Below, piece by piece: positions 1 to 64,000 of a DNA stretch of 64,000 nucleotides. The stretch is from NCBI GenBank assembly GCA_020851375.1, contig JADZCV010000044.1, positions 192,285-256,284 of the forward strand, given 5' to 3'. The translations under genes and the position numbers were made by a program. Within the stretch, counting starts at the first letter, position 1, and each line of letters starts with the position of its first letter. Below the pieces are notes generated by a model. The model saw nothing but the letters and a program-made list of their open reading frames with translations. It had not been told where the DNA came from and did not search any database. The DNA comes from Nitrospirota bacterium (GTDB taxonomy: Bacteria > Nitrospirota > 9FT-COMBO-42-15 > HDB-SIOI813).

Positions 1-479
1 TCATTTTGCGTAATCAGTCCATCAATCCCCCTTTTGAGGATTAGCCTCTCAAGCCTTTTTACTAATATGCGTGCCGGCGCGCACTGTTCCCCATAGAGTT
101 CAAAAGGATAATAAACCAGGCGGGCCCGCAGGATCCGTGAAGCGATCCAGCCAATGACCAGCATCTGAGGCATCGTCACTATAATCAGTGAAGGCGACCT
201 CCGTAGCGTATTGCAGAAAGGACGCCAAAGGGCCATCATTTCATAGGTTACGATCTGAAGGGCCTTTATCAGGAGTGAAATAAGATTCCCTGACTCAGAC
301 AGCAGCGGTGGATAGAGCGGGATATGGTCATACTGTTTTGCCTTTTCTGATGCCTTATCAATGACTGTCAGACTATACCCATGATTCATAAGCGACTCTG
401 CTGCAATGCAGATGAATGGATGCCGGAGGTGATCGTCAGAATAGAGCCACACAACTACTTTTTTATTACCCTCTTTCAT
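1..479 (-). CDS. glycosyltransferase-like protein (GT-B/GT4-like N-terminal region); 3' end runs off the left edge of the window
   Basis: Open minus-strand frame absent from the ORF track because its stop lies outside the window. ATG at 477-479 gives MKEGNKKVVVWLYSDDHLRHPFICIAAESLMNHGYSL...MPQMLVIGWIASRIL...KRGIDGLITQN and stays open to position 1. An in-frame stop lies upstream at 573-575. Family assignment from general sequence character only. Confidence 0.4.
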   Translation of the reverse strand, partial: MKEGNKKVVVWLYSDDHLRHPFICIAAESLMNHGYSLTVIDKASEKAKQYDHIPLYPPLLSESGNLISLLIKALQIVTYEMMALWRPFCNTLRRSPSLIIVTMPQMLVIGWIASRILRARLVYYPFELYGEQCAPARILVKRLERLILKRGIDGLITQN

Positions 480-547
480 CTTATTTATTTTGAAGCAGCA
501 GATCCACAATCCGGCCGGCAATATGGTTTCTTCAATCTTAGTGCGGC

Positions 548-1162
548 CTATTTTGCAGCCACTGTCCACAAATTCATAAACAGCTCGAAATACCCGGACC
601 TCATCTTTCCCTGGCTGAATCCGCCTTTGCATAGGAGCGCTGCTATCTTTGAATGGCTGTAGACGTCTTTATGCTCCAGGATCTCTTCAGGGCTGACCAA
701 TCCAAGCGCTGCCATCATTCTTAACAACTTGTCAGTCCAGAAGGCAGGGGTCGTAATGATCAACAGCCCGCCATCATTCAATACCCGGCGGCATTCGTTT
801 AAAACACCGGCAACCCGGTCAGGCTCGAGATGCTCTATGACCGCCAGCATGGTAACTACATCGAAGTAGCCTTCACGGAACGGCAGTGTGTCGTCATTTT
901 CAAAGTCAAAGCTGGACAACGATAAAGGGCCGGCCTGAACAACACCTGATCCTATCCCTTTATCTATCCCGAATTTCTCTTTAAAACTGGTGTTATTTAA
1001 AAAATACGGAAATGTCCCGCAGCCAACATCCAGCAATCGTCCATTCCTCTTCTCCGGAGGTATCAGAGCATTGGCGATCCTGGCCCTTTTTTTTGCAAGA
1101 AGGCCTTCCAATAGCCCGCTGCCCCTTGTTGGTTTCGTATATCCCTCTTTTGTACTCATCAT
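548..1162 (-). CDS. class I SAM-dependent methyltransferase
   Basis: Motif [12 protein letters not shown] and post-motif LAVIEHLEP. 4-nt overlap with the upstream GT2 gene. Confidence 0.8.
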
Positions 1163-1848
1163 CTTCTAAGCAGGTTGTATTTTACTATACACCAGAATGC
1201 CCTGACGCCATCCTTCCACCCTATCTTCTTGCCTTCAGAATAATTCCTGCCGCTGTAAGATATTCCAATCTCGTAGATCCGATACCCCCTTTTGGCAATC
1301 TTTGCTGTAATCTCCGGCTCAAAGCCGAAGCGCTCCTCCTCAATAACTATGTCCTTGAGCACATCCGCCTTGAATACCTTATAGCATGTCTCCATATCAG
1401 AAAGATTAAGATTCGTGCACATATTTGAGATTAATGTCAGAAATGTGTTTCCCAGAGAATGCCAGAAAAACAATACCCGGCGCTCCTCAGTCGTCAGGAA
1501 ACGGGAGCCGTAGACTACATCTGCCCTGCCGTCCAGGATAGGTTTTATCAGTCTGGGGTATTCCTGAGGATTATATTCAAGATCAGCATCCTGAATGATC
1601 ACAACATCACCGCTCGCCTGTTTGAACCCTGTCCTTAGCGCAGCCCCTTTCCCCATATTCTTCTGATGATAGAAGATACGGATATTTGCGTCCCCTTCCA
1701 TGCTTTTCAGGACGTCTCTTGTACCATCAGAAGAATAATCATCAACTATAACCAGCTCCTTGTCCAAATCAACTTCCCCGACCTTTTTGATGATATCTCT
1801 TATAGTATTGACTTCGTTAAAAACAGGGATTACGACTGACAGCTTCAT
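1159..1848 (-). CDS. GT2 glycosyltransferase (polyprenyl-phosphate sugar synthase / DPM1-like)
   Basis: N-terminus [29 protein letters not shown] and DADLEY (DxD-type) motifs, 229 aa. Confidence 0.8.
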
Positions 1849-1864
1849 ATTTACTCCTTCAATG

Positions 1865-2590
1865 TTATGAAATCCTTTCGGCTATACAGACTAACGTCTT
1901 ACCCCAGAACATGGGTATTATTCTTTCAACCAATCGTTGCAGCGGAACACAATAAATATCAAAGAATCTCATGAATGCTGAGACAGATGAATCCTGCACA
2001 GCAGGAGTAACACCAATACACCCGGAAATATACCAGGCCACGCCACCCAACGGATCGGTATAATGCAGTGACCTTATGGTCATATTCGTATCCTCAATTA
2101 TTGCCCGCAGACTGCTTTTTGTGTAGCGACGATAATGTCCAACTGAGCGATCCCACTTACTGAATAACTCCGGTCGTGCGGGAACATATATGCACATCTT
2201 TCCGCCGACAGCCAACATGCTACTTAATTGCCGGACAGCAGCGCGATCATCCGCAAAGTGTTCCAATGAATTTATGCAAATTACAACATCGAATGGGCCA
2301 ACTGCCGGCACGGACATTTCTTCAATTGGAACATCAATTACCGTAACATCAGGATAAGTCCTCCTGATTTCACCGGCAAACAGAGGATCTGGTTCTAATA
2401 CGTATATAGAAGATGATACGGCCTGGTAATGTGGAATATAAGTACCTATTCCAGCGCCAACTTCAATAATCTTCCCGTGTAAATATGGCAGAAAAAAACT
2501 CATAACCCAGCTTGTATAGTGCGGCATGGAAGCCATGTGAGACAATCCTGCAGTCATTTCCTTATCATGTATAGAAATTTGATTAGACAT
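1865..2590 (-). CDS. class I SAM-dependent methyltransferase
   Basis: [11 protein letters not shown] glycine-rich motif and [10 protein letters not shown]. Confidence 0.75.
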
Positions 2591-3289
2591 TTACGTATTT
2601 TTTTTCAACAAGCCGACCCAGAATAAAGGGACCGGCATCAACGTAATAACAGGGACATAATGATACTCCTGCAAGGTATAACCGTTATTGCAATAATAGT
2701 GGATTATATCCTTCGCCGCATGATAATGATCCAACGGTTTACTCTTATTAACAATGATGCGGCCAAGCCGGTACAGAATATTTTCAGTGGGAAGACTCAG
2801 GAGCAGGAGGCCACCACGTCTAAGGGCCTTCTTCAGAAACTGATAAGGTTCATTTAAATCAGCAAAGTGTTCAAACACATCTGTAGCTACAACAAGGTCG
2901 TATAATATATTTGTATCAAATGAATTCATATCCTGCTCAAAGAATCTGATATTAGTCATTCTGTAGTACGTTGCAATCTCCCGTGCATCCCCGAGATCAA
3001 GATCAAGAACAGATACCTCTGTAAATAGATTTCTCAGGGTGGGGAGGAATGCGCCACTCCCTCCACCGCAATCTATCACGTTATAATTCCTGGCAGTGTG
3101 TTTGCCCAGAATCTTATGCGCACAACTCAAGCGCTGCCAGAAGATATTACGGGCTAATGGATTTGGGTGTATGTATATATTGCGTACGTTTGCAGTATCC
3201 GTAAGTGTACACAGGACATCCATCGGTATCCTGACAAATTCACGCAAACCCCCGTTATCACCTGAATGGGTCTTAATTGCCGGCGTCAT
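2591..3289 (-). CDS. class I SAM-dependent methyltransferase
   Basis: VIDCGGGSGAF motif and VFEHFADLNEP. True start may be the internal Met at about 3223 (MDVLCTL), because 3289 overlaps the upstream gene by 17 nt. Confidence 0.75.
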   Translation of the reverse strand: MTPAIKTHSGDNGGLREFVRIPMDVLCTLTDTANVRNIYIHPNPLARNIFWQRLSCAHKILGKHTARNYNVIDCGGGSGAFLPTLRNLFTEVSVLDLDLGDAREIATYYRMTNIRFFEQDMNSFDTNILYDLVVATDVFEHFADLNEPYQFLKKALRRGGLLLLSLPTENILYRLGRIIVNKSKPLDHYHAAKDIIHYYCNNGYTLQEYHYVPVITLMPVPLFWVGLLKKNT

Positions 3290-4214
3290 CTCGTCTTATC
3301 TTCTGATTCAACACCTTTTTAAAGAGCAGGAAATTCTCATGCTGATATTTGCTTATTGTATCAAGTATAAGTCCAATGCTTATCATGATGGCGCTCAAGA
3401 TTCCACAGCTTGCCGCAAGAATTGACAATGGCACATGGTATACATACCTTGTGGTAATATAATCGCGGATAGGCAGATAACCGGTTATAAGACTTGTCGC
3501 GAGGAATATGGCAGCAAGCAAAGAAAAGAATAACAGAGGTTTATAATCTTTTAGTATCATAAATAAGGCCTTCAGTATGAGAATGCCGTCACTGAAGGTA
3601 TTTATCTTGGAATGGCTCCCCTCCGGTCTCAGACCATAATGAACAGGGATCTCTTTTATGGCAAAATTCTTTGTTATCGCCTGCAATGTTAATTCTGTCT
3701 CAATCTCAAATCCTTTTGATTTAAGGGGGACTGATTTTACAAATTCGCGGGAAAAGACCCTGAACCCGGATAATACATCTGTAACCGTTATGGAAAATAG
3801 CCTTGAAACAAGCAGCTTGACCATCCAATTTCCAGCCTTATGGAATACTCTGAATGATCCGGGCATATGGTGTTGAAGCCGGGCGCCTACGACCATCCCT
3901 GCATCACTCCTTTTCAGCGCTTCAATAAGTTCTTTAACAGCGCCTGACGGATATGTATCATCTCCATCACACATAACATAAATATCTGCATCTATCTCTT
4001 CAAACATATGTTTTACAACATTTCCCTTTCCACGATTCGGGGAATGTATGACAATTGCACCTGCATCTTCAGCACATCCGCTGGTCCCGTCAGTTGAATT
4101 ATTATCAAATACATAGACCTCCGCATCTGGCAGAGCCGCCTTGAAGTCTTTTACAACCTTTGCGATCGTCAATTCTTCATTAAGACATGGAATCATCACT
4201 GCTATTTTTTTCAT
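3273..4214 (-). CDS. GT2 glycosyltransferase with C-terminal transmembrane helices (GtrB/ArnC-like polyprenyl-phosphate glycosyltransferase)
   Basis: MKKIAVMIPCLNEE, DNNSTDGT and DGDDTYP motifs; two hydrophobic helices at the C-terminus (LLFFSLLAAIFLATSLITGYL, LSILAASCGILSAIMISIGLIL). Start placed at internal Met 4214 to avoid overlap; the track start is 4247. Confidence 0.75.
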   Translation of the reverse strand: MKKIAVMIPCLNEELTIAKVVKDFKAALPDAEVYVFDNNSTDGTSGCAEDAGAIVIHSPNRGKGNVVKHMFEEIDADIYVMCDGDDTYPSGAVKELIEALKRSDAGMVVGARLQHHMPGSFRVFHKAGNWMVKLLVSRLFSITVTDVLSGFRVFSREFVKSVPLKSKGFEIETELTLQAITKNFAIKEIPVHYGLRPEGSHSKINTFSDGILILKALFMILKDYKPLLFFSLLAAIFLATSLITGYLPIRDYITTRYVYHVPLSILAASCGILSAIMISIGLILDTISKYQHENFLLFKKVLNQKIRRDDAGN

Positions 4215-4234
4215 AAGGGTACCAAAGCCACCTG

Positions 4235-5911
4235 TTAATCGAGACATACAACTGTCTCGGTCCTGACCAGCGGCAGAGTCTTTCTACATGTCACGAGTTC
4301 ATCCCTTCCAATTTCAGTTGCAGAAATTCCCATATCATTGAACCTGATGCGATTTGCATAAAAATTAGAAAAATAAACTTTGACCGGCTTGTTAAGATCT
4401 ATTAAATAACTGAGTTGAGTTTTGAACAGTTCATTATCCTTTAAAACCGCAGTGATTCTTACAGTAGAGATTAAGGCTATGTCTAAAATTAAGACAAAGA
4501 TCACAACCAGTCCTATCCTGGATAAAATCTCCCTCGGCCTGAAGTAAAAACACAGGCCTGCACAAATGACAGGTACCAGCCATAGCTGAGGGGCGTAACG
4601 ACTATACCATGCAACTGGATTTATAATGATTGATATTATTAATAGGAGAATGACTGATATACTCAAAAAAGCAGCCGATGTCCAATTAAAGATTAATACT
4701 ATAATTAAAGAGATTACACTTAAGACCATAGCCCCGCCGAACAGGGGGCCAAAACCTGCCACCCTCACATCCACCTCAATGAACCTCATCAGTTCATCCA
4801 TTTTAAATGTAAAGGGTAATTTCCACGGGCTATCCCATGCAACTGCAGACTCAGAAAAGATGGTCGCAAATATCTTCTCAAGACGATTATAGGATTTCCA
4901 TGTTTCAGGCATGCCAATCTCGATGAGATCAACAGGTGATGAAGTAGTTCCAGGCCAGTATTGCGCTCCAATAGGATAAAAGGGATTTTGATGCATCAAC
5001 AGATTATTAATATAAGGATTATACCCTAAGATAGCAATCCCTATAATGAATGCGAAGGCCGCAGTCCCGGAAATTAAAGCGAGCCTTGCCCTGCCAAGTC
5101 CTCCAAGGATATAAAAAAGAGGCAATATCCCTGTTATCAGTAAGCCGGCATAAACCATACCGGTAGTCTTCACATTTATCACAAGCGTTAAAGAACATGC
5201 CAGTAAAATTAACAATGGAATAATGTCTTTCTTTTCATATATGCAATAGAAGGCCAAACAACATACTATCGTTAGCATAGAAAAGAGATGACCATCCACA
5301 TAATTAGATGGAACCTGGAGAATATTTACCGGATTCAAAGAAGCCAACAACGAAATGATGAATATCAATCCTGATTTAATGTTTGTAGCTTTAAGCATAA
5401 TGCCCATTATCAGGCAGAAAGCGGAAAACATAATTGGGAAATTAAACACCTTGGCGTATTCTATGTATTTTGTTACCTTGTAAATTGATGCCTCATAAAT
5501 CCATGGCGCCTTTGGGTAATACGTTAATCGCGCATCAATATCATTCTTCTCATAACTCCAAATGGGATTCCAGCCATTAGCCAGTCTGTCAATTGCCTCC
5601 TGGTGATAGGTTTGACCGTCCGGAGACAGGTCATAGATCTTTCCGGAAAAATAGAGTGATAACAACAGTAGCGCTATAAATGAGGTGATGAGGATTATAA
5701 ACATGGAAAGATACTTGTCAGGAAAATATTTTTTAGAGGTAAACCATACCCAGTATAACACGCCTATTAGTGATAACAATCCGAAACGTGACAGCGGCAT
5801 ATTCATTAATAAGGTAATGGAACCAATGAAAAACAATCCAAAGATAAATATGATATGTAATGAGCCAGCGATAAACAGAAAGGATGCCGTTCTTTCCCTT
5901 AATCTTTTCAT
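4235..5911 (-). CDS. polytopic integral membrane protein, possible GT-C type glycosyltransferase partner of the adjacent GtrB-like enzyme
   Basis: At least 10 hydrophobic segments, AT-rich gene, no recognisable soluble catalytic motif. Function inferred from adjacency to the GtrB-like GT2. Start set at MKRLRERTASFLF (5911); the track start is 5947. Confidence 0.35.
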   Translation of the reverse strand: MKRLRERTASFLFIAGSLHIIFIFGLFFIGSITLLMNMPLSRFGLLSLIGVLYWVWFTSKKYFPDKYLSMFIILITSFIALLLLSLYFSGKIYDLSPDGQTYHQEAIDRLANGWNPIWSYEKNDIDARLTYYPKAPWIYEASIYKVTKYIEYAKVFNFPIMFSAFCLIMGIMLKATNIKSGLIFIISLLASLNPVNILQVPSNYVDGHLFSMLTIVCCLAFYCIYEKKDIIPLLILLACSLTLVINVKTTGMVYAGLLITGILPLFYILGGLGRARLALISGTAAFAFIIGIAILGYNPYINNLLMHQNPFYPIGAQYWPGTTSSPVDLIEIGMPETWKSYNRLEKIFATIFSESAVAWDSPWKLPFTFKMDELMRFIEVDVRVAGFGPLFGGAMVLSVISLIIVLIFNWTSAAFLSISVILLLIISIIINPVAWYSRYAPQLWLVPVICAGLCFYFRPREILSRIGLVVIFVLILDIALISTVRITAVLKDNELFKTQLSYLIDLNKPVKVYFSNFYANRIRFNDMGISATEIGRDELVTCRKTLPLVRTETVVCLD

Positions 5912-5919
5912 AATCCTTT

Positions 5920-6699
5920 TTAACTTTCTTTGCGGGCTACAGCCCACGCCATATTCTTCTTTTGTCCAACATCCCCTTCGATCCCTATCAGATCACAACC
6001 GCCGTCATTCAGGAACCGCTGCAGGTTGCGGCAGGAAAGAGGGACACCTACCCAGCTCGTGTGTTTTGTCAGGGAAGGTATCAATCCACTGAGCACGAAG
6101 CTTCTATGTTCAAAATTGTACACCCATGTCCTGTCTCTTGAATTTAATCTGCGAAAGGGAGGATCAAGGGTCCGGAATTGCAGCTTCACTATCCCCCCGG
6201 GTTTTAAGATACGGCACATCTCGGCAATTGCTGATCGAACATTGCTCAAAACATGAATATGCTGGATTACTGCATAGGAATAGATGAAATCGGCTGAGGC
6301 ATCAGGAATATCACAATGTCCATGTTCATCGAGTAAAGAAAGACGTGTAACTTCGGGAACAATCTTGCGACTATAGCCCAGCATAGTTGGTGATATATCA
6401 ATGCCGGCGCATTCATAACCAGCGGCCTTCACCGCTCTTAGAATCCTTCCCATGCCTGAACCATATTCTACTATAAAAGTATTACCGGGATTCAGTGGGA
6501 TTCTATCGAGAACAGGGCGCAGGAAGTTGTCAAACATGAATTGTCCCTTTGCAAAGAATACCTCAAGATCTTCCGCTGACCAGTCTTCAGGATTAGAACT
6601 CTTGTCCGCAAATTGCTCCGCCGACATTACGGCAAAAAGTGGATTCTGTTTTGCCTTTTCTTCCCATGAAAGCCTGTGCCTGAACGTTTCGTTAGCCAT
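5920..6699 (-). CDS. class I SAM-dependent methyltransferase
   Basis: IVEYGSGMGRILRAV motif I and following acidic residue pattern. Confidence 0.75.
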   Translation of the reverse strand: MANETFRHRLSWEEKAKQNPLFAVMSAEQFADKSSNPEDWSAEDLEVFFAKGQFMFDNFLRPVLDRIPLNPGNTFIVEYGSGMGRILRAVKAAGYECAGIDISPTMLGYSRKIVPEVTRLSLLDEHGHCDIPDASADFIYSYAVIQHIHVLSNVRSAIAEMCRILKPGGIVKLQFRTLDPPFRRLNSRDRTWVYNFEHRSFVLSGLIPSLTKHTSWVGVPLSCRNLQRFLNDGGCDLIGIEGDVGQKKNMAWAVARKES

Positions 6700-8354
6700 T
6701 ACTTCAACCTTTCCGCCGGGTAAATGAACGGCCTGTTGTTTAATATTCCGTCACAGATCACATCAAGTCCTGGATCCCGGCCCTGCATTAATTCATCAAG
6801 ACCGGAAATATTAAGTGAGAATGCATATTTCTCCGGTGAGGTGATAAACGGGAGCGGTATCATCCTCCGGAAAAAGAAGTGGAATGCATATTTCCTTGCC
6901 AGAATCAGCTTATCTTCACTCAGGCGCTCTTTCAGCGGCAGCTGTTCCAACAGCTTGAAGTACCCCTCAGGGTCTGTCGCGTCGAGCGAAAACCCCTTGT
7001 TCCGTATCCAGGCCTCGCCGGCCACAAGGACGGGGATCCCCATGCCCGATAACTCAATCCCTGTCTTGGTGTTGTAGATGATCACCGAGTCGCAATGCTC
7101 CATCACGGCATAGGTGCTCACATGACTCTCCGGGTGGATCACAAAGACATTCGGAGGGAGAGAGGGAAAGACGCTCCGGATCTCCGCCGCTATCGGCTGA
7201 CGGGACGGGACCATCCCGCGGACTTCCGCGGGGTGGATCCGGATGATCAACTGAAGCTCCGGCCTCCTGGCAAAATAGCGGATCGTCTGCATCACCCATT
7301 CGAGCTGATTCGGAAAGGCATTCGAGCGATAGTGCAACTGGGCGTCCCACATCACACTGGTGAGCATGCCGATCCACGGTTTTGTTGTGTCAATCCCGAC
7401 CTCACGGATGATCTCCGGCAAGTCCTCCCTGGGGGACTCATGAAACCAGATCCAATCCCCGGTCCCCTGCCAGCGGCTCTTCAGATAGTCGAGGGTCATC
7501 CTCTCGGTCTCAGGGGTCCAGGAGATGTCTTGCCAAGTGCTGACAGTCTCTGTGATCATCGTGTGGTGATAAGAATCGCCGTGGCTGAAGATAAAGGTCT
7601 GCTTCCGGTACGAGGGATTCCAGTTGACAATCCTTAACCCCTTCTTCCTGCAGACCTCTCCGATAATCCCCTGGGGGACATAGATCCCGTGATGAAAACA
7701 GGCCACATCGTACGCGTTCTCTTCGATCAACCTCTGCACAGCAAAGACCGTCATCAGCGACGCCTCAAGATAGCGGCGCAGCACCGCCTCCCCGAGAGGC
7801 TCGCCGCCAAGATCGCCCCTGCCGTAGTAGCGCAGGGCGCCGGCCATCGCTTGCTCGCCGACCGCCAGGCCTTCAAACTTGTATTCACCGATCTCCTCCA
7901 AAGGAACAACGGCCGCCATATCCATAGCACGCTTCACCTGTTCAGGACCGACCAGTTTGCTATAGCGTTGGATTGAAAGACCGAGCGGTTCAAACAGCCT
8001 ACGACCGGCACTGAAACAGTCCCGGCACAGAGACACCTGACCATGACCCGTCAGATCCTCCGGGGAAATTTTGGCAAACTTCGTCATCTGACAGGACGGC
8101 AGAAACTCATCGCACAACAACATATCAACCCGTGCACCGCGGAGGGTCAGTGCCACTGCCAGGGCGCTTTCCAGCACAGCCCCCTGGTCATAGCCCCCAA
8201 GACTGGTCGCCATCAGGACGCGTGGACCAGATTGGGCTGATTTTTTTGATTGATCCCACTGTGGATGATTATTTCTGAGCAGGGGAGCCCACGAAAATGT
8301 TTTACCTCCACCAAAAATAAATTGGGAGATTGTATTTTTTGCCTGATGAATCAT
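6699..8354 (-). CDS. hypothetical protein, possibly a capsule-polysaccharide-biosynthesis-type (KpsC/KpsS-like) glycosyltransferase
   Basis: 551 aa soluble protein with LIIRIHPAE and VFVIHPESH, resembling HP motifs of Capsule_synth-family enzymes. Markedly higher GC than neighbouring genes. Weak call. Confidence 0.3.
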   Translation of the reverse strand: MIHQAKNTISQFIFGGGKTFSWAPLLRNNHPQWDQSKKSAQSGPRVLMATSLGGYDQGAVLESALAVALTLRGARVDMLLCDEFLPSCQMTKFAKISPEDLTGHGQVSLCRDCFSAGRRLFEPLGLSIQRYSKLVGPEQVKRAMDMAAVVPLEEIGEYKFEGLAVGEQAMAGALRYYGRGDLGGEPLGEAVLRRYLEASLMTVFAVQRLIEENAYDVACFHHGIYVPQGIIGEVCRKKGLRIVNWNPSYRKQTFIFSHGDSYHHTMITETVSTWQDISWTPETERMTLDYLKSRWQGTGDWIWFHESPREDLPEIIREVGIDTTKPWIGMLTSVMWDAQLHYRSNAFPNQLEWVMQTIRYFARRPELQLIIRIHPAEVRGMVPSRQPIAAEIRSVFPSLPPNVFVIHPESHVSTYAVMEHCDSVIIYNTKTGIELSGMGIPVLVAGEAWIRNKGFSLDATDPEGYFKLLEQLPLKERLSEDKLILARKYAFHFFFRRMIPLPFITSPEKYAFSLNISGLDELMQGRDPGLDVICDGILNNRPFIYPAERLK

Positions 8355-8360
8355 TTTTTT

Positions 8361-9305
8361 CTATAGCACCCGCTGTTTTGTCCTGGATCCTCCGCTCTTA
8401 ATAGCCCATTTAAATTCTTTCAGGAGAAAGCCTTTCTTTCTCCTCAGGTGAAGATATGCCATATAAGGGCCCAGATGAGCATTGGCATAATTACCGGCCG
8501 GTGGCCGTAAGCTCAGATGGTAGATAATGCCCAGCGCCTGGCTGAGCACCGGAAATCGAGAGTGCCACGGAGCTGCTCCTTCAGGAAAAAGCGAATAACG
8601 CTGACGCTCAACTTCCTTTTCGTAGTCCGGCTTAGACTTAGGATAGCGTCTGTACCATAGTTCCCTGTTAATCTGTTTAAACGTCCCGTACACAGACATC
8701 TCAAGTAACAGTAGTCTGTCCGGCATAACGCAGTAGGGAAAGACTCCGCATTTCTCAAGAACATTTGTCCTGAAGAGGCCATAGATCATATTTCCAGCCC
8801 CCTCCATTTCCGTACATGCTGCACGGACCCGCTTGATCTTGCTCATGCCCACCGTCTCAAACCGTGACGGCCCGATGGGGAGCCGTTCATCTGTCGGCCC
8901 GATGGCCGCCGTAAGGGGATAGGCCATAACTATCTCAGGATCTTCATTTAAGACATTTACGTGCGCCTGGAGCCACTCGGGATGCCACAGATCATGGTCA
9001 GCAGCCCAGGCGAAATAGTCTGCGCCCATCCTGACGGCCTCAGTAAATGCCTTGCGCTTGTTCATGATCATCCCGAGGCGCTTATCATTCCGGCTATAGG
9101 TGATTCGTTGATCAATAGAGGCATAATGCCGCATGATCTTTTCAGTGCCATCCGACGAACAGTCGTCTGAGGCAACTATTTGAAAATCAGCATAGGATTG
9201 CTTCCGTAGTGAGTCCAATGCAGCATGGAGGTACTGATCCGCGTTGTATAAAACCATGCCGAAGCAGACTTTTGGTGAAGCTGACGTAGTTGTCTTTGTT
9301 TTCAT
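8361..9305 (-). CDS. GT2 glycosyltransferase
   Basis: VCFGMVLYNADQYLHAALDSLRKQSYADFQIVASDDCSSDGT, typical GT2 N-terminus. Confidence 0.8.
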   Translation of the reverse strand: MKTKTTTSASPKVCFGMVLYNADQYLHAALDSLRKQSYADFQIVASDDCSSDGTEKIMRHYASIDQRITYSRNDKRLGMIMNKRKAFTEAVRMGADYFAWAADHDLWHPEWLQAHVNVLNEDPEIVMAYPLTAAIGPTDERLPIGPSRFETVGMSKIKRVRAACTEMEGAGNMIYGLFRTNVLEKCGVFPYCVMPDRLLLLEMSVYGTFKQINRELWYRRYPKSKPDYEKEVERQRYSLFPEGAAPWHSRFPVLSQALGIIYHLSLRPPAGNYANAHLGPYMAYLHLRRKKGFLLKEFKWAIKSGGSRTKQRVL

Positions 9306-9320
9306 CCCAAGGCGGAATGC

Positions 9321-10391
9321 TTATTTTGAAAGAGTTCCTATCAAATGTCTATATTCGTAAATTAATCGTTTTCTATTCGTATCACTTTTCCATAGGATTT
9401 TTTGAGTAAGAGTTTTGGTCGTCGTCATCGGAACAACCAGGTCCGTATATGGAACATCAAGCACACGTTGTTCTGTCACATTATAATATCCACTTAAAAT
9501 CGAACTAACTGTCGTAAGTTGGCGATTGTGCTTCGAGCGATCCCTATTGTGGCTGTATATATTTGGACACTTCAGTTCAGCTAAACAGCGAATGTACGAA
9601 TCAACCTGTTCACCAGTCATCTCCTGAAAAGATGCAATGTTGATCGCAAGGTCAATCTTGGTAGTTTTTATTGCACTGAAAAAGAAATGGGGAAGAAAAA
9701 TAATATCATAGTTATTATATTCATCAAGCAAACTTTCTACAGGCTTATCACCATAAAAAAGAACTGAAGCGTCAGGAAATAGAGTCTTCAGATATACTCC
9801 AGAAAATAGGATCGTTTGAGGCAGATCAACAATAATATAGCATGTATTTGGAAACAGACTCTTGAACTGATAGGCAAATCCCCCCCATCCAGCACCAATC
9901 TCAATGATAACCTTTTTATCACCGACATTCTGCCGTAATGGAGCAAGTAATCCAGCCTTATTTAAAGCTAAAAACGATTCGTAAAATTTAAGCGTGTCCA
10001 GATTGATCAACATATCATCAATTAGATAACCAAATCCTCCAAGAAGTGGAGACTCCGGAACCAAAAGACCATTTGCGTCTTGCTCTCGCAATGCGTTTAA
10101 TTTCTTCTTAAAGGACTCTATTTGATGTGCATGATGCTCCCGATAGTCATAAGCCCGCAAACCGGTAAGATGATAACAATGTTCACGCAATTTCTGAATG
10201 ATCAATGGAGATGCATCAAACATGTAGTCAAATCCGGCCAATTCTTCTTCCCAATAATTGCTTGGCCGATTGCTTTGCTTTTGTTCCTCTTCAAGCAAAT
10301 AAAAGATATGGTCGCGAACATGAAGATAATTATGCCACCAACTCTCCTGTTTGTACCGCTCAATCTGCTCTTTAAATTGCAATCTATTCAT
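9321..10391 (-). CDS. SAM-dependent methyltransferase (possible sugar O-methyltransferase)
   Basis: IIEIGAGWGGFAYQF motif. Start set at internal ATG 10391 (MNRLQFKEQ) to avoid a 95-nt overlap with the acetyltransferase; the track start is 10478. Confidence 0.6.
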   Translation of the reverse strand: MNRLQFKEQIERYKQESWWHNYLHVRDHIFYLLEEEQKQSNRPSNYWEEELAGFDYMFDASPLIIQKLREHCYHLTGLRAYDYREHHAHQIESFKKKLNALREQDANGLLVPESPLLGGFGYLIDDMLINLDTLKFYESFLALNKAGLLAPLRQNVGDKKVIIEIGAGWGGFAYQFKSLFPNTCYIIVDLPQTILFSGVYLKTLFPDASVLFYGDKPVESLLDEYNNYDIIFLPHFFFSAIKTTKIDLAINIASFQEMTGEQVDSYIRCLAELKCPNIYSHNRDRSKHNRQLTTVSSILSGYYNVTEQRVLDVPYTDLVVPMTTTKTLTQKILWKSDTNRKRLIYEYRHLIGTLSK

Positions 10392-11052
10392 TTTGGAACC
10401 TATCGGGTACCCAATGTTTATTAACAAATTTATCAACATCGCTTGTAAGCAACATAGTCTCAAAGCGAATCTTTTCAATAGGCCAATTCCACCATTGGAT
10501 TTGTAATAGTTTTTTGATCATATCTTCGTCAAAACGGTATCTGATAATCTGTGCTGGATTACCGAGAACTATGGCGTATGGAGGTATATCTCCCCGAACA
10601 ACAGAAAACGCCCCTATCACAGCACCATCTCCAATTCTTGCTCCCACTATGCTTGCACCGTATGCAATCCATACATCGTTTCCAATTACAATATCGCCCT
10701 GTCTTTTTGGAATATCAGCACCAACCTCATTAAGAAGGAAATGTCTCATCGGATATGTTGTACCCGTAAGCTTATGATTTCCATTTACAAGAAATGTAAC
10801 ATTTTGAGCGATCGAGCAAAACTTGCCGATTCTTATCTGATCATCTGTATCATAGCCTCTAAACTCACAGGTCGGCTGGTAATAAGACCATGGACCGACA
10901 ACAACGTCGCACTTAATTCCCCTAAATTTCCGCTCAAATCCGATCTCGGCAAGTTTATTCTGAAAAATATCTTGCTTATCTGCCTTATGGTGCATAGACT
11001 CACCCAGAAGGCGGAGTTTAAGAATGGCGGCAGCACGATCTATCAGCCACAT
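10384..11052 (-). CDS. hexapeptide-repeat acetyltransferase, XAT (Vat/CAT-like) family, likely sugar O/N-acetyltransferase
   Basis: Left-handed beta-helix repeats IGNDVWIAYGASIVGARIGDGAVIGAFSVVRGDIPPYAIVLGNPAQIIRYRF; about 220 aa. Confidence 0.8.
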   Translation of the reverse strand: MWLIDRAAAILKLRLLGESMHHKADKQDIFQNKLAEIGFERKFRGIKCDVVVGPWSYYQPTCEFRGYDTDDQIRIGKFCSIAQNVTFLVNGNHKLTGTTYPMRHFLLNEVGADIPKRQGDIVIGNDVWIAYGASIVGARIGDGAVIGAFSVVRGDIPPYAIVLGNPAQIIRYRFDEDMIKKLLQIQWWNWPIEKIRFETMLLTSDVDKFVNKHWVPDRFQNE

Positions 11053-11129
11053 CTCAGATTACCTCATTTACCACAACATGGATATTCTCAATCTCGAAAT
11101 CAAAATGATTTAAATTAACCATATTATAT

Positions 11130-12407
11130 CTATCCCTCTTTTTCTGTCACCCAGCTCAATAATGGACGAATTACCCCAGGGACGTCTCCCCCCCAATCTC
11201 CACGGGCAGAATCACCAGTCATATTATCTACAATCTGGAAGGAAATTACATCTTTCTCATATACCCGCTTTGTCGTGGGACTAATTGTGCTAATACTCGC
11301 CAAGACAGAGATATTCCCTTCTGCCAAGAGGTCCCCGGGTATTTGTAACTTAGTTATATATTGTCCGGTAGGGCGTCGTTGTTTCCGCCAATTGGTATCA
11401 ACGTCTATAGCAGTAAACAAAACAATACCTTCCTGGTTGGTCAGACGAATAATCGGGGTTAGCACGGCACCGGATTTAAGAACATCGTAGCGCATTTCAA
11501 GCACAAACGGGTATCGGATGTCAATTGAATCACTGATCTTCCCCTCTTCAGTCTGAACGCTTACAGCCCTCAGCCGCACGACATCATCTCCAGGGGCTTT
11601 GTTCAGATCAGGCCATTCCCGCATTGCAGTGGTTCCCAGGTCAGAATGAAAATACGAAGTTACCACCTGGTGTGCAGGTCCATCCTGCAGCACGCGGCCT
11701 TCACCGAACATTAATGCACGCTGACACAAGCGCGTGACTGCCGGCATGCTGTGGGAGACAAAGAGCACTGTCCGGCCCTCTTTACTTACATATCCCATCC
11801 TGTCCATGCATTTCCGTTGAAAGCGAATATCCCCCACCGCCAGCACTTCATCCACAATCAGGATTTCCGGCTCCAGGTGGGCAGCCACTGCAAAAGCAAG
11901 CCGGACGTACATTCCGCTTGAATATCTCTTTACCGGTGTATCCAGGAATTTCTCGATCTCTGAGAAGGCGACAATCTCATCGAATCTCGCCTTGATCTCC
12001 TGTCTGCTCATGCCGAGGAGTGCGCCGTTCAGAAATATATTTTCCCTGCCTGTGAGCTCCGGGTGGAATCCTGTGCCGACCTCGAGGAGGCTTGCCACCC
12101 GGCCCCTCATGACGATACGCCCCGAGGTCGGTTCTGTGATCCGTGAGAGGATCTTTAACAGGGTGCTCTTGCCTGCCCCATTCCTCCCGATAATGCCTAT
12201 GACCTCACCCTCCTGAACGTTGAACGAGACGTCCCTGAGCGCCCAGATGGTGTTATCCTCCTCCCCTGTTCCCAGGGCCCGGACACCGCGCCTGAAAGGA
12301 GCTGCTATCGCCTGCATGATCTCATCACGCAAGCTCCCGTAGGCCTCCTTCCTGCCGATGGTATATTGTTTGGATATGTTTCGTATCTCGATTATGGGAC
12401 GGCTCAT
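11130..12407 (-). CDS. wzt: polysaccharide ABC exporter ATP-binding protein with C-terminal carbohydrate-binding extension (Wzt/TagH-like)
   Basis: Walker A GIIGRNGAGKSTLLKIL and ABC signature region YSSGMYVRLAFAVA, plus a roughly 170-aa C-terminal beta-rich extension typical of Wzt proteins. Confidence 0.8.
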   Translation of the reverse strand: MSRPIIEIRNISKQYTIGRKEAYGSLRDEIMQAIAAPFRRGVRALGTGEEDNTIWALRDVSFNVQEGEVIGIIGRNGAGKSTLLKILSRITEPTSGRIVMRGRVASLLEVGTGFHPELTGRENIFLNGALLGMSRQEIKARFDEIVAFSEIEKFLDTPVKRYSSGMYVRLAFAVAAHLEPEILIVDEVLAVGDIRFQRKCMDRMGYVSKEGRTVLFVSHSMPAVTRLCQRALMFGEGRVLQDGPAHQVVTSYFHSDLGTTAMREWPDLNKAPGDDVVRLRAVSVQTEEGKISDSIDIRYPFVLEMRYDVLKSGAVLTPIIRLTNQEGIVLFTAIDVDTNWRKQRRPTGQYITKLQIPGDLLAEGNISVLASISTISPTTKRVYEKDVISFQIVDNMTGDSARGDWGGDVPGVIRPLLSWVTEKEG

Positions 12408-13225
12408 ATCACATCCGCGAAATAGCGCTCAACCCGCCGGAAATAGAAGACGCCACCCAGGAATATCACGATCCCCGTTGCAGCAGATATCCCGAGTGAT
12501 ATCCACGGCACCGGCAGATGGCCGAGTACAGCGGGACGGAATGCCTCGATAACCCCGCTCATCGGATTTAGTGCAAGGATCCAGGCGTAACGTTCATCAA
12601 AGAGGCTCGTCGGGTAGATGACGGGGGTCACGAACATCCATATCTGTATCCCAAATGGTATGACATACTGAATATCCCTGTACCTCACATTGAGCGCCGA
12701 GAACCACATCCCGAATCCAACGGCGTTCATCATAGTGAGCACAACGAGTAAAGGCACGAGGAGTATAGTGACGCTCACCGCTATGCCGTAGTATATCATC
12801 ATCAATCCCAGGACAACGGCGGCAATGGCTAAATCCAGGATGGCGGCGATTGATGTGCTCGCGGGCATCAGTATCCTGGGAAAATAGATCTTGCTGACCA
12901 TGTCCGCACCGCTCACCACACTGTTTGTAGATTGAGAAAGCACGGAGGCGAAGTATTGCCAGGGTAGAAGCCCTATGTAAACAAAAATGGGATACGGGAC
13001 ACCATCAGAAGGGATTTTTGCAAGGCGGCCGAAGAGCAATGAGAATACCACCATGGTCATAACAGGCTGCAGGATCGCCCACATCACGCCGAGGGCCGTC
13101 TGCTTGTATTTGACCTTGACGTCCCGCCAGGCAAGAAAATAAAGGAGTTCACGGAACTTCCATATCTCCCGGAAGTTGACCGGCACCCAGCCTTTTTGGG
13201 GCTCTATGACGATCATCTCTTTCAT
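12404..13225 (-). CDS. wzm: ABC-2 type polysaccharide exporter permease (Wzm/TagG-like)
   Basis: 273 aa, 6 predicted TM segments, immediately upstream of and 4-nt overlapped with the Wzt gene. Confidence 0.8.
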   Translation of the reverse strand: MKEMIVIEPQKGWVPVNFREIWKFRELLYFLAWRDVKVKYKQTALGVMWAILQPVMTMVVFSLLFGRLAKIPSDGVPYPIFVYIGLLPWQYFASVLSQSTNSVVSGADMVSKIYFPRILMPASTSIAAILDLAIAAVVLGLMMIYYGIAVSVTILLVPLLVVLTMMNAVGFGMWFSALNVRYRDIQYVIPFGIQIWMFVTPVIYPTSLFDERYAWILALNPMSGVIEAFRPAVLGHLPVPWISLGISAATGIVIFLGGVFYFRRVERYFADVI

Positions 13226-14178
13226 CTTCGTTTCAGTTCATCCTCCATCATCATCTTCACCACGTCATGCATCCTGTATTTAGCCTGCCAGTGGAGCACC
13301 CTTTGGGCCTTTGCGGGATTGCCCCTGCCAGTGGCTATTTCTGTGGGCCTAATGAGTGACGGATCGGTTACCACATGGTCTTTCCAGTTCAGCCGGACAC
13401 ACCCGAAGGCCGTCTCCACAAACTCCTCCAGGCTGTGACTCTCCCCGGTCGCGATCACAAAATCTTCAGGCCGTTCCTGATGCAGCATCAGCCACATGGC
13501 CTCCACATACTCCGGAGCCCAGCCCCAGTCTCTGCAAATGGTAATATTGCCCAGACAGAGTTTCTCCCTGCTTCCAGAAGCGATCCGTGCGGCTGCTGAG
13601 ACGATCTTCCGGGTCACAAAACGCTCAGGCCTCAGGGGGGATTCATGGTTAAACAGGATGCCTGAAGAGGCAAAGAGGCCATAGGCCTCGCGGTAGTTGG
13701 CCACCTCCCAGAAGGCAGCGGCCTTTGCCACGGCATAGGGGCTCCTCGGGCGAAATGGGGTCGCTTCATCCGCCGCCTCTTCGCCGATATCGCCGAAGCA
13801 CTCGCTGGAACAGGCATTGTAGAGCCTGACCGGAAGCCCTATGAACCGGATCGCCTCCAGGAGGTTCAGTGTCCCGATACTGTTGCTCTCCAGCGTTTCC
13901 ACAGGCTGCTGAAAGGAGAGGCCAACGGAACTCTGTCCCGCCAGGTTGTATATCTCATCAGGCTTTATCCTGGCAATCGTCTGCAGCACGCTTCTAAAAT
14001 CGGTCAGGACCATAGACTCAAGCATCACCCGGTCCCGGATGCCAAGCCGGGCCAGATTGCTGAAACTTGCCATCTGTGCGTCACGCGACGTCCCGCATAC
14101 CTCGTAACCCTTGTTCAATAAAAGTTGGGCAAGATATGTCCCGTCCTGCCCGGATATACCGCAGATAAGCGCTTTCAT
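13222..14178 (-). CDS. gmd: GDP-mannose 4,6-dehydratase (short form)
   Basis: MKALICGISGQDGTYLAQLLLNKGYEV and YAVAKAAAFWEVANYREAYGLFASSGILFNHESPLRPERFVTRKI closely match Gmd signatures. Confidence 0.75.
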   Translation of the reverse strand: MKALICGISGQDGTYLAQLLLNKGYEVCGTSRDAQMASFSNLARLGIRDRVMLESMVLTDFRSVLQTIARIKPDEIYNLAGQSSVGLSFQQPVETLESNSIGTLNLLEAIRFIGLPVRLYNACSSECFGDIGEEAADEATPFRPRSPYAVAKAAAFWEVANYREAYGLFASSGILFNHESPLRPERFVTRKIVSAAARIASGSREKLCLGNITICRDWGWAPEYVEAMWLMLHQERPEDFVIATGESHSLEEFVETAFGCVRLNWKDHVVTDPSLIRPTEIATGRGNPAKAQRVLHWQAKYRMHDVVKMMMEDELKRR

Positions 14179-14879
14179 GAGTATCCCCCGTTGATAATGA
14201 CCTCGGCCATCCTGAAATCGAGCGGGGTATTGATGTCAACTGACTCCATCTCGTCCATTATGAAAGGGACGATGAGGTCGCCGGTCGGGGATTTCTTGTT
14301 CCGGATCGTAGCCGGTTTGGTAATATAGATGCTCGCGTTCTGGATGTAGACCGTCGGCAATAGTTGATATGAGAAGGTATGGATATTCGGGTCTTTTCCT
14401 TTGACGAAAGGCGTCAGATAACCCTCTTCCGTTACCCACATCTTGTACGGGTGTTCCGCGCACAGCCGGACCGAGCGGAGGGAGTCCGCCTCAGGATGCC
14501 GCAGCATCTCTTCGATAGCCCTGTCAATTGTCTCTGTTCTTCTGAACGGGGACGTGGGATAGAGGAGGACTATCAGGTCAGGCTCATAATTTTCGTTCTC
14601 AAGAAACCAGTCGAGGGCATGTTCGAAAAATTGCATCTCGGTCGAGTCGCTCTGTGAAATCTCAACCGGCCTCAGGAACGGGACATCTGCACCGTATTGC
14701 CTTGCAACGGATGCTATCTCTTCCGAGTCTGTAGTCACGACGATGCGGTTAATATGTCCGGACTTGGCAGCAGCCCCGATCGTATGGGCTATCAGAGGCT
14801 TGCCCCCGAGGGTACGGAGGTTTTTGTTGGCTACCCTCTTTGAGCCAGCTCGGGCTGGGATGAAGGCTAAGATGTCCAC
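14175..14879 (-). CDS. acylneuraminate cytidylyltransferase-family protein (CMP-nonulosonic acid synthetase, NeuA/PseF/LegF-like)
   Basis: ILAFIPARAGSKRVANKNLRTLGGKPLIAHTI N-terminus; 234 aa. GTG start at 14879 immediately after the repeat-borne SD. Confidence 0.75.
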   Translation of the reverse strand: MDILAFIPARAGSKRVANKNLRTLGGKPLIAHTIGAAAKSGHINRIVVTTDSEEIASVARQYGADVPFLRPVEISQSDSTEMQFFEHALDWFLENENYEPDLIVLLYPTSPFRRTETIDRAIEEMLRHPEADSLRSVRLCAEHPYKMWVTEEGYLTPFVKGKDPNIHTFSYQLLPTVYIQNASIYITKPATIRNKKSPTGDLIVPFIMDEMESVDINTPLDFRMAEVIINGGYS

Positions 14880-15106
14880 CTGAAAATAACTCCTATCTGT
14901 GTGTCATTCCCACGGAATGTGTCCCCGCAGGATTTAAGCGGGGAGTGGGAATCCAGAACCAGACCCAGGTCTGGATTCCCGCTTTCGCGGGAATGACGTT
15001 TTCATTAAATCCTGCAGGGACAGGTTCCGCGGAAATAACGTTTTTCATTACACCTTGTGAGCCCTGAGCTGTGGGCCTGCCGAACAGCCGAAGGGCTCAT
15101 CGCGCT
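14880..15106 (-). repeat. composite palindromic intergenic repeat, copy 1 (leader + hairpin + core + module C)
   Basis: Contains aggag-N10-GTG leader, ccccgcaggatttaagcgggg hairpin, nested palindrome gtcattcccacgg...gggaatccagaacc...ggtctggattccc...cgcgggaatgacg, and gtgagccctgagctgtgggcctgccgaacagccgaagggctcat palindrome. Confidence 0.85.
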
Positions 15107-17023
15107 TCACTTATAAATCCTCTCAGCCAGAGACGCCCCGTCCACCCGGTGATATTTCAGAACCTCCTGTGGCGTCCCCCAGACAGGGTAGTCGTCTATG
15201 GCGATTTTATCGTATCGCCTGCCTCTCAGTTTTTCTGATTCGTTCAATTTATTAAGCAGGGAATCGCCCAATCCGCCGCGGGAGAAGTGATTGTCCAGAA
15301 CATAAATAACGCGGCATCCGCCGACAACCCATGCAAACCATTCTTTGTCCACACGGTTCAGCCAGGGCATATTGACAACCTTCAGCGAAAAACCCTTCTC
15401 ACTCAATAACTCTGATGCAAGGAGCGCTTCATTTAACATCACCGGGCCGTAAGCAAAGAGCACGGCATCCCCTCCATCCATCAGGACAGTTCCCTTCCCC
15501 ATCTCAAACCTGTAATCTTCGGGAAGGTCTATCTTTCGCGGAGAGGGCGAGATGGCAAGTCTCATCATGCAGTTCTCCTTTGTCCTGTTGACGCTCCACT
15601 CAAGGACTGCCTTGGTCTCCTGACTATTGCCTGGTTCCATTATGACAAAGTTCGGCAGGGCAGCAAAAAGGGATATGTCCCTCAGGCTCTGGTGCGACTT
15701 GCCGGGGCCTGCAGGGATCAGGCCCGCGTAATGGCATACATAGATTATCTTTGTCCCCTCTGTAGCATTATTGTATATCTGCTCATTGGCCCGTGAGGAT
15801 AGAAAGACGCCGAATGAATTGACGACCGGTAGAAGGCCCTGCAACGCAAGCCCTCCGGCCATGGAGACCATGTCCTGCTCTGCTATCCCGTTCTCGATGA
15901 AGCGGTCCGGAAAGGCCGTCTCAAAGGGGCGCAGTCCGCAGTCAGCAGACAGGTCGGCATCAAGTACAACAATATCCTCTCTCCCCTTCCCTGCCTCTAC
16001 CAGCGCCTCACCGAAGGCAGTAACTACCTTCTCTGCAGTATCCTTTAGCCTGGTCCTGTTCTTCTCCCTTGTCTCAACCACTTCAAGGGACAGAGGTTCC
16101 ATGCTGCATTTTTTGAGATCCGTGTTGATCCTGTCGAGTACCTCCTGCAAGCCCCTTTCATAGGCATCATCATCCGGGGCGCCTGAATGCCAACGATAGA
16201 GTCCATTCCCCTCTTTCAATGAGGCCGGCCCCTCCATAAAGGAAATCCCCTTACCCTTGACAGTGTCTGCAATCAGGAGTTTTGGCTTATCTGAAATACT
16301 GCTCAACTTGCCAAACACCTTGTCCATGGCAGCAAAATCGTGCCCATCGCACCGCTCCACATGCCATCCAAAGATCTGAAACTTCTTCCCGATGTCGCCG
16401 AGGTTTATGATCTCTCCCACAGGCTTGTCTGTCTGAATCTTATTATGGTCAACGATCACCGTGATATTGCATATCTTCTGATGGGCTGTCGTCTGCAGGG
16501 ACTCCCAGATCTGCCCCTCCTGGAGTTCTCCGTCTCCGGTCATCACAAAGACTCTTCCCCCGGACCCCTGCATCTTCCTGGCCCAGGCCATCCCCTTCCC
16601 CTTCGATATCCCCATCCCGAGGGAGCCGGTGTTAGCCTCCATCCCAGGAATGCTCACATCAGGGTGGCCGTCTAATCCGCCAAGGCGCCTTAATTTTAGA
16701 AGGTGATCCCATGAGAGGATGCCGGCGGCAAAGAGTGCTGCATACTGACCTGGACAGTCGTGCCCCTTCGATGAATAATAGATGTCCCTGTCAGGGCTGC
16801 TGAGGCCTGCCTTCACTGTGTTCAGCTCGTCGAAGTAGAGCATCACGTTGATGTCCAGGGCGCTCAGGCTGGAGCCCAAGTGGCCCGAGCCTGCCTTTTT
16901 CACGGCTGACAGCGCATTGATACGGCACATGTCGCTGACAATCCGCAGTTTCCAAAACTTATCTGACCTTGAGTTCCATACCCGCTGAAATTCACTGTAT
17001 GGAATAAATGAAATGTTCAGCAT
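15107..17023 (-). CDS. transketolase-family protein, fused N-terminal (TPP-binding) and C-terminal (pyrimidine-binding) subunits
   Basis: SGHLGSSLSALDINVMLY and GDGELQEGQIWES (TPP site) in the N-half; FIENGIAEQDMVSMAGGLALQG in the C-half; 638 aa. Confidence 0.75.
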   Translation of the reverse strand: MLNISFIPYSEFQRVWNSRSDKFWKLRIVSDMCRINALSAVKKAGSGHLGSSLSALDINVMLYFDELNTVKAGLSSPDRDIYYSSKGHDCPGQYAALFAAGILSWDHLLKLRRLGGLDGHPDVSIPGMEANTGSLGMGISKGKGMAWARKMQGSGGRVFVMTGDGELQEGQIWESLQTTAHQKICNITVIVDHNKIQTDKPVGEIINLGDIGKKFQIFGWHVERCDGHDFAAMDKVFGKLSSISDKPKLLIADTVKGKGISFMEGPASLKEGNGLYRWHSGAPDDDAYERGLQEVLDRINTDLKKCSMEPLSLEVVETREKNRTRLKDTAEKVVTAFGEALVEAGKGREDIVVLDADLSADCGLRPFETAFPDRFIENGIAEQDMVSMAGGLALQGLLPVVNSFGVFLSSRANEQIYNNATEGTKIIYVCHYAGLIPAGPGKSHQSLRDISLFAALPNFVIMEPGNSQETKAVLEWSVNRTKENCMMRLAISPSPRKIDLPEDYRFEMGKGTVLMDGGDAVLFAYGPVMLNEALLASELLSEKGFSLKVVNMPWLNRVDKEWFAWVVGGCRVIYVLDNHFSRGGLGDSLLNKLNESEKLRGRRYDKIAIDDYPVWGTPQEVLKYHRVDGASLAERIYK

Positions 17024-17035
17024 TACACCTCCTCC

Positions 17036-18526
17036 TCAATCCTTCTTTTCAAATTGGACATTCTGGATCTTTGCACTGTAGTCCACATACAATGTCTTTA
17101 CCTCAGAGAAGGCCTCGATGGCCGCCCATCCGGACTCACGGTAACCCAATCCGGAATCCTTGAGCCCTCCGAAGGGCATGTGCGGCTCCCCGCCGAAGGT
17201 AGGGGCATTGATATAGCAGACCCCTGTGTCTGCGTCGTCAAAGAAAGAAAACGCGCGGTTTACATCTCTCGTAAAGAGTGAGGCCGAGAGTCCATAGGGG
17301 GACGCATTGTGGATCCTTATGGCATCCTCATAGGAGCCGGACTTAAAGAGAGTCAGCACAGGGCCGAAGACCTCTTCGCGAGCGATCTCCATCTCAGGGG
17401 TGACATTGTTTAAGACAGTCGGTGCGATGTAATACCCCTTGTCATACACTCCCCCTTTTAGCTGTTCTCCCCCGGTCATGACCTTTGCCCCCTCTTTTTT
17501 GGCACGCCCGAGATAACCCATAACCCGGTCAAACTGTTTCCTGCTGATAAGCGGGGTAACATCAGAGCCCGCATCACTCCCCGGGCCGACCTTTTGTTTT
17601 CCGGTCCGTTCAAGGAGCCTCTCAAGAAAGGCGTCATACACGCGTTCGTGGACGATCACCCGGCTGGTGGCTGTGCAGCGCTGACCGGAAATGGAGAATG
17701 CCCCGCAAACCACACCATCCACTGCGAGGTCTATATCTGCATCCTCCATGACAATCACTGCGTTTTTTCCGCCAAGCTCAAGCGATATCTTCGCCAGCCT
17801 TGCAGAGCAGTTTTTCCCTATGATCTTTCCGGTCGAACTTGAACCAGTAAAAGATATCATGGAGACATCAGGGTGGAGAGTCATGGCCTCTCCTGCTTCC
17901 TGACCAAATCCATGGATAAGGTTCAGGACGCCCCTCGGCAATCCGGCCTCTTCCAGGATCTTTACAAAATGCACAGCCGTTTCCGGTGTATTCTCCTCAG
18001 ATTTTAAAACAACGGTATTACCGCAGAGGAGTGCAGGAAATGTCTTCCAGGCGGTGATTGCCATCGGAAAGTTCCATGAGGTGATGATCCCAACCACGCC
18101 AACAGGATATCTCTTTGTCATTGCAAAGCGCTTCCTTAGACCTGAATGGGACGTCCTTCCGAAGAGCCTGCGCCCCTCGCCAGCAGCGTAAAAGGCCATG
18201 TCAATCCCGGACTGCACATCACCCATTGCGCCATTCACGGTCTTTCCATTCTCCCCTGAGATTACCTCCGCAAGCTCCCTCTTCCTGGAGGTCATGATCC
18301 GGCCCGCCTCATAGAGGATCTTCCCCCTCTCAGGTGGCGACACACCCTTCCACGCTTCAAAGGCAGACCGGGCGGCAGAGACCGCCCTGCCGACATCCTC
18401 CGCAGTTGAGCGCGGGAAGAGGCCGAGAACCTCATCAATATTGGATGGATTCCGGTTCTCGAAGGTCTGTCCTGAGACCGAGTCTACCCACTCTCCGTTG
18501 ATATAATTCTTAAAGGTAACTGTCAT
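17036..18526 (-). CDS. NAD(P)-dependent aldehyde dehydrogenase family protein
   Basis: LELGGKNAVIVMEDADIDLAV and catalytic-Cys region FSISGQRCTATSRVIVHE; 496 aa. Confidence 0.85.
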   Translation of the reverse strand: MTVTFKNYINGEWVDSVSGQTFENRNPSNIDEVLGLFPRSTAEDVGRAVSAARSAFEAWKGVSPPERGKILYEAGRIMTSRKRELAEVISGENGKTVNGAMGDVQSGIDMAFYAAGEGRRLFGRTSHSGLRKRFAMTKRYPVGVVGIITSWNFPMAITAWKTFPALLCGNTVVLKSEENTPETAVHFVKILEEAGLPRGVLNLIHGFGQEAGEAMTLHPDVSMISFTGSSSTGKIIGKNCSARLAKISLELGGKNAVIVMEDADIDLAVDGVVCGAFSISGQRCTATSRVIVHERVYDAFLERLLERTGKQKVGPGSDAGSDVTPLISRKQFDRVMGYLGRAKKEGAKVMTGGEQLKGGVYDKGYYIAPTVLNNVTPEMEIAREEVFGPVLTLFKSGSYEDAIRIHNASPYGLSASLFTRDVNRAFSFFDDADTGVCYINAPTFGGEPHMPFGGLKDSGLGYRESGWAAIEAFSEVKTLYVDYSAKIQNVQFEKKD

Positions 18527-18559
18527 GTCCTGACCTCCACTATGATGTTCACAGAAATT

Positions 18560-18645
18560 CCTTTCGCATCGTCATTCCCACGGAAGTGGGAATCCAGAAC
18601 TATGCCCGCATTCTGGATTCCCGCTTGCGCGGGAATGACGGGTCC
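18560..18645 (-). repeat. palindromic repeat, copy 2 (core module only)
   Basis: cgtcattcccacggaagtgggaatccagaactatgcccgcattctggattcccgcttgcgcgggaatgacg between the ALDH start and the SDR stop. Confidence 0.85.
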
Positions 18646-18647
18646 GC

Positions 18648-19457
18648 TCACCAGCAACTGAATCCACCGTCAATGATCAGGTTGCTACCTGTCATATAGG
18701 ACGAGGCGTCTGATGCAAGAAACAATATTGCACCGTTGTATTCATCCTGCCCCGCCATGCGGCCGAGGGGAACCTTGTTGCTGTAATTACTGAGAAAGGT
18801 CTCATCCTGATTGTTAAAGACACCACCGAGTGTCAGCGTATTCACCCGGACGCCGCTCTTCGACCAGTAGGTCGCAAGATACTTCGTAAGGTTGATGACT
18901 CCACCCTTGCTGACCGCATAGGTGACTGGTTTAAAAAACGGTTTTTCCCTGTACTCATATATCCTCTGGTCCGGCGACAGTATCCCGTAGATTGACGAGA
19001 TGTTGATAATTGACCCGCCGCCCGATTTTGCCATATGGCCTCCGATCACCTGACAGCACAGGAAGGTCCCTTTCAGGTTTACATCCATCATTATACTCCA
19101 CGATGCCTCGGGATAGTCCTCGAATGGGCCGGTCTCCTGCTCATCCGCGTTCGGCGGTGCGTCTATGGCGGCATTGTTGATCAGAATCCCGGGGTCCCCG
19201 AACGTGGATATGACCTTCTCCAATCCCTGTTCAATTGATTTCCTGTCAATGATGTTGACTTGTACCAGGAGCAGTTTGTCTGAAACAATCTCACTGAGCC
19301 TCCCCTTTGGATTGCCGGGATTGAGATCAAAAGCGGCCACAGAGGCGCCTGCGCCAAGAAGGGCGCGCACATATTCCCCACCGAGCTGCCCGGCCGCGCC
19401 GGTAACGATGGCTACTTTGCCGGAGAGGTTAAATAGCTTGTCAATTATTTGTTTCAC
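18648..19457 (-). CDS. SDR-family oxidoreductase
   Basis: GKVAIVTGAAGQLGGEYVRALLGAGASV Rossmann motif; YAVSKGG catalytic YxxxK; GTG start preceded by repeat-borne GGAG. Confidence 0.8.
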   Translation of the reverse strand: MKQIIDKLFNLSGKVAIVTGAAGQLGGEYVRALLGAGASVAAFDLNPGNPKGRLSEIVSDKLLLVQVNIIDRKSIEQGLEKVISTFGDPGILINNAAIDAPPNADEQETGPFEDYPEASWSIMMDVNLKGTFLCCQVIGGHMAKSGGGSIINISSIYGILSPDQRIYEYREKPFFKPVTYAVSKGGVINLTKYLATYWSKSGVRVNTLTLGGVFNNQDETFLSNYSNKVPLGRMAGQDEYNGAILFLASDASSYMTGSNLIIDGGFSCW

Positions 19458-19787
19458 CTGAAAATGCTCCTATTCACCCTTCATTCCTACCGAACCAGTC
19501 CCCGCATGATTTAAGCACCCGTCATTCCCACGGAAGTGGGAATCCAGAACCAGGCCCACGGTCTGGATTCCCGCTTACGCGGGAATGACGTTTTCATTAA
19601 CCCTGGTGAGCCCTGAGCTGTGAGCTTGTCGAACAGTCGAAGGGCTCATGACGGTTCACCTTAAAATCCCCGTTATTTACCGCAAAGGCACAAAGGACAC
19701 AAAGAATTATATTTCAGATACATCATCCAAAAATGCTCCTATATACCCGTCATTCCTGCCTTCGCGGGGATGACGTTTTCATGATAC
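19458..19787 (-). repeat. composite palindromic repeat, copy 3 (full element plus truncated second copy)
   Basis: Leader acctgaaaatgctcctat, hairpin, core gtcattcccacggaagtgggaatccagaaccaggcccacggtctggattcccgcttacgcgggaatgacg, module C gtgagccctgagctgtgagcttgtcgaacagtcgaagggctcat, a CAAAG-repeat tract, and a second short copy (aaaaatgctcctatatacccgtcattcctgccttcgcggggatgacg). Confidence 0.85.
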
Positions 19788-20306
19788 CTATTTTCCACCA
19801 GTTTTTACGTCAATAATAAAATCACAGAACTCTCTGATTGCACCGTGCCCCCCCATGGCGCTGGTGATATAGAGTGAGACGGCCTTGACAGAGGGATAGG
19901 CATCGGCAACACAGACCGGGAGGCCGACGATATTCAGACATTCTATGTCGTTGATGTCATTTCCCATGTAGGCGATGTTTTCGAGTGGGACTACCAGTCT
20001 TCGAGCCTCCTCTTTAAGCCTTTCCCCTTTATGGTCGCACCCCTGTATGCAGGGGATATCCAGCTTCCTGCACCTGGCGCTGACAACAGGATTCTTTTCC
20101 TTTGAGAGGACCAGGAGTTTTATTCCCGCGCGTCTGGCTGCTTCAAGGCCAAAACCGTCCGACCTGTTGCAAAAGACCCCCTCTGTCCCATCCTGCATCA
20201 CCAGGACGCGGTTATCAGTAAAAACACCGTCGAAATCAAAGACGATCATCTCCACCCTGCGGGCCAGATTGTACAGTCGCTCTCTGTCTTGCATATCGCT
20301 TGTCAT
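19788..20306 (-). CDS. HAD-superfamily phosphatase, KdsC family (nonulosonic acid 9-phosphate / KDO 8-phosphate phosphatase-like)
   Basis: MIVFDFDGVFTDNRVLV DxD motif, about 170 aa. Start set at internal Met near 20306; the track start 20345 overlaps the NeuB-like gene by 38 nt. Confidence 0.7.
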   Translation of the reverse strand: MTSDMQDRERLYNLARRVEMIVFDFDGVFTDNRVLVMQDGTEGVFCNRSDGFGLEAARRAGIKLLVLSKEKNPVVSARCRKLDIPCIQGCDHKGERLKEEARRLVVPLENIAYMGNDINDIECLNIVGLPVCVADAYPSVKAVSLYITSAMGGHGAIREFCDFIIDVKTGGK

Positions 20307-20307
20307 T

Positions 20308-21354
20308 TTACTCAAGGCACTCAAACGAAAGTGGCGCCTCCTCATCCAGGTCTACCTTCAGTTTCCTCCCTACCATATCTTTCGCAGCAAACGGGGGGAT
20401 GCCATTCGCCGGGGTCTTGAGGCATATGTCATCCCATGAGAGTATTGTTCCTGAGCGTAATGGCCTTGAGGCATAGACCCCCTTCCCCATCTTTTTCCGA
20501 GCCTCCATCTCAAAATCATAAATTATGCGGTTGCCGGTTCCAAGGGAAATATCCACACGCCTTAAGTCGCGGATCATCTTGCGCATACCCTCAGGTTCCA
20601 GTGAAAACTTGTGATCCGTTCCCTTCCATGCATGATTTAGTGTAAAGTGTTTCTCAACCACTGCAGCGCCGAGCATATATGCAATCACCGGCGCCACTAT
20701 CCCGTTATCATGCCCCGAGTATCCGATAATCGCCTCCGGAAATTCCCTCTTTAATGTCTCTATCACCCTTAAATTCAGGTCATGATATTCTGCCGGATAA
20801 CCTGCAATACAATGAAGGAGACAAAGTTTGTTATTATACTTGAGAATCGTCTCATAGGCTATTCTAATTTCTTCAAGATTTGCAGCGCCGGTAGAGACTA
20901 TCATCGGTTTGCCCAATCTGGCTATGTATTCTATCAGGGGGGTATTCGTTACATCTCCGGATGCAATCTTATAACTTGTAATCCCTATATCTTCAAGAAA
21001 ATCCACGCTCTTAAAATCAAATGCCGTAGACATGAATTCAACACTGTTTTCTTCTGCACATTTCTTTAGTGCTGCATACTCATCTCTTCCAAATTCAAGA
21101 AATTCCCTGTGCTCGCCATAAGTAGCCCCGTAACTGTTCTCATTATCATATGGCTTATTATAAAAGGCCTTCGTATATAAGGCCTTATTATCCCTTTTTT
21201 GAAATTTCACCGCCTGAACCCCGCATGATGCTGCAACTTTGACCATTTTCAATGCTGTTTCAAGATTTCCCTGATGGTTATGACCGATCTCAGCGATTAC
21301 ATAACAGGGACCATTGCCTGAAAGAACACTCTTCCCGAAATTAATTGTCTTCAT
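20308..21354 (-). CDS. nonulosonic (sialic-acid-like) acid synthase, NeuB/PseI/LegI family
   Basis: CYVIAEIGHNHQGNLETALKMVKVAASCGVQAVKFQKR is the NeuB TIM-barrel signature; a C-terminal SAF-like domain is present. Start probably MKTINFGK (21354) rather than the track start 21435. Confidence 0.8.
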   Translation of the reverse strand: MKTINFGKSVLSGNGPCYVIAEIGHNHQGNLETALKMVKVAASCGVQAVKFQKRDNKALYTKAFYNKPYDNENSYGATYGEHREFLEFGRDEYAALKKCAEENSVEFMSTAFDFKSVDFLEDIGITSYKIASGDVTNTPLIEYIARLGKPMIVSTGAANLEEIRIAYETILKYNNKLCLLHCIAGYPAEYHDLNLRVIETLKREFPEAIIGYSGHDNGIVAPVIAYMLGAAVVEKHFTLNHAWKGTDHKFSLEPEGMRKMIRDLRRVDISLGTGNRIIYDFEMEARKKMGKGVYASRPLRSGTILSWDDICLKTPANGIPPFAAKDMVGRKLKVDLDEEAPLSFECLE

Positions 21355-22372
21355 AAAATTCTCCATTAGATGTGTTGACCCTGCCAGGTCGTTTACATAA
21401 CCATCTTGACGCCACATAATATGCCATATAGTCACCTATCGTTGCCTCGCCTCCGAATTCCTCTCTGCGGGACAGCGGATGCGTCATCAGGTAAAACATA
21501 CGACGCGCCTCTTTTCTGTTTAGAGGATGGCGGTTGCGCACCGTCTGGGGAATTGCCCGCACGAAATCCATCAGCGACCGCAGAGGAAAGAGAAAACTCA
21601 GGCTTCGGACAGCAATTCCGGTGTACAGGATGACATTCATCATGCTCATCGCCATAGCTTCGAAAAAAGGCAAACTCTTCCAGATCCCTGTCAGGGTATT
21701 CCTAAATGAGAAGTAGTTAATGGTGCTACTGGTCTGCCTGTGCGGGTTCGCCTTGTGACATACGACAACATCAGCATAGTAGTATGTAAGGAGACCTGCC
21801 TTAGACATCCTGTAGGAGAAATCAAGCTCTTCACCCTGGCGGAAAAATGTTTCATCAAAATAACCGATCTTATCGAAAACATATTTTCTGAAGAATGTCG
21901 AGCTGCCATTGAAACCAAAGGCAAAAAAGGATTTGTCGTGATAAAGGTCCCTGTTATGTGCGAACATAAAACCCTCGTCCTCCCTGGTATGGAAATTGAT
22001 TATCTTTGCAGTAATAACATCCGCTCCTGTTTCCTCAAACTTTGAAGCCACCTTCAGAAATGCCTCTTCATCTGCAAGTTCAGCATCATCATCCAGTATA
22101 AATATGATCCCGCCTTTTGCCTCAGCAACCCCCTTATTCCTCGGGGCAATAACACCTGTATTTTTATCCATCCGGATATATCTGATATAAGGGTATTGCC
22201 CCTGATATTTCGAAATCAGATGCTCCGTACCATCCGAAGAATCATTGTCAATAACAATGACCTCCTTTTCAACACCTTTCTGACTTGCAACGGAATCTAT
22301 CGCACCGGCCAAATCATCCTTTCTGTTCCAGGTCCCTATAATGACACTAAACAATATTGAGTTTGATGGCAT
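21341..22372 (-). CDS. GT2 glycosyltransferase
   Basis: FSVIIGTWNRKDDLAGAIDSVASQKGVEKEVIVIDNDSSDGT. Confidence 0.8.
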   Translation of the reverse strand: MPSNSILFSVIIGTWNRKDDLAGAIDSVASQKGVEKEVIVIDNDSSDGTEHLISKYQGQYPYIRYIRMDKNTGVIAPRNKGVAEAKGGIIFILDDDAELADEEAFLKVASKFEETGADVITAKIINFHTREDEGFMFAHNRDLYHDKSFFAFGFNGSSTFFRKYVFDKIGYFDETFFRQGEELDFSYRMSKAGLLTYYYADVVVCHKANPHRQTSSTINYFSFRNTLTGIWKSLPFFEAMAMSMMNVILYTGIAVRSLSFLFPLRSLMDFVRAIPQTVRNRHPLNRKEARRMFYLMTHPLSRREEFGGEATIGDYMAYYVASRWLCKRPGRVNTSNGEFYEDN

Positions 22373-24311
22373 TAGGATCTTCGCCCCGGATAAATATCCT
22401 GCACCACATTTCCATTAAGATAATTTTATAGGAAAAGAATAAATCTTCCCCCCTGGAAATACTCCTGTCTATAAATGCCATTACCGCATCCCTTTTCACC
22501 ACGCCGCCTGAGACCAGGCAGCCGTCATGGCATAAACTGCCATACCTGCTGATCACGGCATTATACCAATCCTTTACAGGCGGCGTAAATCCCCTCTTCC
22601 GCCTGTTCAGTATTTCATCAGGCACAATACCCTTCATTGCATCAATAAACCATTTCTTATACCCCAGCTTATAGTCATCTTTATATGTCTTTCTCAATCC
22701 CATTATCAGTTCTACAAACCTGTAATCAAGAAAGGGGAGACGGAGTTCAACAGAAGAGGCCATACTCATTCTGTCCCCCAGGGCAACACAATTGGAATAG
22801 AGCCATGTCTGATACAGGATTTTGCAGATTTCAATCGGGACCTCATCCCAATCTTTGCCGGTAAAAAAGGAAAATAATTCTTCCTCCTGGATCTTCTGTT
22901 TGAACTCCTCCCTGTAAAGGGTTTCCAGATAACCAAAGGCTGATAAAAAATCATCATCATCATAAAGAATAAATGTGTCTGGTTTGGATAATACCTTGTC
23001 GTACCGAACCCTTATATTTTTAAAATTGTTAATCACAGAGATTACAGCCGGTATCATCTGCTGTCTTTTTCCGATATTTCTGATATCTGTATAAATATTT
23101 TTTATGAGTAACTGCAGGGATTGTACTTCATTATTGGAAATGGACTTTTGTTTCTGCAGGTTTTTTTCAACCGCTGTTGTAACCCCCAGATATCCCCAGA
23201 AAAGCTCATCCCCTCCTATGCCGCTCAATATAACCGGGACATTGTGCCTCCTGGCGAGTTTGTTGACAGAGTAATAACCAAAGGCTGCAATATCTGCAAT
23301 AGGATCATCCATGGCATAGACCATTTCAGGAAATGAGTTGACAAGGTCTTCTGTGTTTAATTCTATTTCATGATATGAAAAGCCAAGCTGATTTGATAAC
23401 CCCATGGCCATCTCTCTCTCATCGTTCTGCGGATGTCCCGGATATCCGACACTGAAGGCATGCATCTTTTCCTTGTAATATCTGGCGCCCAATACAGCAA
23501 TCGCGCTTGAATCTATACCACCTGATAAAGAAATGCCCACAGGCACATCGGACCTGATGATAATCCCCGACAGGTCTTCAAATGCCTCTCTGATGAGCTG
23601 GGATGGGTTTCCGGACACGGGTTTCACGTCTTCAAAATCCCAGTACTTTCTCAGTTCATATTCAAAGGGATTTAAAGAGACCATCATGTAATGGGCGGCA
23701 GGGAGTTTCAACACCCCCTCAATGCATGTATAGGGTTCCGGCACGTACTGATAGTGAAAGTACATATTTACTGCATCCGGATTTAACCTGACATCCTTTT
23801 CGCGCAGGCAGACCAGTAAAGATTTCATCTCTGATGAAAAAACGACCCCATCCTCTGTCTTATAGTAGTAGAGTGGTTTTTCGCTTAAACGATCCCTTGC
23901 AATAAAAAGCGTCTGTCTCTTTTTATCAAAGAGCGCAAAGGCGAACATACCCCTGAGGTTTTGAAGGCATGCCTCTCCTGATTCCTCGTAGAGATGCAGG
24001 ATCGGCTCACAATCACTTTGAGTTTTAAATTTGTGACCCCTGTTTTCCATCTCTTTGCGAAGTTCGATATAATTATAAATCTCGCCGTTAGCCACCAGCA
24101 CAAGGGATCCATCCTCATTGTACAGCGGCTGATTCCCGCCTGCGAGGTCTATTATCTTCAAACGCCGCATGGCAAGGGCAATATTCGTATCCTGATAAAA
24201 ACCCATGCTGTCCGGGCCGCGGTGAACCAGCGCATCATTCATCCTGTTCAGGATTGCGATATCCGCTGGCTTCAATGGATTGCTGCTTATCAGGCCTGTG
24301 ATGCCGCACAT
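22347..24311 (-). CDS. asparagine synthetase (glutamine-hydrolysing) family amidotransferase, polysaccharide-associated (WbpS-like)
   Basis: MCGITGLIS N-terminal nucleophile Cys2; SGGIDSS PP-loop; 654 aa. Confidence 0.8.
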   Translation of the reverse strand: MCGITGLISSNPLKPADIAILNRMNDALVHRGPDSMGFYQDTNIALAMRRLKIIDLAGGNQPLYNEDGSLVLVANGEIYNYIELRKEMENRGHKFKTQSDCEPILHLYEESGEACLQNLRGMFAFALFDKKRQTLFIARDRLSEKPLYYYKTEDGVVFSSEMKSLLVCLREKDVRLNPDAVNMYFHYQYVPEPYTCIEGVLKLPAAHYMMVSLNPFEYELRKYWDFEDVKPVSGNPSQLIREAFEDLSGIIIRSDVPVGISLSGGIDSSAIAVLGARYYKEKMHAFSVGYPGHPQNDEREMAMGLSNQLGFSYHEIELNTEDLVNSFPEMVYAMDDPIADIAAFGYYSVNKLARRHNVPVILSGIGGDELFWGYLGVTTAVEKNLQKQKSISNNEVQSLQLLIKNIYTDIRNIGKRQQMIPAVISVINNFKNIRVRYDKVLSKPDTFILYDDDDFLSAFGYLETLYREEFKQKIQEEELFSFFTGKDWDEVPIEICKILYQTWLYSNCVALGDRMSMASSVELRLPFLDYRFVELIMGLRKTYKDDYKLGYKKWFIDAMKGIVPDEILNRRKRGFTPPVKDWYNAVISRYGSLCHDGCLVSGGVVKRDAVMAFIDRSISRGEDLFFSYKIILMEMWCRIFIRGEDPNAIKLNIV

Positions 24312-25438
24312 AATATAGCCTCTTTGACCCCTTCGGCGGTATGTTCGGCGCCGTAGTTTCTTATCATTTGCCTGGATGCGTCAGCCATTTTCTGCCTCAG
24401 GCCGTTGTCTGCAGTCATCTTCTTCATGGCATTATATAATTCATGGGGATCACTGTCCCGTACAACAAAACCATTTACACCGTCTCTTACCAGATCAGCC
24501 GATGCCCCCACTTTATCCGTTGTGATTACAGGCAGGCCGGATGCCATCGCCTCGTTGATTACCAGTCCCCAGACCTCTTCATGAGAGGGTAGCAGGAACA
24601 GATCAGCGAGGCCGAAATACCGCGGCAACTGTTCATATTCAACAAAACCTGCGAATACCACATCGTCTATATTTTCCTGAAGGCATCTCTTTTTCATGGC
24701 ATCTTCTTCCATACCAGCGCCGGCAATCAATAATGTCACATCTTTAATATCTTTCTTTAACCAGGAAAATGCAGATAACAGATCATATACCCCTTTTCTT
24801 TCTATCAACTGACCTGCATACAACAAGGCTAATCCTGTCTTTATCCCCAGCTTGAATCTTAATGCCTCCCGCTCCTCAGTTGTCATTCTGGAATTAATTT
24901 CAAAGAAAGAGTTGTCCACTGTATTCCATCCCATGAATATCCTGTCTTTCTCTGCGCCCAGATCCATAAGATATTCCTTTGCCCTCGTCCCATAGGCAAT
25001 ATACGAATCCGAATTCCTTACAAGGTATTTTACAAGAGGCTTGCTAACCGTCCTGCGCCACGAGGGCTCATTGATCGTACTCCCTGACCAGAGGATGAAT
25101 TTCTTATTGTAAATCCTGCAATAGATGTACGCCATGTATGATGCGAGAGAATCCCAGCCGCAGGATACAACGACATCGGGACAGGCATTCTTAAGCTCTG
25201 AAAAGGCCGTGTAATTGATGTGCATGGTGAAGATGTCTTTTCCCTTCATCCTAAACGGTGTGTCTGGAAGGATTTTGTATTTAAATCTCAGGCGGGAGAG
25301 GTCAAATCTCCAGTTCCTGTTCATATCCGTTTCATTCTGAAAGAAGACTGTCAGATTATTATCCAGGACTTCGTTAAGGACATTGAAGCGTTTAATCTCA
25401 TAAGGCGTTATGACATTTTCTATGATTACAATCCTCAC
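24290..25438 (-). CDS. GT4 (group 1) glycosyltransferase
   Basis: EVWGLVINEAMASGLPVITTDKVGASADLVRDGVNGFVV, the E-x7-E GT4 motif region. GTG start at 25438 directly downstream of repeat-borne GGAG. Confidence 0.8.
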   Translation of the reverse strand: MRIVIIENVITPYEIKRFNVLNEVLDNNLTVFFQNETDMNRNWRFDLSRLRFKYKILPDTPFRMKGKDIFTMHINYTAFSELKNACPDVVVSCGWDSLASYMAYIYCRIYNKKFILWSGSTINEPSWRRTVSKPLVKYLVRNSDSYIAYGTRAKEYLMDLGAEKDRIFMGWNTVDNSFFEINSRMTTEEREALRFKLGIKTGLALLYAGQLIERKGVYDLLSAFSWLKKDIKDVTLLIAGAGMEEDAMKKRCLQENIDDVVFAGFVEYEQLPRYFGLADLFLLPSHEEVWGLVINEAMASGLPVITTDKVGASADLVRDGVNGFVVRDSDPHELYNAMKKMTADNGLRQKMADASRQMIRNYGAEHTAEGVKEAILCAASQA

Positions 25439-25557
25439 CTGAAAATGCTCCTATATACCCGTCATTCCTGCGTAAGCGGGAATCCAGACCGATGGCCTGG
25501 TTCTGGATTCCCACTTCCGTGGGAATGACGTTTTCTCTGTCCCTTTTTCTTATCCAT
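25439..25557 (-). repeat. palindromic repeat, copy 4 (leader + core)
   Basis: ctgaaaatgctcctatatacccgtcattcctgcgtaagcgggaatccagaccgatggcctggttctggattcccacttccgtgggaatgacg. Confidence 0.85.
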
Positions 25558-26292
25558 CTAATTTTTTTCTGCCTTGACAATGATGTCGCCTGAAAGAAGA
25601 GAGACCCACCAATTTCTAAGGCTGCTGAAGATACCGGCGCCGGAGACCCCTGTGACCTTAAATCCCTGTTCCTCCAGAAAGACCTTCATCGAACCCACGG
25701 TAAAGTAGTGCAATGTGCCTCCATCCCAGCCTCCGGCGCCGGATGTCCTCGATAAATTGCCGAAAAGAAGGCTTATTCTCCTCGGAAGCCAGGCCATGTT
25801 CGGGACTTCGAGCATCAATACGCCCCTTTTTTTTAAGACACGCCGGAGCTCATCTATAACAAAATACGGGTCATAAATAAGTTGAAACGTCGCAATACAT
25901 GTCACGGTATCAAAGTATCCGTCTGCATACGGCAGTCCCGTATCAATATCCACTACCCGGAAACTGATGTTGGCTTTTGGATGCCTTTCCTCCTTTAACC
26001 TGTTGGCATCATGGACCCTGTTGGAAGCGATATCTATCCCATGCAGTTCTTTAAATTTATCCTTTACCTTAAATATGAATGATCCACCACCGCAGCCCAT
26101 GTCCAGTAATTTCTCTCCCCGCGGAATAAGCCGGGCCACGGCATCTTCCCGATGGAGTTCAAATCGTCTGAATTTATCATAAAGGGCATTTAAAAAAGCA
26201 TCTATGAGATTATACCTCCCCTGATGCAACTGCCCCGTATCCGTCTGATAAATCTTTTCATGAAATCCCTTTTTGCGTTCGGCCTTACCCAT
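25558..26292 (-). CDS. class I SAM-dependent methyltransferase
   Basis: LLDMGCGGGSFIFKV motif I. Start placed at MGKAERKKG (26292); the track start 26331 overlaps the aminotransferase by 47 nt. Confidence 0.7.
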   Translation of the reverse strand: MGKAERKKGFHEKIYQTDTGQLHQGRYNLIDAFLNALYDKFRRFELHREDAVARLIPRGEKLLDMGCGGGSFIFKVKDKFKELHGIDIASNRVHDANRLKEERHPKANISFRVVDIDTGLPYADGYFDTVTCIATFQLIYDPYFVIDELRRVLKKRGVLMLEVPNMAWLPRRISLLFGNLSRTSGAGGWDGGTLHYFTVGSMKVFLEEQGFKVTGVSGAGIFSSLRNWWVSLLSGDIIVKAEKN

Positions 26293-27406
26293 AATGGTTA
26301 ACCTCTTCCGTAATTGTTGATACCTCCGCATCTGTTAACTGGGGAAACATGGGGATGGAGACAATCTCCCTGGCAAGTCTCTCTGCAACAGGAAAACTTC
26401 CTGCCGGACATCCGAGGTCTTTATATGCCTCCTGCAGATGGACCGGCACAGGATAATGTATCGTTGTCTTAATCCCCTTTTCTTCTAAATAACCCTGAAG
26501 CCTATCCCTTTCAGGGTGTCTTATCACGTAGAGGTGAAACACATGCCTGCCATAGCTCATTACAGGAGGTTTTTCAACACGTGGGTTTGTGATCCCGTTA
26601 CTATAGTAGTCCGCAATCTTTCTGCGGCGACTGTTCCAGTCATTCAAATAGTTTAACTTGACCCTCAGGATTGCGGCCTGCAGCTCGTCCAGTCTGCTGT
26701 TGAACCCTTTGATCTTGTGATAGTAGCGTCTATCCTGACCATAGTTCCTAAGCATCTTCAGCCGTTGTCCCTCTCCGGCATCACGCGTCACGATAAGCCC
26801 TCCATCTCCATAGGCGCCAAGATTCTTGCTCGGATAAAAACTAAACGCGGCATAATCCCCCATAGTACCCGCCTTCCGGCCCTTGTACTCAGCCCCGTGG
26901 GCCTGACAGGCATCTTCTATCACCTTCAGACCAAACTCTGTCGCGATCTCAAGGATCGGATCCATATCCGCACACTGGCCATAGAGGTGTACCGGGACGA
27001 TGGCCTTAAGCCTGTTCCCCCAACGCCTCTTCTCCCTCGTAACAACCTCTCTGAGCTGGGCAGGGTCCATGTTGTAACTGCGCGGGTCCACGTCAACAAA
27101 CAGCGGAATCGCCCCTGCAAGACTAATAGCCGAAACAGTGGGCACTGCGGTATTGGGGACAGTAATGACGAGATCGCCATATTCTATACCCGCTGCCACC
27201 AGAGCAAGATGTATGGCCTCGGTACCGGACCCCACCCCCACGGCATGGACATCGCTCCCAAGGTATTTAGCGAATGCTGACTCAAAGCGCTCCCCTTCCT
27301 CACCGAGAACAAACCAACCCTTTTCACACACCCCCCTGATAGCCTGCCCCAGTTCGCCCGTAAGCTCCCGGTATTCCCTGCTCAAATCACCAAACGGTAT
27401 CATCAA
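26285..27406 (-). CDS. DegT/DnrJ/EryC1/StrS-family PLP-dependent sugar aminotransferase
   Basis: MIPFGDLSREYREL... AVGVGSGTEAIHLAL... IVPVHLYGQCADMD... KVIEDACQAHG. Confidence 0.85.
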   Translation of the reverse strand: MMIPFGDLSREYRELTGELGQAIRGVCEKGWFVLGEEGERFESAFAKYLGSDVHAVGVGSGTEAIHLALVAAGIEYGDLVITVPNTAVPTVSAISLAGAIPLFVDVDPRSYNMDPAQLREVVTREKRRWGNRLKAIVPVHLYGQCADMDPILEIATEFGLKVIEDACQAHGAEYKGRKAGTMGDYAAFSFYPSKNLGAYGDGGLIVTRDAGEGQRLKMLRNYGQDRRYYHKIKGFNSRLDELQAAILRVKLNYLNDWNSRRRKIADYYSNGITNPRVEKPPVMSYGRHVFHLYVIRHPERDRLQGYLEEKGIKTTIHYPVPVHLQEAYKDLGCPAGSFPVAERLAREIVSIPMFPQLTDAEVSTITEEVNHYG

Positions 27407-27586
27407 TGATGGCCACCCATTCCCGTCATTCCTGACATCCCCGTCATTCCCGACATTCCCGACATCCCCGTCATTCCCGACATCCCCGTCATTCCTGACA
27501 TCCCCGTCATTCCTGACATCCCCGTCATTCCCGCGGAAGCGGGAATCCAGATCCCTGCATAAACCCTTCGGCAGTTTCCCGCCTTA
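27407..27586 (-). repeat. repeat copy 5: 18-bp tandem array plus terminal hairpin
   Basis: About 6.5 tandem units of ccccgtcattcc[c/t]gacat between about 27419 and 27540, then cccgcggaagcgggaatccag hairpin. The unit is an expansion of the cgtcattcc arm of the repeat family. Confidence 0.85.
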
Positions 27587-27871
27587 AAGAATCTCTTCAC
27601 ACAAATCTCGCCAATCAGGATTCTGCTTCTCTATCAATTCCAGCTTCCAGCTTCTATTCCATTTCTTTATCTGTTTTTCTCTGCTAATAGCCGATTCCAT
27701 ATCTTCATGTAATTCGTAATAGACAAGACGATGAATACCGTATCTTTTCGTGAAACCCTCGACCAAATCATTTTTGTGTTCCCACGTTCGCTTGATAAGG
27801 TCGCTAGTCACTCCAATATAAAGAGTACCGTTTCTCTTGCTGGCAAGGATATAAACCGCTGGTTGCTTCAC
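27587..27871 (-). CDS. GIY-YIG nuclease-superfamily small protein (COG2827/UPF0213-like)
   Basis: VKQPAVYILASKRNGTLYIGVTSDLIKRTWEHKNDLVEGFTKRYGIHRLVYYELHEDMESAISREKQIKKWNRSWKLELIEKQNPDW, the canonical GIY...YIG...R...E...N architecture. GTG start at 27871 preceded by GGAG with 8-nt spacing. The longer track ORF (to 28003) merely translates the upstream repeat. Confidence 0.8.
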
Positions 27872-28113
27872 CTGAAAATGCTCCCATTTACCCGTCATTC
27901 CCACGGAACCTGTCCCCGCATGATTTAAGCGGGAAGTGGGAATCCAGATCCAGGCCTCGGTCTGGATTCCCGCTTTCGCGGGAATGACGTTTTTCTTGAT
28001 CATTTCTGGATTCCAGCTTCCGCGGGAATGATGTTTTTCTTGACCATTTCTGGATTTCCGCTTTCGCTGGAACGACGTTTTCGTGACACCTTGCGAGCTC
28101 GAGGCTCATGACG
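27872..28113 (-). repeat. composite palindromic repeat, copy 6 (leader, hairpin, core, two degenerate core half-copies, module C)
   Basis: ctgaaaatgctcccatttacccgtcattcccacggaacctgtccccgcatgatttaagcgggaagtgggaatccagatccaggcctcggtctggattcccgctttcgcgggaatgacg... then ttccgcgggaatgatg / ttccgctttcgctggaacgacg degenerate arms, then gcgagctcgaggctcatgacggttcacc. Confidence 0.85.
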
Positions 28114-28115
28114 GT

Positions 28116-29117
28116 TCACCAGTACATCGCCCTGTGCTGTCTGTAATATTCAATGGTCTTTAGAAGGCCGTCTCTCAATGTTGTTCCGGGATGCCAGCCT
28201 GTTGTCTCCCTGATCCTGCTTATATCAGGATAGAAATCTCCGGGCTCCTGCGCAGCCCGCTCCCTCGTGAAAGGTGCATATTCCCACCTGCCGCTGCCTG
28301 CAACATCAATGATTGTATTCACAAGCTCCATAAAACTGCAGTTCTCTTCATTACCCACATTAAATGTGCCCCCGAAGGCCTGTTCCGAGGCCCCTGTCTG
28401 CAGGATTGCATCCACACAATCAGCTACATACAGAAAATCCCTGCGTATCTTTCCATCGCCGAATACCTTAATGGTCTCGTCTTCCAATGCCTTTCTCACA
28501 AACCAGTTCACGACCCCGAATTTACTGTGCCTCATCTGGGCCCGCTCGCCATAGATATTAGAGAGCCTCAGGTTGATCACCTTCAACCTGTGAATCTCCC
28601 CGTAGAAATTTATGATCTTCTCTGCCGTCAGGTTGGATATCTCATAAAGCCCCTTTGGGTTAGTCGGCGAACCTTCGCCTGCAGGCAGTTGCTCTGCATG
28701 CCCGTAAACACCACGGGTGCTCGTGTAGACGGTGACCGCCTCAGGGGCCCTTTCACGGATCGCCTCCATCAGTATCGCGGTCCCCCTTATATTGATGTCT
28801 ATATCCGGATACGGATCCACCTGACCAAGGACATGGCTGCACTGGCCTGCCAGATGAAAGATGAAGTCATGGTTCCTCACGAGGGTCTCGACCGCGTACT
28901 TGTCACGTATGTCACAGATGTTGACAGTCAGATCCTTTCGGACCGGATCCACATTATACGGGTTCCCGCCGTGGTCAGGCCACAGGATGTCAAGTACCGT
29001 CACCCTTGCCCCCAATTGCACCAGACGGATGGCAAGATTACTCCCGATAAACCCCAATCCGCCTGTGATTAGAACCTGCTTTCCGTTATAGGCGCTCAAC
29101 TCCTTATGCTGCACCAT
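28116..29117 (-). CDS. NAD-dependent nucleotide-sugar epimerase/dehydratase (extended SDR)
   Basis: VLITGGLGFIGSNLAIRL Rossmann motif; YxxxK region YEISNLTAEK; 333 aa. Confidence 0.8.
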   Translation of the reverse strand: MVQHKELSAYNGKQVLITGGLGFIGSNLAIRLVQLGARVTVLDILWPDHGGNPYNVDPVRKDLTVNICDIRDKYAVETLVRNHDFIFHLAGQCSHVLGQVDPYPDIDINIRGTAILMEAIRERAPEAVTVYTSTRGVYGHAEQLPAGEGSPTNPKGLYEISNLTAEKIINFYGEIHRLKVINLRLSNIYGERAQMRHSKFGVVNWFVRKALEDETIKVFGDGKIRRDFLYVADCVDAILQTGASEQAFGGTFNVGNEENCSFMELVNTIIDVAGSGRWEYAPFTRERAAQEPGDFYPDISRIRETTGWHPGTTLRDGLLKTIEYYRQHRAMYW

Positions 29118-31437
29118 AGAATATATCCTCTATCCGGTTGATGATCTTTTCCCAGTCATAGTTTTGCCTTATTAAATTTTTCGCCTTTTCAGAGACATTT
29201 CCACCGAGAGAATGATGATAAAGCACTTTCTCCAGGGCAGACTCTAATTCCCTGACATCATACCTGACCGTTACCCCTGCCCCTGATTCTCCGAGCCCGG
29301 GGATCTCACATTGTTCAGTGATCACAACCGGCGTCCCGCATGCAAGGGCTTCAAGGGCTGCAGTGGAGGTCTCCTCGTAATGAGAAGGGGCAAGACAGAA
29401 GACATCAGAATCCATATAGGCAGACACCTTGTCCTTATCATATAGCGGACCCGTAAATATGTACCTGTCCTCTCTGTCTTCCAGTTTTCTCTTTGCCGAG
29501 TCAAGATAGCCGTCGTCCCGTCCCACAATGACCAGTTTCAGATCAGGATGCCTGTCAGACAGGTTCCTGAAGGCCTGGATAAAGACCGGTGTAAATTTTA
29601 GGACATGGATGCGGCCAAGGAAGAGAATAATCTTGTCCTCCGGGGCTATGGCGTATTTTTCCCGGAAGGCCCCTTTGTTAATCTGAACATTTTCAAAATC
29701 ACTGTATTCTATCCCGAGGGGGACCCATTCAATGTTCTCTTTCTTTACCCCAAGCTTCATATATTCTCTTTTTTCGTTATCCGTCTGAGCGAAGACCTTC
29801 ACTGCATTTTTGAGGATATCGTAACCCCACAGCCTGTCATATATAAATTTCAAATACTTCTTGATCTTTCCCACGCGGGGAAGACTCCCATAGACAGAAA
29901 CAAAATAGGGGAGCCTGTATCTCCGGAATACTTTATAGGCAGCTGAAATCTGCATGGTTCTTAAATCAGAGATAAAACCTATATCGAATTGCCTTATCCT
30001 CTCCTCCAATGCCTTTTTCTGTCCCCTTGGCCAGAAGATTTTCTGGTTCCATGCCAGATAATTGCTGTAATTCCTTAAATAATGGACACGGATCCCCTCG
30101 ATAACACTAAAGGGCGTATCAATTCTTTTGTCCTTCTCAAAGGCATCTGTCGTGAAAACAGTTACAGAATGCCCTCTCTGGACCAGTTTCCTCGAAAACT
30201 CATACACAATCCTCGGAGGCCCTCCATAAGCCCATGACGGGGCATAATAGGCAATCACAATGGCCACGCTTAACCTTTGTGTCTTCTTTAACCCTGGTTT
30301 CCATCCGGCCATTACCCTCAAAAAAGAGACAGTGTCGAGCGCCGTATTTTCCCAACTGAATTCCTTTGCCCTTTTAAAACCCTCTTCAATCAAACCGAGG
30401 CGTTGGTTGTGGTTTTCAAGCACGGACAAGACCCCTTCGGCAATATTCTCAGGATCATAGGGGTCCACAAAAAGTGCCCCGTTTCCCGCAATCTCTTTTA
30501 TAGGCTCAATGCCTGAGCAGATGACCGGCACACCGCAGCCCATAGCCTCCAGAATGGGGATTCCAAACCCCTCATGCAGGGAAGGGAACACAAAGACATC
30601 CGAGGCACAATAGAGCAATGGTATGTCTTCAAAAGGAAGCCATCCGAGGAAGACAACGTTATCCTGTAACCCCAGGTTATTGATCTTTTCTGCGATCACA
30701 TCATATCCCTTGTCCCTTGCCCCGATCAGTACCAGCTTCATATCCTTCCATCTTTCCCTGATTTTTTTATACGCCAGAAGGAGCCTCTCATGATTTTTAT
30801 GCGGCAGGGAAGAGGCTGGGTACAGCATAAAACGTTCAGGGAGATGATATTTTTCTCTGATCCGCGCTACATCACTTTTATCCCGCGGCCTGAAGGTGTT
30901 GTGGTCAATTGCAAGATAGGTGACGGCAATTTTTTCAGGCAGGATCCTGTAATATTTCACAATATCCTGTCTGACCTTTTGGGAAATGGTAATGATCCCA
31001 TCAGCCGATTTGGCGCTTAGATAGATAATAGCCCTCAGAAACACCAGATAAGGTTTCGAAAAATTATCAGGCTGATTAATGTGCTGAAGATCAAAGATCA
31101 CAAGTACGGAGGTTACAGGACAGAAAAATGGGGCTGTCATACCTGCGGAGAGAAGGATGTCTATCCCGTAACGTTTTATCTGGAATGGCAATATAAATTG
31201 TTCCCACAATATCCTGGCGGGACGGCTTGCCGCACGAACCCGGCATGATACAATATTTATCCCCGTGGCAATCTGTTCAAAAACTCCCTGACTTTCCCGG
31301 TTGATAAAGATAAAATATTCATTGTCCCTGTCCTCGCTCACAAGCAGCCTGACAAGATTCCTGATGTAGACTTCACTCCCTCCGACTTTGCCTGGAAGCA
31401 GATAGAGTGCGTTTATTCCTATCCGCAAAGTCCACAC
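29104..31437 (-). CDS. bifunctional glycosyltransferase with two GT4 (group 1) modules
   Basis: 777 aa with two GT-B C-terminal signatures: HEGFGIPILEAMGCGVPVICS in the first half, and a second EETSTAALEALACGTPVVITE-type region near the C-terminus. Confidence 0.75.
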   Translation of the reverse strand: MWTLRIGINALYLLPGKVGGSEVYIRNLVRLLVSEDRDNEYFIFINRESQGVFEQIATGINIVSCRVRAASRPARILWEQFILPFQIKRYGIDILLSAGMTAPFFCPVTSVLVIFDLQHINQPDNFSKPYLVFLRAIIYLSAKSADGIITISQKVRQDIVKYYRILPEKIAVTYLAIDHNTFRPRDKSDVARIREKYHLPERFMLYPASSLPHKNHERLLLAYKKIRERWKDMKLVLIGARDKGYDVIAEKINNLGLQDNVVFLGWLPFEDIPLLYCASDVFVFPSLHEGFGIPILEAMGCGVPVICSGIEPIKEIAGNGALFVDPYDPENIAEGVLSVLENHNQRLGLIEEGFKRAKEFSWENTALDTVSFLRVMAGWKPGLKKTQRLSVAIVIAYYAPSWAYGGPPRIVYEFSRKLVQRGHSVTVFTTDAFEKDKRIDTPFSVIEGIRVHYLRNYSNYLAWNQKIFWPRGQKKALEERIRQFDIGFISDLRTMQISAAYKVFRRYRLPYFVSVYGSLPRVGKIKKYLKFIYDRLWGYDILKNAVKVFAQTDNEKREYMKLGVKKENIEWVPLGIEYSDFENVQINKGAFREKYAIAPEDKIILFLGRIHVLKFTPVFIQAFRNLSDRHPDLKLVIVGRDDGYLDSAKRKLEDREDRYIFTGPLYDKDKVSAYMDSDVFCLAPSHYEETSTAALEALACGTPVVITEQCEIPGLGESGAGVTVRYDVRELESALEKVLYHHSLGGNVSEKAKNLIRQNYDWEKIINRIEDIFYGAA

Positions 31438-31452
31438 CCCCGATTGACAACA

Positions 31453-32376
31453 TTAACAGGTTTCAATTCTCGCCCCCTTCTCCCTCCGCACGAAATCAAT
31501 GAAACCATGCACCATTCCCTGCAGCGGCCGGGCATTCCCTGCGGCCAGACACCTGAATCCGGATAACAGACCATACATGGCCAGGAAAATAATAGAGCGG
31601 GGATCGTAGCTGCGGAGAAAAGCAAAACCGTTCCGGGTCCAGTAATAGTACTGGGAAAAGGATCTTTGCCCGGCTGAGGCAGAGACCTTGTGCCATATGT
31701 GCGAGTCCGGCACAAAAAGCACTCTGTAATTATGCTCCGCTGCCCTCGCACACCATTCTACATCCTCCCAGTAAAGGAAGTAGCTCTCATCCATTAATCC
31801 GATGTCCTGAATGACCGCAGCACGAATCAGCATGCTGCACCCAGAAACTGATCCCATCTCACATATCCTGTCAAACTGGCCTTTGTCCAATTGCTGTGCG
31901 CCGCGATGGCGCAGCCGCAGCCGCCCCTTCTCCCATAGCCCTCCGGCAAACCAGATGCGGAGGGGATCGTCATAGTAGTAGATCTTGGAACCGGCAATGC
32001 CGGCTGATGCATCTCCCTCCATGGCTTCAACCAGCCTGGTCAAAGCCTCAGAGTCCGTCACAGCGTCATTGTTCAGGAGCCACACCAGATCCGCACCGCT
32101 GTTGAGCGCGTAACGGATCCCCACGTTGCATCCCCCGGCAAAACCGAGGTTTGAACCGCTCTGAATGACCTCCACGTCCGGAAGCTGCCTGCGAAGGCGC
32201 TCTTCAGAGCCGTTTGTTGAACCGTTATCCACCAGCACAATCCGGAAATTCGGCCAGGTCAGTCCCCGGCATGACTCAACGCATTGAAGTGTATCACGCC
32301 ATCCGTTCCAGTTAAGGATCACGATGCAGACGAAAGGAAACCGCACGTCTCTATTCATGGTATTCTTCAATGCCAC
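31453..32376 (-). CDS. GT2 glycosyltransferase
   Basis: FVCIVILNWNGWRDTLQCVESCRGLTWPNFRIVLVDNGSTNGSEE. Confidence 0.8.
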   Translation of the reverse strand: MALKNTMNRDVRFPFVCIVILNWNGWRDTLQCVESCRGLTWPNFRIVLVDNGSTNGSEERLRRQLPDVEVIQSGSNLGFAGGCNVGIRYALNSGADLVWLLNNDAVTDSEALTRLVEAMEGDASAGIAGSKIYYYDDPLRIWFAGGLWEKGRLRLRHRGAQQLDKGQFDRICEMGSVSGCSMLIRAAVIQDIGLMDESYFLYWEDVEWCARAAEHNYRVLFVPDSHIWHKVSASAGQRSFSQYYYWTRNGFAFLRSYDPRSIIFLAMYGLLSGFRCLAAGNARPLQGMVHGFIDFVRREKGARIETC

Positions 32377-33553
32377 CGGTGAGCCGCATAACGATCTCTC
32401 TCAACCTTTCATTAAACTCTTTCTCTCCCCATGAGGCCGCCCGCCTCTTCCCCCTCTCAGCAAGTTCCGTACACAAGCGGTCATCGGTCCATAGCCTCCG
32501 GATACAGTCTGCTATCTCCTCCACAGAATCGGGATTGAAGAGCAATGCCGCATCACCGGCCTGCTCCGGCATCCCGTAGATGCCGGATATAGCCACCGGA
32601 CAGCCGGCAACAAAGGCCTCCATGGGGGGTATGTTCGTAGGTCCATAGTAGGTCGGCATAACCAGCGCCCTGGCACGGCGGTATAATTCATGCATGTATT
32701 CATCCGGAACGTATCCTGGGAAAAAGACATCTTTGTCAAGACTAAGGCTGTGGATGAGACTGACAACCTCATCATAGGAATCGTAAGCGCCTGATTTCGT
32801 TCCGACCAGAACCAGTTTTATATCTGAAATCTCTTTTTTCAATAGCCCCATGGCCTTAATCAGATTACGGTGATTCTTATGCGCCCAGAATCGCGCCGGA
32901 TAAAAAATAAATTTACCGGGCAACCTGTAGCGGGAATCGAAATCAGCCGGGGTTTGCCCGCTTCGTATGTATCTGGGTGCCAGAAGTGGAAGAACGTAAA
33001 CAGGGCCTGCCGGTGCGCCATACGATTCAATCACCTGTTTGCGCCCGAGCTCAGATTCAACAAGGATGCCTTTTGCCCACCGGCAGATGTTTGTGTAAGT
33101 CCGTTCCCGGTTCAGGTATTCCCACCACGAGGCAGATTCCGGGAAACGCCTCTCATAACGGTGCATCAGATCCTGGATGCTGATAAGGGCCGGGACAGGG
33201 ATCTGGAAACCCCGCACATCCTGAGATGGGAATATCCACAGATCGCAATGCTCCCGAATGAGCGCCCTGGCCATGGGATGAAACAGGGGACAGAGCCTGC
33301 GCCATAAACCCATCGGCAGGCCGAGGAGAGTCCAGGCCAGGCCAAAGGCCCGGCCCCAGAAGCCGCGCGGTATCAAGACCGTTTTCAGATTGTACCCTGC
33401 CAGATAGTCCTGCCACAGATCCGACGTGAACCCGACCACCACAGAAAATCTGTCTGAGGGCAGCGCTGCCACAGCATCTATCATGACCTGATTGTACTGG
33501 AATGTGCCGCCTCCCGCCGGTTCGTATTCGAGAAAAAGCCCGATCTTCTTCAT
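32351..33553 (-). CDS. GT4 (group 1) glycosyltransferase
   Basis: C-terminal MPTYYGPTNIPPMEAFVAGCPVAISGIYGMPEQAGDAALLFNP. Confidence 0.75.
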   Translation of the reverse strand: MKKIGLFLEYEPAGGGTFQYNQVMIDAVAALPSDRFSVVVGFTSDLWQDYLAGYNLKTVLIPRGFWGRAFGLAWTLLGLPMGLWRRLCPLFHPMARALIREHCDLWIFPSQDVRGFQIPVPALISIQDLMHRYERRFPESASWWEYLNRERTYTNICRWAKGILVESELGRKQVIESYGAPAGPVYVLPLLAPRYIRSGQTPADFDSRYRLPGKFIFYPARFWAHKNHRNLIKAMGLLKKEISDIKLVLVGTKSGAYDSYDEVVSLIHSLSLDKDVFFPGYVPDEYMHELYRRARALVMPTYYGPTNIPPMEAFVAGCPVAISGIYGMPEQAGDAALLFNPDSVEEIADCIRRLWTDDRLCTELAERGKRRAASWGEKEFNERLREIVMRLTGGIEEYHE

Positions 33554-34686
33554 CCCTTCACCAATGCTGCCCTGAGATGAGTAACGATATAATCCAGCTC
33601 TTCATCAGTCAGATTGGGCGTGCTGGGGAGATAAAAGCCATTCATGGCCACAGCATTTGCCTTCGGACAATCATCAAAATGCGTCCACCCCTTCTGTATA
33701 AAAATGTCCTGCATATTATAAGGGATAAAACCTTCCCTGGTTTCAATGCCTTTTTCAAGCAGCCTTTTCATAATCACAGACCGCTGACCTGCAACATCAC
33801 CCTTTAAGACGACATGATACATCCAGTAAACATTACGGGCATAAGGTTTCTCAACAGGAAGCTGCAGCAGAGAACCCAGGTCCCTGAGCCTGTCCGTATA
33901 GAACGAGGCTATTCTCCTCTTGCCGCTGATAAAAGCCTCTATCTTTTCAAGCTGCGCACAACCGATAGCAGCCTGCAGATTGGTCATCCTGTAATTATAT
34001 CCGATATCCCGGTGCATGAACTTGTTGCTCTCACCGAACGCAAGTCCCCTGATCATACGGGCCCTCTCATAAACAGCACTGTCATTGGTCGTGATCATCC
34101 CGCCTTCTCCGGTCGTGATGATCTTGTTCGCATAAAAACTGAAACACCCGGCTGTGCCGAGGCTGCCGACCTTCCTCCCTTTATATGTCGCCCCATGCGC
34201 CTCAGCGCAATCCTCGAGGACCGGTAAATTATATTTACCAGCAATCTCTGTCACGGGGTCCATATCTGCCGGATGACCAAAGAGATGGACAACGATAATG
34301 GCCCTGGTCCTCGGTGTAATCCTGGATTCCAGCAGGGCTGGGTCAAGGTTCCATGTGTCCTCCTCGATATCAATGGGTATCGGGGTGGCGCCCTCATAAA
34401 TTACTGCAAAGAAGGTGGCCATGTTGGTTAATGTGGAGACAAGAACCTCATCCCCTTTTTTGAGGGACAGGGCAAGCAATGCCAGATGGAGCGCCGTTGT
34501 CCCGCTTGTTGTTGCAACGCCATGCCTGCAGTCCGAATAACCGGCAAAGCCTCTCTCGAATCTTGAAATGTATTCCCCGAAAAAACCTGAAATAGCGCCG
34601 TTAGCCAGTGCATCATTGACATAATTCGTCTCCGCTTCTCCCAATAGCGGCTGCGACACCGGGATATGTCTGCCTTTTACAGTCAT
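33550..34686 (-). CDS. DegT/DnrJ/EryC1/StrS-family PLP-dependent sugar aminotransferase
   Basis: HIPVSQPLLGEAE... ATTSGTTALHLAL... IVVHLFGHPADMD... LEDCAEAHGA. Confidence 0.85.
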   Translation of the reverse strand: MTVKGRHIPVSQPLLGEAETNYVNDALANGAISGFFGEYISRFERGFAGYSDCRHGVATTSGTTALHLALLALSLKKGDEVLVSTLTNMATFFAVIYEGATPIPIDIEEDTWNLDPALLESRITPRTRAIIVVHLFGHPADMDPVTEIAGKYNLPVLEDCAEAHGATYKGRKVGSLGTAGCFSFYANKIITTGEGGMITTNDSAVYERARMIRGLAFGESNKFMHRDIGYNYRMTNLQAAIGCAQLEKIEAFISGKRRIASFYTDRLRDLGSLLQLPVEKPYARNVYWMYHVVLKGDVAGQRSVIMKRLLEKGIETREGFIPYNMQDIFIQKGWTHFDDCPKANAVAMNGFYLPSTPNLTDEELDYIVTHLRAALVKG

Positions 34687-35057
34687 GCCAGCGGCTCCTC
34701 AATCCTGAAAGTATCGCTCTCATATTCCTTCCCCCCTCTGGGTCCTTTCGTAAGGACCAGCAGCTCCGAATATTCCAGCCCCACCAGGGCATGATGTTCT
34801 TCAGGAACTGTCAGCGCAAAATCACCCTTACCGAGGACCGTTTCTGTCTTGTCTTCACCTGGCATGCGGGTTACAAGTTTTACCCTGCCGGACATGACAT
34901 AGTTCCATTGAAATGTATTTTTATGATAATGATTCGCCCGGACAGCGCCTTTTTGAAAGGTAATCACGGTAACGGCATTAATCGCCTCGTTCTCGAGAAG
35001 GTCTGTGATTTTTCCCCTTTCATCATCAAATGAAACAGGCAGACTGATTTTTTTCAT
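34683..35057 (-). CDS. cupin-fold protein, likely NDP-4-keto-6-deoxyhexose 3,4-ketoisomerase (FdtA/QdtA/WxcM-like)
   Basis: 124 aa; HYHKNTFQWNYVMSGRVKL beta-barrel His pair; placed between an aminotransferase and a C-methyltransferase. Confidence 0.55.
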   Translation of the reverse strand: MKKISLPVSFDDERGKITDLLENEAINAVTVITFQKGAVRANHYHKNTFQWNYVMSGRVKLVTRMPGEDKTETVLGKGDFALTVPEEHHALVGLEYSELLVLTKGPRGGKEYESDTFRIEEPLA

Positions 35058-35081
35058 GGATACCCTCCCTGATTAATTTCT

Positions 35082-36308
35082 TCAGCCGGCAATCCTCGGC
35101 ATCGGGATTGGAATGATAAACTTTCCTCCGCCTTCCCTGAACTGTTGAAGATTTTTTATGATTTCATCAGCAAAATTCCAGGCCAGAAGCAATGCGTAAT
35201 CGGGCTTTTCTTCAAGCAGGTACGAGTCAGGCACGACAGGTATATGCATCCCCGGTGTAAATCTCCCTATTTTCAATTCAGATTTCTCACTGACCACATC
35301 CAGCAGCTCAGTGCCGATCTTGCAGTAATTCAACAGTGTCATTCCTTTTGCCGGCGCACTTACCCCCACAATCCTTTTACCTTCATGCTTCAGCGAATGG
35401 AGAAGCCAGGTCAGCTCCCTCTTATTCTTTCTTACTGCCTCCGCAAAATGATCCATGGTCTGATGGGAATAGAGGTTCATGGCCTCCTCTTCGCCTGACA
35501 ACTGCGCTATCACAGGAGAAACATGCTGCCGGGATTTCCTCCCGACATAGACACGGAAGGAACCTCCATGAATATCCACGAGCTCAATATCAAAAACCTC
35601 CATGTCGAACAGTTGAAAAAATCTTAACAGGGGCTTGACTGAAAAATAGGATAAATGCTCATGATAGATTGTATCGTATTCAAGCATCCGGATCAGATTC
35701 ACAAAATAAGGGGCCTCAAAAATAAAGACCCCGTCTTCTTTCAGGAGCATTAAAATATCCTTCATCAGGCGATAAAGGTCATCTATATGAGCGAATACGT
35801 TGGTTGCGGTTATGACAGATGCGGGTCCCTTTTCCCTGAGAATTTTCTCCGCTGTCTCATGGTTAAAGAAATCACAAATGGTATCAATACCCCTTTCATG
35901 GGCCAGCATAACGATGTTTGCAGCAGGATCCACACCCTGAATGAGCGTCCCCTGCGACTTGAACGCCCCAAGCAATACGCCGACATTACTGCCGATATCC
36001 ACAACCAGGTCCTCACCTGTGAGATTCAACCGTCTTACGACGGTCCTGGCAAAAACATTCCAGTGTTCCCGTCCTGTTATTGTCGTTGATGATTCATAGG
36101 GATAATCCATCCGGTAAAGCACTTCCGGAGAAACCACATGGCCTAACTGTGCCAGCCCGCAATCATCACACATGTAGACTTCGAGCGGATAGTGCGTCTC
36201 AGGCTCTTTCAATTGATCCTTTCTCCTGAACTGGTCTGCAGGGGGTGTAAACCCCAAATCAAGAAACCTGTAGAGGTTCTTGCTCTGGCACATCCGGCAT
36301 GTCAGCAT
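35082..36308 (-). CDS. NDP-sugar C-methyltransferase (TylCIII-like; Zn-ribbon + SAM MTase + C-MT C-terminal domain)
   Basis: N-terminal CRMCQSKNL...CDDCGLAQL 4-Cys zinc ribbon, central VVDIGSNVG SAM motif, about 100-aa C-terminal domain; 408 aa, typical of sugar C3-methyltransferases. Confidence 0.7.
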   Translation of the reverse strand: MLTCRMCQSKNLYRFLDLGFTPPADQFRRKDQLKEPETHYPLEVYMCDDCGLAQLGHVVSPEVLYRMDYPYESSTTITGREHWNVFARTVVRRLNLTGEDLVVDIGSNVGVLLGAFKSQGTLIQGVDPAANIVMLAHERGIDTICDFFNHETAEKILREKGPASVITATNVFAHIDDLYRLMKDILMLLKEDGVFIFEAPYFVNLIRMLEYDTIYHEHLSYFSVKPLLRFFQLFDMEVFDIELVDIHGGSFRVYVGRKSRQHVSPVIAQLSGEEEAMNLYSHQTMDHFAEAVRKNKRELTWLLHSLKHEGKRIVGVSAPAKGMTLLNYCKIGTELLDVVSEKSELKIGRFTPGMHIPVVPDSYLLEEKPDYALLLAWNFADEIIKNLQQFREGGGKFIIPIPMPRIAG

Positions 36309-37177
36309 ATCGTCTCCTTTTCAGAACGCATCCATGATGATTCTGGTTTTCTTAATCTGAATATAAAACCCTTGTGGACAGCCTCTCTTCCTTCCAGGTT
36401 AATTATCCCGTCATTTGAGTCAAAATCTTCTATCATGTCATACCGGTCTTTAAAATGTTTCAGAAACTTCTCCAGATTAAAAAACCAGGCAGGAAAACTT
36501 GCCTCATAATGGGCCGGCGGCACATTCTGTATCGTAATCCTGTCACGGGTGTTGTCAGTGAAAAAAAGGGTACGGTCTATAAGAATATATTCGAATGGAT
36601 ATCTGAATATTTCGCCGAGCATCCCGTAAGGATCTTCAAGATACTGCAGAACGCCTGAAAATATGATGACATTGGGTGACTGCGCTTCACAACAGGAGTC
36701 AATGTCATCATAAAATTTCAGTTGTTCGTCTTCAAAATATTTTCTCCCGCACTCAACAAAGTTCCTCTGTTCCACAATATTCCAGTGAAGTTCTTTAAGA
36801 TCCTGCAGAAATTTCCTGTTCTGGAAATAGGTCGTTCCGAGTGACCCGCCAAAATCAATGAGACTGAGCTTATTGCCGCCCTGTGAGGCGCACCACATCA
36901 GCGCCGTCAGCAATGGCCACGAATATTTAATCCTGTCAAAAAGCATGGAATCCGTTTCATGAACAGCCAGACCCTTTTTAACCTGCAGGAGCGAATCTCT
37001 TACCTTTCTCAGAATGACATCAGAGTCATAACCAGTAGAATGTTTTTTTGCATCCCCCCATGTGGCATAATTTCCCGAAAAAGGGGTACCGCAATACAGT
37101 GGGCGCAGGAGGAGCGGGAGCACAGGAGGGGTCAATAATTTTATCATCTTTTTTATTTTATACTGCCTGTCCTGCAT
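36302..37177 (-). CDS. putative methyltransferase, TIGR04325-like family common in LPS clusters
   Basis: PFSGNYATWGDAKKHSTGYDSDVILRKV... LIDFGGSLGTTYF; 291 aa. Confidence 0.55.
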   Translation of the reverse strand: MQDRQYKIKKMIKLLTPPVLPLLLRPLYCGTPFSGNYATWGDAKKHSTGYDSDVILRKVRDSLLQVKKGLAVHETDSMLFDRIKYSWPLLTALMWCASQGGNKLSLIDFGGSLGTTYFQNRKFLQDLKELHWNIVEQRNFVECGRKYFEDEQLKFYDDIDSCCEAQSPNVIIFSGVLQYLEDPYGMLGEIFRYPFEYILIDRTLFFTDNTRDRITIQNVPPAHYEASFPAWFFNLEKFLKHFKDRYDMIEDFDSNDGIINLEGREAVHKGFIFRLRKPESSWMRSEKETIC

Positions 37178-38468
37178 GTTCCAGACCCTGATATTTCCTT
37201 ATGTACACTGTAACGATCGTATACTCCGTTATCAGATAGACCAAATGCGTCAAAAAGGAAGACGCCGCAGCGCCGTAAATACCGTATCCCGGCACCAGCC
37301 ACAGATTCAGTAAAATACAGATTCCCCCTATAAAAAAGCCGACGGTCGGAATAAGATAAGTCTTTTCAAAGTAAATAAGGTAATTGCTGTAGAGCGGCAC
37401 AATGGAACTGAGTATCTGAGTCAGTAATACAATGGGAAGCACCCTCATGACGGATCGGTATTCTGAACTAATGATGCCGAAACTCAGCAGAAGTTCTACA
37501 GCGAACAAGGTAACCAGGGAAATCCCGATCAGAAAGCAGGCGAGGTAGACGATCAGTTTTCTTGTTTTTATGATATTCATCGAGATGTCATTTTCCTTGA
37601 AAAAGAGGGGTTGCCATACATTCTGGACTGTCATGAATATAATAGGTATGACGGCTGAGAGAGAAAATGCCAGATAATAGATGGATAAATCAATAAAGTT
37701 CCCGTACCGTTCCAGAAAGAATTTATCTCCGGAGTTGATGATGATACCCACAATAGCAGCAAGCATCATGGGAAATCCCAGTTTTACAGACCTTACAGCC
37801 TGGCTCAGGTTGAACCTCAGGAACATGCTTTTCAGATACGGATAGCTGAAAATCAGAATAACAAGCCCTTCGATCAGGAAGGAGTACTTAAGCCTGACCA
37901 TAACACTGTCAACAGGCATCATATAAAGCAGAATAATAACTACCCCATGGACAAGGATCAGTTTCAGAAAACCGAATTTCCGGACCAGACTGATCTTTTC
38001 ACTGGTCAGGAAATAATTGATAAGGATTAATGAATAAACAGAAACAATGACCGCGAGTAAGACAGCAGGTCTGTAACTTTCATAATCAATTTCATTCTTG
38101 AAAAGCAGGGAGATAAGCCTGTAATCTAATTTCAGAAAATAAAGAATGAATAAGACTCCGGATAAGAAAAGAAGCTGGATCATGTTCAGTGTAAAGAGGA
38201 AGGTTCCCCGTTCTTCATCGTCTTTGTAGGCATGATACAGTTTGCTTTGGGCAACTGATAATCCATAGTTGAGAATGAGAGAGACCGTGGTGATAATTGT
38301 CAGAAGATAGTTGAATAGTCCGAACTCCGCCTGAGTCATCAGCTTCAGATAAACCGGGAGCAGCAGGACACCGGACGCACTCACCAGGCCGTCAATGCTG
38401 AATAACTTAACGAATCTGTCAACAAGGATGTTCTCTTTATATTTTTTTATATGTCTTGCTGCCTGCAT
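37158..38468 (-). CDS. wzx: Wzx-type polysaccharide biosynthesis / oligosaccharide flippase (MOP superfamily)
   Basis: 436 aa, about 12 TM segments, low-complexity hydrophobic sequence typical of O-unit flippases. Confidence 0.65.
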   Translation of the reverse strand: MQAARHIKKYKENILVDRFVKLFSIDGLVSASGVLLLPVYLKLMTQAEFGLFNYLLTIITTVSLILNYGLSVAQSKLYHAYKDDEERGTFLFTLNMIQLLFLSGVLFILYFLKLDYRLISLLFKNEIDYESYRPAVLLAVIVSVYSLILINYFLTSEKISLVRKFGFLKLILVHGVVIILLYMMPVDSVMVRLKYSFLIEGLVILIFSYPYLKSMFLRFNLSQAVRSVKLGFPMMLAAIVGIIINSGDKFFLERYGNFIDLSIYYLAFSLSAVIPIIFMTVQNVWQPLFFKENDISMNIIKTRKLIVYLACFLIGISLVTLFAVELLLSFGIISSEYRSVMRVLPIVLLTQILSSIVPLYSNYLIYFEKTYLIPTVGFFIGGICILLNLWLVPGYGIYGAAASSFLTHLVYLITEYTIVTVYIRKYQGLEHAGQAV

Positions 38469-38493
38469 CCCATGCCTTATCTTTTTCTCTGCC

Positions 38494-39318
38494 TTATCCT
38501 TTCAACAGAGAAGCCTGTTTCCCTGCTATGACAGCCATATTCCAGTCATGTTCTGTCAGAGGTTTATTCAATTCCGGAAAGGGACACAATTCCAGAACCC
38601 TGAATCCGGCTGTTTCCAGATAATATCTGATCTCCTGTGGAAAGAGATAGCGCAGAAGATGGGATTCCTGTGTCTCGCCCACCAGCCTGTCTCCCTCAAT
38701 TCTCAGGACCCTGAACCGGGTCTCTACAGTATGAGACAGGGGATCAAGCACAGGTTCCGAAAACCGGATAATCCGCTTCTCTCCTCTATTACCGCCCCCC
38801 TTGCCCTTATGCATCACTATTTCCTTCATCCTCATCCCAGGCCTCTCTGTCAGAACCGCATTGCCGTGCCAGCAATCAAATATGAACAACCCGCCGGAGA
38901 CCAGATGGCTTGCTGCCACGCCACATGCGGCAGCTATTGAGGCATTTGTAGTTTGATAACCCATCACGGCAAACATGGAGATTACAGCATCAAATTTCCG
39001 GCGCAGACGGATGCCGGTAATATCTCCCTGATAAAATTCAGCGGAAGATTTCTTTTTGTTTCCCTTTGCCTCTTCCTTCGCCTTTCTCCTGGCTATCCGG
39101 ATCATCTCACGCGACCGGTCAATTCCGACGACCTGATACCCGCGGCGGCTGAGGATAAGGGCGTGCCCTCCTGTGCCGCAGCCCAGATCAAGGATAGTCT
39201 TTACCCGGCATCCGTTTTTTTTAAATGCCGCCTCAATAAAATCGCACTCCCTCTCATAATCCTTATCCTGATAGAAGGCATCGTAGAACCGGGCATACCC
39301 TTTTTTAAAGACTGTCAT
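38494..39318 (-). CDS. class I SAM-dependent methyltransferase
   Basis: ILDLGCGTGGHALIL motif I and FDAVISMF. Confidence 0.8.
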   Translation of the reverse strand: MTVFKKGYARFYDAFYQDKDYERECDFIEAAFKKNGCRVKTILDLGCGTGGHALILSRRGYQVVGIDRSREMIRIARRKAKEEAKGNKKKSSAEFYQGDITGIRLRRKFDAVISMFAVMGYQTTNASIAAACGVAASHLVSGGLFIFDCWHGNAVLTERPGMRMKEIVMHKGKGGGNRGEKRIIRFSEPVLDPLSHTVETRFRVLRIEGDRLVGETQESHLLRYLFPQEIRYYLETAGFRVLELCPFPELNKPLTEHDWNMAVIAGKQASLLKG

Positions 39319-39331
39319 CTTGTATCCTTAT

Positions 39332-41314
39332 TCATCTGATAAACACACTCACAGGTTCCATGGACCACGCCAATGTATAAACATTTCCTCCATGAATATG
39401 CCTCTCCCCAGGAACGGCATTCACAGAAATAATCGCGCATGGAGTAAAAGATGCACCTGCAGATGATTTGACTGCAGAGATATTTTTTACTCCTATGTGT
39501 TCAATCCGGGTCTTCTGTCCATGATCAGCTTGCAGCAGCGCCCAGAATGGGTATTCCCAATCATCCCCTCCCATATATAATCCAATGTCCCGGCATTTCT
39601 GAGACCTGACAAAGGCCGCCGCCTCCCTGTACGGGGTTCCGAGATTCCGCCGGATGCTGAAGTATTGATCAGTCCTGTCACTGGTCAGGATGCTCCTGCC
39701 TTCTGTAAGTGGGATAGGCCTGCTCCCGTAAATCCATGATGGAAACATTGAGACGATATGCCCGGGTGCAATAACGGGGCGGGATACGTTGAAAAAAATC
39801 CAGGGGAGGGCTGATAAAATCAGGATGATCCCTGTCACTTCAGCTAACCTTGCACTTAAGACATCAGACAGCACCACGGCAACAAATGCCGACAGCAGAA
39901 CAAACAGCGGCAGGTGCAGGCGGCTATGCCAGGGCTGCCACTTAAGACAGAGGCTGAACAAGAGGAAAGCGCTACTGACCGCAGCAAAGTAGTACAGGAG
40001 GATCCGTCTGCGGAGTAAATCCCTTTTAATAAAAAGTAGTGCGATGGCAATCCATACTATGAGAAGGTGAACAGGATTTCCCGAAAAGTCTTCAAGCGGC
40101 GCCAATGGCGGGATATGGAATTTTGTCCCGGCCAATGTAGTGCGGGCATCGTTTATCTCCATGCCCATAAGGGTATGAAGCCGGGCAATTCCCCCCTCCA
40201 CTGCAGAGTTAAGCCTTTCAACAGGCGTGCTCATGTGCAGTCCCACGTTTCTGGTTATATTGGAAATCAGGGCCGGCAGTGTATAGGCTTCATTTACAAA
40301 TTTTAATTCCCCGTATGCTCCTTCAGCGCCAGGACCCAGGGGGGAGCCGTACAGATCAAGATTACGGGAATAATGCCCCAGATTGAGGATGACGGCAATG
40401 ACTATCATAAAGCTGATGGATTTCCATGCCTTCCAGCGAAACCTTTGGAAACCCGAACAAATAAGCCAGACCAGGAATGGAAATGTATAAAGATAGGCTG
40501 TCCCCTTTGTCAGCAGGGCAAGACCCAGGCTGCATGCCGCTCCCGCAGACCAGATACTGCCGGCCTGCCCACCCCTCAATTGCATAGTGCAGCAGACGAA
40601 AGAGACCAGCCAGAAAGAGATGACATAATCATTCTGGGTACCTGACGCCTGAAGGATACCCATCGGGATCGTTACAGTGATAACGGCAGCGAGGATCTGG
40701 CTGCGCATATCTCCGCCAAGTTGTTGAACAATCAGCGTAACCCCGATTATACTGCCAATCATACTGAACCATTGAACCAGATTGGCAAACCAATCTCCGG
40801 AGCTTAAAATCTGCAGGTGTGTTACGGCAAATTCAGCCCAGGGGCTTAAATACAACTGCCTTGGGATCGGTGTGGGATAGAACGAAACACTCTGGTTTTG
40901 AATCCAGTGTGCGACCCGGCTCATGTGATAGGTCATGGAATCCCAGTTGTTCGGAGGCGATGCGAGGGCAATCAAACCAGTGACTGAAACAATAAAAATG
41001 ACACCGAATAACCACACATAGGGAATCCTGGATGACCAGGAACTCTTAAACTGTCTGGCCGGATACCTCCTGTTTGTGATCAGGATAATCAAAGCAGCGA
41101 TACAGGCCAGTGTCCAGAGTCCGATCACCCATTCATACACAAGGGCATGAAAAAGACTCAGGATTTCAGTAAAAATTACAAGCAGGACTCCACAGACAAT
41201 GGAGGCAAGTATGAAAGAGCTGCGCCAGTCAAGTCTGTCCGGCATCCTGTAAATTACAAGGAAAATAGCTATGAAACAAAGCAAAGGAATTATTGCCGGT
41301 ATAACTGACATCAA
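39332..41314 (-). CDS. large polytopic membrane protein (possible GT-C fold glycosyltransferase or polymerase/ligase-type enzyme)
   Basis: 660 aa, at least 12 hydrophobic segments plus about 180-aa C-terminal soluble region; first gene of the long co-directional operon. No family motif recognised. Confidence 0.35.
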   Translation of the reverse strand: MMSVIPAIIPLLCFIAIFLVIYRMPDRLDWRSSFILASIVCGVLLVIFTEILSLFHALVYEWVIGLWTLACIAALIILITNRRYPARQFKSSWSSRIPYVWLFGVIFIVSVTGLIALASPPNNWDSMTYHMSRVAHWIQNQSVSFYPTPIPRQLYLSPWAEFAVTHLQILSSGDWFANLVQWFSMIGSIIGVTLIVQQLGGDMRSQILAAVITVTIPMGILQASGTQNDYVISFWLVSFVCCTMQLRGGQAGSIWSAGAACSLGLALLTKGTAYLYTFPFLVWLICSGFQRFRWKAWKSISFMIVIAVILNLGHYSRNLDLYGSPLGPGAEGAYGELKFVNEAYTLPALISNITRNVGLHMSTPVERLNSAVEGGIARLHTLMGMEINDARTTLAGTKFHIPPLAPLEDFSGNPVHLLIVWIAIALLFIKRDLLRRRILLYYFAAVSSAFLLFSLCLKWQPWHSRLHLPLFVLLSAFVAVVLSDVLSARLAEVTGIILILSALPWIFFNVSRPVIAPGHIVSMFPSWIYGSRPIPLTEGRSILTSDRTDQYFSIRRNLGTPYREAAAFVRSQKCRDIGLYMGGDDWEYPFWALLQADHGQKTRIEHIGVKNISAVKSSAGASFTPCAIISVNAVPGERHIHGGNVYTLAWSMEPVSVFIR

Positions 41315-41473
41315 TTAAGCAACCTATAGTTTATCACAGGCAGGTTCAAAGATCCTCTGATTCGCGCTGAATCCCTTTGATCTTCAGGCAGGCTGCCGCC
41401 ATTACGGGCGCCCCCGTCCATGAGAAATCCGGGTATGAAACCTTTCCTGAAACCCCTGCTCCCTTCCTGCCTT
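41315..41473 (-). promoter_or_regulatory. probable promoter/leader region of the polysaccharide operon
   Basis: 159-bp non-coding gap immediately upstream of the first gene (39332..41314) of a roughly 41-kb minus-strand gene train with almost no other gaps. Confidence 0.3.
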
Positions 41474-42154
41474 TTACTGCAGAAAACAGATCCGATTCGC
41501 TTCTACACCATATTGCCGCAAATGTTCCGCTGCGCTCTCAACCGATTCGTCGGCCGTGATTATCAGCCGGTCAAACGCAATCTGCCGGAGTACATCAACC
41601 GGCAGAACCCTGTAGCCAAGGAACTTCCTTCCTGTCCCAACATCATCCACAATAGCCACAAGGTCCAGTGAGCTGTTCTGAAGCGCCATCAACGCAATCT
41701 CCGTGACAACCGTTGTCTTATAGAAGACGATGGACTCCACGCCCTCCATTTCCATGGCCCTCAGAAAGTCTCCAACCCTTTCACGGGCCTCTGTGAAGAC
41801 CTGATAAGACTTTTTCAGGTAGCGATATGCGAGAACACTCTTTTCGGCTATTCCCATTGGGGTCAGCAGGTAGTGAAGGCGCTTTCTCTCTGCCTGAGTA
41901 ATCTGGATGTAGCCCTCTCTGGCCAGGCGATTGAGGTAACTGTTGACCATTCCCAGGCCTATGCCAAGTTTTTTGCTGAGGGCCCTTTGGGTAACGGAAT
42001 CACCCTTTGCGATTTCATCAAGTATCTGGAGGGTATGTACGGAATTTAAATGATCTTCTTTATTGTTCTGATGCATCATCATTCTTAGAGAATGTTTTAC
42101 ATATGAACATAGCAATATTGATGCCACCTGAAAGAGAATGACATATTTCACCAA
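41474..42154 (-). CDS. winged-helix transcriptional regulator with C-terminal domain of unknown function
   Basis: DSVTQRALSKKLGIGLGMVNSYLNRLAREGYIQ is HTH plus wing-like. Start may be the internal MMMHQNNK (about 42082). It sits between the polysaccharide block and the TMTC-like block. Confidence 0.5.
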   Translation of the reverse strand: MVKYVILFQVASILLCSYVKHSLRMMMHQNNKEDHLNSVHTLQILDEIAKGDSVTQRALSKKLGIGLGMVNSYLNRLAREGYIQITQAERKRLHYLLTPMGIAEKSVLAYRYLKKSYQVFTEARERVGDFLRAMEMEGVESIVFYKTTVVTEIALMALQNSSLDLVAIVDDVGTGRKFLGYRVLPVDVLRQIAFDRLIITADESVESAAEHLRQYGVEANRICFLQ

Positions 42155-42353
42155 TTAATCAAGAAGTTATTTTATTTTACCATAAAAATTGGTATCAATG
42201 AAGTACAGTTTTTTGCTCGACATGATTGTTTAATTTATTCTTTATGTTTTTTTTTAGAACATCAAATCTAAAGAGAGGTCTCAGCATAAAGATTCTTGCT
42301 TAAAAATCAAATAGTTATGAAATAATGACCCTAAATTACCAACCCCTGTATCC
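42155..42353 (-). promoter_or_regulatory. AT-rich intergenic region, probable promoter of the regulator gene
   Basis: About 200 bp of strongly AT-rich non-coding sequence (tttttttagaacatcaaatctaaag...) upstream of 41474..42154. Confidence 0.3.
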
Positions 42354-44237
42354 TTATTTCACACCCTTCTTTAGCCCATAGGCACGCCTGAGATTGTTTT
42401 CCGCCTCTGCAAAACCAGGCTTCACACTCAAGGCAGTCCTGAATTCTGCGATTGCATCGTCTATACGGCCCTGATTGGCATATATGATCCCTATGTTATT
42501 ATATGCCTCGGCAGAATCAGGCTTCAGTCTGATCGTTGTCCTGAATTCTTCTTGGGCCTTGTCCGGATGTCCCTTCCTGAGCCAGGCAAGACCAAGATTA
42601 AAGTGGGCCCAGGCAAGCCCAGGATTCAGGTTTATGGCAGTTGTAAATTCCTCAATCGCCCTGGCCGTATCCCCTTTGGCTGAATAGGCAAGTCCAAGGT
42701 TTAGGTGGCTCAGTGCAACTTCAGGTTTCAGTCTTAAGGCAGTCTTATACTCCTCTATCGCCTCGTCTATCCTGCCCTGACTATAGTAAACAAGCGCCAG
42801 GTTATTATGGACGCTTGCTATCCCTGGTTTGAGCCTTATGGCAGTCCTGTATTCCCTGACCGCCTCCTCTGCCAGCCCCTGGTTAAATGAGGCATACGCA
42901 AGGTTCGAGTGCGTCCTTGCCTTAAGCGGGCTCTTACTCACAACATCCCTCCAGAGGGTTACGTGATCTTTCCAGACACGGTTTCTCTGATAAGAAGCCA
43001 CTGAAAGTGGCAGCACTGTAACCACAGCAAGTATCAGTACGGCAATCCGCAGAGACACCCGGCTGCCTGATTGTCTTCTCCAATAATCAATCCCATAAAT
43101 CATCGCCGAACAAAAGGCAGACGATGCCCCGGCAAACGGCAGATAGAGCCTGTGCTCGAAGATCACATCCCTGATGGGAATGACGCCCGACTCCACAGAC
43201 AGGGTGATAAAAAACCAGAATATCCCGAAAGAGCTCAGCAGGAGATAACCGTTCCTGCCTTTACGTGACCGGATAAAAAGCCAGACCGCAAGCCCAAAGA
43301 TGGCCAGGAGAAACATAAAAGACAAAAAGACCCCTGGTGCAGCAAAGGAGTGTAATACCGGGTAGTCGTAATCGAGATTCTGCCTTACCGGAAGCACCAG
43401 CAGCCTGATGTAGGTCACAATGACCCTGAACTGTGTCATCAGATAATCACCCCGTGAGATGCTCTCCGTCTCCTGGGCAGCATCTCTCACCTCTCCCACA
43501 ATATCCCCAATAGGCTTATCCGTATCCAGATTTATGAAGACTAATGGAATGATAGACAGGGTCAGGAGGAAGGGGATCAGAAAAAACGGCCTCTTCCACC
43601 TGTTTCCAAAAAAGAAAAACTCGTAAAGGAGGATAATAAAAGGGAGGGTAATGCTGATCTCCTTTGTCCTCATGGCAAGGACAGCAGCAAGTATTGAAAA
43701 GACATAATATATGCCCCTGAACCTGCTGCCTGGCTCAAGCGACTGCAGCCTCCACTTTGCAAAAAGCGCTACAGAAAGGAGATAAAACAGAGTTGCAAGG
43801 GAGGTATACCTCTGGACTATATAGGTCACAGCCTGTGTCTGTACAGGGTGGGCTACAAAGAGGAGGGCTGCTATCAGTGCAATGAACCCGCCGGATTGCT
43901 GCAGGCTGCCGGAGCCGCCCCCCATCCCCGGAGACCTGAATGTCAGGGTGATAAGCCACCATACGAGGATACCGTTTATAATGTGGATGACGATATTAAC
44001 CAGGTGATAGCCGGTAACGTTCAGTCCCCCAAAATAGTAGTTTAGGGCAAAAGAGAGTGTCCCTATGAAGCGTACCCCTTCTAAATCAGAAAATTTTGAG
44101 AGTTCTCTTATCTTCTGATATTCAATAATCTCAAAGTTGTCATCGAAGTGGAATGGGGATGAGAGGGTATTTGAATAGATTAAAACGGCTGATAGCGCAA
44201 TGAAGATTACAGGAATGACAAAACGGTATCTTGTCAA
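42354..44237 (-). CDS. TMTC-like protein: N-terminal polytopic membrane domain (DUF1736/PMT-like) fused to C-terminal TPR repeats
   Basis: About 10 TM segments with first-loop SSPFHFDDNFEI acidic motif; C-terminal 6 TPRs (LGLAYSAKGDTARAIEEF..., AEAYNNIGIIYANQGRIDDAIAEF...). Confidence 0.7.
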   Translation of the reverse strand: MTRYRFVIPVIFIALSAVLIYSNTLSSPFHFDDNFEIIEYQKIRELSKFSDLEGVRFIGTLSFALNYYFGGLNVTGYHLVNIVIHIINGILVWWLITLTFRSPGMGGGSGSLQQSGGFIALIAALLFVAHPVQTQAVTYIVQRYTSLATLFYLLSVALFAKWRLQSLEPGSRFRGIYYVFSILAAVLAMRTKEISITLPFIILLYEFFFFGNRWKRPFFLIPFLLTLSIIPLVFINLDTDKPIGDIVGEVRDAAQETESISRGDYLMTQFRVIVTYIRLLVLPVRQNLDYDYPVLHSFAAPGVFLSFMFLLAIFGLAVWLFIRSRKGRNGYLLLSSFGIFWFFITLSVESGVIPIRDVIFEHRLYLPFAGASSAFCSAMIYGIDYWRRQSGSRVSLRIAVLILAVVTVLPLSVASYQRNRVWKDHVTLWRDVVSKSPLKARTHSNLAYASFNQGLAEEAVREYRTAIRLKPGIASVHNNLALVYYSQGRIDEAIEEYKTALRLKPEVALSHLNLGLAYSAKGDTARAIEEFTTAINLNPGLAWAHFNLGLAWLRKGHPDKAQEEFRTTIRLKPDSAEAYNNIGIIYANQGRIDDAIAEFRTALSVKPGFAEAENNLRRAYGLKKGVK

Positions 44238-45913
44238 TTAGCCCCCCCTGAGTCCCCGTTATTGTAATTAATTTTATACAACACAAGAAGGTATTCCTCA
44301 GGGTCTTCTTTGGAGCTTATCCAGAAGACCTTCTCCATTTCAGGCACATTGACACCCTGATCCAGTAAAAATGACAACTCTGGCCGGAGCGCTACGGTGT
44401 TCCTGTCCACGCTTAAGATATCAACATGCCTGTTTTTTGCAAATTTCAATATCTCCTGATATTCTCCGTAAGGCAACACAACCCAGTCAGCGCCTGCATA
44501 CCAGGGGACAAAAGGGGACCTCGCCATTATAGTTGCATTATCTGGACCCCGTTTTATCACACGTTTTTTAATTTCTGTCCCTGCCAATTCAGATAATTCG
44601 GTCTTATGCTTTAAGGCAGCCAGGGTATGTTTTGTATTGATCAGACCCTTTTTATTACTCATCAAAATAAATCCAAGACACAAAAAAGATATAATCATTC
44701 CTGCATGTCTTAATCTGACTTTCTCTGCAAGATGACATATCTTGCATATCCCTCCTACTGCCCATACACCCAGGACCGGAATCAGGGGAACAAGGTATCT
44801 TTCCGGTCCAATAGCGCCGGTAAAGCCCCCTGCAAGGCTATAGAAAAGTATATATAAGATTACGTAGACACCGGGAAACAGTATAGCCCAGGCAGCGCCA
44901 TCACCCCCCCCTTTCCAATAAAATGCCGCTGCCACGAGGCCTATGAAGACAAAGACCAAAAACACTGTCCCCAGTATAAGGTGAATGGATTTCGCAATCT
45001 CTGTCCAATTGATTGCAACTCTCTTTAAAATAAAATCTGAGTGTCTTAAAACGTCCCCTATGGAGACGGGGGTTTTCATATCGTCAACAAAGGCATAACC
45101 TGTGCCGTCTTGATTGATCCTGCCCAGGAACCACTCACGTTCCATGTCATCCCGTAAATCAGGCATCATCAACTGACGGGTGATACTGTGTGCTGGCAGG
45201 CCGGAGACATTTCTTAGATCAAGGGACATGATCATTTTTAAAGGTCCTGCAATCAATAAAATTCCGAGGATCAGGAGCGCTGCATTCCTGATTATATTTG
45301 AAACCGGCTGCCTGTTAAACCATCTGTCCGCTATCACCCAGCAGATTGAGATAAAAGGGATGATAATACCAACATCACGCGTCATCCATGCAGCCCCGCT
45401 GAGCATCCCTGCAGCACACCACATCCACGGTATTTTACTCTTCAGTGCGCTATAGGTGACAAATATGCTGGCAAGGAAAATCAGGGTAAACAATGCCTCG
45501 GTTAATGGAAGTGATGAATATAATAGATAATATGGGTTTAGAATAGTTACAGGTACAATAAACCATGCAACCCTTTCTCTATAAAAACATCTTGTCAGAA
45601 AAAATACCGGGATCACAAGAAGTGTTGACGCTGCAATAGATACTATAGTCCCTGCCCTTTCAAAGCCTGTGAAAAACCACTCTGAAATTGCCACTATCAA
45701 TGGATATAGCGGGGGGGCGGTGTATGCACCTCTTAACCAGTGATCAATATGCCAATGGCCTTTCTGAATCTCCTGGGCCATCCTTAAGTACATGGTAGCA
45801 TCCGTCATACTGATGCGCCAGGGGCTGAGATATGCCACAAGAATAGCTGTACACAACATTAAAATACCTGTGGGTAGAAAAACTGAAAGGAGCTTAGATG
45901 ACTTGTCCCTCAT
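44234..45913 (-). CDS. ArnT/PMT-family (COG1807-like) GT-C membrane glycosyltransferase
   Basis: 559 aa, about 11 TM segments with large loops; general architecture of dolichyl/undecaprenyl-phosphate-sugar dependent GT-C enzymes. 4-nt overlaps with both flanking TMTC-like genes. Confidence 0.5.
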   Translation of the reverse strand: MRDKSSKLLSVFLPTGILMLCTAILVAYLSPWRISMTDATMYLRMAQEIQKGHWHIDHWLRGAYTAPPLYPLIVAISEWFFTGFERAGTIVSIAASTLLVIPVFFLTRCFYRERVAWFIVPVTILNPYYLLYSSLPLTEALFTLIFLASIFVTYSALKSKIPWMWCAAGMLSGAAWMTRDVGIIIPFISICWVIADRWFNRQPVSNIIRNAALLILGILLIAGPLKMIMSLDLRNVSGLPAHSITRQLMMPDLRDDMEREWFLGRINQDGTGYAFVDDMKTPVSIGDVLRHSDFILKRVAINWTEIAKSIHLILGTVFLVFVFIGLVAAAFYWKGGGDGAAWAILFPGVYVILYILFYSLAGGFTGAIGPERYLVPLIPVLGVWAVGGICKICHLAEKVRLRHAGMIISFLCLGFILMSNKKGLINTKHTLAALKHKTELSELAGTEIKKRVIKRGPDNATIMARSPFVPWYAGADWVVLPYGEYQEILKFAKNRHVDILSVDRNTVALRPELSFLLDQGVNVPEMEKVFWISSKEDPEEYLLVLYKINYNNGDSGGAN

Positions 45914-47649
45914 TTCTTCTTTTCCCCGGTACTATCCAGGAGGGCCTGAAGACGCACCCTCGTTTCCGCATGTGAGGGGTCCAGGGCAGCGGCATTCTGA
46001 TAGGCACGAATCGCCTCCTCGAACCTCCCCTCCTTCGTGTAGAGCACTCCCAGGTTAAAGAATGGCAGGTAGTTGTTGCTGTGACGCTGTATTGCCTTCA
46101 TAAAGATCTCTTCTGCAAGCCCCGGCCTGTTCTGTTCATAGTATATGATCCCGAGGTCATTATATATCTGCAGATTACCCGGATTGCCTTTAAGCAGATC
46201 TTCCAGTTCAGTGGCCGCAAGGTCCAGTTTCCCCTGGACTATATATATCTGGGCAAGGTTGTGTCTCGCTGTCAGACTCTCCTGTCCATCATGGATCGAG
46301 ATACTTGTGCGCAATGACTCAATGGCCTGATCATACATCTTCATGTCTTTGTATGCAATCCCAAGTCCTGCATGTGCGATGGATGAACCCGGGGCCTTTT
46401 TTACTGTATCTGTCCAGAGGGTCAGGTCATCCCTCCACTCCGTGTTCCGTATAATGGTCACTGCAGAATATGCTGCGCAAAGGGCAATCAAGAGAAACAG
46501 GGCAGCGGCCCGGGACACAGAACTACTCAATTTATCCAGGACAACACCTGCAAACACTGCCATAGTTATTATTGCCAGATATCCCCTGTGCTCCTGCAGT
46601 ATCAGGTTAAGGGGGATAACTGTCGTAGGCAGAAGCACGATAAAAAACCAGAACATGAAGAATGAAACAACCCGCCAGGACGCTGTGGATGACCGGAAAA
46701 GAAGCAGGGCAACTGCAGTATAGACAGAAAGCACAACTGCAGAAAAGATGACTGGAATCGTGACAGTCCTGTAGACCTCCATGTCGTGGACCAGGGTTAA
46801 TGGTATGGGGACAATAAACATCTGCAGATATTTAACAAGTGCAGGAAGTTCCGTAAAAAACTGGGTTACCGGATCCCTCTTAAATGAGTGAGGCGCCCCG
46901 CTGAAGGCAACCCCCCAGACATAGAGATAGGGTATGACCACAATAAGGATAAATGGAAGGTAGGGGGTATATTTGCGCCAGTCCTTTAAGTGGCGCTGTG
47001 CAGGGGTGCGTCGTTCCCGGAGGAGGTATACGTCATATAGCCATAATACGAGGGGAAGGGTGACGGCAGACTCCTTGCTCAGCATCCCTGCTGCAAAGGA
47101 AAGCAGGGATGCAATATAAAAAAAAAGGTTTAGATCCCTCCGGAACCTGACCCAGCAATAAAAGGCAGACAGATAGAAGAAACCGCTCATGACGCTGGAG
47201 CGCGTTGATATGTAATTTACGATCTCTGAGTTGAAGGGGTGGACGAGAAAGATGATGCCTGCTGACAGGGCCGCAAAAAAGGCCGGGGTGGTGAATATGG
47301 CCCGGACTATCAGAAAGAGCAGAAAGGCTGACCCGGCATGAAAGGCGAGGTTGACTATGTGGTATCCTGCAGGGTTTAGACCATTTACCCGGAAATTCAG
47401 TGCATAGGTCAACATCAGGAGGGGCCTGTACGGAGAGCCCCTTTTCATCCCCTCATTGCTGAATGTGGAGGGATCGGAAAAAAGGGAAGATAGCCCGGAC
47501 AGGTCCCGTATACCGGGATTCATGGTGATATGGTGGGCATCATCGTAGTGAAATGGATTGTGTATCGAGTTGTAGTAGAGCAGTCCTGCGATCAGTACAA
47601 AGGAAAGGAAGGTAGTGCAGACTATAACCCGGTTACTGTAACGACTCAT
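45910..47649 (-). CDS. TMTC-like protein (membrane domain + TPR), paralog 2
   Basis: First-loop HNPFHYDDAHHI motif, LVHPFNSEIVNYISTRSSVMSGFFYL block shared with the paralog at 62353, C-terminal TPRs (LGIAYKDMKMYDQAIESL...). Confidence 0.7.
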   Translation of the reverse strand: MSRYSNRVIVCTTFLSFVLIAGLLYYNSIHNPFHYDDAHHITMNPGIRDLSGLSSLFSDPSTFSNEGMKRGSPYRPLLMLTYALNFRVNGLNPAGYHIVNLAFHAGSAFLLFLIVRAIFTTPAFFAALSAGIIFLVHPFNSEIVNYISTRSSVMSGFFYLSAFYCWVRFRRDLNLFFYIASLLSFAAGMLSKESAVTLPLVLWLYDVYLLRERRTPAQRHLKDWRKYTPYLPFILIVVIPYLYVWGVAFSGAPHSFKRDPVTQFFTELPALVKYLQMFIVPIPLTLVHDMEVYRTVTIPVIFSAVVLSVYTAVALLLFRSSTASWRVVSFFMFWFFIVLLPTTVIPLNLILQEHRGYLAIITMAVFAGVVLDKLSSSVSRAAALFLLIALCAAYSAVTIIRNTEWRDDLTLWTDTVKKAPGSSIAHAGLGIAYKDMKMYDQAIESLRTSISIHDGQESLTARHNLAQIYIVQGKLDLAATELEDLLKGNPGNLQIYNDLGIIYYEQNRPGLAEEIFMKAIQRHSNNYLPFFNLGVLYTKEGRFEEAIRAYQNAAALDPSHAETRVRLQALLDSTGEKKK

Positions 47650-48443
47650 GGAGACTTAGCGCACCGGAAGCCCTGATCATAAGTAGTATGCCAGTCAAGC
47701 CCTCTCGTAGCAAGAGAGGACTCAATTGCATAACGGGAAGACGTTCGGGCATAACGATACAGGGGGGTCACGTACGACCCTCCACGCACTGACCTGTAAT
47801 TTCCACTGTAATATCCGTCCGGCAATGTATTTCCAGGATAGGCCTCATACCACCCGCCAGTCCACTCCCGCACATTACCGGTCATGTCATAGACTCCATA
47901 GGGGCTGACATCTTCAGGATAACTTCCAACAGGCGCACTCCATTTTCTACCTGACTCGAGGGTATTTGCCTTCCCTGCAGCATACTCATCCCCCCAGGAC
48001 CAGAGCCTGCCGTCCGTTCCACGGGCTGCCTTCTCCCACTCCGCCTCTAATGGGAGCCGCTTGCCAACCCATGTGCAATAGGCATCTGCATCCATCCAAT
48101 CTACATCAACGACCGGATGGTCATGCTCACCCTTTTCAAAGGTTCCCATCTCAGCCCAGGGAGCCGGGCGGTATACATTGTTTGTTTTAATTAGAAATTC
48201 ATAAAACTGGGCATTGGTGACCTCGTAACGGTCTATGTAAAAATCCTTTACATAAACCCTGTGCCTGGGGATTTCATCCACTCCTATCGTCATACCAAGC
48301 CGTCCTTCAGTTCCGCTGCTCCCCATCTCAAACCATCCAGCCGGTACAAAGACCATATTCTCCGGAGGTGAATTGCCGCGCATATTATACTGATGACTGC
48401 AGCCAAACAGTAGGGTTGCTAAAAGAAAGAGCACAGGAAGCAT
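47646..48443 (-). CDS. FGE-sulfatase (SUMF1/formylglycine-generating enzyme) domain lipoprotein, paralog A
   Basis: Lipobox MLPVLFLLATLLFGC at chosen start 48443 (the track start is 48614). Domain motifs RVYVKDFYIDRYEVTN, YCTWVGKRLPLEAEWEKAARGTDGRLWSWGDE, GVYDMTGNVREWT, RGGSY. Confidence 0.75.
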   Translation of the reverse strand: MLPVLFLLATLLFGCSHQYNMRGNSPPENMVFVPAGWFEMGSSGTEGRLGMTIGVDEIPRHRVYVKDFYIDRYEVTNAQFYEFLIKTNNVYRPAPWAEMGTFEKGEHDHPVVDVDWMDADAYCTWVGKRLPLEAEWEKAARGTDGRLWSWGDEYAAGKANTLESGRKWSAPVGSYPEDVSPYGVYDMTGNVREWTGGWYEAYPGNTLPDGYYSGNYRSVRGGSYVTPLYRYARTSSRYAIESSLATRGLDWHTTYDQGFRCAKSP

Positions 48444-48471
48444 CTTTTGTCTCCTTTCACCGGGAATATCA

Positions 48472-49302
48472 TCATAGACCATCCACAGCACACCGGAATC
48501 CGTGGGCCGGGTGGTCCCACTTTGGGGCAACTGCATGCCTGTAGGCACTCCTCGCAAAGGGCACGGACGGGTTCTCCCATGACCCGCCGCGTAAAACCTT
48601 GTATTTCTCACCAAATGCCTCCCTTTGAAGGGTACTGCCTGGATACGGCTTATACCATGATGATGTCCACTCCATCACACTCCCGGCCATATCGTAAATC
48701 CCGTAAGGGCTCACACCCTCAGGATAACTTCCGGCCGGTGTTGTCCAACCTGCTCGGGCCTCTCTCGTATTTGCCATTATCTTTCCTTCCGGACCAAAAA
48801 AATCATTTCCCCAGGGCCATTGACGGCCATCGGTTCCCCTTGCGGCCTTTTCCCACTCCTCTTCTGTCGGGAGCCTCTTACCAGCCCAACGGCAATAAGA
48901 ATCCGCATCATACCAGGATACGCCCTTCATCGGGTGAGTATCTTCCGGTTCAGGATAAACATTAATATATGACTCAATTGTCCATATCCTCGGGGCCTTT
49001 CTACCCGTGACATCCAAAAACCTCCTGTATTTCTCAACCGTAACCTCGAAACGGTCCATATAAAACCCATTCACATAGACACTGTGCTGAGGGATTTCAT
49101 CTACCCCCACTGATTGGCCAGGGATGCCATCATCTTCCCTGCTGCCCATAAGAAACCACCCTTCAGGTATATACACCATATCCGTGGTGTCTGGAACCGG
49201 TTTCACGCTGCTCACGGTATGAATGCACCCCGCAAGTAAGAGGACCGTCGTAAGACACACTGCAACCCGGCAGTTATTAATGAGCCCTGTCATCTTCCGC
49301 AC
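48472..49302 (-). CDS. FGE-sulfatase domain lipoprotein, paralog B
   Basis: Lipobox VCLTTVLLLAGC. Motifs YMDRFEVTVEKYRRF, YCRWAGKRLPTEEEWEKAARGTDGRQWPWGND, GIYDMAGSVMEWT, RGGSW. Confidence 0.75.
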   Translation of the reverse strand: MRKMTGLINNCRVAVCLTTVLLLAGCIHTVSSVKPVPDTTDMVYIPEGWFLMGSREDDGIPGQSVGVDEIPQHSVYVNGFYMDRFEVTVEKYRRFLDVTGRKAPRIWTIESYINVYPEPEDTHPMKGVSWYDADSYCRWAGKRLPTEEEWEKAARGTDGRQWPWGNDFFGPEGKIMANTREARAGWTTPAGSYPEGVSPYGIYDMAGSVMEWTSSWYKPYPGSTLQREAFGEKYKVLRGGSWENPSVPFARSAYRHAVAPKWDHPAHGFRCAVDGL

Positions 49303-50134
49303 AACGAAAACCTATTCCCCTGTGCCTGTAATCAGGCTTGAAGGTATTGGCCCGGTATGCTGCCCTGCTGTATGGCATGGCCGGCATAACTAACGACCCG
49401 CCCCGTGTGACTTTGTATGTCTCTCCAAAGGAATCCCTCTTAAGGGTGCTCCCAGGGTAGGGGAGGTACCAGGAGCTGGTCCATTCGCTCACATTACCGC
49501 ACATATCATAAACTCCATAAGGGCTTACGTCATCGCTGACACTTCCCGGAGGAAGGATCTGTCCCGGGCCTGCATACCGGGTGTTGCAGGTATGTCCTCT
49601 AAGATCACTCCCCCAGGGCCATTGGCGGCCGTCTGTGCCCCTTGCAGCCTTTTCCCACTCCTCTTCTGCAGGGAGCCTCTTTCCAGCCCAACGGCAGTAG
49701 GCATCCGCATCGTACCAGGTTATATTCGAGACAGGGATGTCTTCAGTTCCTTCTGGCGGGGTGTTGCCTTTCCACGAAGATGCCCCGGGATGTTTATCAT
49801 CAGGCGCTGAATGGCCGGTCGCATCAATGAAGGCCTTGTACTGACGGTTAGTCACCTCGTACCTGTCAATATAAAATGCCTTCAGATATACTGACCGCTG
49901 GGGAATCTCATCCACCCCCACGGACTGGCCCACCAACCCATCCTTCTCAGTGCTACCCATGATGAACTCTCCTGCAGGTACATGCGCCATCTGTTCCTCA
50001 GTCACCGTCTGACCGGCAGATGATGCAGTCACGACCATTCCTGCCAGGAAAACCTGCACTAATAAAAACAATGCGCCTGCCTGCTTCACCTGATTTTCAT
50101 CTGCCTTTGTGAGCCCTGGCTCATGACGGTTCAC
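49277..50134 (-). CDS. FGE-sulfatase domain protein, paralog C (signal-anchor N-terminus)
   Basis: YIDRYEVTNRQYKAF, YCRWAGKRLPAEEEWEKAARGTDGRQWPWGSD, GVYDMCGNVSEWT, RGGS. GTG start at 50134; the first roughly 10 codons lie inside the repeat's module C. Confidence 0.75.
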   Translation of the reverse strand: MNRHEPGLTKADENQVKQAGALFLLVQVFLAGMVVTASSAGQTVTEEQMAHVPAGEFIMGSTEKDGLVGQSVGVDEIPQRSVYLKAFYIDRYEVTNRQYKAFIDATGHSAPDDKHPGASSWKGNTPPEGTEDIPVSNITWYDADAYCRWAGKRLPAEEEWEKAARGTDGRQWPWGSDLRGHTCNTRYAGPGQILPPGSVSDDVSPYGVYDMCGNVSEWTSSWYLPYPGSTLKRDSFGETYKVTRGGSLVMPAMPYSRAAYRANTFKPDYRHRGIGFRCAEDDRAH

Positions 50135-50332
50135 CTGAAAACGCTCCTATTCTCCCGTCATTCCCACGGAACCTGTCCCCGCAGGATTTTTCACCCCGTC
50201 ATTCCCACGCAAGTGGGAATCCAGAACCAGGCCCACGGTCTGGATTCCCGCTTACGCGGGAATGACGTTTTCATGAACCCTGGTGAGCCCCGAGCTCATG
50301 ACGGTTCATCCAAAAATGCTCATGTGTAGCTG
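50103..50332 (-). repeat. composite palindromic repeat, copy 7 (module C inside the CDS N-terminus, leader, hairpin, core, second module C)
   Basis: gtgagccctggctcatgacggttcac + ctgaaaacgctcctattctcccgtcattcccacggaacctgtccccgcaggat... cgtcattcccacgcaagtgggaatccagaaccaggcccacggtctggattcccgcttacgcgggaatgacg ... gtgagccccgagctcatgacggttcat. Confidence 0.85.
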
Positions 50333-53023
50333 TCATTGCGTTACCTCTCCTGCAGTACCGGCGCACCAGTCAGGCCTGTTTGGCACATTGGCCGATGGCT
50401 TGTAGTGACACGTTGACATCGTGATGTTATGACACCTTAAATCACACCGGAAGCGGTTAAGATCGTCATCGCCCTCCAGGTACCATCTCGGTCTCAAGTC
50501 CGTGCCTCCTGTGACCAGCTCAGGGGCAAAATTGATCAGGTGGGTCGAAACAACCCCGTCAATCATACCATCCTCTTCATCAGGCGGCAGACACCCCGGA
50601 GGATCGGTCATTGGGTTTCCTCCCGGATTTCCCGGGGAACCAGCTCCGCAGTTCGGGTAGATCCTGCCTCTTCCGTCTCCATAAACCGTATTTTTCGCCT
50701 CTATGTTACTGTGAACATTATTGTGGCACTCATGACAATAAGAGCCCCCCAGCAATAAGTGATACATGTGAAGATTGATATCCCACGTGGTTTGAATACT
50801 TTGGGGGTTCCCGAAGAAGTTCGTCCACGAGGAATCACCTCCGTTCGCCCCTGCTGCAGTGGGGTCAAATGCCCTCCGGTCGTGACATTGAAAGCATAAG
50901 AGGAAGTTATCATAATAGGAGCTGCTCTGCCCGTCATTGATAAAGTCTCTGTTCGGATTCCGGATATCAGTGTTGTAGTTATTTCTCAGGATGCGCGGAT
51001 ATAATGAACCATGAGGTCCCTGGGGTTTCGTTGGATCGAAGTTTGTAAGTTCACTAATGTTAGACGCTGAATCCGTTATCCTGCGGTATGATGTCCCATC
51101 AGGAAGACCAGTTACAGGTCCTTTGATATCTCCAATTCCTGTAACATTGTTGTTGTGGCAATCGGTACACTGGATGGTAATGTTTCTGAGCGCCCCTGCC
51201 GGGTCGGCATCGCAACTCCCGTTCGTCCCTCCGGGATTGAAACGCGACGCAATGTTAAAGGCAACAGAAAGCTGATTACAAAGCTGGCCTGTACCATTCC
51301 TGCCAGGCGCTGCTACAGGGTGATAGGAAGGATTTCTTGCCTGCCTGGTATGATTTTCATCTATATCCTGACTGTTAGGATCAAACTCCTTTCGCTTATT
51401 GCTATACCCCCTGAAACTCAAATTTGCATCCGTTGGCATTACATCCCTGGGGTCTGACCGGAAAATGGTCTCTTCAGGATAGCGGTTGCCTATAAACAGG
51501 TTTGTATAGCTGTTCCCGTGACACCGGAGACAGACCTCATAGACATAAGGCTCGCGGCTGTTTCCCGGTATCTTTGCACCAACCACATTTCCGTTAATAT
51601 CTATCCCCTTCATCCCTTTAAGCCTGTTGGTCTTTGTCGCCTGATGGGGGTTATGGCAATCCACACATTCGACATGTACGGTATCCATGAGGGTTGTGCC
51701 AGGCGGATATTCATTAAAGAGAGGAGGTGCAAAACTCCACAGTTCCACACCTTCCTGCGGTCTGGCAACAAATACAGGCTCATGTCCCTGCCCCATCGTC
51801 AGGTTCATAGCACTCCCCCTGCCGCCCCTTCCGATATTTTTGTCTTTATAGAATTCGCTCCTTATGTCCGGAGGCGGATTCGCGGGATTTCCCATCTCAG
51901 ATGCCGGCCTGTGACAAAGATAACATGTATTCTCTATGGCAAGATTATTGTTGAAATCAACCCCCTCCCGAAGGAGCCGCTTGGCACCCTGTGCCGTATG
52001 GGGATCATGGCAGGCACGGCATGCGTACTTGCCCACAGTGTGAGTGCCGTCAAAGTTATATGGATTCGCTGCTGAAGGACTTGCCGTTGGTACAAACACA
52101 TCTGTATCATGTGTACTCCCGTTCCAGCCCGGCTTATCGTGGCAGTAAAGACAGATAATCTTCCCTCTTGCAGGGTCCTCAGGCTCATTGAAGTAGTTGG
52201 CCCGCAGGAACTTTGGAAAAGTTACAGCATGCGGGTTATGGCATGAGGTGCACTGTACTGAATCGTAGAGATTTGGCACACTGCCCGGATATCTCCGCAT
52301 GGGTGAAATTGGGGTAGTATCACTCACCTTTTGAGGCGGAACAAGCGGCGGACCCGGGTCCACGAGTTCTTCATCCCTTGCAGCAAGCAGACTATCATAT
52401 ACAAACGATACCGGATGGTCGTTTTGGAGGTTCGTACCTATGACCCTCGTGTCCGCTGATGTTACCCCTGAGCCGGACGGCATTGTCCCCGCGCCTCCTG
52501 CAGGGGTCTGCCCGGTTGGATAGATCATATCAAACGGCGATAAGGATGTCCCTGACCCAGGCGCATTGACAACCGTGCCCAGTGCTATTGTCCCGTCATG
52601 ACATGAAAGGCACAGTCTTGAGTATCCAGTAGGTGCATTCGGTTTTGGTTTGGTCTCATAACCCTCAAAGCTTGTGCTCCATACCTGGTCGTAGAGGATA
52701 TAACGTGCTGTAGAAAGCCTTCTGTTCCATATGGGGGCGCTCAATCCTGCAGCCTCTTCATCACCAACAGCGCCATGCGGCGTGTGACAGAATACACATA
52801 TCTCTGTTGTCTGTGTTGTAAACACAGCCCGGTCCGCCGGTCCTATTGATGAGAGGTTGTGCTTTGTGTTCCGAATGTCTTCAAGCACGGATGGGACTAA
52901 CGGTATCGGTGCAGGTGGCAGTGCCGGCGGCTGGGAATGTCCCCTTTCCTCCTGCCAGAAAAAAATGGCAAGAAAGATTAATACACCTATGAATGTAACC
53001 GGCAGCAGAATTTTTTTAAACAT
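50333..53023 (-). CDS. multiheme c-type cytochrome (11 CxxCH plus one CxxxCH), N-terminal signal/anchor
   Basis: CVFCH, CLSCH, CTSCH, CLYCH, CRACH, CYLCH, CVDCH, CLRCH, CTDCH, CFQCH, CHECH and CDLRCH; N-terminal MFKKILLPVTFIGVLIFLAIFF hydrophobic segment; 896 aa. Confidence 0.85.
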   Translation of the reverse strand: MFKKILLPVTFIGVLIFLAIFFWQEERGHSQPPALPPAPIPLVPSVLEDIRNTKHNLSSIGPADRAVFTTQTTEICVFCHTPHGAVGDEEAAGLSAPIWNRRLSTARYILYDQVWSTSFEGYETKPKPNAPTGYSRLCLSCHDGTIALGTVVNAPGSGTSLSPFDMIYPTGQTPAGGAGTMPSGSGVTSADTRVIGTNLQNDHPVSFVYDSLLAARDEELVDPGPPLVPPQKVSDTTPISPMRRYPGSVPNLYDSVQCTSCHNPHAVTFPKFLRANYFNEPEDPARGKIICLYCHDKPGWNGSTHDTDVFVPTASPSAANPYNFDGTHTVGKYACRACHDPHTAQGAKRLLREGVDFNNNLAIENTCYLCHRPASEMGNPANPPPDIRSEFYKDKNIGRGGRGSAMNLTMGQGHEPVFVARPQEGVELWSFAPPLFNEYPPGTTLMDTVHVECVDCHNPHQATKTNRLKGMKGIDINGNVVGAKIPGNSREPYVYEVCLRCHGNSYTNLFIGNRYPEETIFRSDPRDVMPTDANLSFRGYSNKRKEFDPNSQDIDENHTRQARNPSYHPVAAPGRNGTGQLCNQLSVAFNIASRFNPGGTNGSCDADPAGALRNITIQCTDCHNNNVTGIGDIKGPVTGLPDGTSYRRITDSASNISELTNFDPTKPQGPHGSLYPRILRNNYNTDIRNPNRDFINDGQSSSYYDNFLLCFQCHDRRAFDPTAAGANGGDSSWTNFFGNPQSIQTTWDINLHMYHLLLGGSYCHECHNNVHSNIEAKNTVYGDGRGRIYPNCGAGSPGNPGGNPMTDPPGCLPPDEEDGMIDGVVSTHLINFAPELVTGGTDLRPRWYLEGDDDLNRFRCDLRCHNITMSTCHYKPSANVPNRPDWCAGTAGEVTQ

Positions 53024-53102
53024 TGAATTATTATATATATAATTTAAAACCTGTCAACGGAATCTGCCCTGATTCATAAAGACAGCCATAGGGCGACTCA
53101 GG

Positions 53103-53846
53103 TTACCACAGTCCGGATCGTTTCAGCCTGTACAGTCTGAATACAACCAGAGGTGAAAACAGAGACAACAGCCCGGCAACAGCGCCTCCGGAAGTGGTTG
53201 GGCGGCTGCCCTGAGTCATGATAGTCCCGCATCCCAGCCCGCTTCCACTGCCAGAGCCTGAGTTAACTGACGATTCCTTTGATAACACTAACTGAAACAA
53301 CCTTGGATCTTTACCGGCCGATATATAGGAATAGCCGGAGTCCCGCGTAATATCTGCCAGCGCCATCTCCTGGCCGGCCCCGGCTCTATGAACATCCTTC
53401 AGGAGAAGGACCTCACCAGGTTTTAACTGACCCGGCAGGACATTCCAGCTCAGATCAACCTTTTTACCTGCAGGCACAGAATCTACGGTAATCTCCCATG
53501 AACTATCCCCGTTAGTTGATGTCCCTCTTATATCCTTCCATAGATATTTTGCCGCATCTGCAGCCCCATCCCTGCCCCGGATATAAGCCCTCAACAGCAC
53601 AGGATTCTCAGAATCATTGGCAGGATCAGACAGGGAAATCAGTGCAGGTGTATCCCAGAGGTTGTCAAAATCATCTGTAGCGCCCTGCTCTATGCCTACT
53701 ATCAGCTTGTTGTACAGCCTCGTATTGTCCCCGCCGGTTGTGGAAATCTCAATCGGCACCTTCCACGCGAAGGCAGATGTCAGGAATATACATTGCAGGA
53801 AAAAAATAAAAAAAGATATTGTGGATCTGCTAATCACTTTGCTCAT
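53103..53846 (-). CDS. secreted protein with C-terminal sorting-signal-like tail (Gly/Ser-rich linker, hydrophobic helix, basic end)
   Basis: Signal peptide MSKVISRSTISFFIFFLQCIFLTSAFA (start 53846; the track start is 53891). C-terminus GSGSGSGLGCGT...SGGAVAGLLSLFSPLVVFRLYRLKRSGLW. Confidence 0.6.
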   Translation of the reverse strand: MSKVISRSTISFFIFFLQCIFLTSAFAWKVPIEISTTGGDNTRLYNKLIVGIEQGATDDFDNLWDTPALISLSDPANDSENPVLLRAYIRGRDGAADAAKYLWKDIRGTSTNGDSSWEITVDSVPAGKKVDLSWNVLPGQLKPGEVLLLKDVHRAGAGQEMALADITRDSGYSYISAGKDPRLFQLVLSKESSVNSGSGSGSGLGCGTIMTQGSRPTTSGGAVAGLLSLFSPLVVFRLYRLKRSGLW

Positions 53847-53847
53847 C

Positions 53848-55908
53848 TTATTCCGGCCTCCTGAATACAATCTCCAGACCATCTCCGCCATTTACATATA
53901 ACCAGTACCCTGTCCAGGGCTCAAACGCTGCCGGCGGGTCGTCATTAAAAGAGGTGAAATCATAGTTACCGTCTTTTAGATAGTAAAGGGTATTTCCTGC
54001 CAGACCGTTCTTTATCGCCTCTGTAAATGGCTTCTCCTCTCCGGTTGAGTGATCTCTCACAACGACGTCTTTCATCAGAATCCTGTGTTCATATGGTGTT
54101 CCGACCATATTCCATCCTGTCTGTAACTCCATGCCATATTCCGGACTTTCAATCCTTACCCCATCAATAAACAGGTTGATGCCATCAACAGGGGAATAGA
54201 GGAAATATCCAAGTCCCGGAGATACCGAATCCTCTGAATAATACTGCGGAGGTGTGAGCCCGGGGTAGGCGGAATACCACCGGTATAATGCAACATCAGG
54301 ACCCACACTCGGTGCAAACAGGGATACCGCGTCATTCGGTACAGGCAGCAGAGGGAGGGATATGAGATTGTATCCCTTTCTAAGCGTAAGCGGTGATGTC
54401 AGTTTCACAAAACCTGATGTGCCTGCTGCATAGGACTGAGACGACAACGGAAACATTACGATGTTTGACACCGGAGACACGTGCCCTGACGAATCCACGC
54501 TCTTTATAGCGATGCAGTAGGTCCTGCCAGCCTCAAGCCCTGTCATCGTGTAGGTCTGCAACACCCCTTTCTGGGGTCTCTGTTCCCCTGTCACTTCAAT
54601 AGCCCTGTCCCACTCCCCATCAGCCAATACTGAGGATGCGGAACATTCCAGGTAGCGCAGGTCATACAGGGCTGCAGTGCCGGACATGCCGTCGTCTGAC
54701 GGCGCTGACCACATCAACAGTACTGAGGTATCTGTTACATAGAACCCCTGCAGGTCGCGGATCGCATCCGGTGGAAGGCTGTCGTCCGGCTCTGTCACTG
54801 AGATCCTGATCCTTCTTGAGGCGGTTGCCCCGTTCACATCCCTGATACCAGCAACAAATTCATATATACCCGGAACAATCAAATCCCCTGACAATACTCC
54901 CGTACTGCTGTCTAATGTTACCCCCTCAGGAAGGTTGCCTATAATGCTCCATACGATGGGCTTACTCCCTCCTGTGACTGAAATCCGGCCGGTGTATGCC
55001 TCTCCGGCAACTCCGTCAGGAAGCATGGCAGCGTCAATCTCAGGTATTGAATTGATATTGAGCGTATAGTCCCGCGAGCGGCTGTATCCATTTACAGTAT
55101 CATCCCCGATAATTACAAATCTGTATAAACCGGTTGCTGAGGGTGCGCCGGTAATTTCTCCAGTCTCCGGATTTAAAGTCATACCAGGCGGAAGCATCCC
55201 CTCTGAAAGTCTCCACACAGCGGTTCCACCAACTGCCGATAACTTCTCATTATAGAAGTTGTCCATTGTTCCATCAGGTAGATAGGGAGGGGTGATGAAA
55301 AGTCCTTTCGCCATCATCCTTATCTCAAAATCCCGGATCCCATACTTTTTACCTGATTCAACCGGGATGTTGTTGGTATAGAGATAACGGGATGAGCTCC
55401 TCATGTCTATAATGTTTGCCGGATTAGAAAGGTCAACAAGTAATATATCCATTTGAGCAGGCTTGTTTTCGAAATTCCAGTTCAGTGTGACAGTCCCTCC
55501 GTTCACTGTGGAGATGATACGGAATGTCCAGACTTTACTTTCGCCAAATGGCCTGATATCACGCCAGAGGGAACACTCCTGGTCCGTATAGCCTTCACCC
55601 GGATTGCTGCACGTCCAGTTAACCAGCTTGCCATACTTATCCCTGTATTCACTGAGGGTGCCATGGGTAAACATGGCCTGAACAGGGTCATCTGCTCCGG
55701 CCATGGAGAGGGTATCCCAGGAGCTGTCAAAGCCATCTGTTGCCCCTTCCATAGTCCCTGCAATAAGGTGATTCCAGACCGTACCATCGCTACCCCTCGA
55801 ATCAGGAACTGATACCTTTACATGCACAGACCAGTCCGTCTCTGCCGCATAGACAGCGGATACGAAGCTAACCAGGATCATGATTGTAATCAGTAATCGT
55901 TTTAGCAA
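53848..55908 (-). CDS. secreted cell-surface protein with putative Ig-like (cadherin/He_PIG-type) and fibronectin type III domains and a conserved C-terminal domain
   Basis: Signal peptide MLKRLLITIMILVSFVSAVYA; LPPGMTLNPETGEITGAPSATGLYRF (putative Ig domain motif); FN3 LLMWSAPSDDGMSGTAALYDLRY; C-terminal domain shared with the 1779-aa protein. Confidence 0.65.
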   Translation of the reverse strand: MLKRLLITIMILVSFVSAVYAAETDWSVHVKVSVPDSRGSDGTVWNHLIAGTMEGATDGFDSSWDTLSMAGADDPVQAMFTHGTLSEYRDKYGKLVNWTCSNPGEGYTDQECSLWRDIRPFGESKVWTFRIISTVNGGTVTLNWNFENKPAQMDILLVDLSNPANIIDMRSSSRYLYTNNIPVESGKKYGIRDFEIRMMAKGLFITPPYLPDGTMDNFYNEKLSAVGGTAVWRLSEGMLPPGMTLNPETGEITGAPSATGLYRFVIIGDDTVNGYSRSRDYTLNINSIPEIDAAMLPDGVAGEAYTGRISVTGGSKPIVWSIIGNLPEGVTLDSSTGVLSGDLIVPGIYEFVAGIRDVNGATASRRIRISVTEPDDSLPPDAIRDLQGFYVTDTSVLLMWSAPSDDGMSGTAALYDLRYLECSASSVLADGEWDRAIEVTGEQRPQKGVLQTYTMTGLEAGRTYCIAIKSVDSSGHVSPVSNIVMFPLSSQSYAAGTSGFVKLTSPLTLRKGYNLISLPLLPVPNDAVSLFAPSVGPDVALYRWYSAYPGLTPPQYYSEDSVSPGLGYFLYSPVDGINLFIDGVRIESPEYGMELQTGWNMVGTPYEHRILMKDVVVRDHSTGEEKPFTEAIKNGLAGNTLYYLKDGNYDFTSFNDDPPAAFEPWTGYWLYVNGGDGLEIVFRRPE

Positions 55909-56162
55909 GGCTGCACCCCTGATTATTCACCACAAAGACACAAAGTACACAAAGATAACAAATTCATAATATAATTCTTTTAATACCCTTTTTTAAAATT
56001 TCCACGTTGAAATTTATCAATAAACCTAATCGTAAATTCATTAGTTTCAAATATGACAGTATTCTCATAATCTATCGTTATCTCCTGAAGATTTTCCTGA
56101 TTTATAATTTTAGTTCTACTATCCATCTTTGTGTCCTTTGTGCCTCTGTGGTTAATCTTCTG
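55909..56162 (-). promoter_or_regulatory. AT-rich intergenic region bounded by inverted CACAAAG-triplet repeats; probable promoter/operator of the 686-aa protein gene
   Basis: 254 bp non-coding, strongly AT-rich centre. 55931-55954 cacaaagacacaaagtacacaaag on the plus strand; its imperfect reverse complement at 56127-56151 ctttgtgtcctttgtgcctctgtgg. Confidence 0.4.
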
Positions 56163-59100
56163 CTAATACGGTACCAGTAATTCAAATGCGCCGCCAACAG
56201 CCTGCAATCTGATCCAGTAGGCCTTCCATGGCTGCATCACAGGGCTGCAGCGGGTGCCTTGATGCTCTCCTGCCACGTCACTGGCACAGGTCTCAAACGT
56301 ATAATTGATGCCATTGTAGGTATAAATAGACCCATCAAGCCAGTTCAGGGCTGCAACTGCATCCTGGAATGACGCTACCTGCACCTGTCCCTGAACCGTC
56401 CGCCTGACATACAGGCCCTGCTCCCGCTCTTCTATACTGCCATTGCCATTGGCATCTACAGGGCTGAAGTTTGTCTCCTTGTCAAACGGGTTGCCGATCA
56501 TGTTCCATCCACCCTTAATTGATAATGCGTAGCACTCAAAGGCGCCCCCATTATCGTCAGTACAGGTCTCAGTGGAAGACTGAGTTGACGCAGGGGGGAC
56601 ATCAAGCGTGAACTTTCCAGCCGGTGCCCAAAGTAAATATCCGGTACCTTCGCTGACAGAGGTCAGCCTTGAACATGTATATTGTGCCGGATTTGAACTG
56701 AAAGGGCCCGGCTCTCCATCATAACAGCCGCTGTCAAAGTCTGATCCCCTTGAATCCCACCGGTATACCTGCAGCTTATAGTCCGGGGTCACTACGTCAT
56801 CACCAAATACATCCTTAGGTGTATCAGGATTGGGATGATACGGCACAGATATCAGGTTGTATGCATAGGGGGCAAGGGGTGTCATACCCTTTGCCGGCCC
56901 GGTTGAGATAAGGGACCTATGGTCCTCAGCTACTGAGGAGTTCGCATCCGCCCCCCTCTCATCCAGTGCCCTGATAGCAAAATAGAACCTTGTATTCAGT
57001 GTCCTGTCGTCAATCACCCCGCCGCCTGTGTCTATCTTATTCTCAACAGGGACAATGTAGCATTCCTTCATTCCTGGTGTGCGGGGGGCCAAAAACCCTT
57101 CTGCCGGTGCAGCAAGTATTGCATTGGAGAATGGAATCTGGCCGGGACCAGGTGCTGAACTATCAACGACGATCTCTCTCGTGGAATAGCGCATGTCATA
57201 TCCTGTAACAGCCCCTGAGGACATATCTGACCCGTCGTCCGGCGGCGCAGTCCAGCAGAGTGTCATGGTGTCTTTTGACGCATCTGTTACCGAAAGGTCT
57301 GAAATAGCGCCAGGCCTTGTTGTATCATCCGATACGAGCGTGTGTGCCGGACATCCGGAACAGGTCGAGATAGAAGAGACATTGCCTGCATCATCCGTTG
57401 TCTTAAGTGCAATGTAATAATTGGTATTGGCAAATAGCTGCGAAATCGTGCATGACTCAGACTCCCCTGCAGATTTGGGCTTTCCAGGTATACTTTCTCC
57501 GGCTTTACAACTGACTGCCCTGGCCGCCTGTATGAAGTTGCCATCTGTAATAGGGGATGTTGAATACCGCAGGTCATAGTATGCTGCGGTATCACTCATA
57601 CCGTCATCTCCTGGTGACGTCCATGAGACCTTGAAAGAGGTTGCAGTAATATCGCTAATGTCAAGGACTACAGAGGCAGGGGGTGTCGTATCACTACTGT
57701 TGATAACCGCCCTGACTGAATCAACCTTTCCGCTGTCCCCGGTTGAACGAATATCAAACAGGATCGTCTCAGAACCTGAGGTAAATGACGAAGGCGGGGT
57801 AATCCGGAAAGTAAAGAATGGGAACTCTCCCCCGTTATAGTTCGCCGGATTCCCTGCAGTTGCAGTCGGTACATTCACAGGGGAGCTGTACTCAACAACA
57901 CTGCCGTCATTTAGTCTCTCCTGCATCACAACACCCCAACCGCCGGATGGCGTGTTCCAGGAAATAAGATAGCTGTCTGCAATATTCCCTTCATTCTGTA
58001 CGCCAACCGTTATCTCCTTAGATGAGCCGTTTGAGATGTCAAGTGCGGTGCAACCACCGTTGCCTAAACCCAGCGCCCCGTATATGTTGTCCCCGGCCCC
58101 CGCTGTACCACAGCCTGCACCCAAAGTTCCGTAGCCTGAAATAGTACCTCCCGCATTATAACCAAAACCATAGATGACCCCGTCAACTTTGTAGGTCGCC
58201 TTTAAATCGAGGCGGGCCTTGAGCGAGTCCATATATTGTGCAGCGCCGTTAGAATAGATATTGACGTCAATATCTGCTGCCCGGGGCTGGCCTGCCGGAA
58301 TAATTTTTAATGTAAATATCTGTTCAAAATCACTGTGGGGCTGAGACCTTACCGGCGCAGTGGTAAACCCGACTGATGCTGTAATGCCATGATCGCCTGA
58401 ATCGTCACTGATAACTGCTGTCCAGCCAACAGGGAGAGGGTTTCGGAGAGAGAGGGTATAGGTATCCGGAACATTCCCCTCATTTTGCAGGGTAATAGTA
58501 TATGAGATGCTGTCCCCTGGCCCCGCCTCCTTAATCTGGGACGTGCCACCTCCTCCGGTGCGGGCCGGGTCATACTGGTTGTTTCCATCTCCGTCAATCA
58601 GGCCATCCGCCTGATAAATACTGTTGATTTGTGTGGCTGCCCGGATAGAATCTACCTTCGCATAATCATTTTCCGAGCGGAGATTAACGATAATGTCCTG
58701 CGTGACAGCGCCCGGGGCATATGCAGAAGGGGTAACCTTCAGTGTATAGGCCTTTTCCGAACCCGCGTTCAGTGATACGGAGGCAGGGGATGTCAGGTCA
58801 GCGTTGCTGTCATTCAATAAGACCGCCCAGTCCCCGGATATATCTGAAGGGGTGTTCCAGGAAATAATAAAGGTATCGTCCACACTCTGAGATGTGCCGT
58901 CATTTTGAACCTGTATATCATACGTAAGCGGCTGCTGGAGCCTGAATCCGGGATCTGCGTTCTTTGAAGCCTCCCCTCCTGCACCTGATCCAAAGGACCC
59001 GTAAGCATTATCACCATTTGCCTCAATGATCAGGTCAGGCTGGTACACACCACTCGCTGTAAAATAGCCGATCCGGCTTTCACGTAAAAACGGGGTCACT

Positions 59101-61502
59101 GTACCCAGCTCTGAAAACAGGATGACCCTGTATTGCAGCCACTGGTCGTTATTATTGCCGCTATAGCCGCTCCTGTGGGCCGGGTTTATCGGCTCCCTTC
59201 CATCAGGGTCAGTATAGGTATCTGTAAAGGTAGATCCGGATGAATATGTATAAGAAGTGGCTGAGTCAAGTGTAATAACAGATGTTGCCAGATTGACATC
59301 TGTGATCTTTTTTGTTTCATTCTGATTGGCGTTTGCACTATTGGTAATAGTGACCCTGCCGCCGGCACTGAAGCCGGCCGCACTTCCCACGGAAATCTGA
59401 GAAACACCTTTTGCGGCTGAAAATGTCGTTGAATGGGGCCCATACCACTGACTCCATGAGGAACCGTTAGGAGATGTCCTTAACTGGAGCGAAACATCAG
59501 TACCTGCGGGGATATCCTCTGACCATTTCCAGCGATTGATGACATCAGCTGTATCTGTTGTATCATAGGGTGAACTGATCAGCATCTGCAGGGAGGGTAT
59601 CTCCTCAAAATTTATCGTTACATCGTTTAGTTTCGGGTCATATGCCGGGTCAATCTCAGGCCTCTCGAAAAAGGCCTTGAAACGTATGTAGCGCCGTTCA
59701 TTATGACCCTGATTAATGGTGGCCCCGGGGCTTACATAGTCATAACCAGACTCCCCTGGAAGCTCCTCATAATTCCACGTCTGGTTATCGTTATTCGTGG
59801 CAATCTGAAACTTAAGTGATGAACCTGCAGGCACAGTAGCGCCCCATGTAATGGATTTAAAAAAGGCCCCGCCAGTACCAATATCAAATGAAGGGGACTC
59901 ATAGGCGCCGAGAAGAAAAGAAGCCAATCCATAATTAACCGTCACATCCTGCAGTACAGGACTGTCGGCAAGATCGGTCGTCGCCCGGTGGAAAAAGGCC
60001 TTGTACCGGACATAGCGGTCTCTGTCATGGACTGAAGAGATGGCAGCAGGAGAACTGTCATAATATGTGCCTGATGTCCCGTCCGGCCCCTTAAAATTCC
60101 ATGTCTGGTTATCGTTATTTGTGGCAATCTGAAATTTCAGAGTAGACCCTGAAGGTACGGTCGCGTTCCAGACAAGGGTATGCAGGAGGGCCCCCCCGGG
60201 ACCTGTATCAAATGAAGGGGACTCGTAACTGCCGTCAGTAAATCCGGCGGCAATCCTTAAAGAGGCATTCACGTCAGGATAGGCGGTTTTCACATCAAAG
60301 GCATCTACTCCTACCGCTACATTTAATGCACTGTTGTTTTTCTTCCCTGTGACCACAATCCTCAGGGTATGTGCGGTGTTGCTCAGACCGCTGACTGTAA
60401 ACAGGGATTGCCTGGACAGGAGTGTGCTGCTGTAAAGGTCAACACTCCCCTGAAGCTGCCCGTCGAGGAAGACATTTGCTATTCCAAAATCACGGTATTT
60501 TGGACCATACCAGGTCGCCTGCGTCCCTGTAAAGGCAAGGGTAGCAGAAGCGCCTGTTTCAATGGAAAATATAATGGTCCCGCCATAGGCACCTGAAGAA
60601 AACCACTGCCCGGTCGTGACCACAGCAGGATTTGTCTCCTCATATGTTGTCGTGGCATAGTATCCGGTCCCAACCAGTTGCAGGTTAGTCAGTGTCCCCC
60701 TGTCAAAATCAAGCAGATCTGCCTTCTGCGTAACAGAAGATGTCCCATCAACGAAGGTTATGTATGCACCGGCGTCCGGGTTCGGAACACCTACAATAAA
60801 GGCATACACTCCCACGGCAGGATCGGATGAACTGCTGTTTTTCCTGCCTGTGACCACAATCCTGAGGGTATGCTGTGTGTTGCTCAGACCACTGGCTGTA
60901 AAGAGGGTCTGCTGAGACTGGAGTGTGCTGCTGTACAAGTCAACGCTCCCCTGAAAGTTTCCATCCAGATAAACATCTGCAATTCCAAATGAATTGTATT
61001 TCGGCCCAATCCATGTCGCCTGCGTTCCTGTAAAGGTAAGGGTAACCGTAGCGCCTGTCTCTACAGAAAAAATATACCTTCCACCGGAAGGATTATATAA
61101 CGTTGAAGAATACCACTGCCCGGTCTTGCTGACTACCGACGTATTATCTTCCTGATATGTTGTGTAATTATACCCACCTGTCCCGACCAGTTTGAGATTG
61201 GTCAGGGTACCCCTGTCGAAATCATTCAGGTCTGCTGTCTGAATTATGGAGGCAGGTTGAGGGAAAATAGAAAGCTCTCCGGCTATTGAGGTACTTACAT
61301 ATGGGTCCTTACTGTAAAATTTGGTCCATCCGGTTTGTCCACCAGGATGGACTGCAGTGGCAGAGGTATCAGCTCCTCCTGTCCAGTCGCTCTGGACCCA
61401 GTTATAATTGGAGGCATAAAGGGACCCAGGTGTACATAACAGAATAAGGGTCAAAATTTGCACTATAAATGCCTTTGCCTTATCTCTCATGTCTGTATCC
61501 AT
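56163..61502 (-). CDS. giant secreted surface protein (1779 aa) with internal tandem duplicated domains, FN3 domains and a conserved C-terminal domain
   Basis: Signal peptide MDTDMRDKAKAFIVQILTLILLCTPGSLYA. Two roughly 173-aa tandem repeats (ADLNDFDRGTLTNLKLVG... / ADLLDFDRGTLTNLQLVG...) and a second repeat pair (GSTLKFQIATNNDNQTWNF / GSSLKFQIATNNDNQTWNY). FN3 motifs SWTSPGDDGMSDTAAYYDLRYS and CWTAPPDDGSDMSSGAVTGYDMRYS. Ser/Thr-rich. Confidence 0.7.
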   Translation of the reverse strand: MDTDMRDKAKAFIVQILTLILLCTPGSLYASNYNWVQSDWTGGADTSATAVHPGGQTGWTKFYSKDPYVSTSIAGELSIFPQPASIIQTADLNDFDRGTLTNLKLVGTGGYNYTTYQEDNTSVVSKTGQWYSSTLYNPSGGRYIFSVETGATVTLTFTGTQATWIGPKYNSFGIADVYLDGNFQGSVDLYSSTLQSQQTLFTASGLSNTQHTLRIVVTGRKNSSSSDPAVGVYAFIVGVPNPDAGAYITFVDGTSSVTQKADLLDFDRGTLTNLQLVGTGYYATTTYEETNPAVVTTGQWFSSGAYGGTIIFSIETGASATLAFTGTQATWYGPKYRDFGIANVFLDGQLQGSVDLYSSTLLSRQSLFTVSGLSNTAHTLRIVVTGKKNNSALNVAVGVDAFDVKTAYPDVNASLRIAAGFTDGSYESPSFDTGPGGALLHTLVWNATVPSGSTLKFQIATNNDNQTWNFKGPDGTSGTYYDSSPAAISSVHDRDRYVRYKAFFHRATTDLADSPVLQDVTVNYGLASFLLGAYESPSFDIGTGGAFFKSITWGATVPAGSSLKFQIATNNDNQTWNYEELPGESGYDYVSPGATINQGHNERRYIRFKAFFERPEIDPAYDPKLNDVTINFEEIPSLQMLISSPYDTTDTADVINRWKWSEDIPAGTDVSLQLRTSPNGSSWSQWYGPHSTTFSAAKGVSQISVGSAAGFSAGGRVTITNSANANQNETKKITDVNLATSVITLDSATSYTYSSGSTFTDTYTDPDGREPINPAHRSGYSGNNNDQWLQYRVILFSELGTVTPFLRESRIGYFTASGVYQPDLIIEANGDNAYGSFGSGAGGEASKNADPGFRLQQPLTYDIQVQNDGTSQSVDDTFIISWNTPSDISGDWAVLLNDSNADLTSPASVSLNAGSEKAYTLKVTPSAYAPGAVTQDIIVNLRSENDYAKVDSIRAATQINSIYQADGLIDGDGNNQYDPARTGGGGTSQIKEAGPGDSISYTITLQNEGNVPDTYTLSLRNPLPVGWTAVISDDSGDHGITASVGFTTAPVRSQPHSDFEQIFTLKIIPAGQPRAADIDVNIYSNGAAQYMDSLKARLDLKATYKVDGVIYGFGYNAGGTISGYGTLGAGCGTAGAGDNIYGALGLGNGGCTALDISNGSSKEITVGVQNEGNIADSYLISWNTPSGGWGVVMQERLNDGSVVEYSSPVNVPTATAGNPANYNGGEFPFFTFRITPPSSFTSGSETILFDIRSTGDSGKVDSVRAVINSSDTTPPASVVLDISDITATSFKVSWTSPGDDGMSDTAAYYDLRYSTSPITDGNFIQAARAVSCKAGESIPGKPKSAGESESCTISQLFANTNYYIALKTTDDAGNVSSISTCSGCPAHTLVSDDTTRPGAISDLSVTDASKDTMTLCWTAPPDDGSDMSSGAVTGYDMRYSTREIVVDSSAPGPGQIPFSNAILAAPAEGFLAPRTPGMKECYIVPVENKIDTGGGVIDDRTLNTRFYFAIRALDERGADANSSVAEDHRSLISTGPAKGMTPLAPYAYNLISVPYHPNPDTPKDVFGDDVVTPDYKLQVYRWDSRGSDFDSGCYDGEPGPFSSNPAQYTCSRLTSVSEGTGYLLWAPAGKFTLDVPPASTQSSTETCTDDNGGAFECYALSIKGGWNMIGNPFDKETNFSPVDANGNGSIEEREQGLYVRRTVQGQVQVASFQDAVAALNWLDGSIYTYNGINYTFETCASDVAGEHQGTRCSPVMQPWKAYWIRLQAVGGAFELLVPY

Positions 61503-61562
61503 TTATAAGATAAGTATTGCAAATAACATGCCCCCTTTCCAGCTCATCTCAACTGATACGGG

Positions 61563-62378
61563 TTACTTTCTACCCTCCCTGGGTGTGTCAAGTGCAGCCA
61601 ACCGCTGTTCTGCAAGTTTGACAAAGTTTTCTGTCTGAGGCCTTTTTGAGGCCCTCTCCCTGACGATCTTGTATTGCCTGGATGCCAGATCTCTTTTCCC
61701 CTGGGCCTCATAGACCCTGGCCAGGTTAAAGTAGGTTGGGTAGTAATCCGGGTTTCGCTTTATAGATGCCCCAAATGCCTGGATCGCCCTGTCAAAATTC
61801 TTCATGTTCGCATAAATCGTCCCTGCATTGTTGAACACCTGGTAGGAGGCGGGATCCTTCTTGCCCACCTCATGATACACCTGCAGCGCCTTTTCCAGCC
61901 TCCCCATCCTCTGGTAGGTCACCCCAAGTGAATACATTACATCCACACGGTCAGGGGCAAGCTTCAATGTCCTCTCAAAGGACTCAACTGCCTTATCATA
62001 ATCCTGTGCCCTCATATAGGATAAAGACAAACCATAGTTGGCTGCAAAAGCGTCTGGTTTTGCACTTACACTTTTCTGGAACTCTTTAATGGCCTGCCCA
62101 TAATTCCCTGCCTTAAAGAAATCCTCACCCATCTTCTGATGTTTGGTGTAATAATTCGGGTCAGACTTCTCCATATACTTAAAGACATAAATCCCAGCCG
62201 GGATAACCACCAGCAACGCCACAAACAAAATCACAATATACTTCCAGGGCAGGCGTCTGCTCAGGGAAGGTCCACCCTCCAGGTTCTCCCCAGACCCGCG
62301 GGCCTGTTGAATAATTTCCTCTCCTGCAGTGTCATCCCTGTCCATGCCTTCTCTAATTTCCGGACTCTTGTCGTCCAT
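61563..62378 (-). CDS. TPR-repeat protein with single N-terminal membrane anchor
   Basis: WKYIVILFVALLVVIPAGIYVF TM then 5 TPRs (AIKEFQKSVSAKP..., YSLGVTYQRMGRLEKALQVY..., FNLARVYEAQGKRDLA...). Confidence 0.7.
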   Translation of the reverse strand: MDDKSPEIREGMDRDDTAGEEIIQQARGSGENLEGGPSLSRRLPWKYIVILFVALLVVIPAGIYVFKYMEKSDPNYYTKHQKMGEDFFKAGNYGQAIKEFQKSVSAKPDAFAANYGLSLSYMRAQDYDKAVESFERTLKLAPDRVDVMYSLGVTYQRMGRLEKALQVYHEVGKKDPASYQVFNNAGTIYANMKNFDRAIQAFGASIKRNPDYYPTYFNLARVYEAQGKRDLASRQYKIVRERASKRPQTENFVKLAEQRLAALDTPREGRK

Positions 62379-64000
62379 TTTCCCTTCTCCTTGCCTTAAT
62401 GTTATATTGTTTCAGTCTTTCGAGGCGTATGCCTGCCTCGCTGGAAAGGTCCCCTTCATCTCCATGCGCATTTTCCGCCACTATGCGATATTGTTCAGCC
62501 GCCTCCTCCTTTTTGCCGGATTCCTCCAGCAGCATCCCGAGGTTAAACCGTGAATACAGGTCGCCGGCAGATAAAGAAATGGCCTGTTTATAGGCATGGA
62601 CTGCCTCTTCAAGCCTGCCCTCTTTAGTATACAGGACACCCATGTTGTAATAGGCTTTATAATATCCGGGGTTTAATCTCGCAGCCTCCCTGAAATGCTT
62701 CTCAGAAAGATCAAGCCGGTCCATCCGGAAATAGGCCACAGCAAGATCATGATGAGTCTCTGCCTTAAAATAAAACGCCCTGAGGGCCTTCTCAAATTCC
62801 TGAGCCGCCATATCCCAGTTCTTCCGGGTCATATAGATCCTTGCCATAGCATCGTGTACAATAAAGTTGTCCTCCCCCCCTAATATCAGCGCCTTTTGAA
62901 ATGCATCAAATGCATCATTATACATTCCCCGCCAATGGTATGCAACCCCTAACGCCGTGTACCCCAGAGGAGATTGAGGTTCCTTTTGGACTGTGTCCCT
63001 CCATAAGGTCAGGTCATCCTTCCAAACCCTGTTCCGCTGGATAACGAGCGCCGAATATATGACGATCAGAAAGACAAGAAGAACGACCCCGGTCTTCCCC
63101 CGCATTTTTTTATCAAGCTCTCCTATGGCTATGCCTGCCAATACCACAAAACTGACACAGGCAAGATATCCCCTGTTTTCCTGAAAGATGGCATTCAACG
63201 GAATGATCGTGGTAGGCAATAGAACAATGAAAAACCACAACATAAAAAATGAGATATTCTTAAGCAAACGGGAAGAGGAGCGCAGAAGGAGTATCGCAAT
63301 AATAGTATAAACTGTAAGGAGAATGGCAGAAGAGATCACTGGAAAAGACCAGAAGGTCCTGAGTATCTCTACATGGTGGACCGGGGTCAGGTGAAGCGGG
63401 ATCAGGAACAGCTTCCAGTGCAGGATAAGGACAGGCAGGGAGGTCAATATCTGTGAAAATATGTCACGCTTGAAATGTGGCAGCACTCCGCCGGGAGAAT
63501 AAAACCACATGACAACATATGGGATCACAAATATTATAACAAAGGGGAGATAGGGGATGTATGTGCGCCAGTTAAATAAAATCCGGAGCGCTGAATGCCG
63601 GGCATCAGGTTCAGAATACCGGTTTTTTTTAAAATACAGATCATATAGCCATAGCACAATGGGCAGAGTTATTACAATCTCTTTACTCAGCATGCCGAGT
63701 ATAAAGACAAGGAGGGAGGCTGCGTAGTAAATTCCCCTTTCCCCCACTTTGTTAACGGTGGAAAAAGGGGGAATATTCCTGAACATTACCCAGCAGTAGA
63801 AGCCGAGCAGGTAGAAGAACCCGCTCATCACACTGAACCGTGCGGTAATGTAATTCACCGCCTCGGAGTTAAACGGGTGGACAAGAAAGATGAGACCGGC
63901 TGCCAGCGGGGTCAATATTCCCCCGGACCCTGCCCCCCCCAACATGGCCTGCAGGATCAGAAAGACCAGAAATGCCGACCCTGCATGAAAGGCCAGATTT
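62353..64000 (-). CDS. TMTC-like protein (membrane domain + TPR), paralog 3; 5' end beyond window
   Basis: LIFLVHPFNSEAVNYITARFSVMSGFFYL block homologous to residues about 120-150 of the 579-aa paralog, so the true N-terminus lies beyond 64000. C-terminal TPRs (LGVAYHWRGMYNDAFDAF..., YNMGVLYTKEGRLEEAVHAY...). Confidence 0.65.
   Translation of the reverse strand, partial: NLAFHAGSAFLVFLILQAMLGGAGSGGILTPLAAGLIFLVHPFNSEAVNYITARFSVMSGFFYLLGFYCWVMFRNIPPFSTVNKVGERGIYYAASLLVFILGMLSKEIVITLPIVLWLYDLYFKKNRYSEPDARHSALRILFNWRTYIPYLPFVIIFVIPYVVMWFYSPGGVLPHFKRDIFSQILTSLPVLILHWKLFLIPLHLTPVHHVEILRTFWSFPVISSAILLTVYTIIAILLLRSSSRLLKNISFFMLWFFIVLLPTTIIPLNAIFQENRGYLACVSFVVLAGIAIGELDKKMRGKTGVVLLVFLIVIYSALVIQRNRVWKDDLTLWRDTVQKEPQSPLGYTALGVAYHWRGMYNDAFDAFQKALILGGEDNFIVHDAMARIYMTRKNWDMAAQEFEKALRAFYFKAETHHDLAVAYFRMDRLDLSEKHFREAARLNPGYYKAYYNMGVLYTKEGRLEEAVHAYKQAISLSAGDLYSRFNLGMLLEESGKKEEAAEQYRIVAENAHGDEGDLSSEAGIRLERLKQYNIKARRRENGRQESGN

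Follow-up and report, generated by a model that had tools for sequence, protein, structure and literature searches.

In the window, the 64,000-nt stretch of a Nitrospirota metagenome-assembled genome (MAG) that was analysed, four or five unrelated genes appear to use a ribosome-binding site and GTG start that a repeat carries. Mosaics of NTS-type hairpin repeats probably invaded tight operon junctions, where the module at their end, here called S, would now give the downstream gene both its Shine-Dalgarno (SD) sequence and its start codon.

The S module and its copies

The S motif, ATAGGAGCATTTTCAG-GTG, was found five times on the minus strand, each time 3′ of the hairpin-repeat arm GGGAATGAC, and each of the five GTGs opened a real gene. 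The initial annotation had placed five GTG starts 8-10 nt after a repeat-borne GGAG, and all five sites were confirmed, on the minus strand, with a gap of 9 nt in the S copies and 10 nt at 14879. The core 19-mer CACCTGAAAATGCTCCTAT (reverse complement ATAGGAGCATTTTCAGGTG) was matched five times against 0.01 expected: exactly at 19455-19473 and 25436-25454, with one mismatch each at 27869-27887 and 50132-50150, and by a diverged copy with ATG (S2) at 19724-19742. The copy at 14877-14896 was an indel variant, ATAGGAGTTATTTTCAGGTG. The arm GGGAATGA(C/A) lay directly 5′ of every S copy. The whole module, about 30 nt (GGGTAWATAGGAGCATTTTCAG-GTG-AA), always lay 3′ of a hairpin arm when read along the direction of transcription, and comprised the canonical SD AGGAG, a 9-nt U-rich spacer and GTG. 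An in-frame TAG within ATAGGAG closed the frame 15 nt upstream of the GTG at 19457, 25438 and 50134; at 27871 it was changed to TGG, and the ORF was open further upstream. SD-led starts were common among the genes of the window. The SD-GTG motif is best read as part of the repeat and not of the genes, because it was identical before unrelated genes, was always attached to a hairpin arm, and occurred in copies without a gene in a relative.

These copies came from a metagenome scan for S, which returned 16 matches, just five of them real repeat copies, on WBZO01 contigs. One of the five was fused in frame to a gene; after the others came module C, a gene with an SD of its own, or no ORF at all. 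In this relative S stood at a pilin-like gene, and related endings were found at hemC and a heptosyltransferase gene. Two S-pattern scans of a genome-contig collection, apparently without the source species, gave no match and then three chance matches in Firmicutes. As far as searched, the accessory modules S, C and D thus seem lineage-specific.

RNA folding predicted very stable hairpins in the mosaics (−50 to −63 kcal/mol, z −5 to −6), with S unpaired in the centroid structures; where module C followed, S was predicted in a loop closed by an AUGACGG/CCGUCAU stem. A consensus scan found no sigma-70-like promoter on the gene strand within any mosaic, and no terminator-like site was found on that strand inside them, which makes a read-through operon mRNA plausible.

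The hairpin mosaics are of the NTS/dRS3 type

The hairpins had the form CGTCATTCCCGCG-N4-CGCGGGAATCCAG and occurred mostly as inverted doublets in mosaics between genes. The 28-nt NTS consensus CGTCATTCCCGCGMAVGCGGGAATCYRG, which contains the dRS3 core ATTCCC-N8-GGGAAT, had 13 matches with at most three mismatches, three of them perfect and three with one mismatch, where none was expected by chance; dRS3-type cores numbered 14. The SRM pattern HGTCWYN(0-2)YYVSBRHN(0-5)WNVSBRGN(0-2)RNCYNB was matched five times against 0.34 in shuffled sequence, always on the gene strand. These matches place the hairpin mosaics in the NTS/dRS3 class known from Neisseria. Neither the partner arms (CCCACGGAAGTGGG variants) nor module C matched the SRM pattern, and module C was rejected as an SRM, since it opens with CGTCAT yet fails the published pattern. 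Integron attC cassettes were also rejected, as core-site features were lacking. With respect to MITE criteria, the NTS doublets were inverted repeats, but the ends of the mosaics (module C versus S) were not. RTGA(A) flanked three blocks on both sides and may belong to the modules themselves.

Probable start sites of the NeuA-like, SDR and GT4 genes

The NeuA-like gene was separated from the DXPS-like stop (15107-15109) by a mosaic (14880-15106, minus strand) in which a long variant of module C was joined by NTS copies and S. The S variant ATAGGAGTTATTTTCAG+GTG (14877-14896), with its 10-nt spacer, provided GTG 14879, the start of the NeuA/PseF-like gene, three codons upstream of an ancestral TTG that is now TTA at codon 4. 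In the ortholog L029 the likely TTG start lay 5 nt past the stop, and the called GTG start (GVG...) 41 nt past it.

The HAD-SDR mosaic (19458-19787, minus strand) contained a degenerate hairpin, S2, a D module ending in GGGGATTTTAAGGTG, a long module C, an NTS doublet, an interrupted NTS and S. The exact S copy at 19455-19473 supplied GTG 19457, which lay three codons upstream of the ancestral ATG, now ATA (GTG AAA CAA ATA ATT). In the repeat-free ortholog L026 the HAD and SDR genes overlapped by ATGA and the SDR began MIDALF.

The second exact copy, at 25436-25454, ended in GTG 25438, the start of the GT4 gene, at the codon where the repeat-free ortholog has its ATG (ATG AAA GTT in L029, S+GTG AGG ATT here). 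Its mosaic, an NTS inverted doublet plus S (25439-25557, minus strand), replaced the 15-nt methyltransferase-GT4 spacer of L029. By contrast, an NTS inverted doublet without S (18527-18647, minus strand) was followed by an aldehyde dehydrogenase gene that retained its own GGAGG SD and ATG.

Repeat-free syntenic orthologs had an ATGA overlap or gaps of 5-15 nt where mosaics of 120-330 nt ending in S stood here, and L029, L030 and L031 lacked NTS, S and C copies over 10-16 kb of the cluster. The comparison with orthologs lacking the repeat, proposed in the initial annotation, was run with L029, L026 and L003; their starts differed from those here, and their genes were tightly coupled. The junction of repeat and gene fell exactly at the start codon. 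Identical S-GTG fusions were present in other samples with the genes intact at about 95% identity, and the AGGAG and GTG of S were conserved across strains. Where the start had shifted, the ancestral start codons had decayed (SDR, ATG to ATA; NeuA-like, TTG to TTA), a direction of change assigned by parsimony over few lineages.

Conserved domains began at residue 4-5 (CTP_transf_3/PseF), 14 (adh_short) and 5 (GIY-YIG), and the next canonical in-frame start after the S GTG was at codon 48, 30, 39 and 21 of the NeuA-like, SDR, GT4 and GIY-YIG genes, respectively, in all four inside the conserved domain. By this reading the S GTG is the sole canonical start 3′ of the repeat that leaves the domain of these four genes intact, and we infer initiation at the S-borne GTGs. 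The proposal that the start codons are repeat-derived was supported for these four genes, on the domain positions and the differing orthologs, and less so for the FGE paralog, which probably has its native GTG downstream. N-terminal codons donated by the repeat, also claimed, applied to the FGE gene and to the NCBI-called GIY-YIG gene only; the SDR and NeuA-like genes each had three additional codons, which aligned with native sequence.

An ssnA-like gene flanked by NTS copies

The GIY-YIG gene (27584-27871, minus strand; 95 aa, single-domain, NTS copies on both sides) resembled ssnA. Its S copy AAATGGGAGCATTTTCAG+GTG (27869-27887, minus strand) places the start at GTG 27871, which stands in for the ATG-TCN usual in the family (MSKQP to VKQP). 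Pfam GIY-YIG spanned residues 5-77 of the 95, and homologs of 96 aa with 80-91% identity occurred in several phyla. Y7, Y18 and E65, located by eye, compare with the catalytic Y6/Y17/E64 of N. meningitidis SsnA. An NCBIfam search returned only a sub-threshold intron-endonuclease match, and a PDB sequence search just spurious WD40 matches. The single 95-aa domain and the NTS copies on both sides fit an assignment to the SsnA single-stranded DNA (ssDNA) nuclease family (cd10448, GIY-YIG_unchar_3).

The upstream mosaic (27872-28115, minus strand) contained module C, three NTS, an interrupted NTS and S, with module C abutting the epimerase stop (TGGTGA followed by ACCGTCATGAG). The downstream mosaic (27407-27583, minus strand) had one NTS (27523-27550) and a tandem array in 9-nt register made from an NTS arm; it lacked S, and the DegT start region beyond it was native. 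The NTS at 27962-27989 and that at 27523-27550 bracketed the gene, and NTS lay on both sides of the homologs at loci L035-L042 as well. Gene and repeats together (27407-28115) were missing from the syntenic locus in L029. S as a native ssnA leader was rejected, as canonical ssnA units elsewhere consist of NTS, 9 nt and ATG TCT, without S.

A polymorphic extension of the FGE paralog

FGE-sulfatase paralog 3 (49277-50134, minus strand) was 285 aa long from GTG 50134 and 270 aa from GTG 50089, and the 285-aa form (P0001) exactly matched an NCBI protein. The mosaic between the cytochrome stop and the gene (50135-50332, minus strand) contained an S2-like motif (50307-50324), module C, an NTS inverted doublet (50197-50267), an interrupted NTS and S. 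The cytochrome protein itself had no match in an exact look-up. The S copy ATAGGAGCGTTTTCAG+GTG (50132-50150, minus strand) ended in the annotated start, GTG 50134-50132, and was followed by a short module C, AACCGTCATGAGCCAGGGCTCACAAAGGCAGATGAAAATCAG (50090-50131, minus strand), which opened with CGTCAT followed by a GAGCC/GGCTC palindrome, encoded NRHEPGLTKADENQ, and was missing in the close relative L002. Next came a second in-frame GTG at codon 16 (50087-50089, minus strand), opening a signal peptide, MKQAGALFLL... In the ortholog L003 the cytochrome-FGE gap was just 15 nt and the start was TTG AAG CAG. The orthologs L003 and L002 mark the downstream GTG at 50089 as the probable ancestral start. 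L002 combines FGE paralogs 3 and 2, a hybrid formed by recombination or assembly, and only its read-supported upstream junction was used. A Logan contig, L001, had the exact FGE protein but other sequence upstream of CAGGTGAACC, which may be a repeat-induced assembly path, and was set aside.

The initial annotation had assigned about 10 N-terminal codons (VNRHEPGLTK) to the module C palindrome. Coding by module C was borne out (the reverse complement of 50105-50134, GTGAACCGTCATGAGCCAGGGCTCACAAAG, translates as VNRHEPGLTK), while the repeat-encoded stretch measured 15 codons (45 nt, 50134-50090), running up to the in-frame GTG 50089-50087. The 45-nt module between the two GTGs is interpreted as a recent, polymorphic insertion, which makes the extension optional: a putatively translated add-on within the signal peptide. 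FGE is the weakest of the five S-linked examples.

Possible origin of the junctions

We propose that the mosaics landed in very tight junctions, with stop/start overlaps or 5-15 nt gaps. Insertion would have separated translationally coupled genes and put a very stable RNA hairpin between them, while the S end would have brought an unpaired SD and a start codon to the gene that follows. In the FGE gene, an extra 45-nt module would have been inserted in frame after the S GTG, creating two in-frame GTGs; the upstream one has a good SD, and any extension would fall in the n-region of a cleavable signal peptide, where it should be nearly neutral.

Alternatively, S may mainly serve the repeat itself as a structural or target element, for instance as a flank required for mobilisation or recognition; its SD and GTG would then be incidental, tolerated beside genes and not selected for translation, and the exact junctions would reflect a preference for insertion at RTGA(A). 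This is possible but rather unlikely. RTGAA recurred at every module boundary (GGATGAA before CCGTCAT, CAGGTGAA before CCGTCAT, CAGGTGAA before a gene, and TGGTGA, the epimerase stop, before ACCGTCAT); native sites read NTGAAR in three of the five; module C or nothing often followed S; and a 72-nt insert in L023 was bordered by ATGA on each side where L026 has a single ATGA. Such a role is, however, compatible with use of S as a translation start once in place, and a target can hardly be defined from three to five junctions; a GTG that became functional is favoured by the decay of the ancestral starts and by the AGGAG and GTG retained across strains.

Annotation itself could have created the pattern, the GTGs being merely the first start-like codons in frames left open by the repeats and the true starts lying elsewhere. 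NCBI annotation of the MAG gave the same GTGs for the NeuA-like, GT4 and FGE genes; PGAP started the SDR at ATT (codon 5) and the GIY-YIG gene at an ATG further upstream, within the repeat arm, and the GTG at FGE codon 16 agreed with ortholog N-termini. In the other four genes the next canonical start lies well inside the domain, the ancestral starts have mutated to non-starts (ATA, TTA), and a canonical AGGAG stands 9-10 nt from the GTG in every copy, so we consider an artefact quite unlikely. Quite unlikely, too, is a regulatory role in which S would be a common leader, bound by an RNA-binding protein or sRNA that co-regulates polysaccharide and FGE genes. Four of the five S-linked genes lie in one nonulosonic-acid/glycan cluster, REP2-linked genes are contact-regulated together in Neisseria (PMC3184786), and S may sit in the stem-closed loop described above, but the Rfam search matched no family, no promoter-like element was found, and S or related endings also stood at unrelated genes in the relative.

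Returning to invasion of operon junctions by S-bearing mosaics, the resident SsnA-like nuclease is the obvious suspect for their spread. Going by oligonucleotide lengths in PMC11893778, SsnA apparently cuts about 3 nt 5′ of CGTCAT. In the S-C junction, which contains TTTTCAGGTGAACCGTCATGAGCC, this position is GTG^AAC-CGTCAT, exactly where S meets gene sequence; the junction TTTTCAGGTGAACCGTCATGAGCC and ATGAAAACGTCATTCCC may be candidate ssDNA substrates. It is a speculative and rather doubtful extension that the mosaics spread as single-stranded units cut by an SsnA-type enzyme, inserting preferentially at RTGA(A) and duplicating or regenerating it. Insertion at an RTGA(A) stop/start overlap would let the upstream gene keep its TGA stop while the downstream gene received an SD and GTG.

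Relation to known repeats

REP/BIME and REPIN-RAYT systems are short GC-rich hairpins in inverted doublets and intra-operon mosaics, with a single repeat-flanked nuclease or transposase gene. The mosaics here share the inverted-doublet hairpins and one associated repeat-flanked gene, but this encodes a GIY-YIG nuclease and not an HUH Y1 transposase, and the GTAG 5′ tetranucleotide is absent. REPs are not known as start-codon donors. Literature searches found nothing joining GIY-YIG with REP, and with REPIN only restriction-enzyme papers.

Start codons carried by repeats have precedents. REP2 repeats of Neisseria (Parkhill 2000; Morelle 2003; reviewed in Delihas 2011, PMC3184786) carry a ribosome-binding site and a start codon, and Borrelia plasmid IR sequences are similar to them (PMC3184786). 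As in REP2, S has both within the repeat and in frame with downstream ORFs, and Neisseria genomes also hold dRS3/NTS hairpin mosaics. Compared by description, REP2 is 120-150 bp long, with its own promoter, two internal stem-loops and ATG, and is not described as joined to dRS3, whereas S, about 30 nt long and without a promoter-like site, uses GTG, is always joined to an NTS arm and lies within operons. The boxC module of pneumococcal BOX can give a start codon to a transcribed ORF leaving the repeat (Croucher et al. 2011, PMC3049150); such ORFs encode new hypothetical peptides and lack a good SD, whereas here conserved enzymes follow a repeat with a canonical SD.

NTS/dRS3/SRM hairpins and the SsnA GIY-YIG ssDNA nuclease were described by Chenal et al. 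(2025, PMC11893778), and neisserial intergenic mosaic elements are grouped with them as a close system. The published architecture is NTS-ssnA-NTS, SsnA being a single GIY-YIG domain of about 94-96 aa (PMC11893778); the 28-nt consensus hairpins, three of them perfect, and the NTS-bracketed 95-aa gene agree with it, while the host here is a Nitrospirota MAG. PMC11893778 describes neither a translation-initiation module on NTS nor repeats replacing gene starts. The S-bearing NTS mosaics are a variant of the known start-codon-carrying repeats (Neisseria REP2, Borrelia IR); the view of the repeats as translation-initiation cassettes therefore stands insofar as S is repeat DNA, but the class is not novel (NTS/dRS3, with REP2 as precedent).

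One locus with empty-site controls thus offers a putative case of a hairpin-repeat family invading coupled operon junctions while the genes stay translatable, the mosaic end bringing SD and start codon ready-made. The case also extends the NTS/SsnA system to Nitrospirota and ties it to the old question of the origin of REP2-like 'start-site repeats'. For annotation, pipelines differ on the starts of S-linked genes, and some called N-termini are encoded by the repeat. If spread through SsnA cutting were true, this would be a selfish repeat with its own translational punctuation, able to colonise operon interiors without killing operons.

Structure of the S module and its hairpin

All genes in the region were located on the minus strand, and five ORFs opened with a GTG directly 3′, in gene direction, of the motif ATAGGAGCATTTTCAG, hereafter "S". 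The motif was exact before the GTGs at 19457 (SDR) and 25438 (GT4), carried one mismatch at 27871 (GIY-YIG; ATGGGAG) and at 50134 (FGE paralog 3; GCGTTTT), and had a one-base indel at 14879 (NeuA/PseF-like). The S 19-mer was found five times compared with 0.01 expected by chance, a count that includes a diverged copy at 19724-19742, which ended in ATG with no gene after it. The distance from AGGAG to GTG was 9 nt, and 10 nt at 14879, which bore out the claim of the initial annotation that five genes start with GTG just after a repeat-borne GGAG. In three copies, the TAG within ATAGGAG formed an in-frame stop 15 nt upstream. Since most copies ran on with AA after the GTG, the repeat consensus was probably …CAGGTGAA.

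S was always preceded by the hairpin-repeat arm GGGAATGA(C/A). Hairpins of the form GTCATTCCC-N8-GGGAATCC occurred in 14 copies (0.4 expected), mostly as inverted doublets, and fitted the 28-nt consensus of the Neisseria Transformation Sequence (NTS), CGTCATTCCCGCGMAVGCGGGAATCYRG, which contains the classical dRS3 repeat; three matches were perfect, three had one mismatch, and 13 had three or fewer. The degenerate SRM pattern as published matched five copies, against 0.34 in shuffles. Module C (AACCGTCATGAGCC…GGCTCAC…ATGAAAAY; five copies, all gene-oriented) did not match this published pattern. Another module, D, also terminated in …GGGGATTTTAAGGTG. Several S-adjacent NTS copies (14906-14950, 19480-19520, 27895-27935, and 50160-50195) were interrupted in the loop between GGATTCCCACTYCC and GTGGGAATGAC by an insert of ~25 nt, CGCTTAAATCMTGCGGGGAC…TTCC, itself a small hairpin; at the NeuA-like locus of three relatives (L043-L045), the NTS was uninterrupted.

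S is a component of the repeat, because the five linked genes (CTP_transf_3/PseF-like, SDR, GT4, GIY-YIG, and FGE-sulfatase) were mutually unrelated and S occurred in other contexts in the WBZO01 contigs of a relative. Five more exact copies were found there, each on the same hairpin arm: module C followed two of them and a 6-codon ORF a third; in another, GTG AAA TAA preceded a gene that had an AAGGAGG and ATG of its own, and the last led in frame into a pilin-like gene. In the same relative, the S-related endings GGGGATTTTCGGATGAAA and GGAGATTTTCGGATGAAG adjoined hemC and a heptosyltransferase gene. Another type of repeat (L008, ~1701-1760; L019, ~820-886), in which CCCCCTTT…AAAGGGGGG (translation …PFYKGG…) was abundant, lay 5′ of these two endings.

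S-borne GTGs as probable start codons

For the NeuA-like, SDR, GT4, and GIY-YIG genes, there was little alternative to the S-borne GTG, with the next canonical in-frame starts far downstream (codons 48, 30, 39, and 21, respectively). The conserved domain began at residue 4-5 in the NeuA/PseF-like protein, 14 in the SDR, and 5 in the GIY-YIG protein, and the N-terminus of GT4 aligned with its ortholog residue for residue. The NCBI annotation agreed on the S-borne GTG for the NeuA-like gene (MCC7202807.1, 234 aa), GT4 (MCC7202815.1, 382 aa), and FGE (285 aa); it placed the SDR start at an ATT at codon 5 (265 aa) and the GIY-YIG start at an ATG within the hairpin arm (104 aa, MTGKWEHFQVKQP…). Among the remaining genes of the window, SD-led initiation was common. 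The predicted folding energy of the NTS-doublet hairpins in the mRNA was -50 to -63 kcal/mol (z -5 to -6), and the centroid structures left S unpaired. Neither promoter-like nor terminator-like sites were found on the gene strand of the mosaics, the intergenic blocks of hairpins and modules; therefore, the S-linked genes are most likely still expressed from operon mRNAs.

Replacement of native starts

Comparison with orthologs, suggested by the initial annotation, revealed different starts in repeat-free relatives: ATG for GT4 and SDR, TTG for FGE, and probably TTG for the NeuA-like gene. The same glycan cluster in L029, L030, and L031 contained no NTS, S, or C copies. The repeat-free methyltransferase-GT4 junction read TAG, 15 nt, ATG AAA GTT GCA ATC, and that of the window TAG, a 119-nt mosaic with S at its end, GTG AGG ATT GTA ATC, so that the S-borne GTG took the place of the ATG with the codon position unchanged. 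Between the DXPS-like and NeuA-like genes, AAC TGA AGATA TTG GCC TTC ATC in the repeat-free ortholog corresponded to AAG TGA AG/module C … S, GTG GAC ATC TTA GCC TTC ATC (the slash marks the boundary) in the window; the TTG, the sole plausible ancestral start, was now TTA, and the GTG lay three codons upstream. At the HAD-SDR junction, the genes overlapped in the relative L026 (ATGA TCGAC; MIDALF…), and the window read GTG AAA CAA ATA ATT GAC, with the ancestral ATG now ATA and the start shifted three codons upstream. An intermediate relative (L023, 93% identity) had an HAD-SDR spacer of only 68 nt, in which a diverged solo S led to an ATG start (GGGGCATTTTCAG ATG ACA CAG GGA ATT GAC) and the insert had ATGA on either side. 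At the cytochrome-FGE junction, TGA, 15 nt, TTG AAG CAG in L003 (82% identity) corresponded to a 198-nt mosaic.

Two mosaics, SDR-aldehyde dehydrogenase and ssnA-DegT, lacked S, and in both the downstream gene retained its native SD and ATG. The S-GTG fusions of the NeuA-like and GT4 genes recurred in close relatives from other samples, where both genes were intact, so the fusions are inherited and compatible with function. In L029 (3492-5460, compared with window 22347-25438), GT4 and the asparagine-synthase-like gene were separated by two further genes of 172 and 481 aa, which had no Pfam match and were missing from the window.

The FGE paralog

The first codons of the FGE ORF, read as VNRHEPGLTK, were correctly described as a translation of the module-C palindrome, but the repeat-encoded stretch, put at about 10 codons, ran for 15, as far as a further in-frame GTG (50089-50087). 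Ortholog N-termini (MKQISRVFLL…, MIFLLYQAF…, and MRRRLQTGII…) aligned with this second GTG (MKQAGALFLLVQVFLAGMVVTASSAG), from which the N-terminus resembled a typical signal peptide. Contig L002 of a closely related strain, with 97% identity in its first ~460 nt, read …GGAATTTTCAGGTG/AAGCAGGCAGGC, with a different upstream repeat module that had the same TTTTCAGGTG ending and no module C; the module C that separates the two GTGs (45 nt, flanked on each side by TCAGGTGAA) is therefore a recent in-frame insertion. The upstream GTG had AGGAG at 9 nt and the downstream GTG only AAGG at 15 nt. Initiation at 50134 seems somewhat more likely than not, and the extension would then belong to the n-region of a signal peptide that is cleaved off, leaving the mature protein unchanged. 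The proposal that the repeats act as portable translation-initiation cassettes appears largely right for the other four genes but weaker for FGE, its lead example.

Three tandem FGE-sulfatase paralogs (47646-50134) followed the gene for an 896-aa multihaem cytochrome, which had a perfect sigma-70 consensus (TTGACA-16 nt-TATAAT; 53030-53057, minus strand) just upstream of its start at 53023. L002 was a hybrid, with its first ~460 nt matching paralog 3 and the rest paralog 2, owing either to recombinational deletion between paralogs or to an assembly join.

The ssnA-like gene and the module junctions

Chenal et al. 2025 (PMC11893778) linked NTS-type repeats across phyla with ssnA, a small single-domain GIY-YIG gene that usually has repeats on both flanks and whose product cleaves ssDNA on the 5′ side of the NTS, a few nucleotides away. 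The gene at 27871 appears to fit this description, with 95 aa, a Pfam GIY-YIG domain at residues 5-77, and NTS copies on both flanks. Homologs with 80-91% identity were found in Nitrospira, Nitrospinae, Armatimonadetes, and Deltaproteobacteria. Compared with the syntenic L029, where epimerase and DegT genes were 22 nt apart, the gene and its flanking NTS arrays formed a 709-nt insertion (27407-28115). Eight metagenome contigs (L035-L042) shared one 96-aa homolog (P0242, 91% identical) in a unit that had a single NTS on either side of the gene, imperfect inverted repeats of ~28 nt (GGGTCTTCTCCCAATCGAGTGGGTA … TACCCACTCACTTTGGAGAAGACCC) at its termini, and at least five different left flanks. 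This unit looks like an IS-like mobile unit; the SsnA paper puts forward mobility of the ssnA unit only as a hypothesis (PMC11893778). A tandem array derived from the NTS arm (27400-27551; 9-nt register, ~12 steps, units GGAATGACG / GGGATGTCA) sat between the ssnA-like gene and DegT. Elsewhere, long direct repeats lay within a 1779-aa ORF (56163-61502); their lengths were 282 nt (501-nt spacing) and 149 nt (324-nt spacing).

The module boundaries all read RTGA(A): GGATGAA/CCGTCAT at 50309, CAGGTGAA/CCGTCAT at 50134, CAGGTGAA/GCAG at 50089, TGGTGA/ACCGTCAT at the epimerase stop, and AAGTGAAG/CGCGATGAG at the DXPS-like stop. Three of the five native sites had NTGAAR. Target preference, target duplication, or microhomology could account for this pattern, and RTGA(A) could equally be the modules' own first and last sequence. 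From oligo lengths in PMC11893778, we infer that SsnA cuts ~3 nt 5′ of CGTCAT; at the S-C junction, such a cut (GTG^AAC-CGTCAT) would coincide with the point where S and the gene meet, a coincidence worth testing rather than a result.

Relation to known start-bearing repeats

A review raises the question of the origin of repeats carrying an RBS and a start codon, such as Neisseria REP2 (PMC3184786), and start codons can also lie in the boxC module of pneumococcal BOX elements (PMC3049150), so the principle of repeat-borne start codons is already known. The function proposed here for S as a translation start is drawn entirely from sequence comparison. Unlike the known examples, S is very small, has no promoter-like site, uses GTG, is physically joined to NTS/SsnA-type hairpins, and resides in a Nitrospirota genome, where it was inserted in tight operon junctions whose empty sites point to native starts that were replaced and then decayed.

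Follow-up and report, generated by a model that had tools for sequence, protein, structure and literature searches.

The giant proteins encoded by two adjacent genes of a Nitrospirota bacterium, here called A and B, end in a common domain, GWN, which sequence comparison indicates is a new, unnamed and widespread domain family, accompanied by a second new family, domN. Together, GWN and domN mark thousands of large, presumably surface-exposed proteins in many phyla. Neither has a name, a model or a solved structure, so that annotation pipelines describe such proteins only through the generic FN3 or Ig domains that they carry. The favoured model, which is tentative and given almost an even chance, proposes that GWN is a soluble, all-beta, two-lobed domain that docks onto domN, building an anchored C–A–B chain with the product of a third gene, C. 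At the least, two new domain families are gained, and a C-terminal GWN should not be taken for a T9SS or sortase signal. The three genes lie within a window of 64 kb, the whole stretch of DNA that was analysed.

The C-terminal domain common to A and B

Gene A (53848..55908, minus strand) is a confirmed open reading frame of 686 aa with a TTG start. Its product comprises, in order, a signal peptide, domN (residues ~22–207; 55288..55845, minus), two He_PIG domains, an FN3 domain (residues 382–478; 54475..54765, minus) and the terminal GWN (residues 502–686; 53851..54405, minus), of which an AlphaFold2 model was built. Gene B (56163..61502, minus strand), also confirmed as an open reading frame, encodes 1779 aa, and its product has the same sequence as MCC7202841.1, a protein of a Nitrospirota MAG. 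It harbors a signal peptide, two 160-aa repeats and two 106-aa repeats (internal repeats were detected by Smith–Waterman self-comparison), three DUF11-like units, two FN3 domains immediately upstream of GWN (56913..57695, minus, with approximate boundaries) and the terminal GWN (residues ~1535–1779; 56166..56900, minus), which, compared with the family core, is extended by long insertions. The signal peptides predicted on both proteins are of the Sec type.

A first-pass annotation had proposed that the two proteins share a C-terminal domain, and they are indeed homologous over their last ~185–245 residues. The C-terminal parts alone (A 495–686 and B 1526–1779) align at E=2.9e-12, with 25% identity over 231 columns, and their Smith–Waterman score is 142, against 34±5.6 in 500 shuffles (z=19). 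The shared region does contain a terminal module, as described, but it extends further upstream, since the preceding FN3 is also shared: in a BLASTP comparison of the whole proteins, residues 375–681 of A align to residues 1392–1776 of B (E=4e-14). The sequence blocks quoted at the time are all present in A and B, and YNLIS[LV]P, G.GY[FL]L, GWNM[VI]G.P and PW..YW constitute the signature of the whole GWN family. The tail motif PW..YW......GG..E[LI].V stands in part, as PW..YW is family-wide, but GG..E[LI].V is exact in B, needs a one-residue shift in A and is not conserved in the family.

Word-indexed protein searches recovered very few relatives. GWN is a large family, comprising 3,992 cluster representatives under a threshold of E≤1e-3, a number that falls to 626 under E≤1e-10. 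The relatives bear FN3, PKD, He_PIG, CARDB, Big_2 and other domains, which supports the notion of a discrete module on differing cargo, and the suspicion that it was of an uncharacterised type is supported too, as nothing in Pfam, NCBIfam or the PDB matches GWN. Pfam and NCBIfam models match neither the C-terminal domains of A and B, even at E≤10, nor 35 diverse GWN members, and motif-string and topic searches of the literature found no description of GWN or domN. In these 35 members P18, G64, G97, W98, N99, P104, W164 and G166 show no or hardly any variation, and the motifs are strongly kept across phyla despite an overall identity of ~25%. The wider family ends in a hydrophobic strand followed by Pro; this residue falls within the last four positions in 98 of the 142 terminal members, and a [KR]P end is found in 52.

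The strong C-terminal placement seen in A and B is general, given that no globular domain follows GWN in 142 of the 151 top relatives and that 138 of them finish no more than 15 residues beyond it. Each of these proteins carries one or two copies, never more, and internal copies are found in 48 of them. GWN can also precede other terminal elements (T9SS-type tails, FlgD_ig or, in the L016 protein, a Cys-TM anchor), single-lobe or shortened versions exist, and one carrier is a Methanobacteriota archaeon. A generic Ig-like or FN3 repeat was rejected on the basis of the missing model match, the one or two copies and the terminal position in 142/151 relatives. GWN does not form arrays as a common structural Ig-like repeat would, and the spacer between its copies matches the domN profile in 40 of the 48 two-copy proteins.

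The AlphaFold2 model of GWN from A (pLDDT 94.3, pTM 0.89), which superseded one from a 4-sequence alignment (pLDDT 61), consists of 14 strands of 3–9 residues (mean ~5.6) and two short helices. Its two halves of ~90 aa are homologous to each other (HHalign probability 96.4%, E=1e-9), revealing an internal duplication. Foldseek searches of the PDB with this model gave nothing under E=0.04 (TM 0.17, with weak cupin and jelly-roll matches). In BFVD there was one credible match (TM 0.62), an unannotated 'putative hemin binding protein' of a marine phage, which is probably a homolog and is uninformative on function.

Known sorting signals and anchors

Typical roles had been suggested for the shared module, namely a T9SS CTD, an S-layer anchor or an outer-membrane anchoring domain, and none of them was confirmed. 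T9SS CTDs are modules of ~70–100 residues, strictly terminal, that are removed by a sortase-like step. GWN resembles them as a beta-rich C-terminal module common to unrelated cargo, but it is about twice as long and two-lobed, it can share a polypeptide with T9SS-type tails, and its occurrence extends to an archaeon and to Nitrospirota loci that showed no T9SS component. A T9SS CTD was rejected for lack of a model match and because GWN can stand upstream of T9SS-type tails. The T9SS CTD models PF18962, PF13585 and TIGR04183 match neither A nor B nor the GWN of 35 members. Six proteins (L004, L007, L015, L018, L019 and L021) possess, downstream of GWN in the same polypeptide, a distinct Por_Secre_tail-type tail, and this order occurs in Bacteroidota, Ignavibacteria, Chlorobi and Desantisbacteria; the Pfam cut-off of 27 bits for Por_Secre_tail is passed by L018 and L021 only, the others scoring 19.6–23.5 bits with the typical QNYPNPFNP motif. 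None of the T9SS machinery (PorK/L/M/N, Sov, PorU/V) is encoded within the 64-kb window, where the co-occurring sortase or secretion system that had been envisaged is likewise missing. Three FGE-sulfatase proteins score 105.8 bits with the GldK model, far under its cut-off of 350 bits.

The remaining candidates fared no better. A tripartite CTERM signal (PEP-, GlyGly- or MYXO-CTERM, or LPXTG) was rejected for A and B, which have no TM helix; the maximum 19-aa hydropathy within their last 60 residues is 0.24 and 0.79, respectively, and both end in a beta-strand. An autotransporter or outer-membrane barrel, for which at least 12 amphipathic strands of at least 9–10 residues and a terminal aromatic beta-signal were required, was discarded as well, since the strands of GWN are too short at a mean of ~5.6 residues. 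Most members of the family finish with Pro or [KR]P, as opposed to the aromatic beta-signal of barrels, and Pfam autotransporter and OMP models give no match. As for the S-layer, neither SLH nor other curated cell-wall-binding and anchoring models of Pfam and NCBIfam match the C-terminal domain.

It could be argued that GWN is the recognition signal of an undescribed outer-membrane secretion or sorting pathway, possibly cut off after export. More than 90% of close relatives have it at their very C-terminal end, many members end in the conserved [KR]P, the domain is common to differing cargo, and A and B have Sec signals with no identified outer-membrane route. However, with 185–245 residues, two lobes and a stable predicted fold, GWN far exceeds known signals in size; it occurs in a Methanobacteriota archaeon, which lacks an outer membrane; it may be internal or stand upstream of T9SS-type sorting tails; and neither the window nor the inspected neighbouring loci contain a conserved translocon-like gene. 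This explanation is therefore given little probability, and the favoured docking model rejects a cleavable secretion tag. Of the original wording, a secretion or anchoring signal, anchoring or docking is still plausible, but a role as secretion signal is unlikely.

Coupling of GWN to domN

domN, of ~160 residues, was recognized as a segment common to the N-terminus of A and to protein C (Smith–Waterman score 142, against 33±5 for shuffled sequences). In A it begins three residues past the predicted signal-peptide cleavage site, between VYA and AETDW. Besides the spacers of two-copy GWN proteins, its profile matches the segment that follows GWN in Desantisbacteria and Armatimonadota proteins. 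The linkers between both domains are short, with medians of 15 and 6 residues, and in many bacteria they join fused forms with the order GWN–domN–GWN or GWN–domN–T9SS tail through 6–15 residues. The possibility that domN is a diverged GWN lobe was dismissed, as the two profiles are unrelated (HHalign probability 0.3%).

In this Nitrospirota lineage the pair is split over adjacent genes, so that B carries GWN, A carries domN and GWN, and C carries domN and a putative anchor tail; several other lineages likewise divide the pair at the linker into neighbouring genes. In such split forms GWN occupies the exact C-terminus of one protein and domN the mature N-terminus of the next. By alignment, the first domN strand (DW.V.V.VSVP) directly follows the signal peptide in A, in C and in the L002, L003, L023 and L026 proteins. 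An adjacent domN gene is present in 12 of the 15 terminal-GWN loci with readable flanks (the window, L001–L003, L029, L023, L024, L026, L027, L028, L030 and L025), a proportion that overstates the number of independent observations, because the loci share ancestry and represent roughly six cassette types. The L025 locus has a mini form, in which the first domN strand alone is kept, joined to a membrane anchor. In the other three loci (two from Armatimonadota and one archaeal) no domN is detectable nearby. In the reciprocal direction, starting from domN, a single locus was looked up (L031, a relative of L024), and the protein encoded immediately upstream carries a terminal GWN.

To judge from these sequence patterns, fusion and adjacency amount to a functional coupling of GWN and domN, not necessarily to binding. 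An alternative is that GWN is a passive spacer lacking any specific binding function, and that its terminal place and link to domN reflect the shared descent of a mobile 'end-piece' cassette. The internal copies in 48 of 151 proteins would agree with this, as would the position of GWN upstream of T9SS-type tails, FlgD_ig and the L016 Cys-TM anchor, its single-lobe or shortened versions and the generic nature of the cargo (Ig-like, FN3 and PKD). Neutral spacers would not be expected, however, to split always at the GWN–domN linker and to keep their adjacency in about six cassette types. Unlike Ig and FN3 spacers, moreover, GWN is present in at most two copies and forms no arrays, and the conservation of its motifs across phyla at ~25% overall identity is too strong, all of which makes a passive spacer an improbable explanation. 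The consistent partnering of GWN with domN on the neighbouring protein suggests instead that surface proteins are probably plugged into a chain.

Protein C and the anchored chain

Gene C (53103..53891, minus strand) is an open reading frame of 262 aa, whose probable true start is the ATG at 53846, giving 247 aa. Its product consists of a signal peptide, domN (53277..53777, minus), which starts at the predicted mature N-terminus (cleavage between SAFA and WKVPIEIS), a Gly/Ser linker and a putative Cys-containing tripartite C-terminal anchor. At the A/C junction (53844..53862, minus) an AGGAGG Shine–Dalgarno sequence lies within the last codons of A, followed by the TAA of A, 1 nt and the ATG of C; the 1-nt spacing and the location of AGGAGG inside A suggest that both genes are translationally coupled.

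The C-terminal tail of C (53103..53249, minus) is composed of SGSGLGCGT, a spacer of ~20 aa, the hydrophobic helix AVAGLLSLFSPLVVF and RLYRLKRSGLW, a layout that is kept in the three orthologs examined for it, those of L001, L002 and L003. This tail is laid out like Cys-containing CTERM sorting signals, with a Cys motif, a TM helix and a basic C-terminal cluster; these signals lead to lipid-anchored, T2SS-dependent surface display (10.1101/2023.06.07.544157; PMC11980579). The resemblance concerns C and the L016 protein, which share with such signals the invariant-Cys motif, the TM helix and the C-terminal Arg/Lys cluster; it does not concern GWN, and A and B are devoid of such a signal. The tail of C departs from these signals in the long spacer of 12–20 residues that separates the helix from the GCGT motif and in the conserved Pro of the helix (LFSPL). 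It matches no curated NCBIfam CTERM model, and no CPBP protease or sortase-like gene is found in the 64-kb window. Outside the Nitrospirota cassette, most small domN proteins end in FN3 or nothing, not in a membrane anchor, and thus anchoring would not be general even if docking is.

The docking model proposes that A, B and C all leave the cytoplasm via Sec. The GWN of B would then bind, non-covalently, the domN of A, and the GWN of A would bind the domN of C, which would stay in the envelope through its Cys-containing tripartite C-terminal anchor. The outcome would be an anchored C–A–B chain of about 2,700 residues. If this is true, it provides a rule that predicts the partner and the tether of giant proteins in uncultivated bacteria, and extends a cohesin–dockerin-like principle beyond cellulosomes. 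As in cohesin–dockerin systems, a terminal module on varied large proteins would fit a scaffold or anchor module encoded nearby, type-specific pairs would set the hierarchy (B to A to C), with the anchor borne by the protein at the base. The two systems show no sequence kinship, however; the hosts here are diderms, the pair also occurs covalently fused, and what is shown for GWN and domN is a genomic coupling. Dockerins are ~70-residue Ca-binding helical duplications, whereas GWN is a two-lobed, all-beta domain of 185 residues, and neither cohesin (PF00963) nor dockerin (PF00404) models match A, B or C. In P0154, a distant relative from metagenomic data, a precomputed cohesin domain is annotated in another part of the sequence, which has no bearing on GWN.

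Rosetta stone pairs and donor-strand pilus subunits offer a second parallel, as here too the break between one protein and the next falls precisely at a linker through which homologs run on uninterrupted. Donor-strand subunits recall domN in the first strand at the mature N-terminus, the one that L025 keeps alone with a membrane anchor. Nevertheless, donor-strand pilins lack a strand, while GWN alone has a complete predicted fold (pLDDT 94), with no sign of strand exchange, and no usher or chaperone gene is present.

The cassette and its genomic surroundings

The complete Nitrospirota cassettes (the window, L002, L003 and L029) each contain two GWN and two domN, L001 being cut at a contig end. 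Two conserved classes are distinguished for GWN (members of one type are 52% identical, those of different types 36%) and for domN (44.5% and 33%, respectively), a pattern equally expected from plain orthology. The cassette adjoins a surface-glycan cluster of ~45 kb, with NeuB, an ABC-2 exporter and many glycosyltransferases, and TPR/PMT_2 glycosyltransferase-like genes are syntenic in L002. These surroundings would suit a GWN that binds glycans like a lectin or CBM and anchors the proteins to surface polysaccharide or LPS in the style of an S-layer, with domN as a mere structural neighbour. The abundance of Trp, Tyr and Asn at its conserved sites (GWN, GYW and PW.GYW) and the weak Foldseek matches to jelly-roll and cupin-like folds point the same way. 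Nonetheless, no CBM or lectin family matches GWN in sequence or structure, the conserved aromatics may just form the hydrophobic core, and neither the short-linker coupling to domN nor the adjacent domN genes would be explained. A glycan anchor is thus considered unlikely, to the same degree as a passive spacer.

The conserved next gene of the cassette encodes a multihaem cytochrome of 896 aa (50333..53023, minus) with 11 CXXCH and one CX3CH motifs and an N-terminal signal or anchor, whose identity in L001–L003 is 61–64%. A broader and more speculative version of the docking model, doubtful at present, regards GWN and domN as a new, widespread heterotypic docking pair, fused or split, that would assemble huge surface fibres from separately exported subunits in diderms and perhaps in some archaea, with the base in Nitrospirota and related lineages tethered by a new Cys-containing CTERM anchor. 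In this version, given the genomic tie to multihaem cytochromes of ~900 residues, the fibres could scaffold extracellular electron transfer. Further downstream, three tandem FGE-sulfatase-family genes (47646..50134, minus) are also conserved members of the cassette, and the recurrent association of the pair with FGE-sulfatase-family proteins, TPR proteins and large multihaem cytochromes is indicative of a cell-surface apparatus of subsurface Nitrospirota that has so far gone unrecognised.

Proteins A and B and the GWN family

A (686 aa; 53848-55908, minus strand) and B (1779 aa; 56163-61502, minus strand) agree as ORFs with the first-pass annotation, and both carry Sec-type signal peptides at their N-termini. 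B has exactly the sequence of MCC7202841.1, which is encoded in a Nitrospirota MAG and named 'fibronectin type III domain-containing protein'. Compared as whole proteins by BLASTP, residues 375-681 of A align with residues 1392-1776 of B (E=4e-14), and for the C-terminal pieces by themselves the E-value is 2.9e-12, with a Smith-Waterman score that reaches 142 versus 34±5.6 for shuffled sequences (z=19). The homologous C-terminal domain proposed in the first-pass annotation is thus confirmed, and every motif block quoted there is found in the two sequences, but the homologous stretch also takes in an FN3 domain rather than the terminal module alone, and the 'GG..E[LI].V' tail is a feature of A and B themselves, not of the wider family. 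This domain, of about 185-245 residues, is here called GWN after the most conserved motif of the family, and when the window is translated in six frames and searched with the profile, A and B are its only carriers there. B also shows recent internal duplications, with residues 84-243 and 255-410 being 68% identical and residues 419-524 and 527-632 being 57% identical; three DUF11-like units of about 140 aa (821-1270) are more diverged than its other duplications.

Even at E≤10, no model of Pfam or NCBIfam matches A or B in the C-terminal region; 35 diverse GWN members, whose mean column identity is 27%, are likewise without a hit in either collection, and the GWN profile has no match among PDB sequences. 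The HMM search for more carriers that had been recommended was exhaustive over 1.84 billion representative proteins and returned 3,992 proteins at a threshold of E≤1e-3, of which 626 still pass at E≤1e-10 and 28 at E≤1e-30; judged from these sequence matches, GWN is a large family. The public names of its members reflect only their cargo ('fibronectin type III domain-containing', 'putative Ig domain-containing', 'hypothetical'). Among species-representative genomes, it occurs in Desantisbacteria, Armatimonadota, Bacteroidota, Ignavibacteria, Chlorobi, Desulfobacterota and one Methanobacteriota archaeon. The sole credible structural match to the GWN model is BFVD entry A0A8D9C8P8, a 587-aa protein of an uncultured marine phage that carries the name 'putative hemin binding protein' (Foldseek E=5.5e-4, TM 0.62), which would place the fold also in phage or phage-binned sequences.

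GWN at the end of the mature protein

Among the 151 best relatives, the first profile places the end of GWN at most 15 residues from the C-terminus in 138, the improved one places it at most 20 residues away in 142, and the cargo is varied (FN3, PKD, He_PIG, CARDB, Big_2, Glucodextran_B). The earlier reading of a secretion or anchoring module on varied cargo therefore holds for the terminal position and the diversity of cargo, but its secretion-signal part is unlikely. A second, internal copy is present in 48 of the 151 proteins, and in many species-representative genomes 180-330 more residues follow GWN, in tails that finish in FlgD_ig domains or in T9SS-type sorting domains; Por_Secre_tail exceeds its 27-bit cut-off in two of these loci (L018 and L021) and scores 19.6-23.5 bits in others, which show the typical QNYPNPFNP motif. 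In the tail of a 3628-aa Desulfatibacillum GWN protein (L016), a TM helix stands between GGSGGC and RKHRV. In the archaeon, an organism without an outer membrane, the copies are terminal. No hydrophobic helix lies close to the C-terminus of A or B, and the strands of GWN in the structure model are predicted to be too short for a membrane barrel. The internal copies, the separate T9SS-type tails, the archaeal form and the absence of signal-like features argue against a secretion signal and indicate that GWN belongs to the mature protein, where it sits at the chain end or just ahead of the lineage's own sorting signal. A secretion signal of an undescribed type would suit the terminal position and the chain ends, since proline lies in the last four residues of 98 of the 142 terminal-GWN proteins and 52 end in [KR]P, but the domain is large and is also met in an archaeon, at internal positions and ahead of T9SS-type tails, which makes this explanation improbable. 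The suggested likeness to a T9SS CTD extends only to position, as the defining features of that family are lacking, and the search for a co-occurring sortase or secretion system found no sortase, exosortase, rhombosortase, CPBP protease, T1SS, T2SS or T9SS genes in the 64-kb window. In the Methanobacteriota MAG, five to six tandem paralogous genes (L022, 1064-13062; 469-939 aa) each terminate in a shortened GWN (...GEAYWI.V..D..W.V.W*), an archaeal family expansion.

A partner domain, fused or encoded next door

Most of C, a 262-aa ORF just downstream of A (53103-53891, minus strand), is homologous to the first ~185 residues of A (Smith-Waterman 142 versus 33±5). This domain, domN, has no Pfam or NCBIfam match and no PDB sequence relatives, and its invariant positions in a cross-phylum alignment are W5, G30, W106, W123, L136 and D138. 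Kinship with GWN was considered and ruled out (HHalign probability 0.3%). A Nitrospirota-only domN profile matches the spacer between the GWN copies of two-copy proteins, as well as the post-GWN segment of Desantisbacteria and Armatimonadota proteins, and the iterated profile also finds domN flanking GWN in Cytophagia and Ignavibacteria-type proteins. GWN stands alone in 100 of the 151 best relatives; the others are GWN-domN-GWN (40), GWN-GWN (7), domN...GWN (2) or other mixed architectures (2), with median linkers of 15 residues from GWN to domN and 6 from domN to GWN.

Where GWN is terminal, a domN gene is usually its neighbour. The Nitrospirota cassette runs B (...GWN), A (domN...GWN), C (domN and anchor), a multihaem cytochrome of about 900 aa, an FGE-sulfatase-family protein and a TPR membrane protein; it is kept in L001, L002 and L003 (two of them from one MAG), and its B-A-C part is also present in L029. 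Elsewhere, a giant terminal-GWN protein is encoded directly 5' of a small domN gene in L023 (E=1e-23) and L024 (4e-24), and a small domN gene directly follows a giant terminal-GWN gene in L026 (5e-13), L027 (2e-23) and L028 (1e-17) or directly precedes a terminal-GWN gene in L030 (7e-19). In all, 12 of 15 loci with terminal GWN have an adjacent domN gene, none being detected near L008, the second L012 gene or the archaeal L022 genes. L031, related to L024 and entered via domN, has a terminal-GWN protein immediately upstream. Downstream of the terminal-GWN gene of L025, the product of a 101-aa gene (11434-11739) has no more than a signal peptide, a domN-like strand corresponding to the first of that domain (DWDAEIQISVPD), a TM helix and a basic tail, and the N-terminal strand may hence be the key interacting element.

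When the split proteins are aligned, at most a few residues separate the predicted signal-peptide cleavage site from the start of domN in A, C and proteins of L002, L003, L023 and L026, so that the gene break coincides exactly with the linker that runs on uninterrupted in fused homologs. This split and fused logic suggests that GWN and domN act together, in the simplest form by direct docking of GWN onto domN. That GWN is a passive end-piece spacer would accommodate its internal copies, but it is doubtful given the absence of arrays and the conserved split at the linker. The family-level facts on both domains are solid, and limited searches found neither described in the literature; it is plausible that these two uncharacterised families form a modular terminal docking or anchoring element. 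The closest functional analogy to such docking is cohesin-dockerin assembly, with which A, B and C share no homology.

Proposed anchoring of a chain, and the surrounding genes

The annotated start of C (53891) overlaps A, and its translation probably begins at the ATG at 53846, which only 1 nt separates from the TAA of A (53844-53862, minus strand); a perfect AGGAGG Shine-Dalgarno lies within the last codons of A, encoded by its C-terminal Arg-Arg codons. This junction suggests that A and C are translationally coupled. In the tail of C (53103-53249, minus strand), 12-20 residues separate G[LF]GCGT[IV]K from a hydrophobic helix (...LFSPL...), after which comes a basic Arg/Lys cluster; the orthologs in L001, L002 and L003 share this arrangement, which is the tripartite one of Cys-containing, CTERM-like signals for sorting or anchoring. 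No curated CTERM model of NCBIfam matches it, the similar MYXO-, JDVT- and Synerg-CTERM signals included, and the Desulfatibacillum tail is similar. In Myxococcus, Cys-containing CTERM signals are cleaved by a CPBP-family myxosortase, leading to lipid-anchored, T2SS-dependent surface display (10.1101/2023.06.07.544157; PMC11980579).

The homology, architecture, adjacency and A/C junction read from the sequences could be combined in an anchored chain C-A-B, a model that we hold at slightly below even odds and in which the binding, the chain order, the processing of C and the surface location are putative. Each complete cassette has two GWN (B, A) and two domN (A, C), and across four to five cassettes these fall into two conserved classes (GWN 52% identity within versus 36% between; domN 44.5% versus 33%), a pattern that would suit two specific pairs, B:A and A:C, but that orthology alone also predicts. 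Most small domN proteins beyond the Nitrospirota cassette end in FN3 or nothing, which weakens the anchoring part of the model; docking could be general and anchoring lineage-specific.

Nearly all the rest of the window is a surface-glycan biosynthesis cluster (1 to ~41,000-41,300, minus strand), with NeuB (nonulosonic acid synthase), an ABC-2 type exporter pair, GDP-mannose dehydratase, DegT aminotransferases, many GT2/GT4 glycosyltransferases, SAM methyltransferases and several PMT_2/TPR membrane proteins, which could glycosylate exported proteins. This neighbourhood and the aromatic-rich motifs of GWN would fit a glycan-binding anchor, an unlikely reading that leaves the coupling to domN unexplained. 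The gene after B-A-C encodes the paired-CXXCH type multihaem cytochrome (50333-53023, minus strand; 11 CXXCH and 1 CX3CH), 61-64% identical in L001-L003; large or paired-CXXCH cytochromes also adjoin GWN/domN pairs in L024, L028 and L031, a linkage that suggests some connection with extracellular electron transfer. Three tandem FGE-sulfatase-family paralogs follow (47646-50134, minus strand), scoring 105.8 bits against the T9SS GldK/PorK model, far under its 350-bit cut-off, and the family recurs past the GWN/domN pair in L001-L003 and L028 (16004-17597). A rhomboid-family protease gene lies about 4 kb from the pair in L023 (17633-18370), and in L024 the gene next after domN is one for a B12-binding radical-SAM enzyme (13479-14954); each may have a part in processing or maturation, or its proximity could be coincidental.
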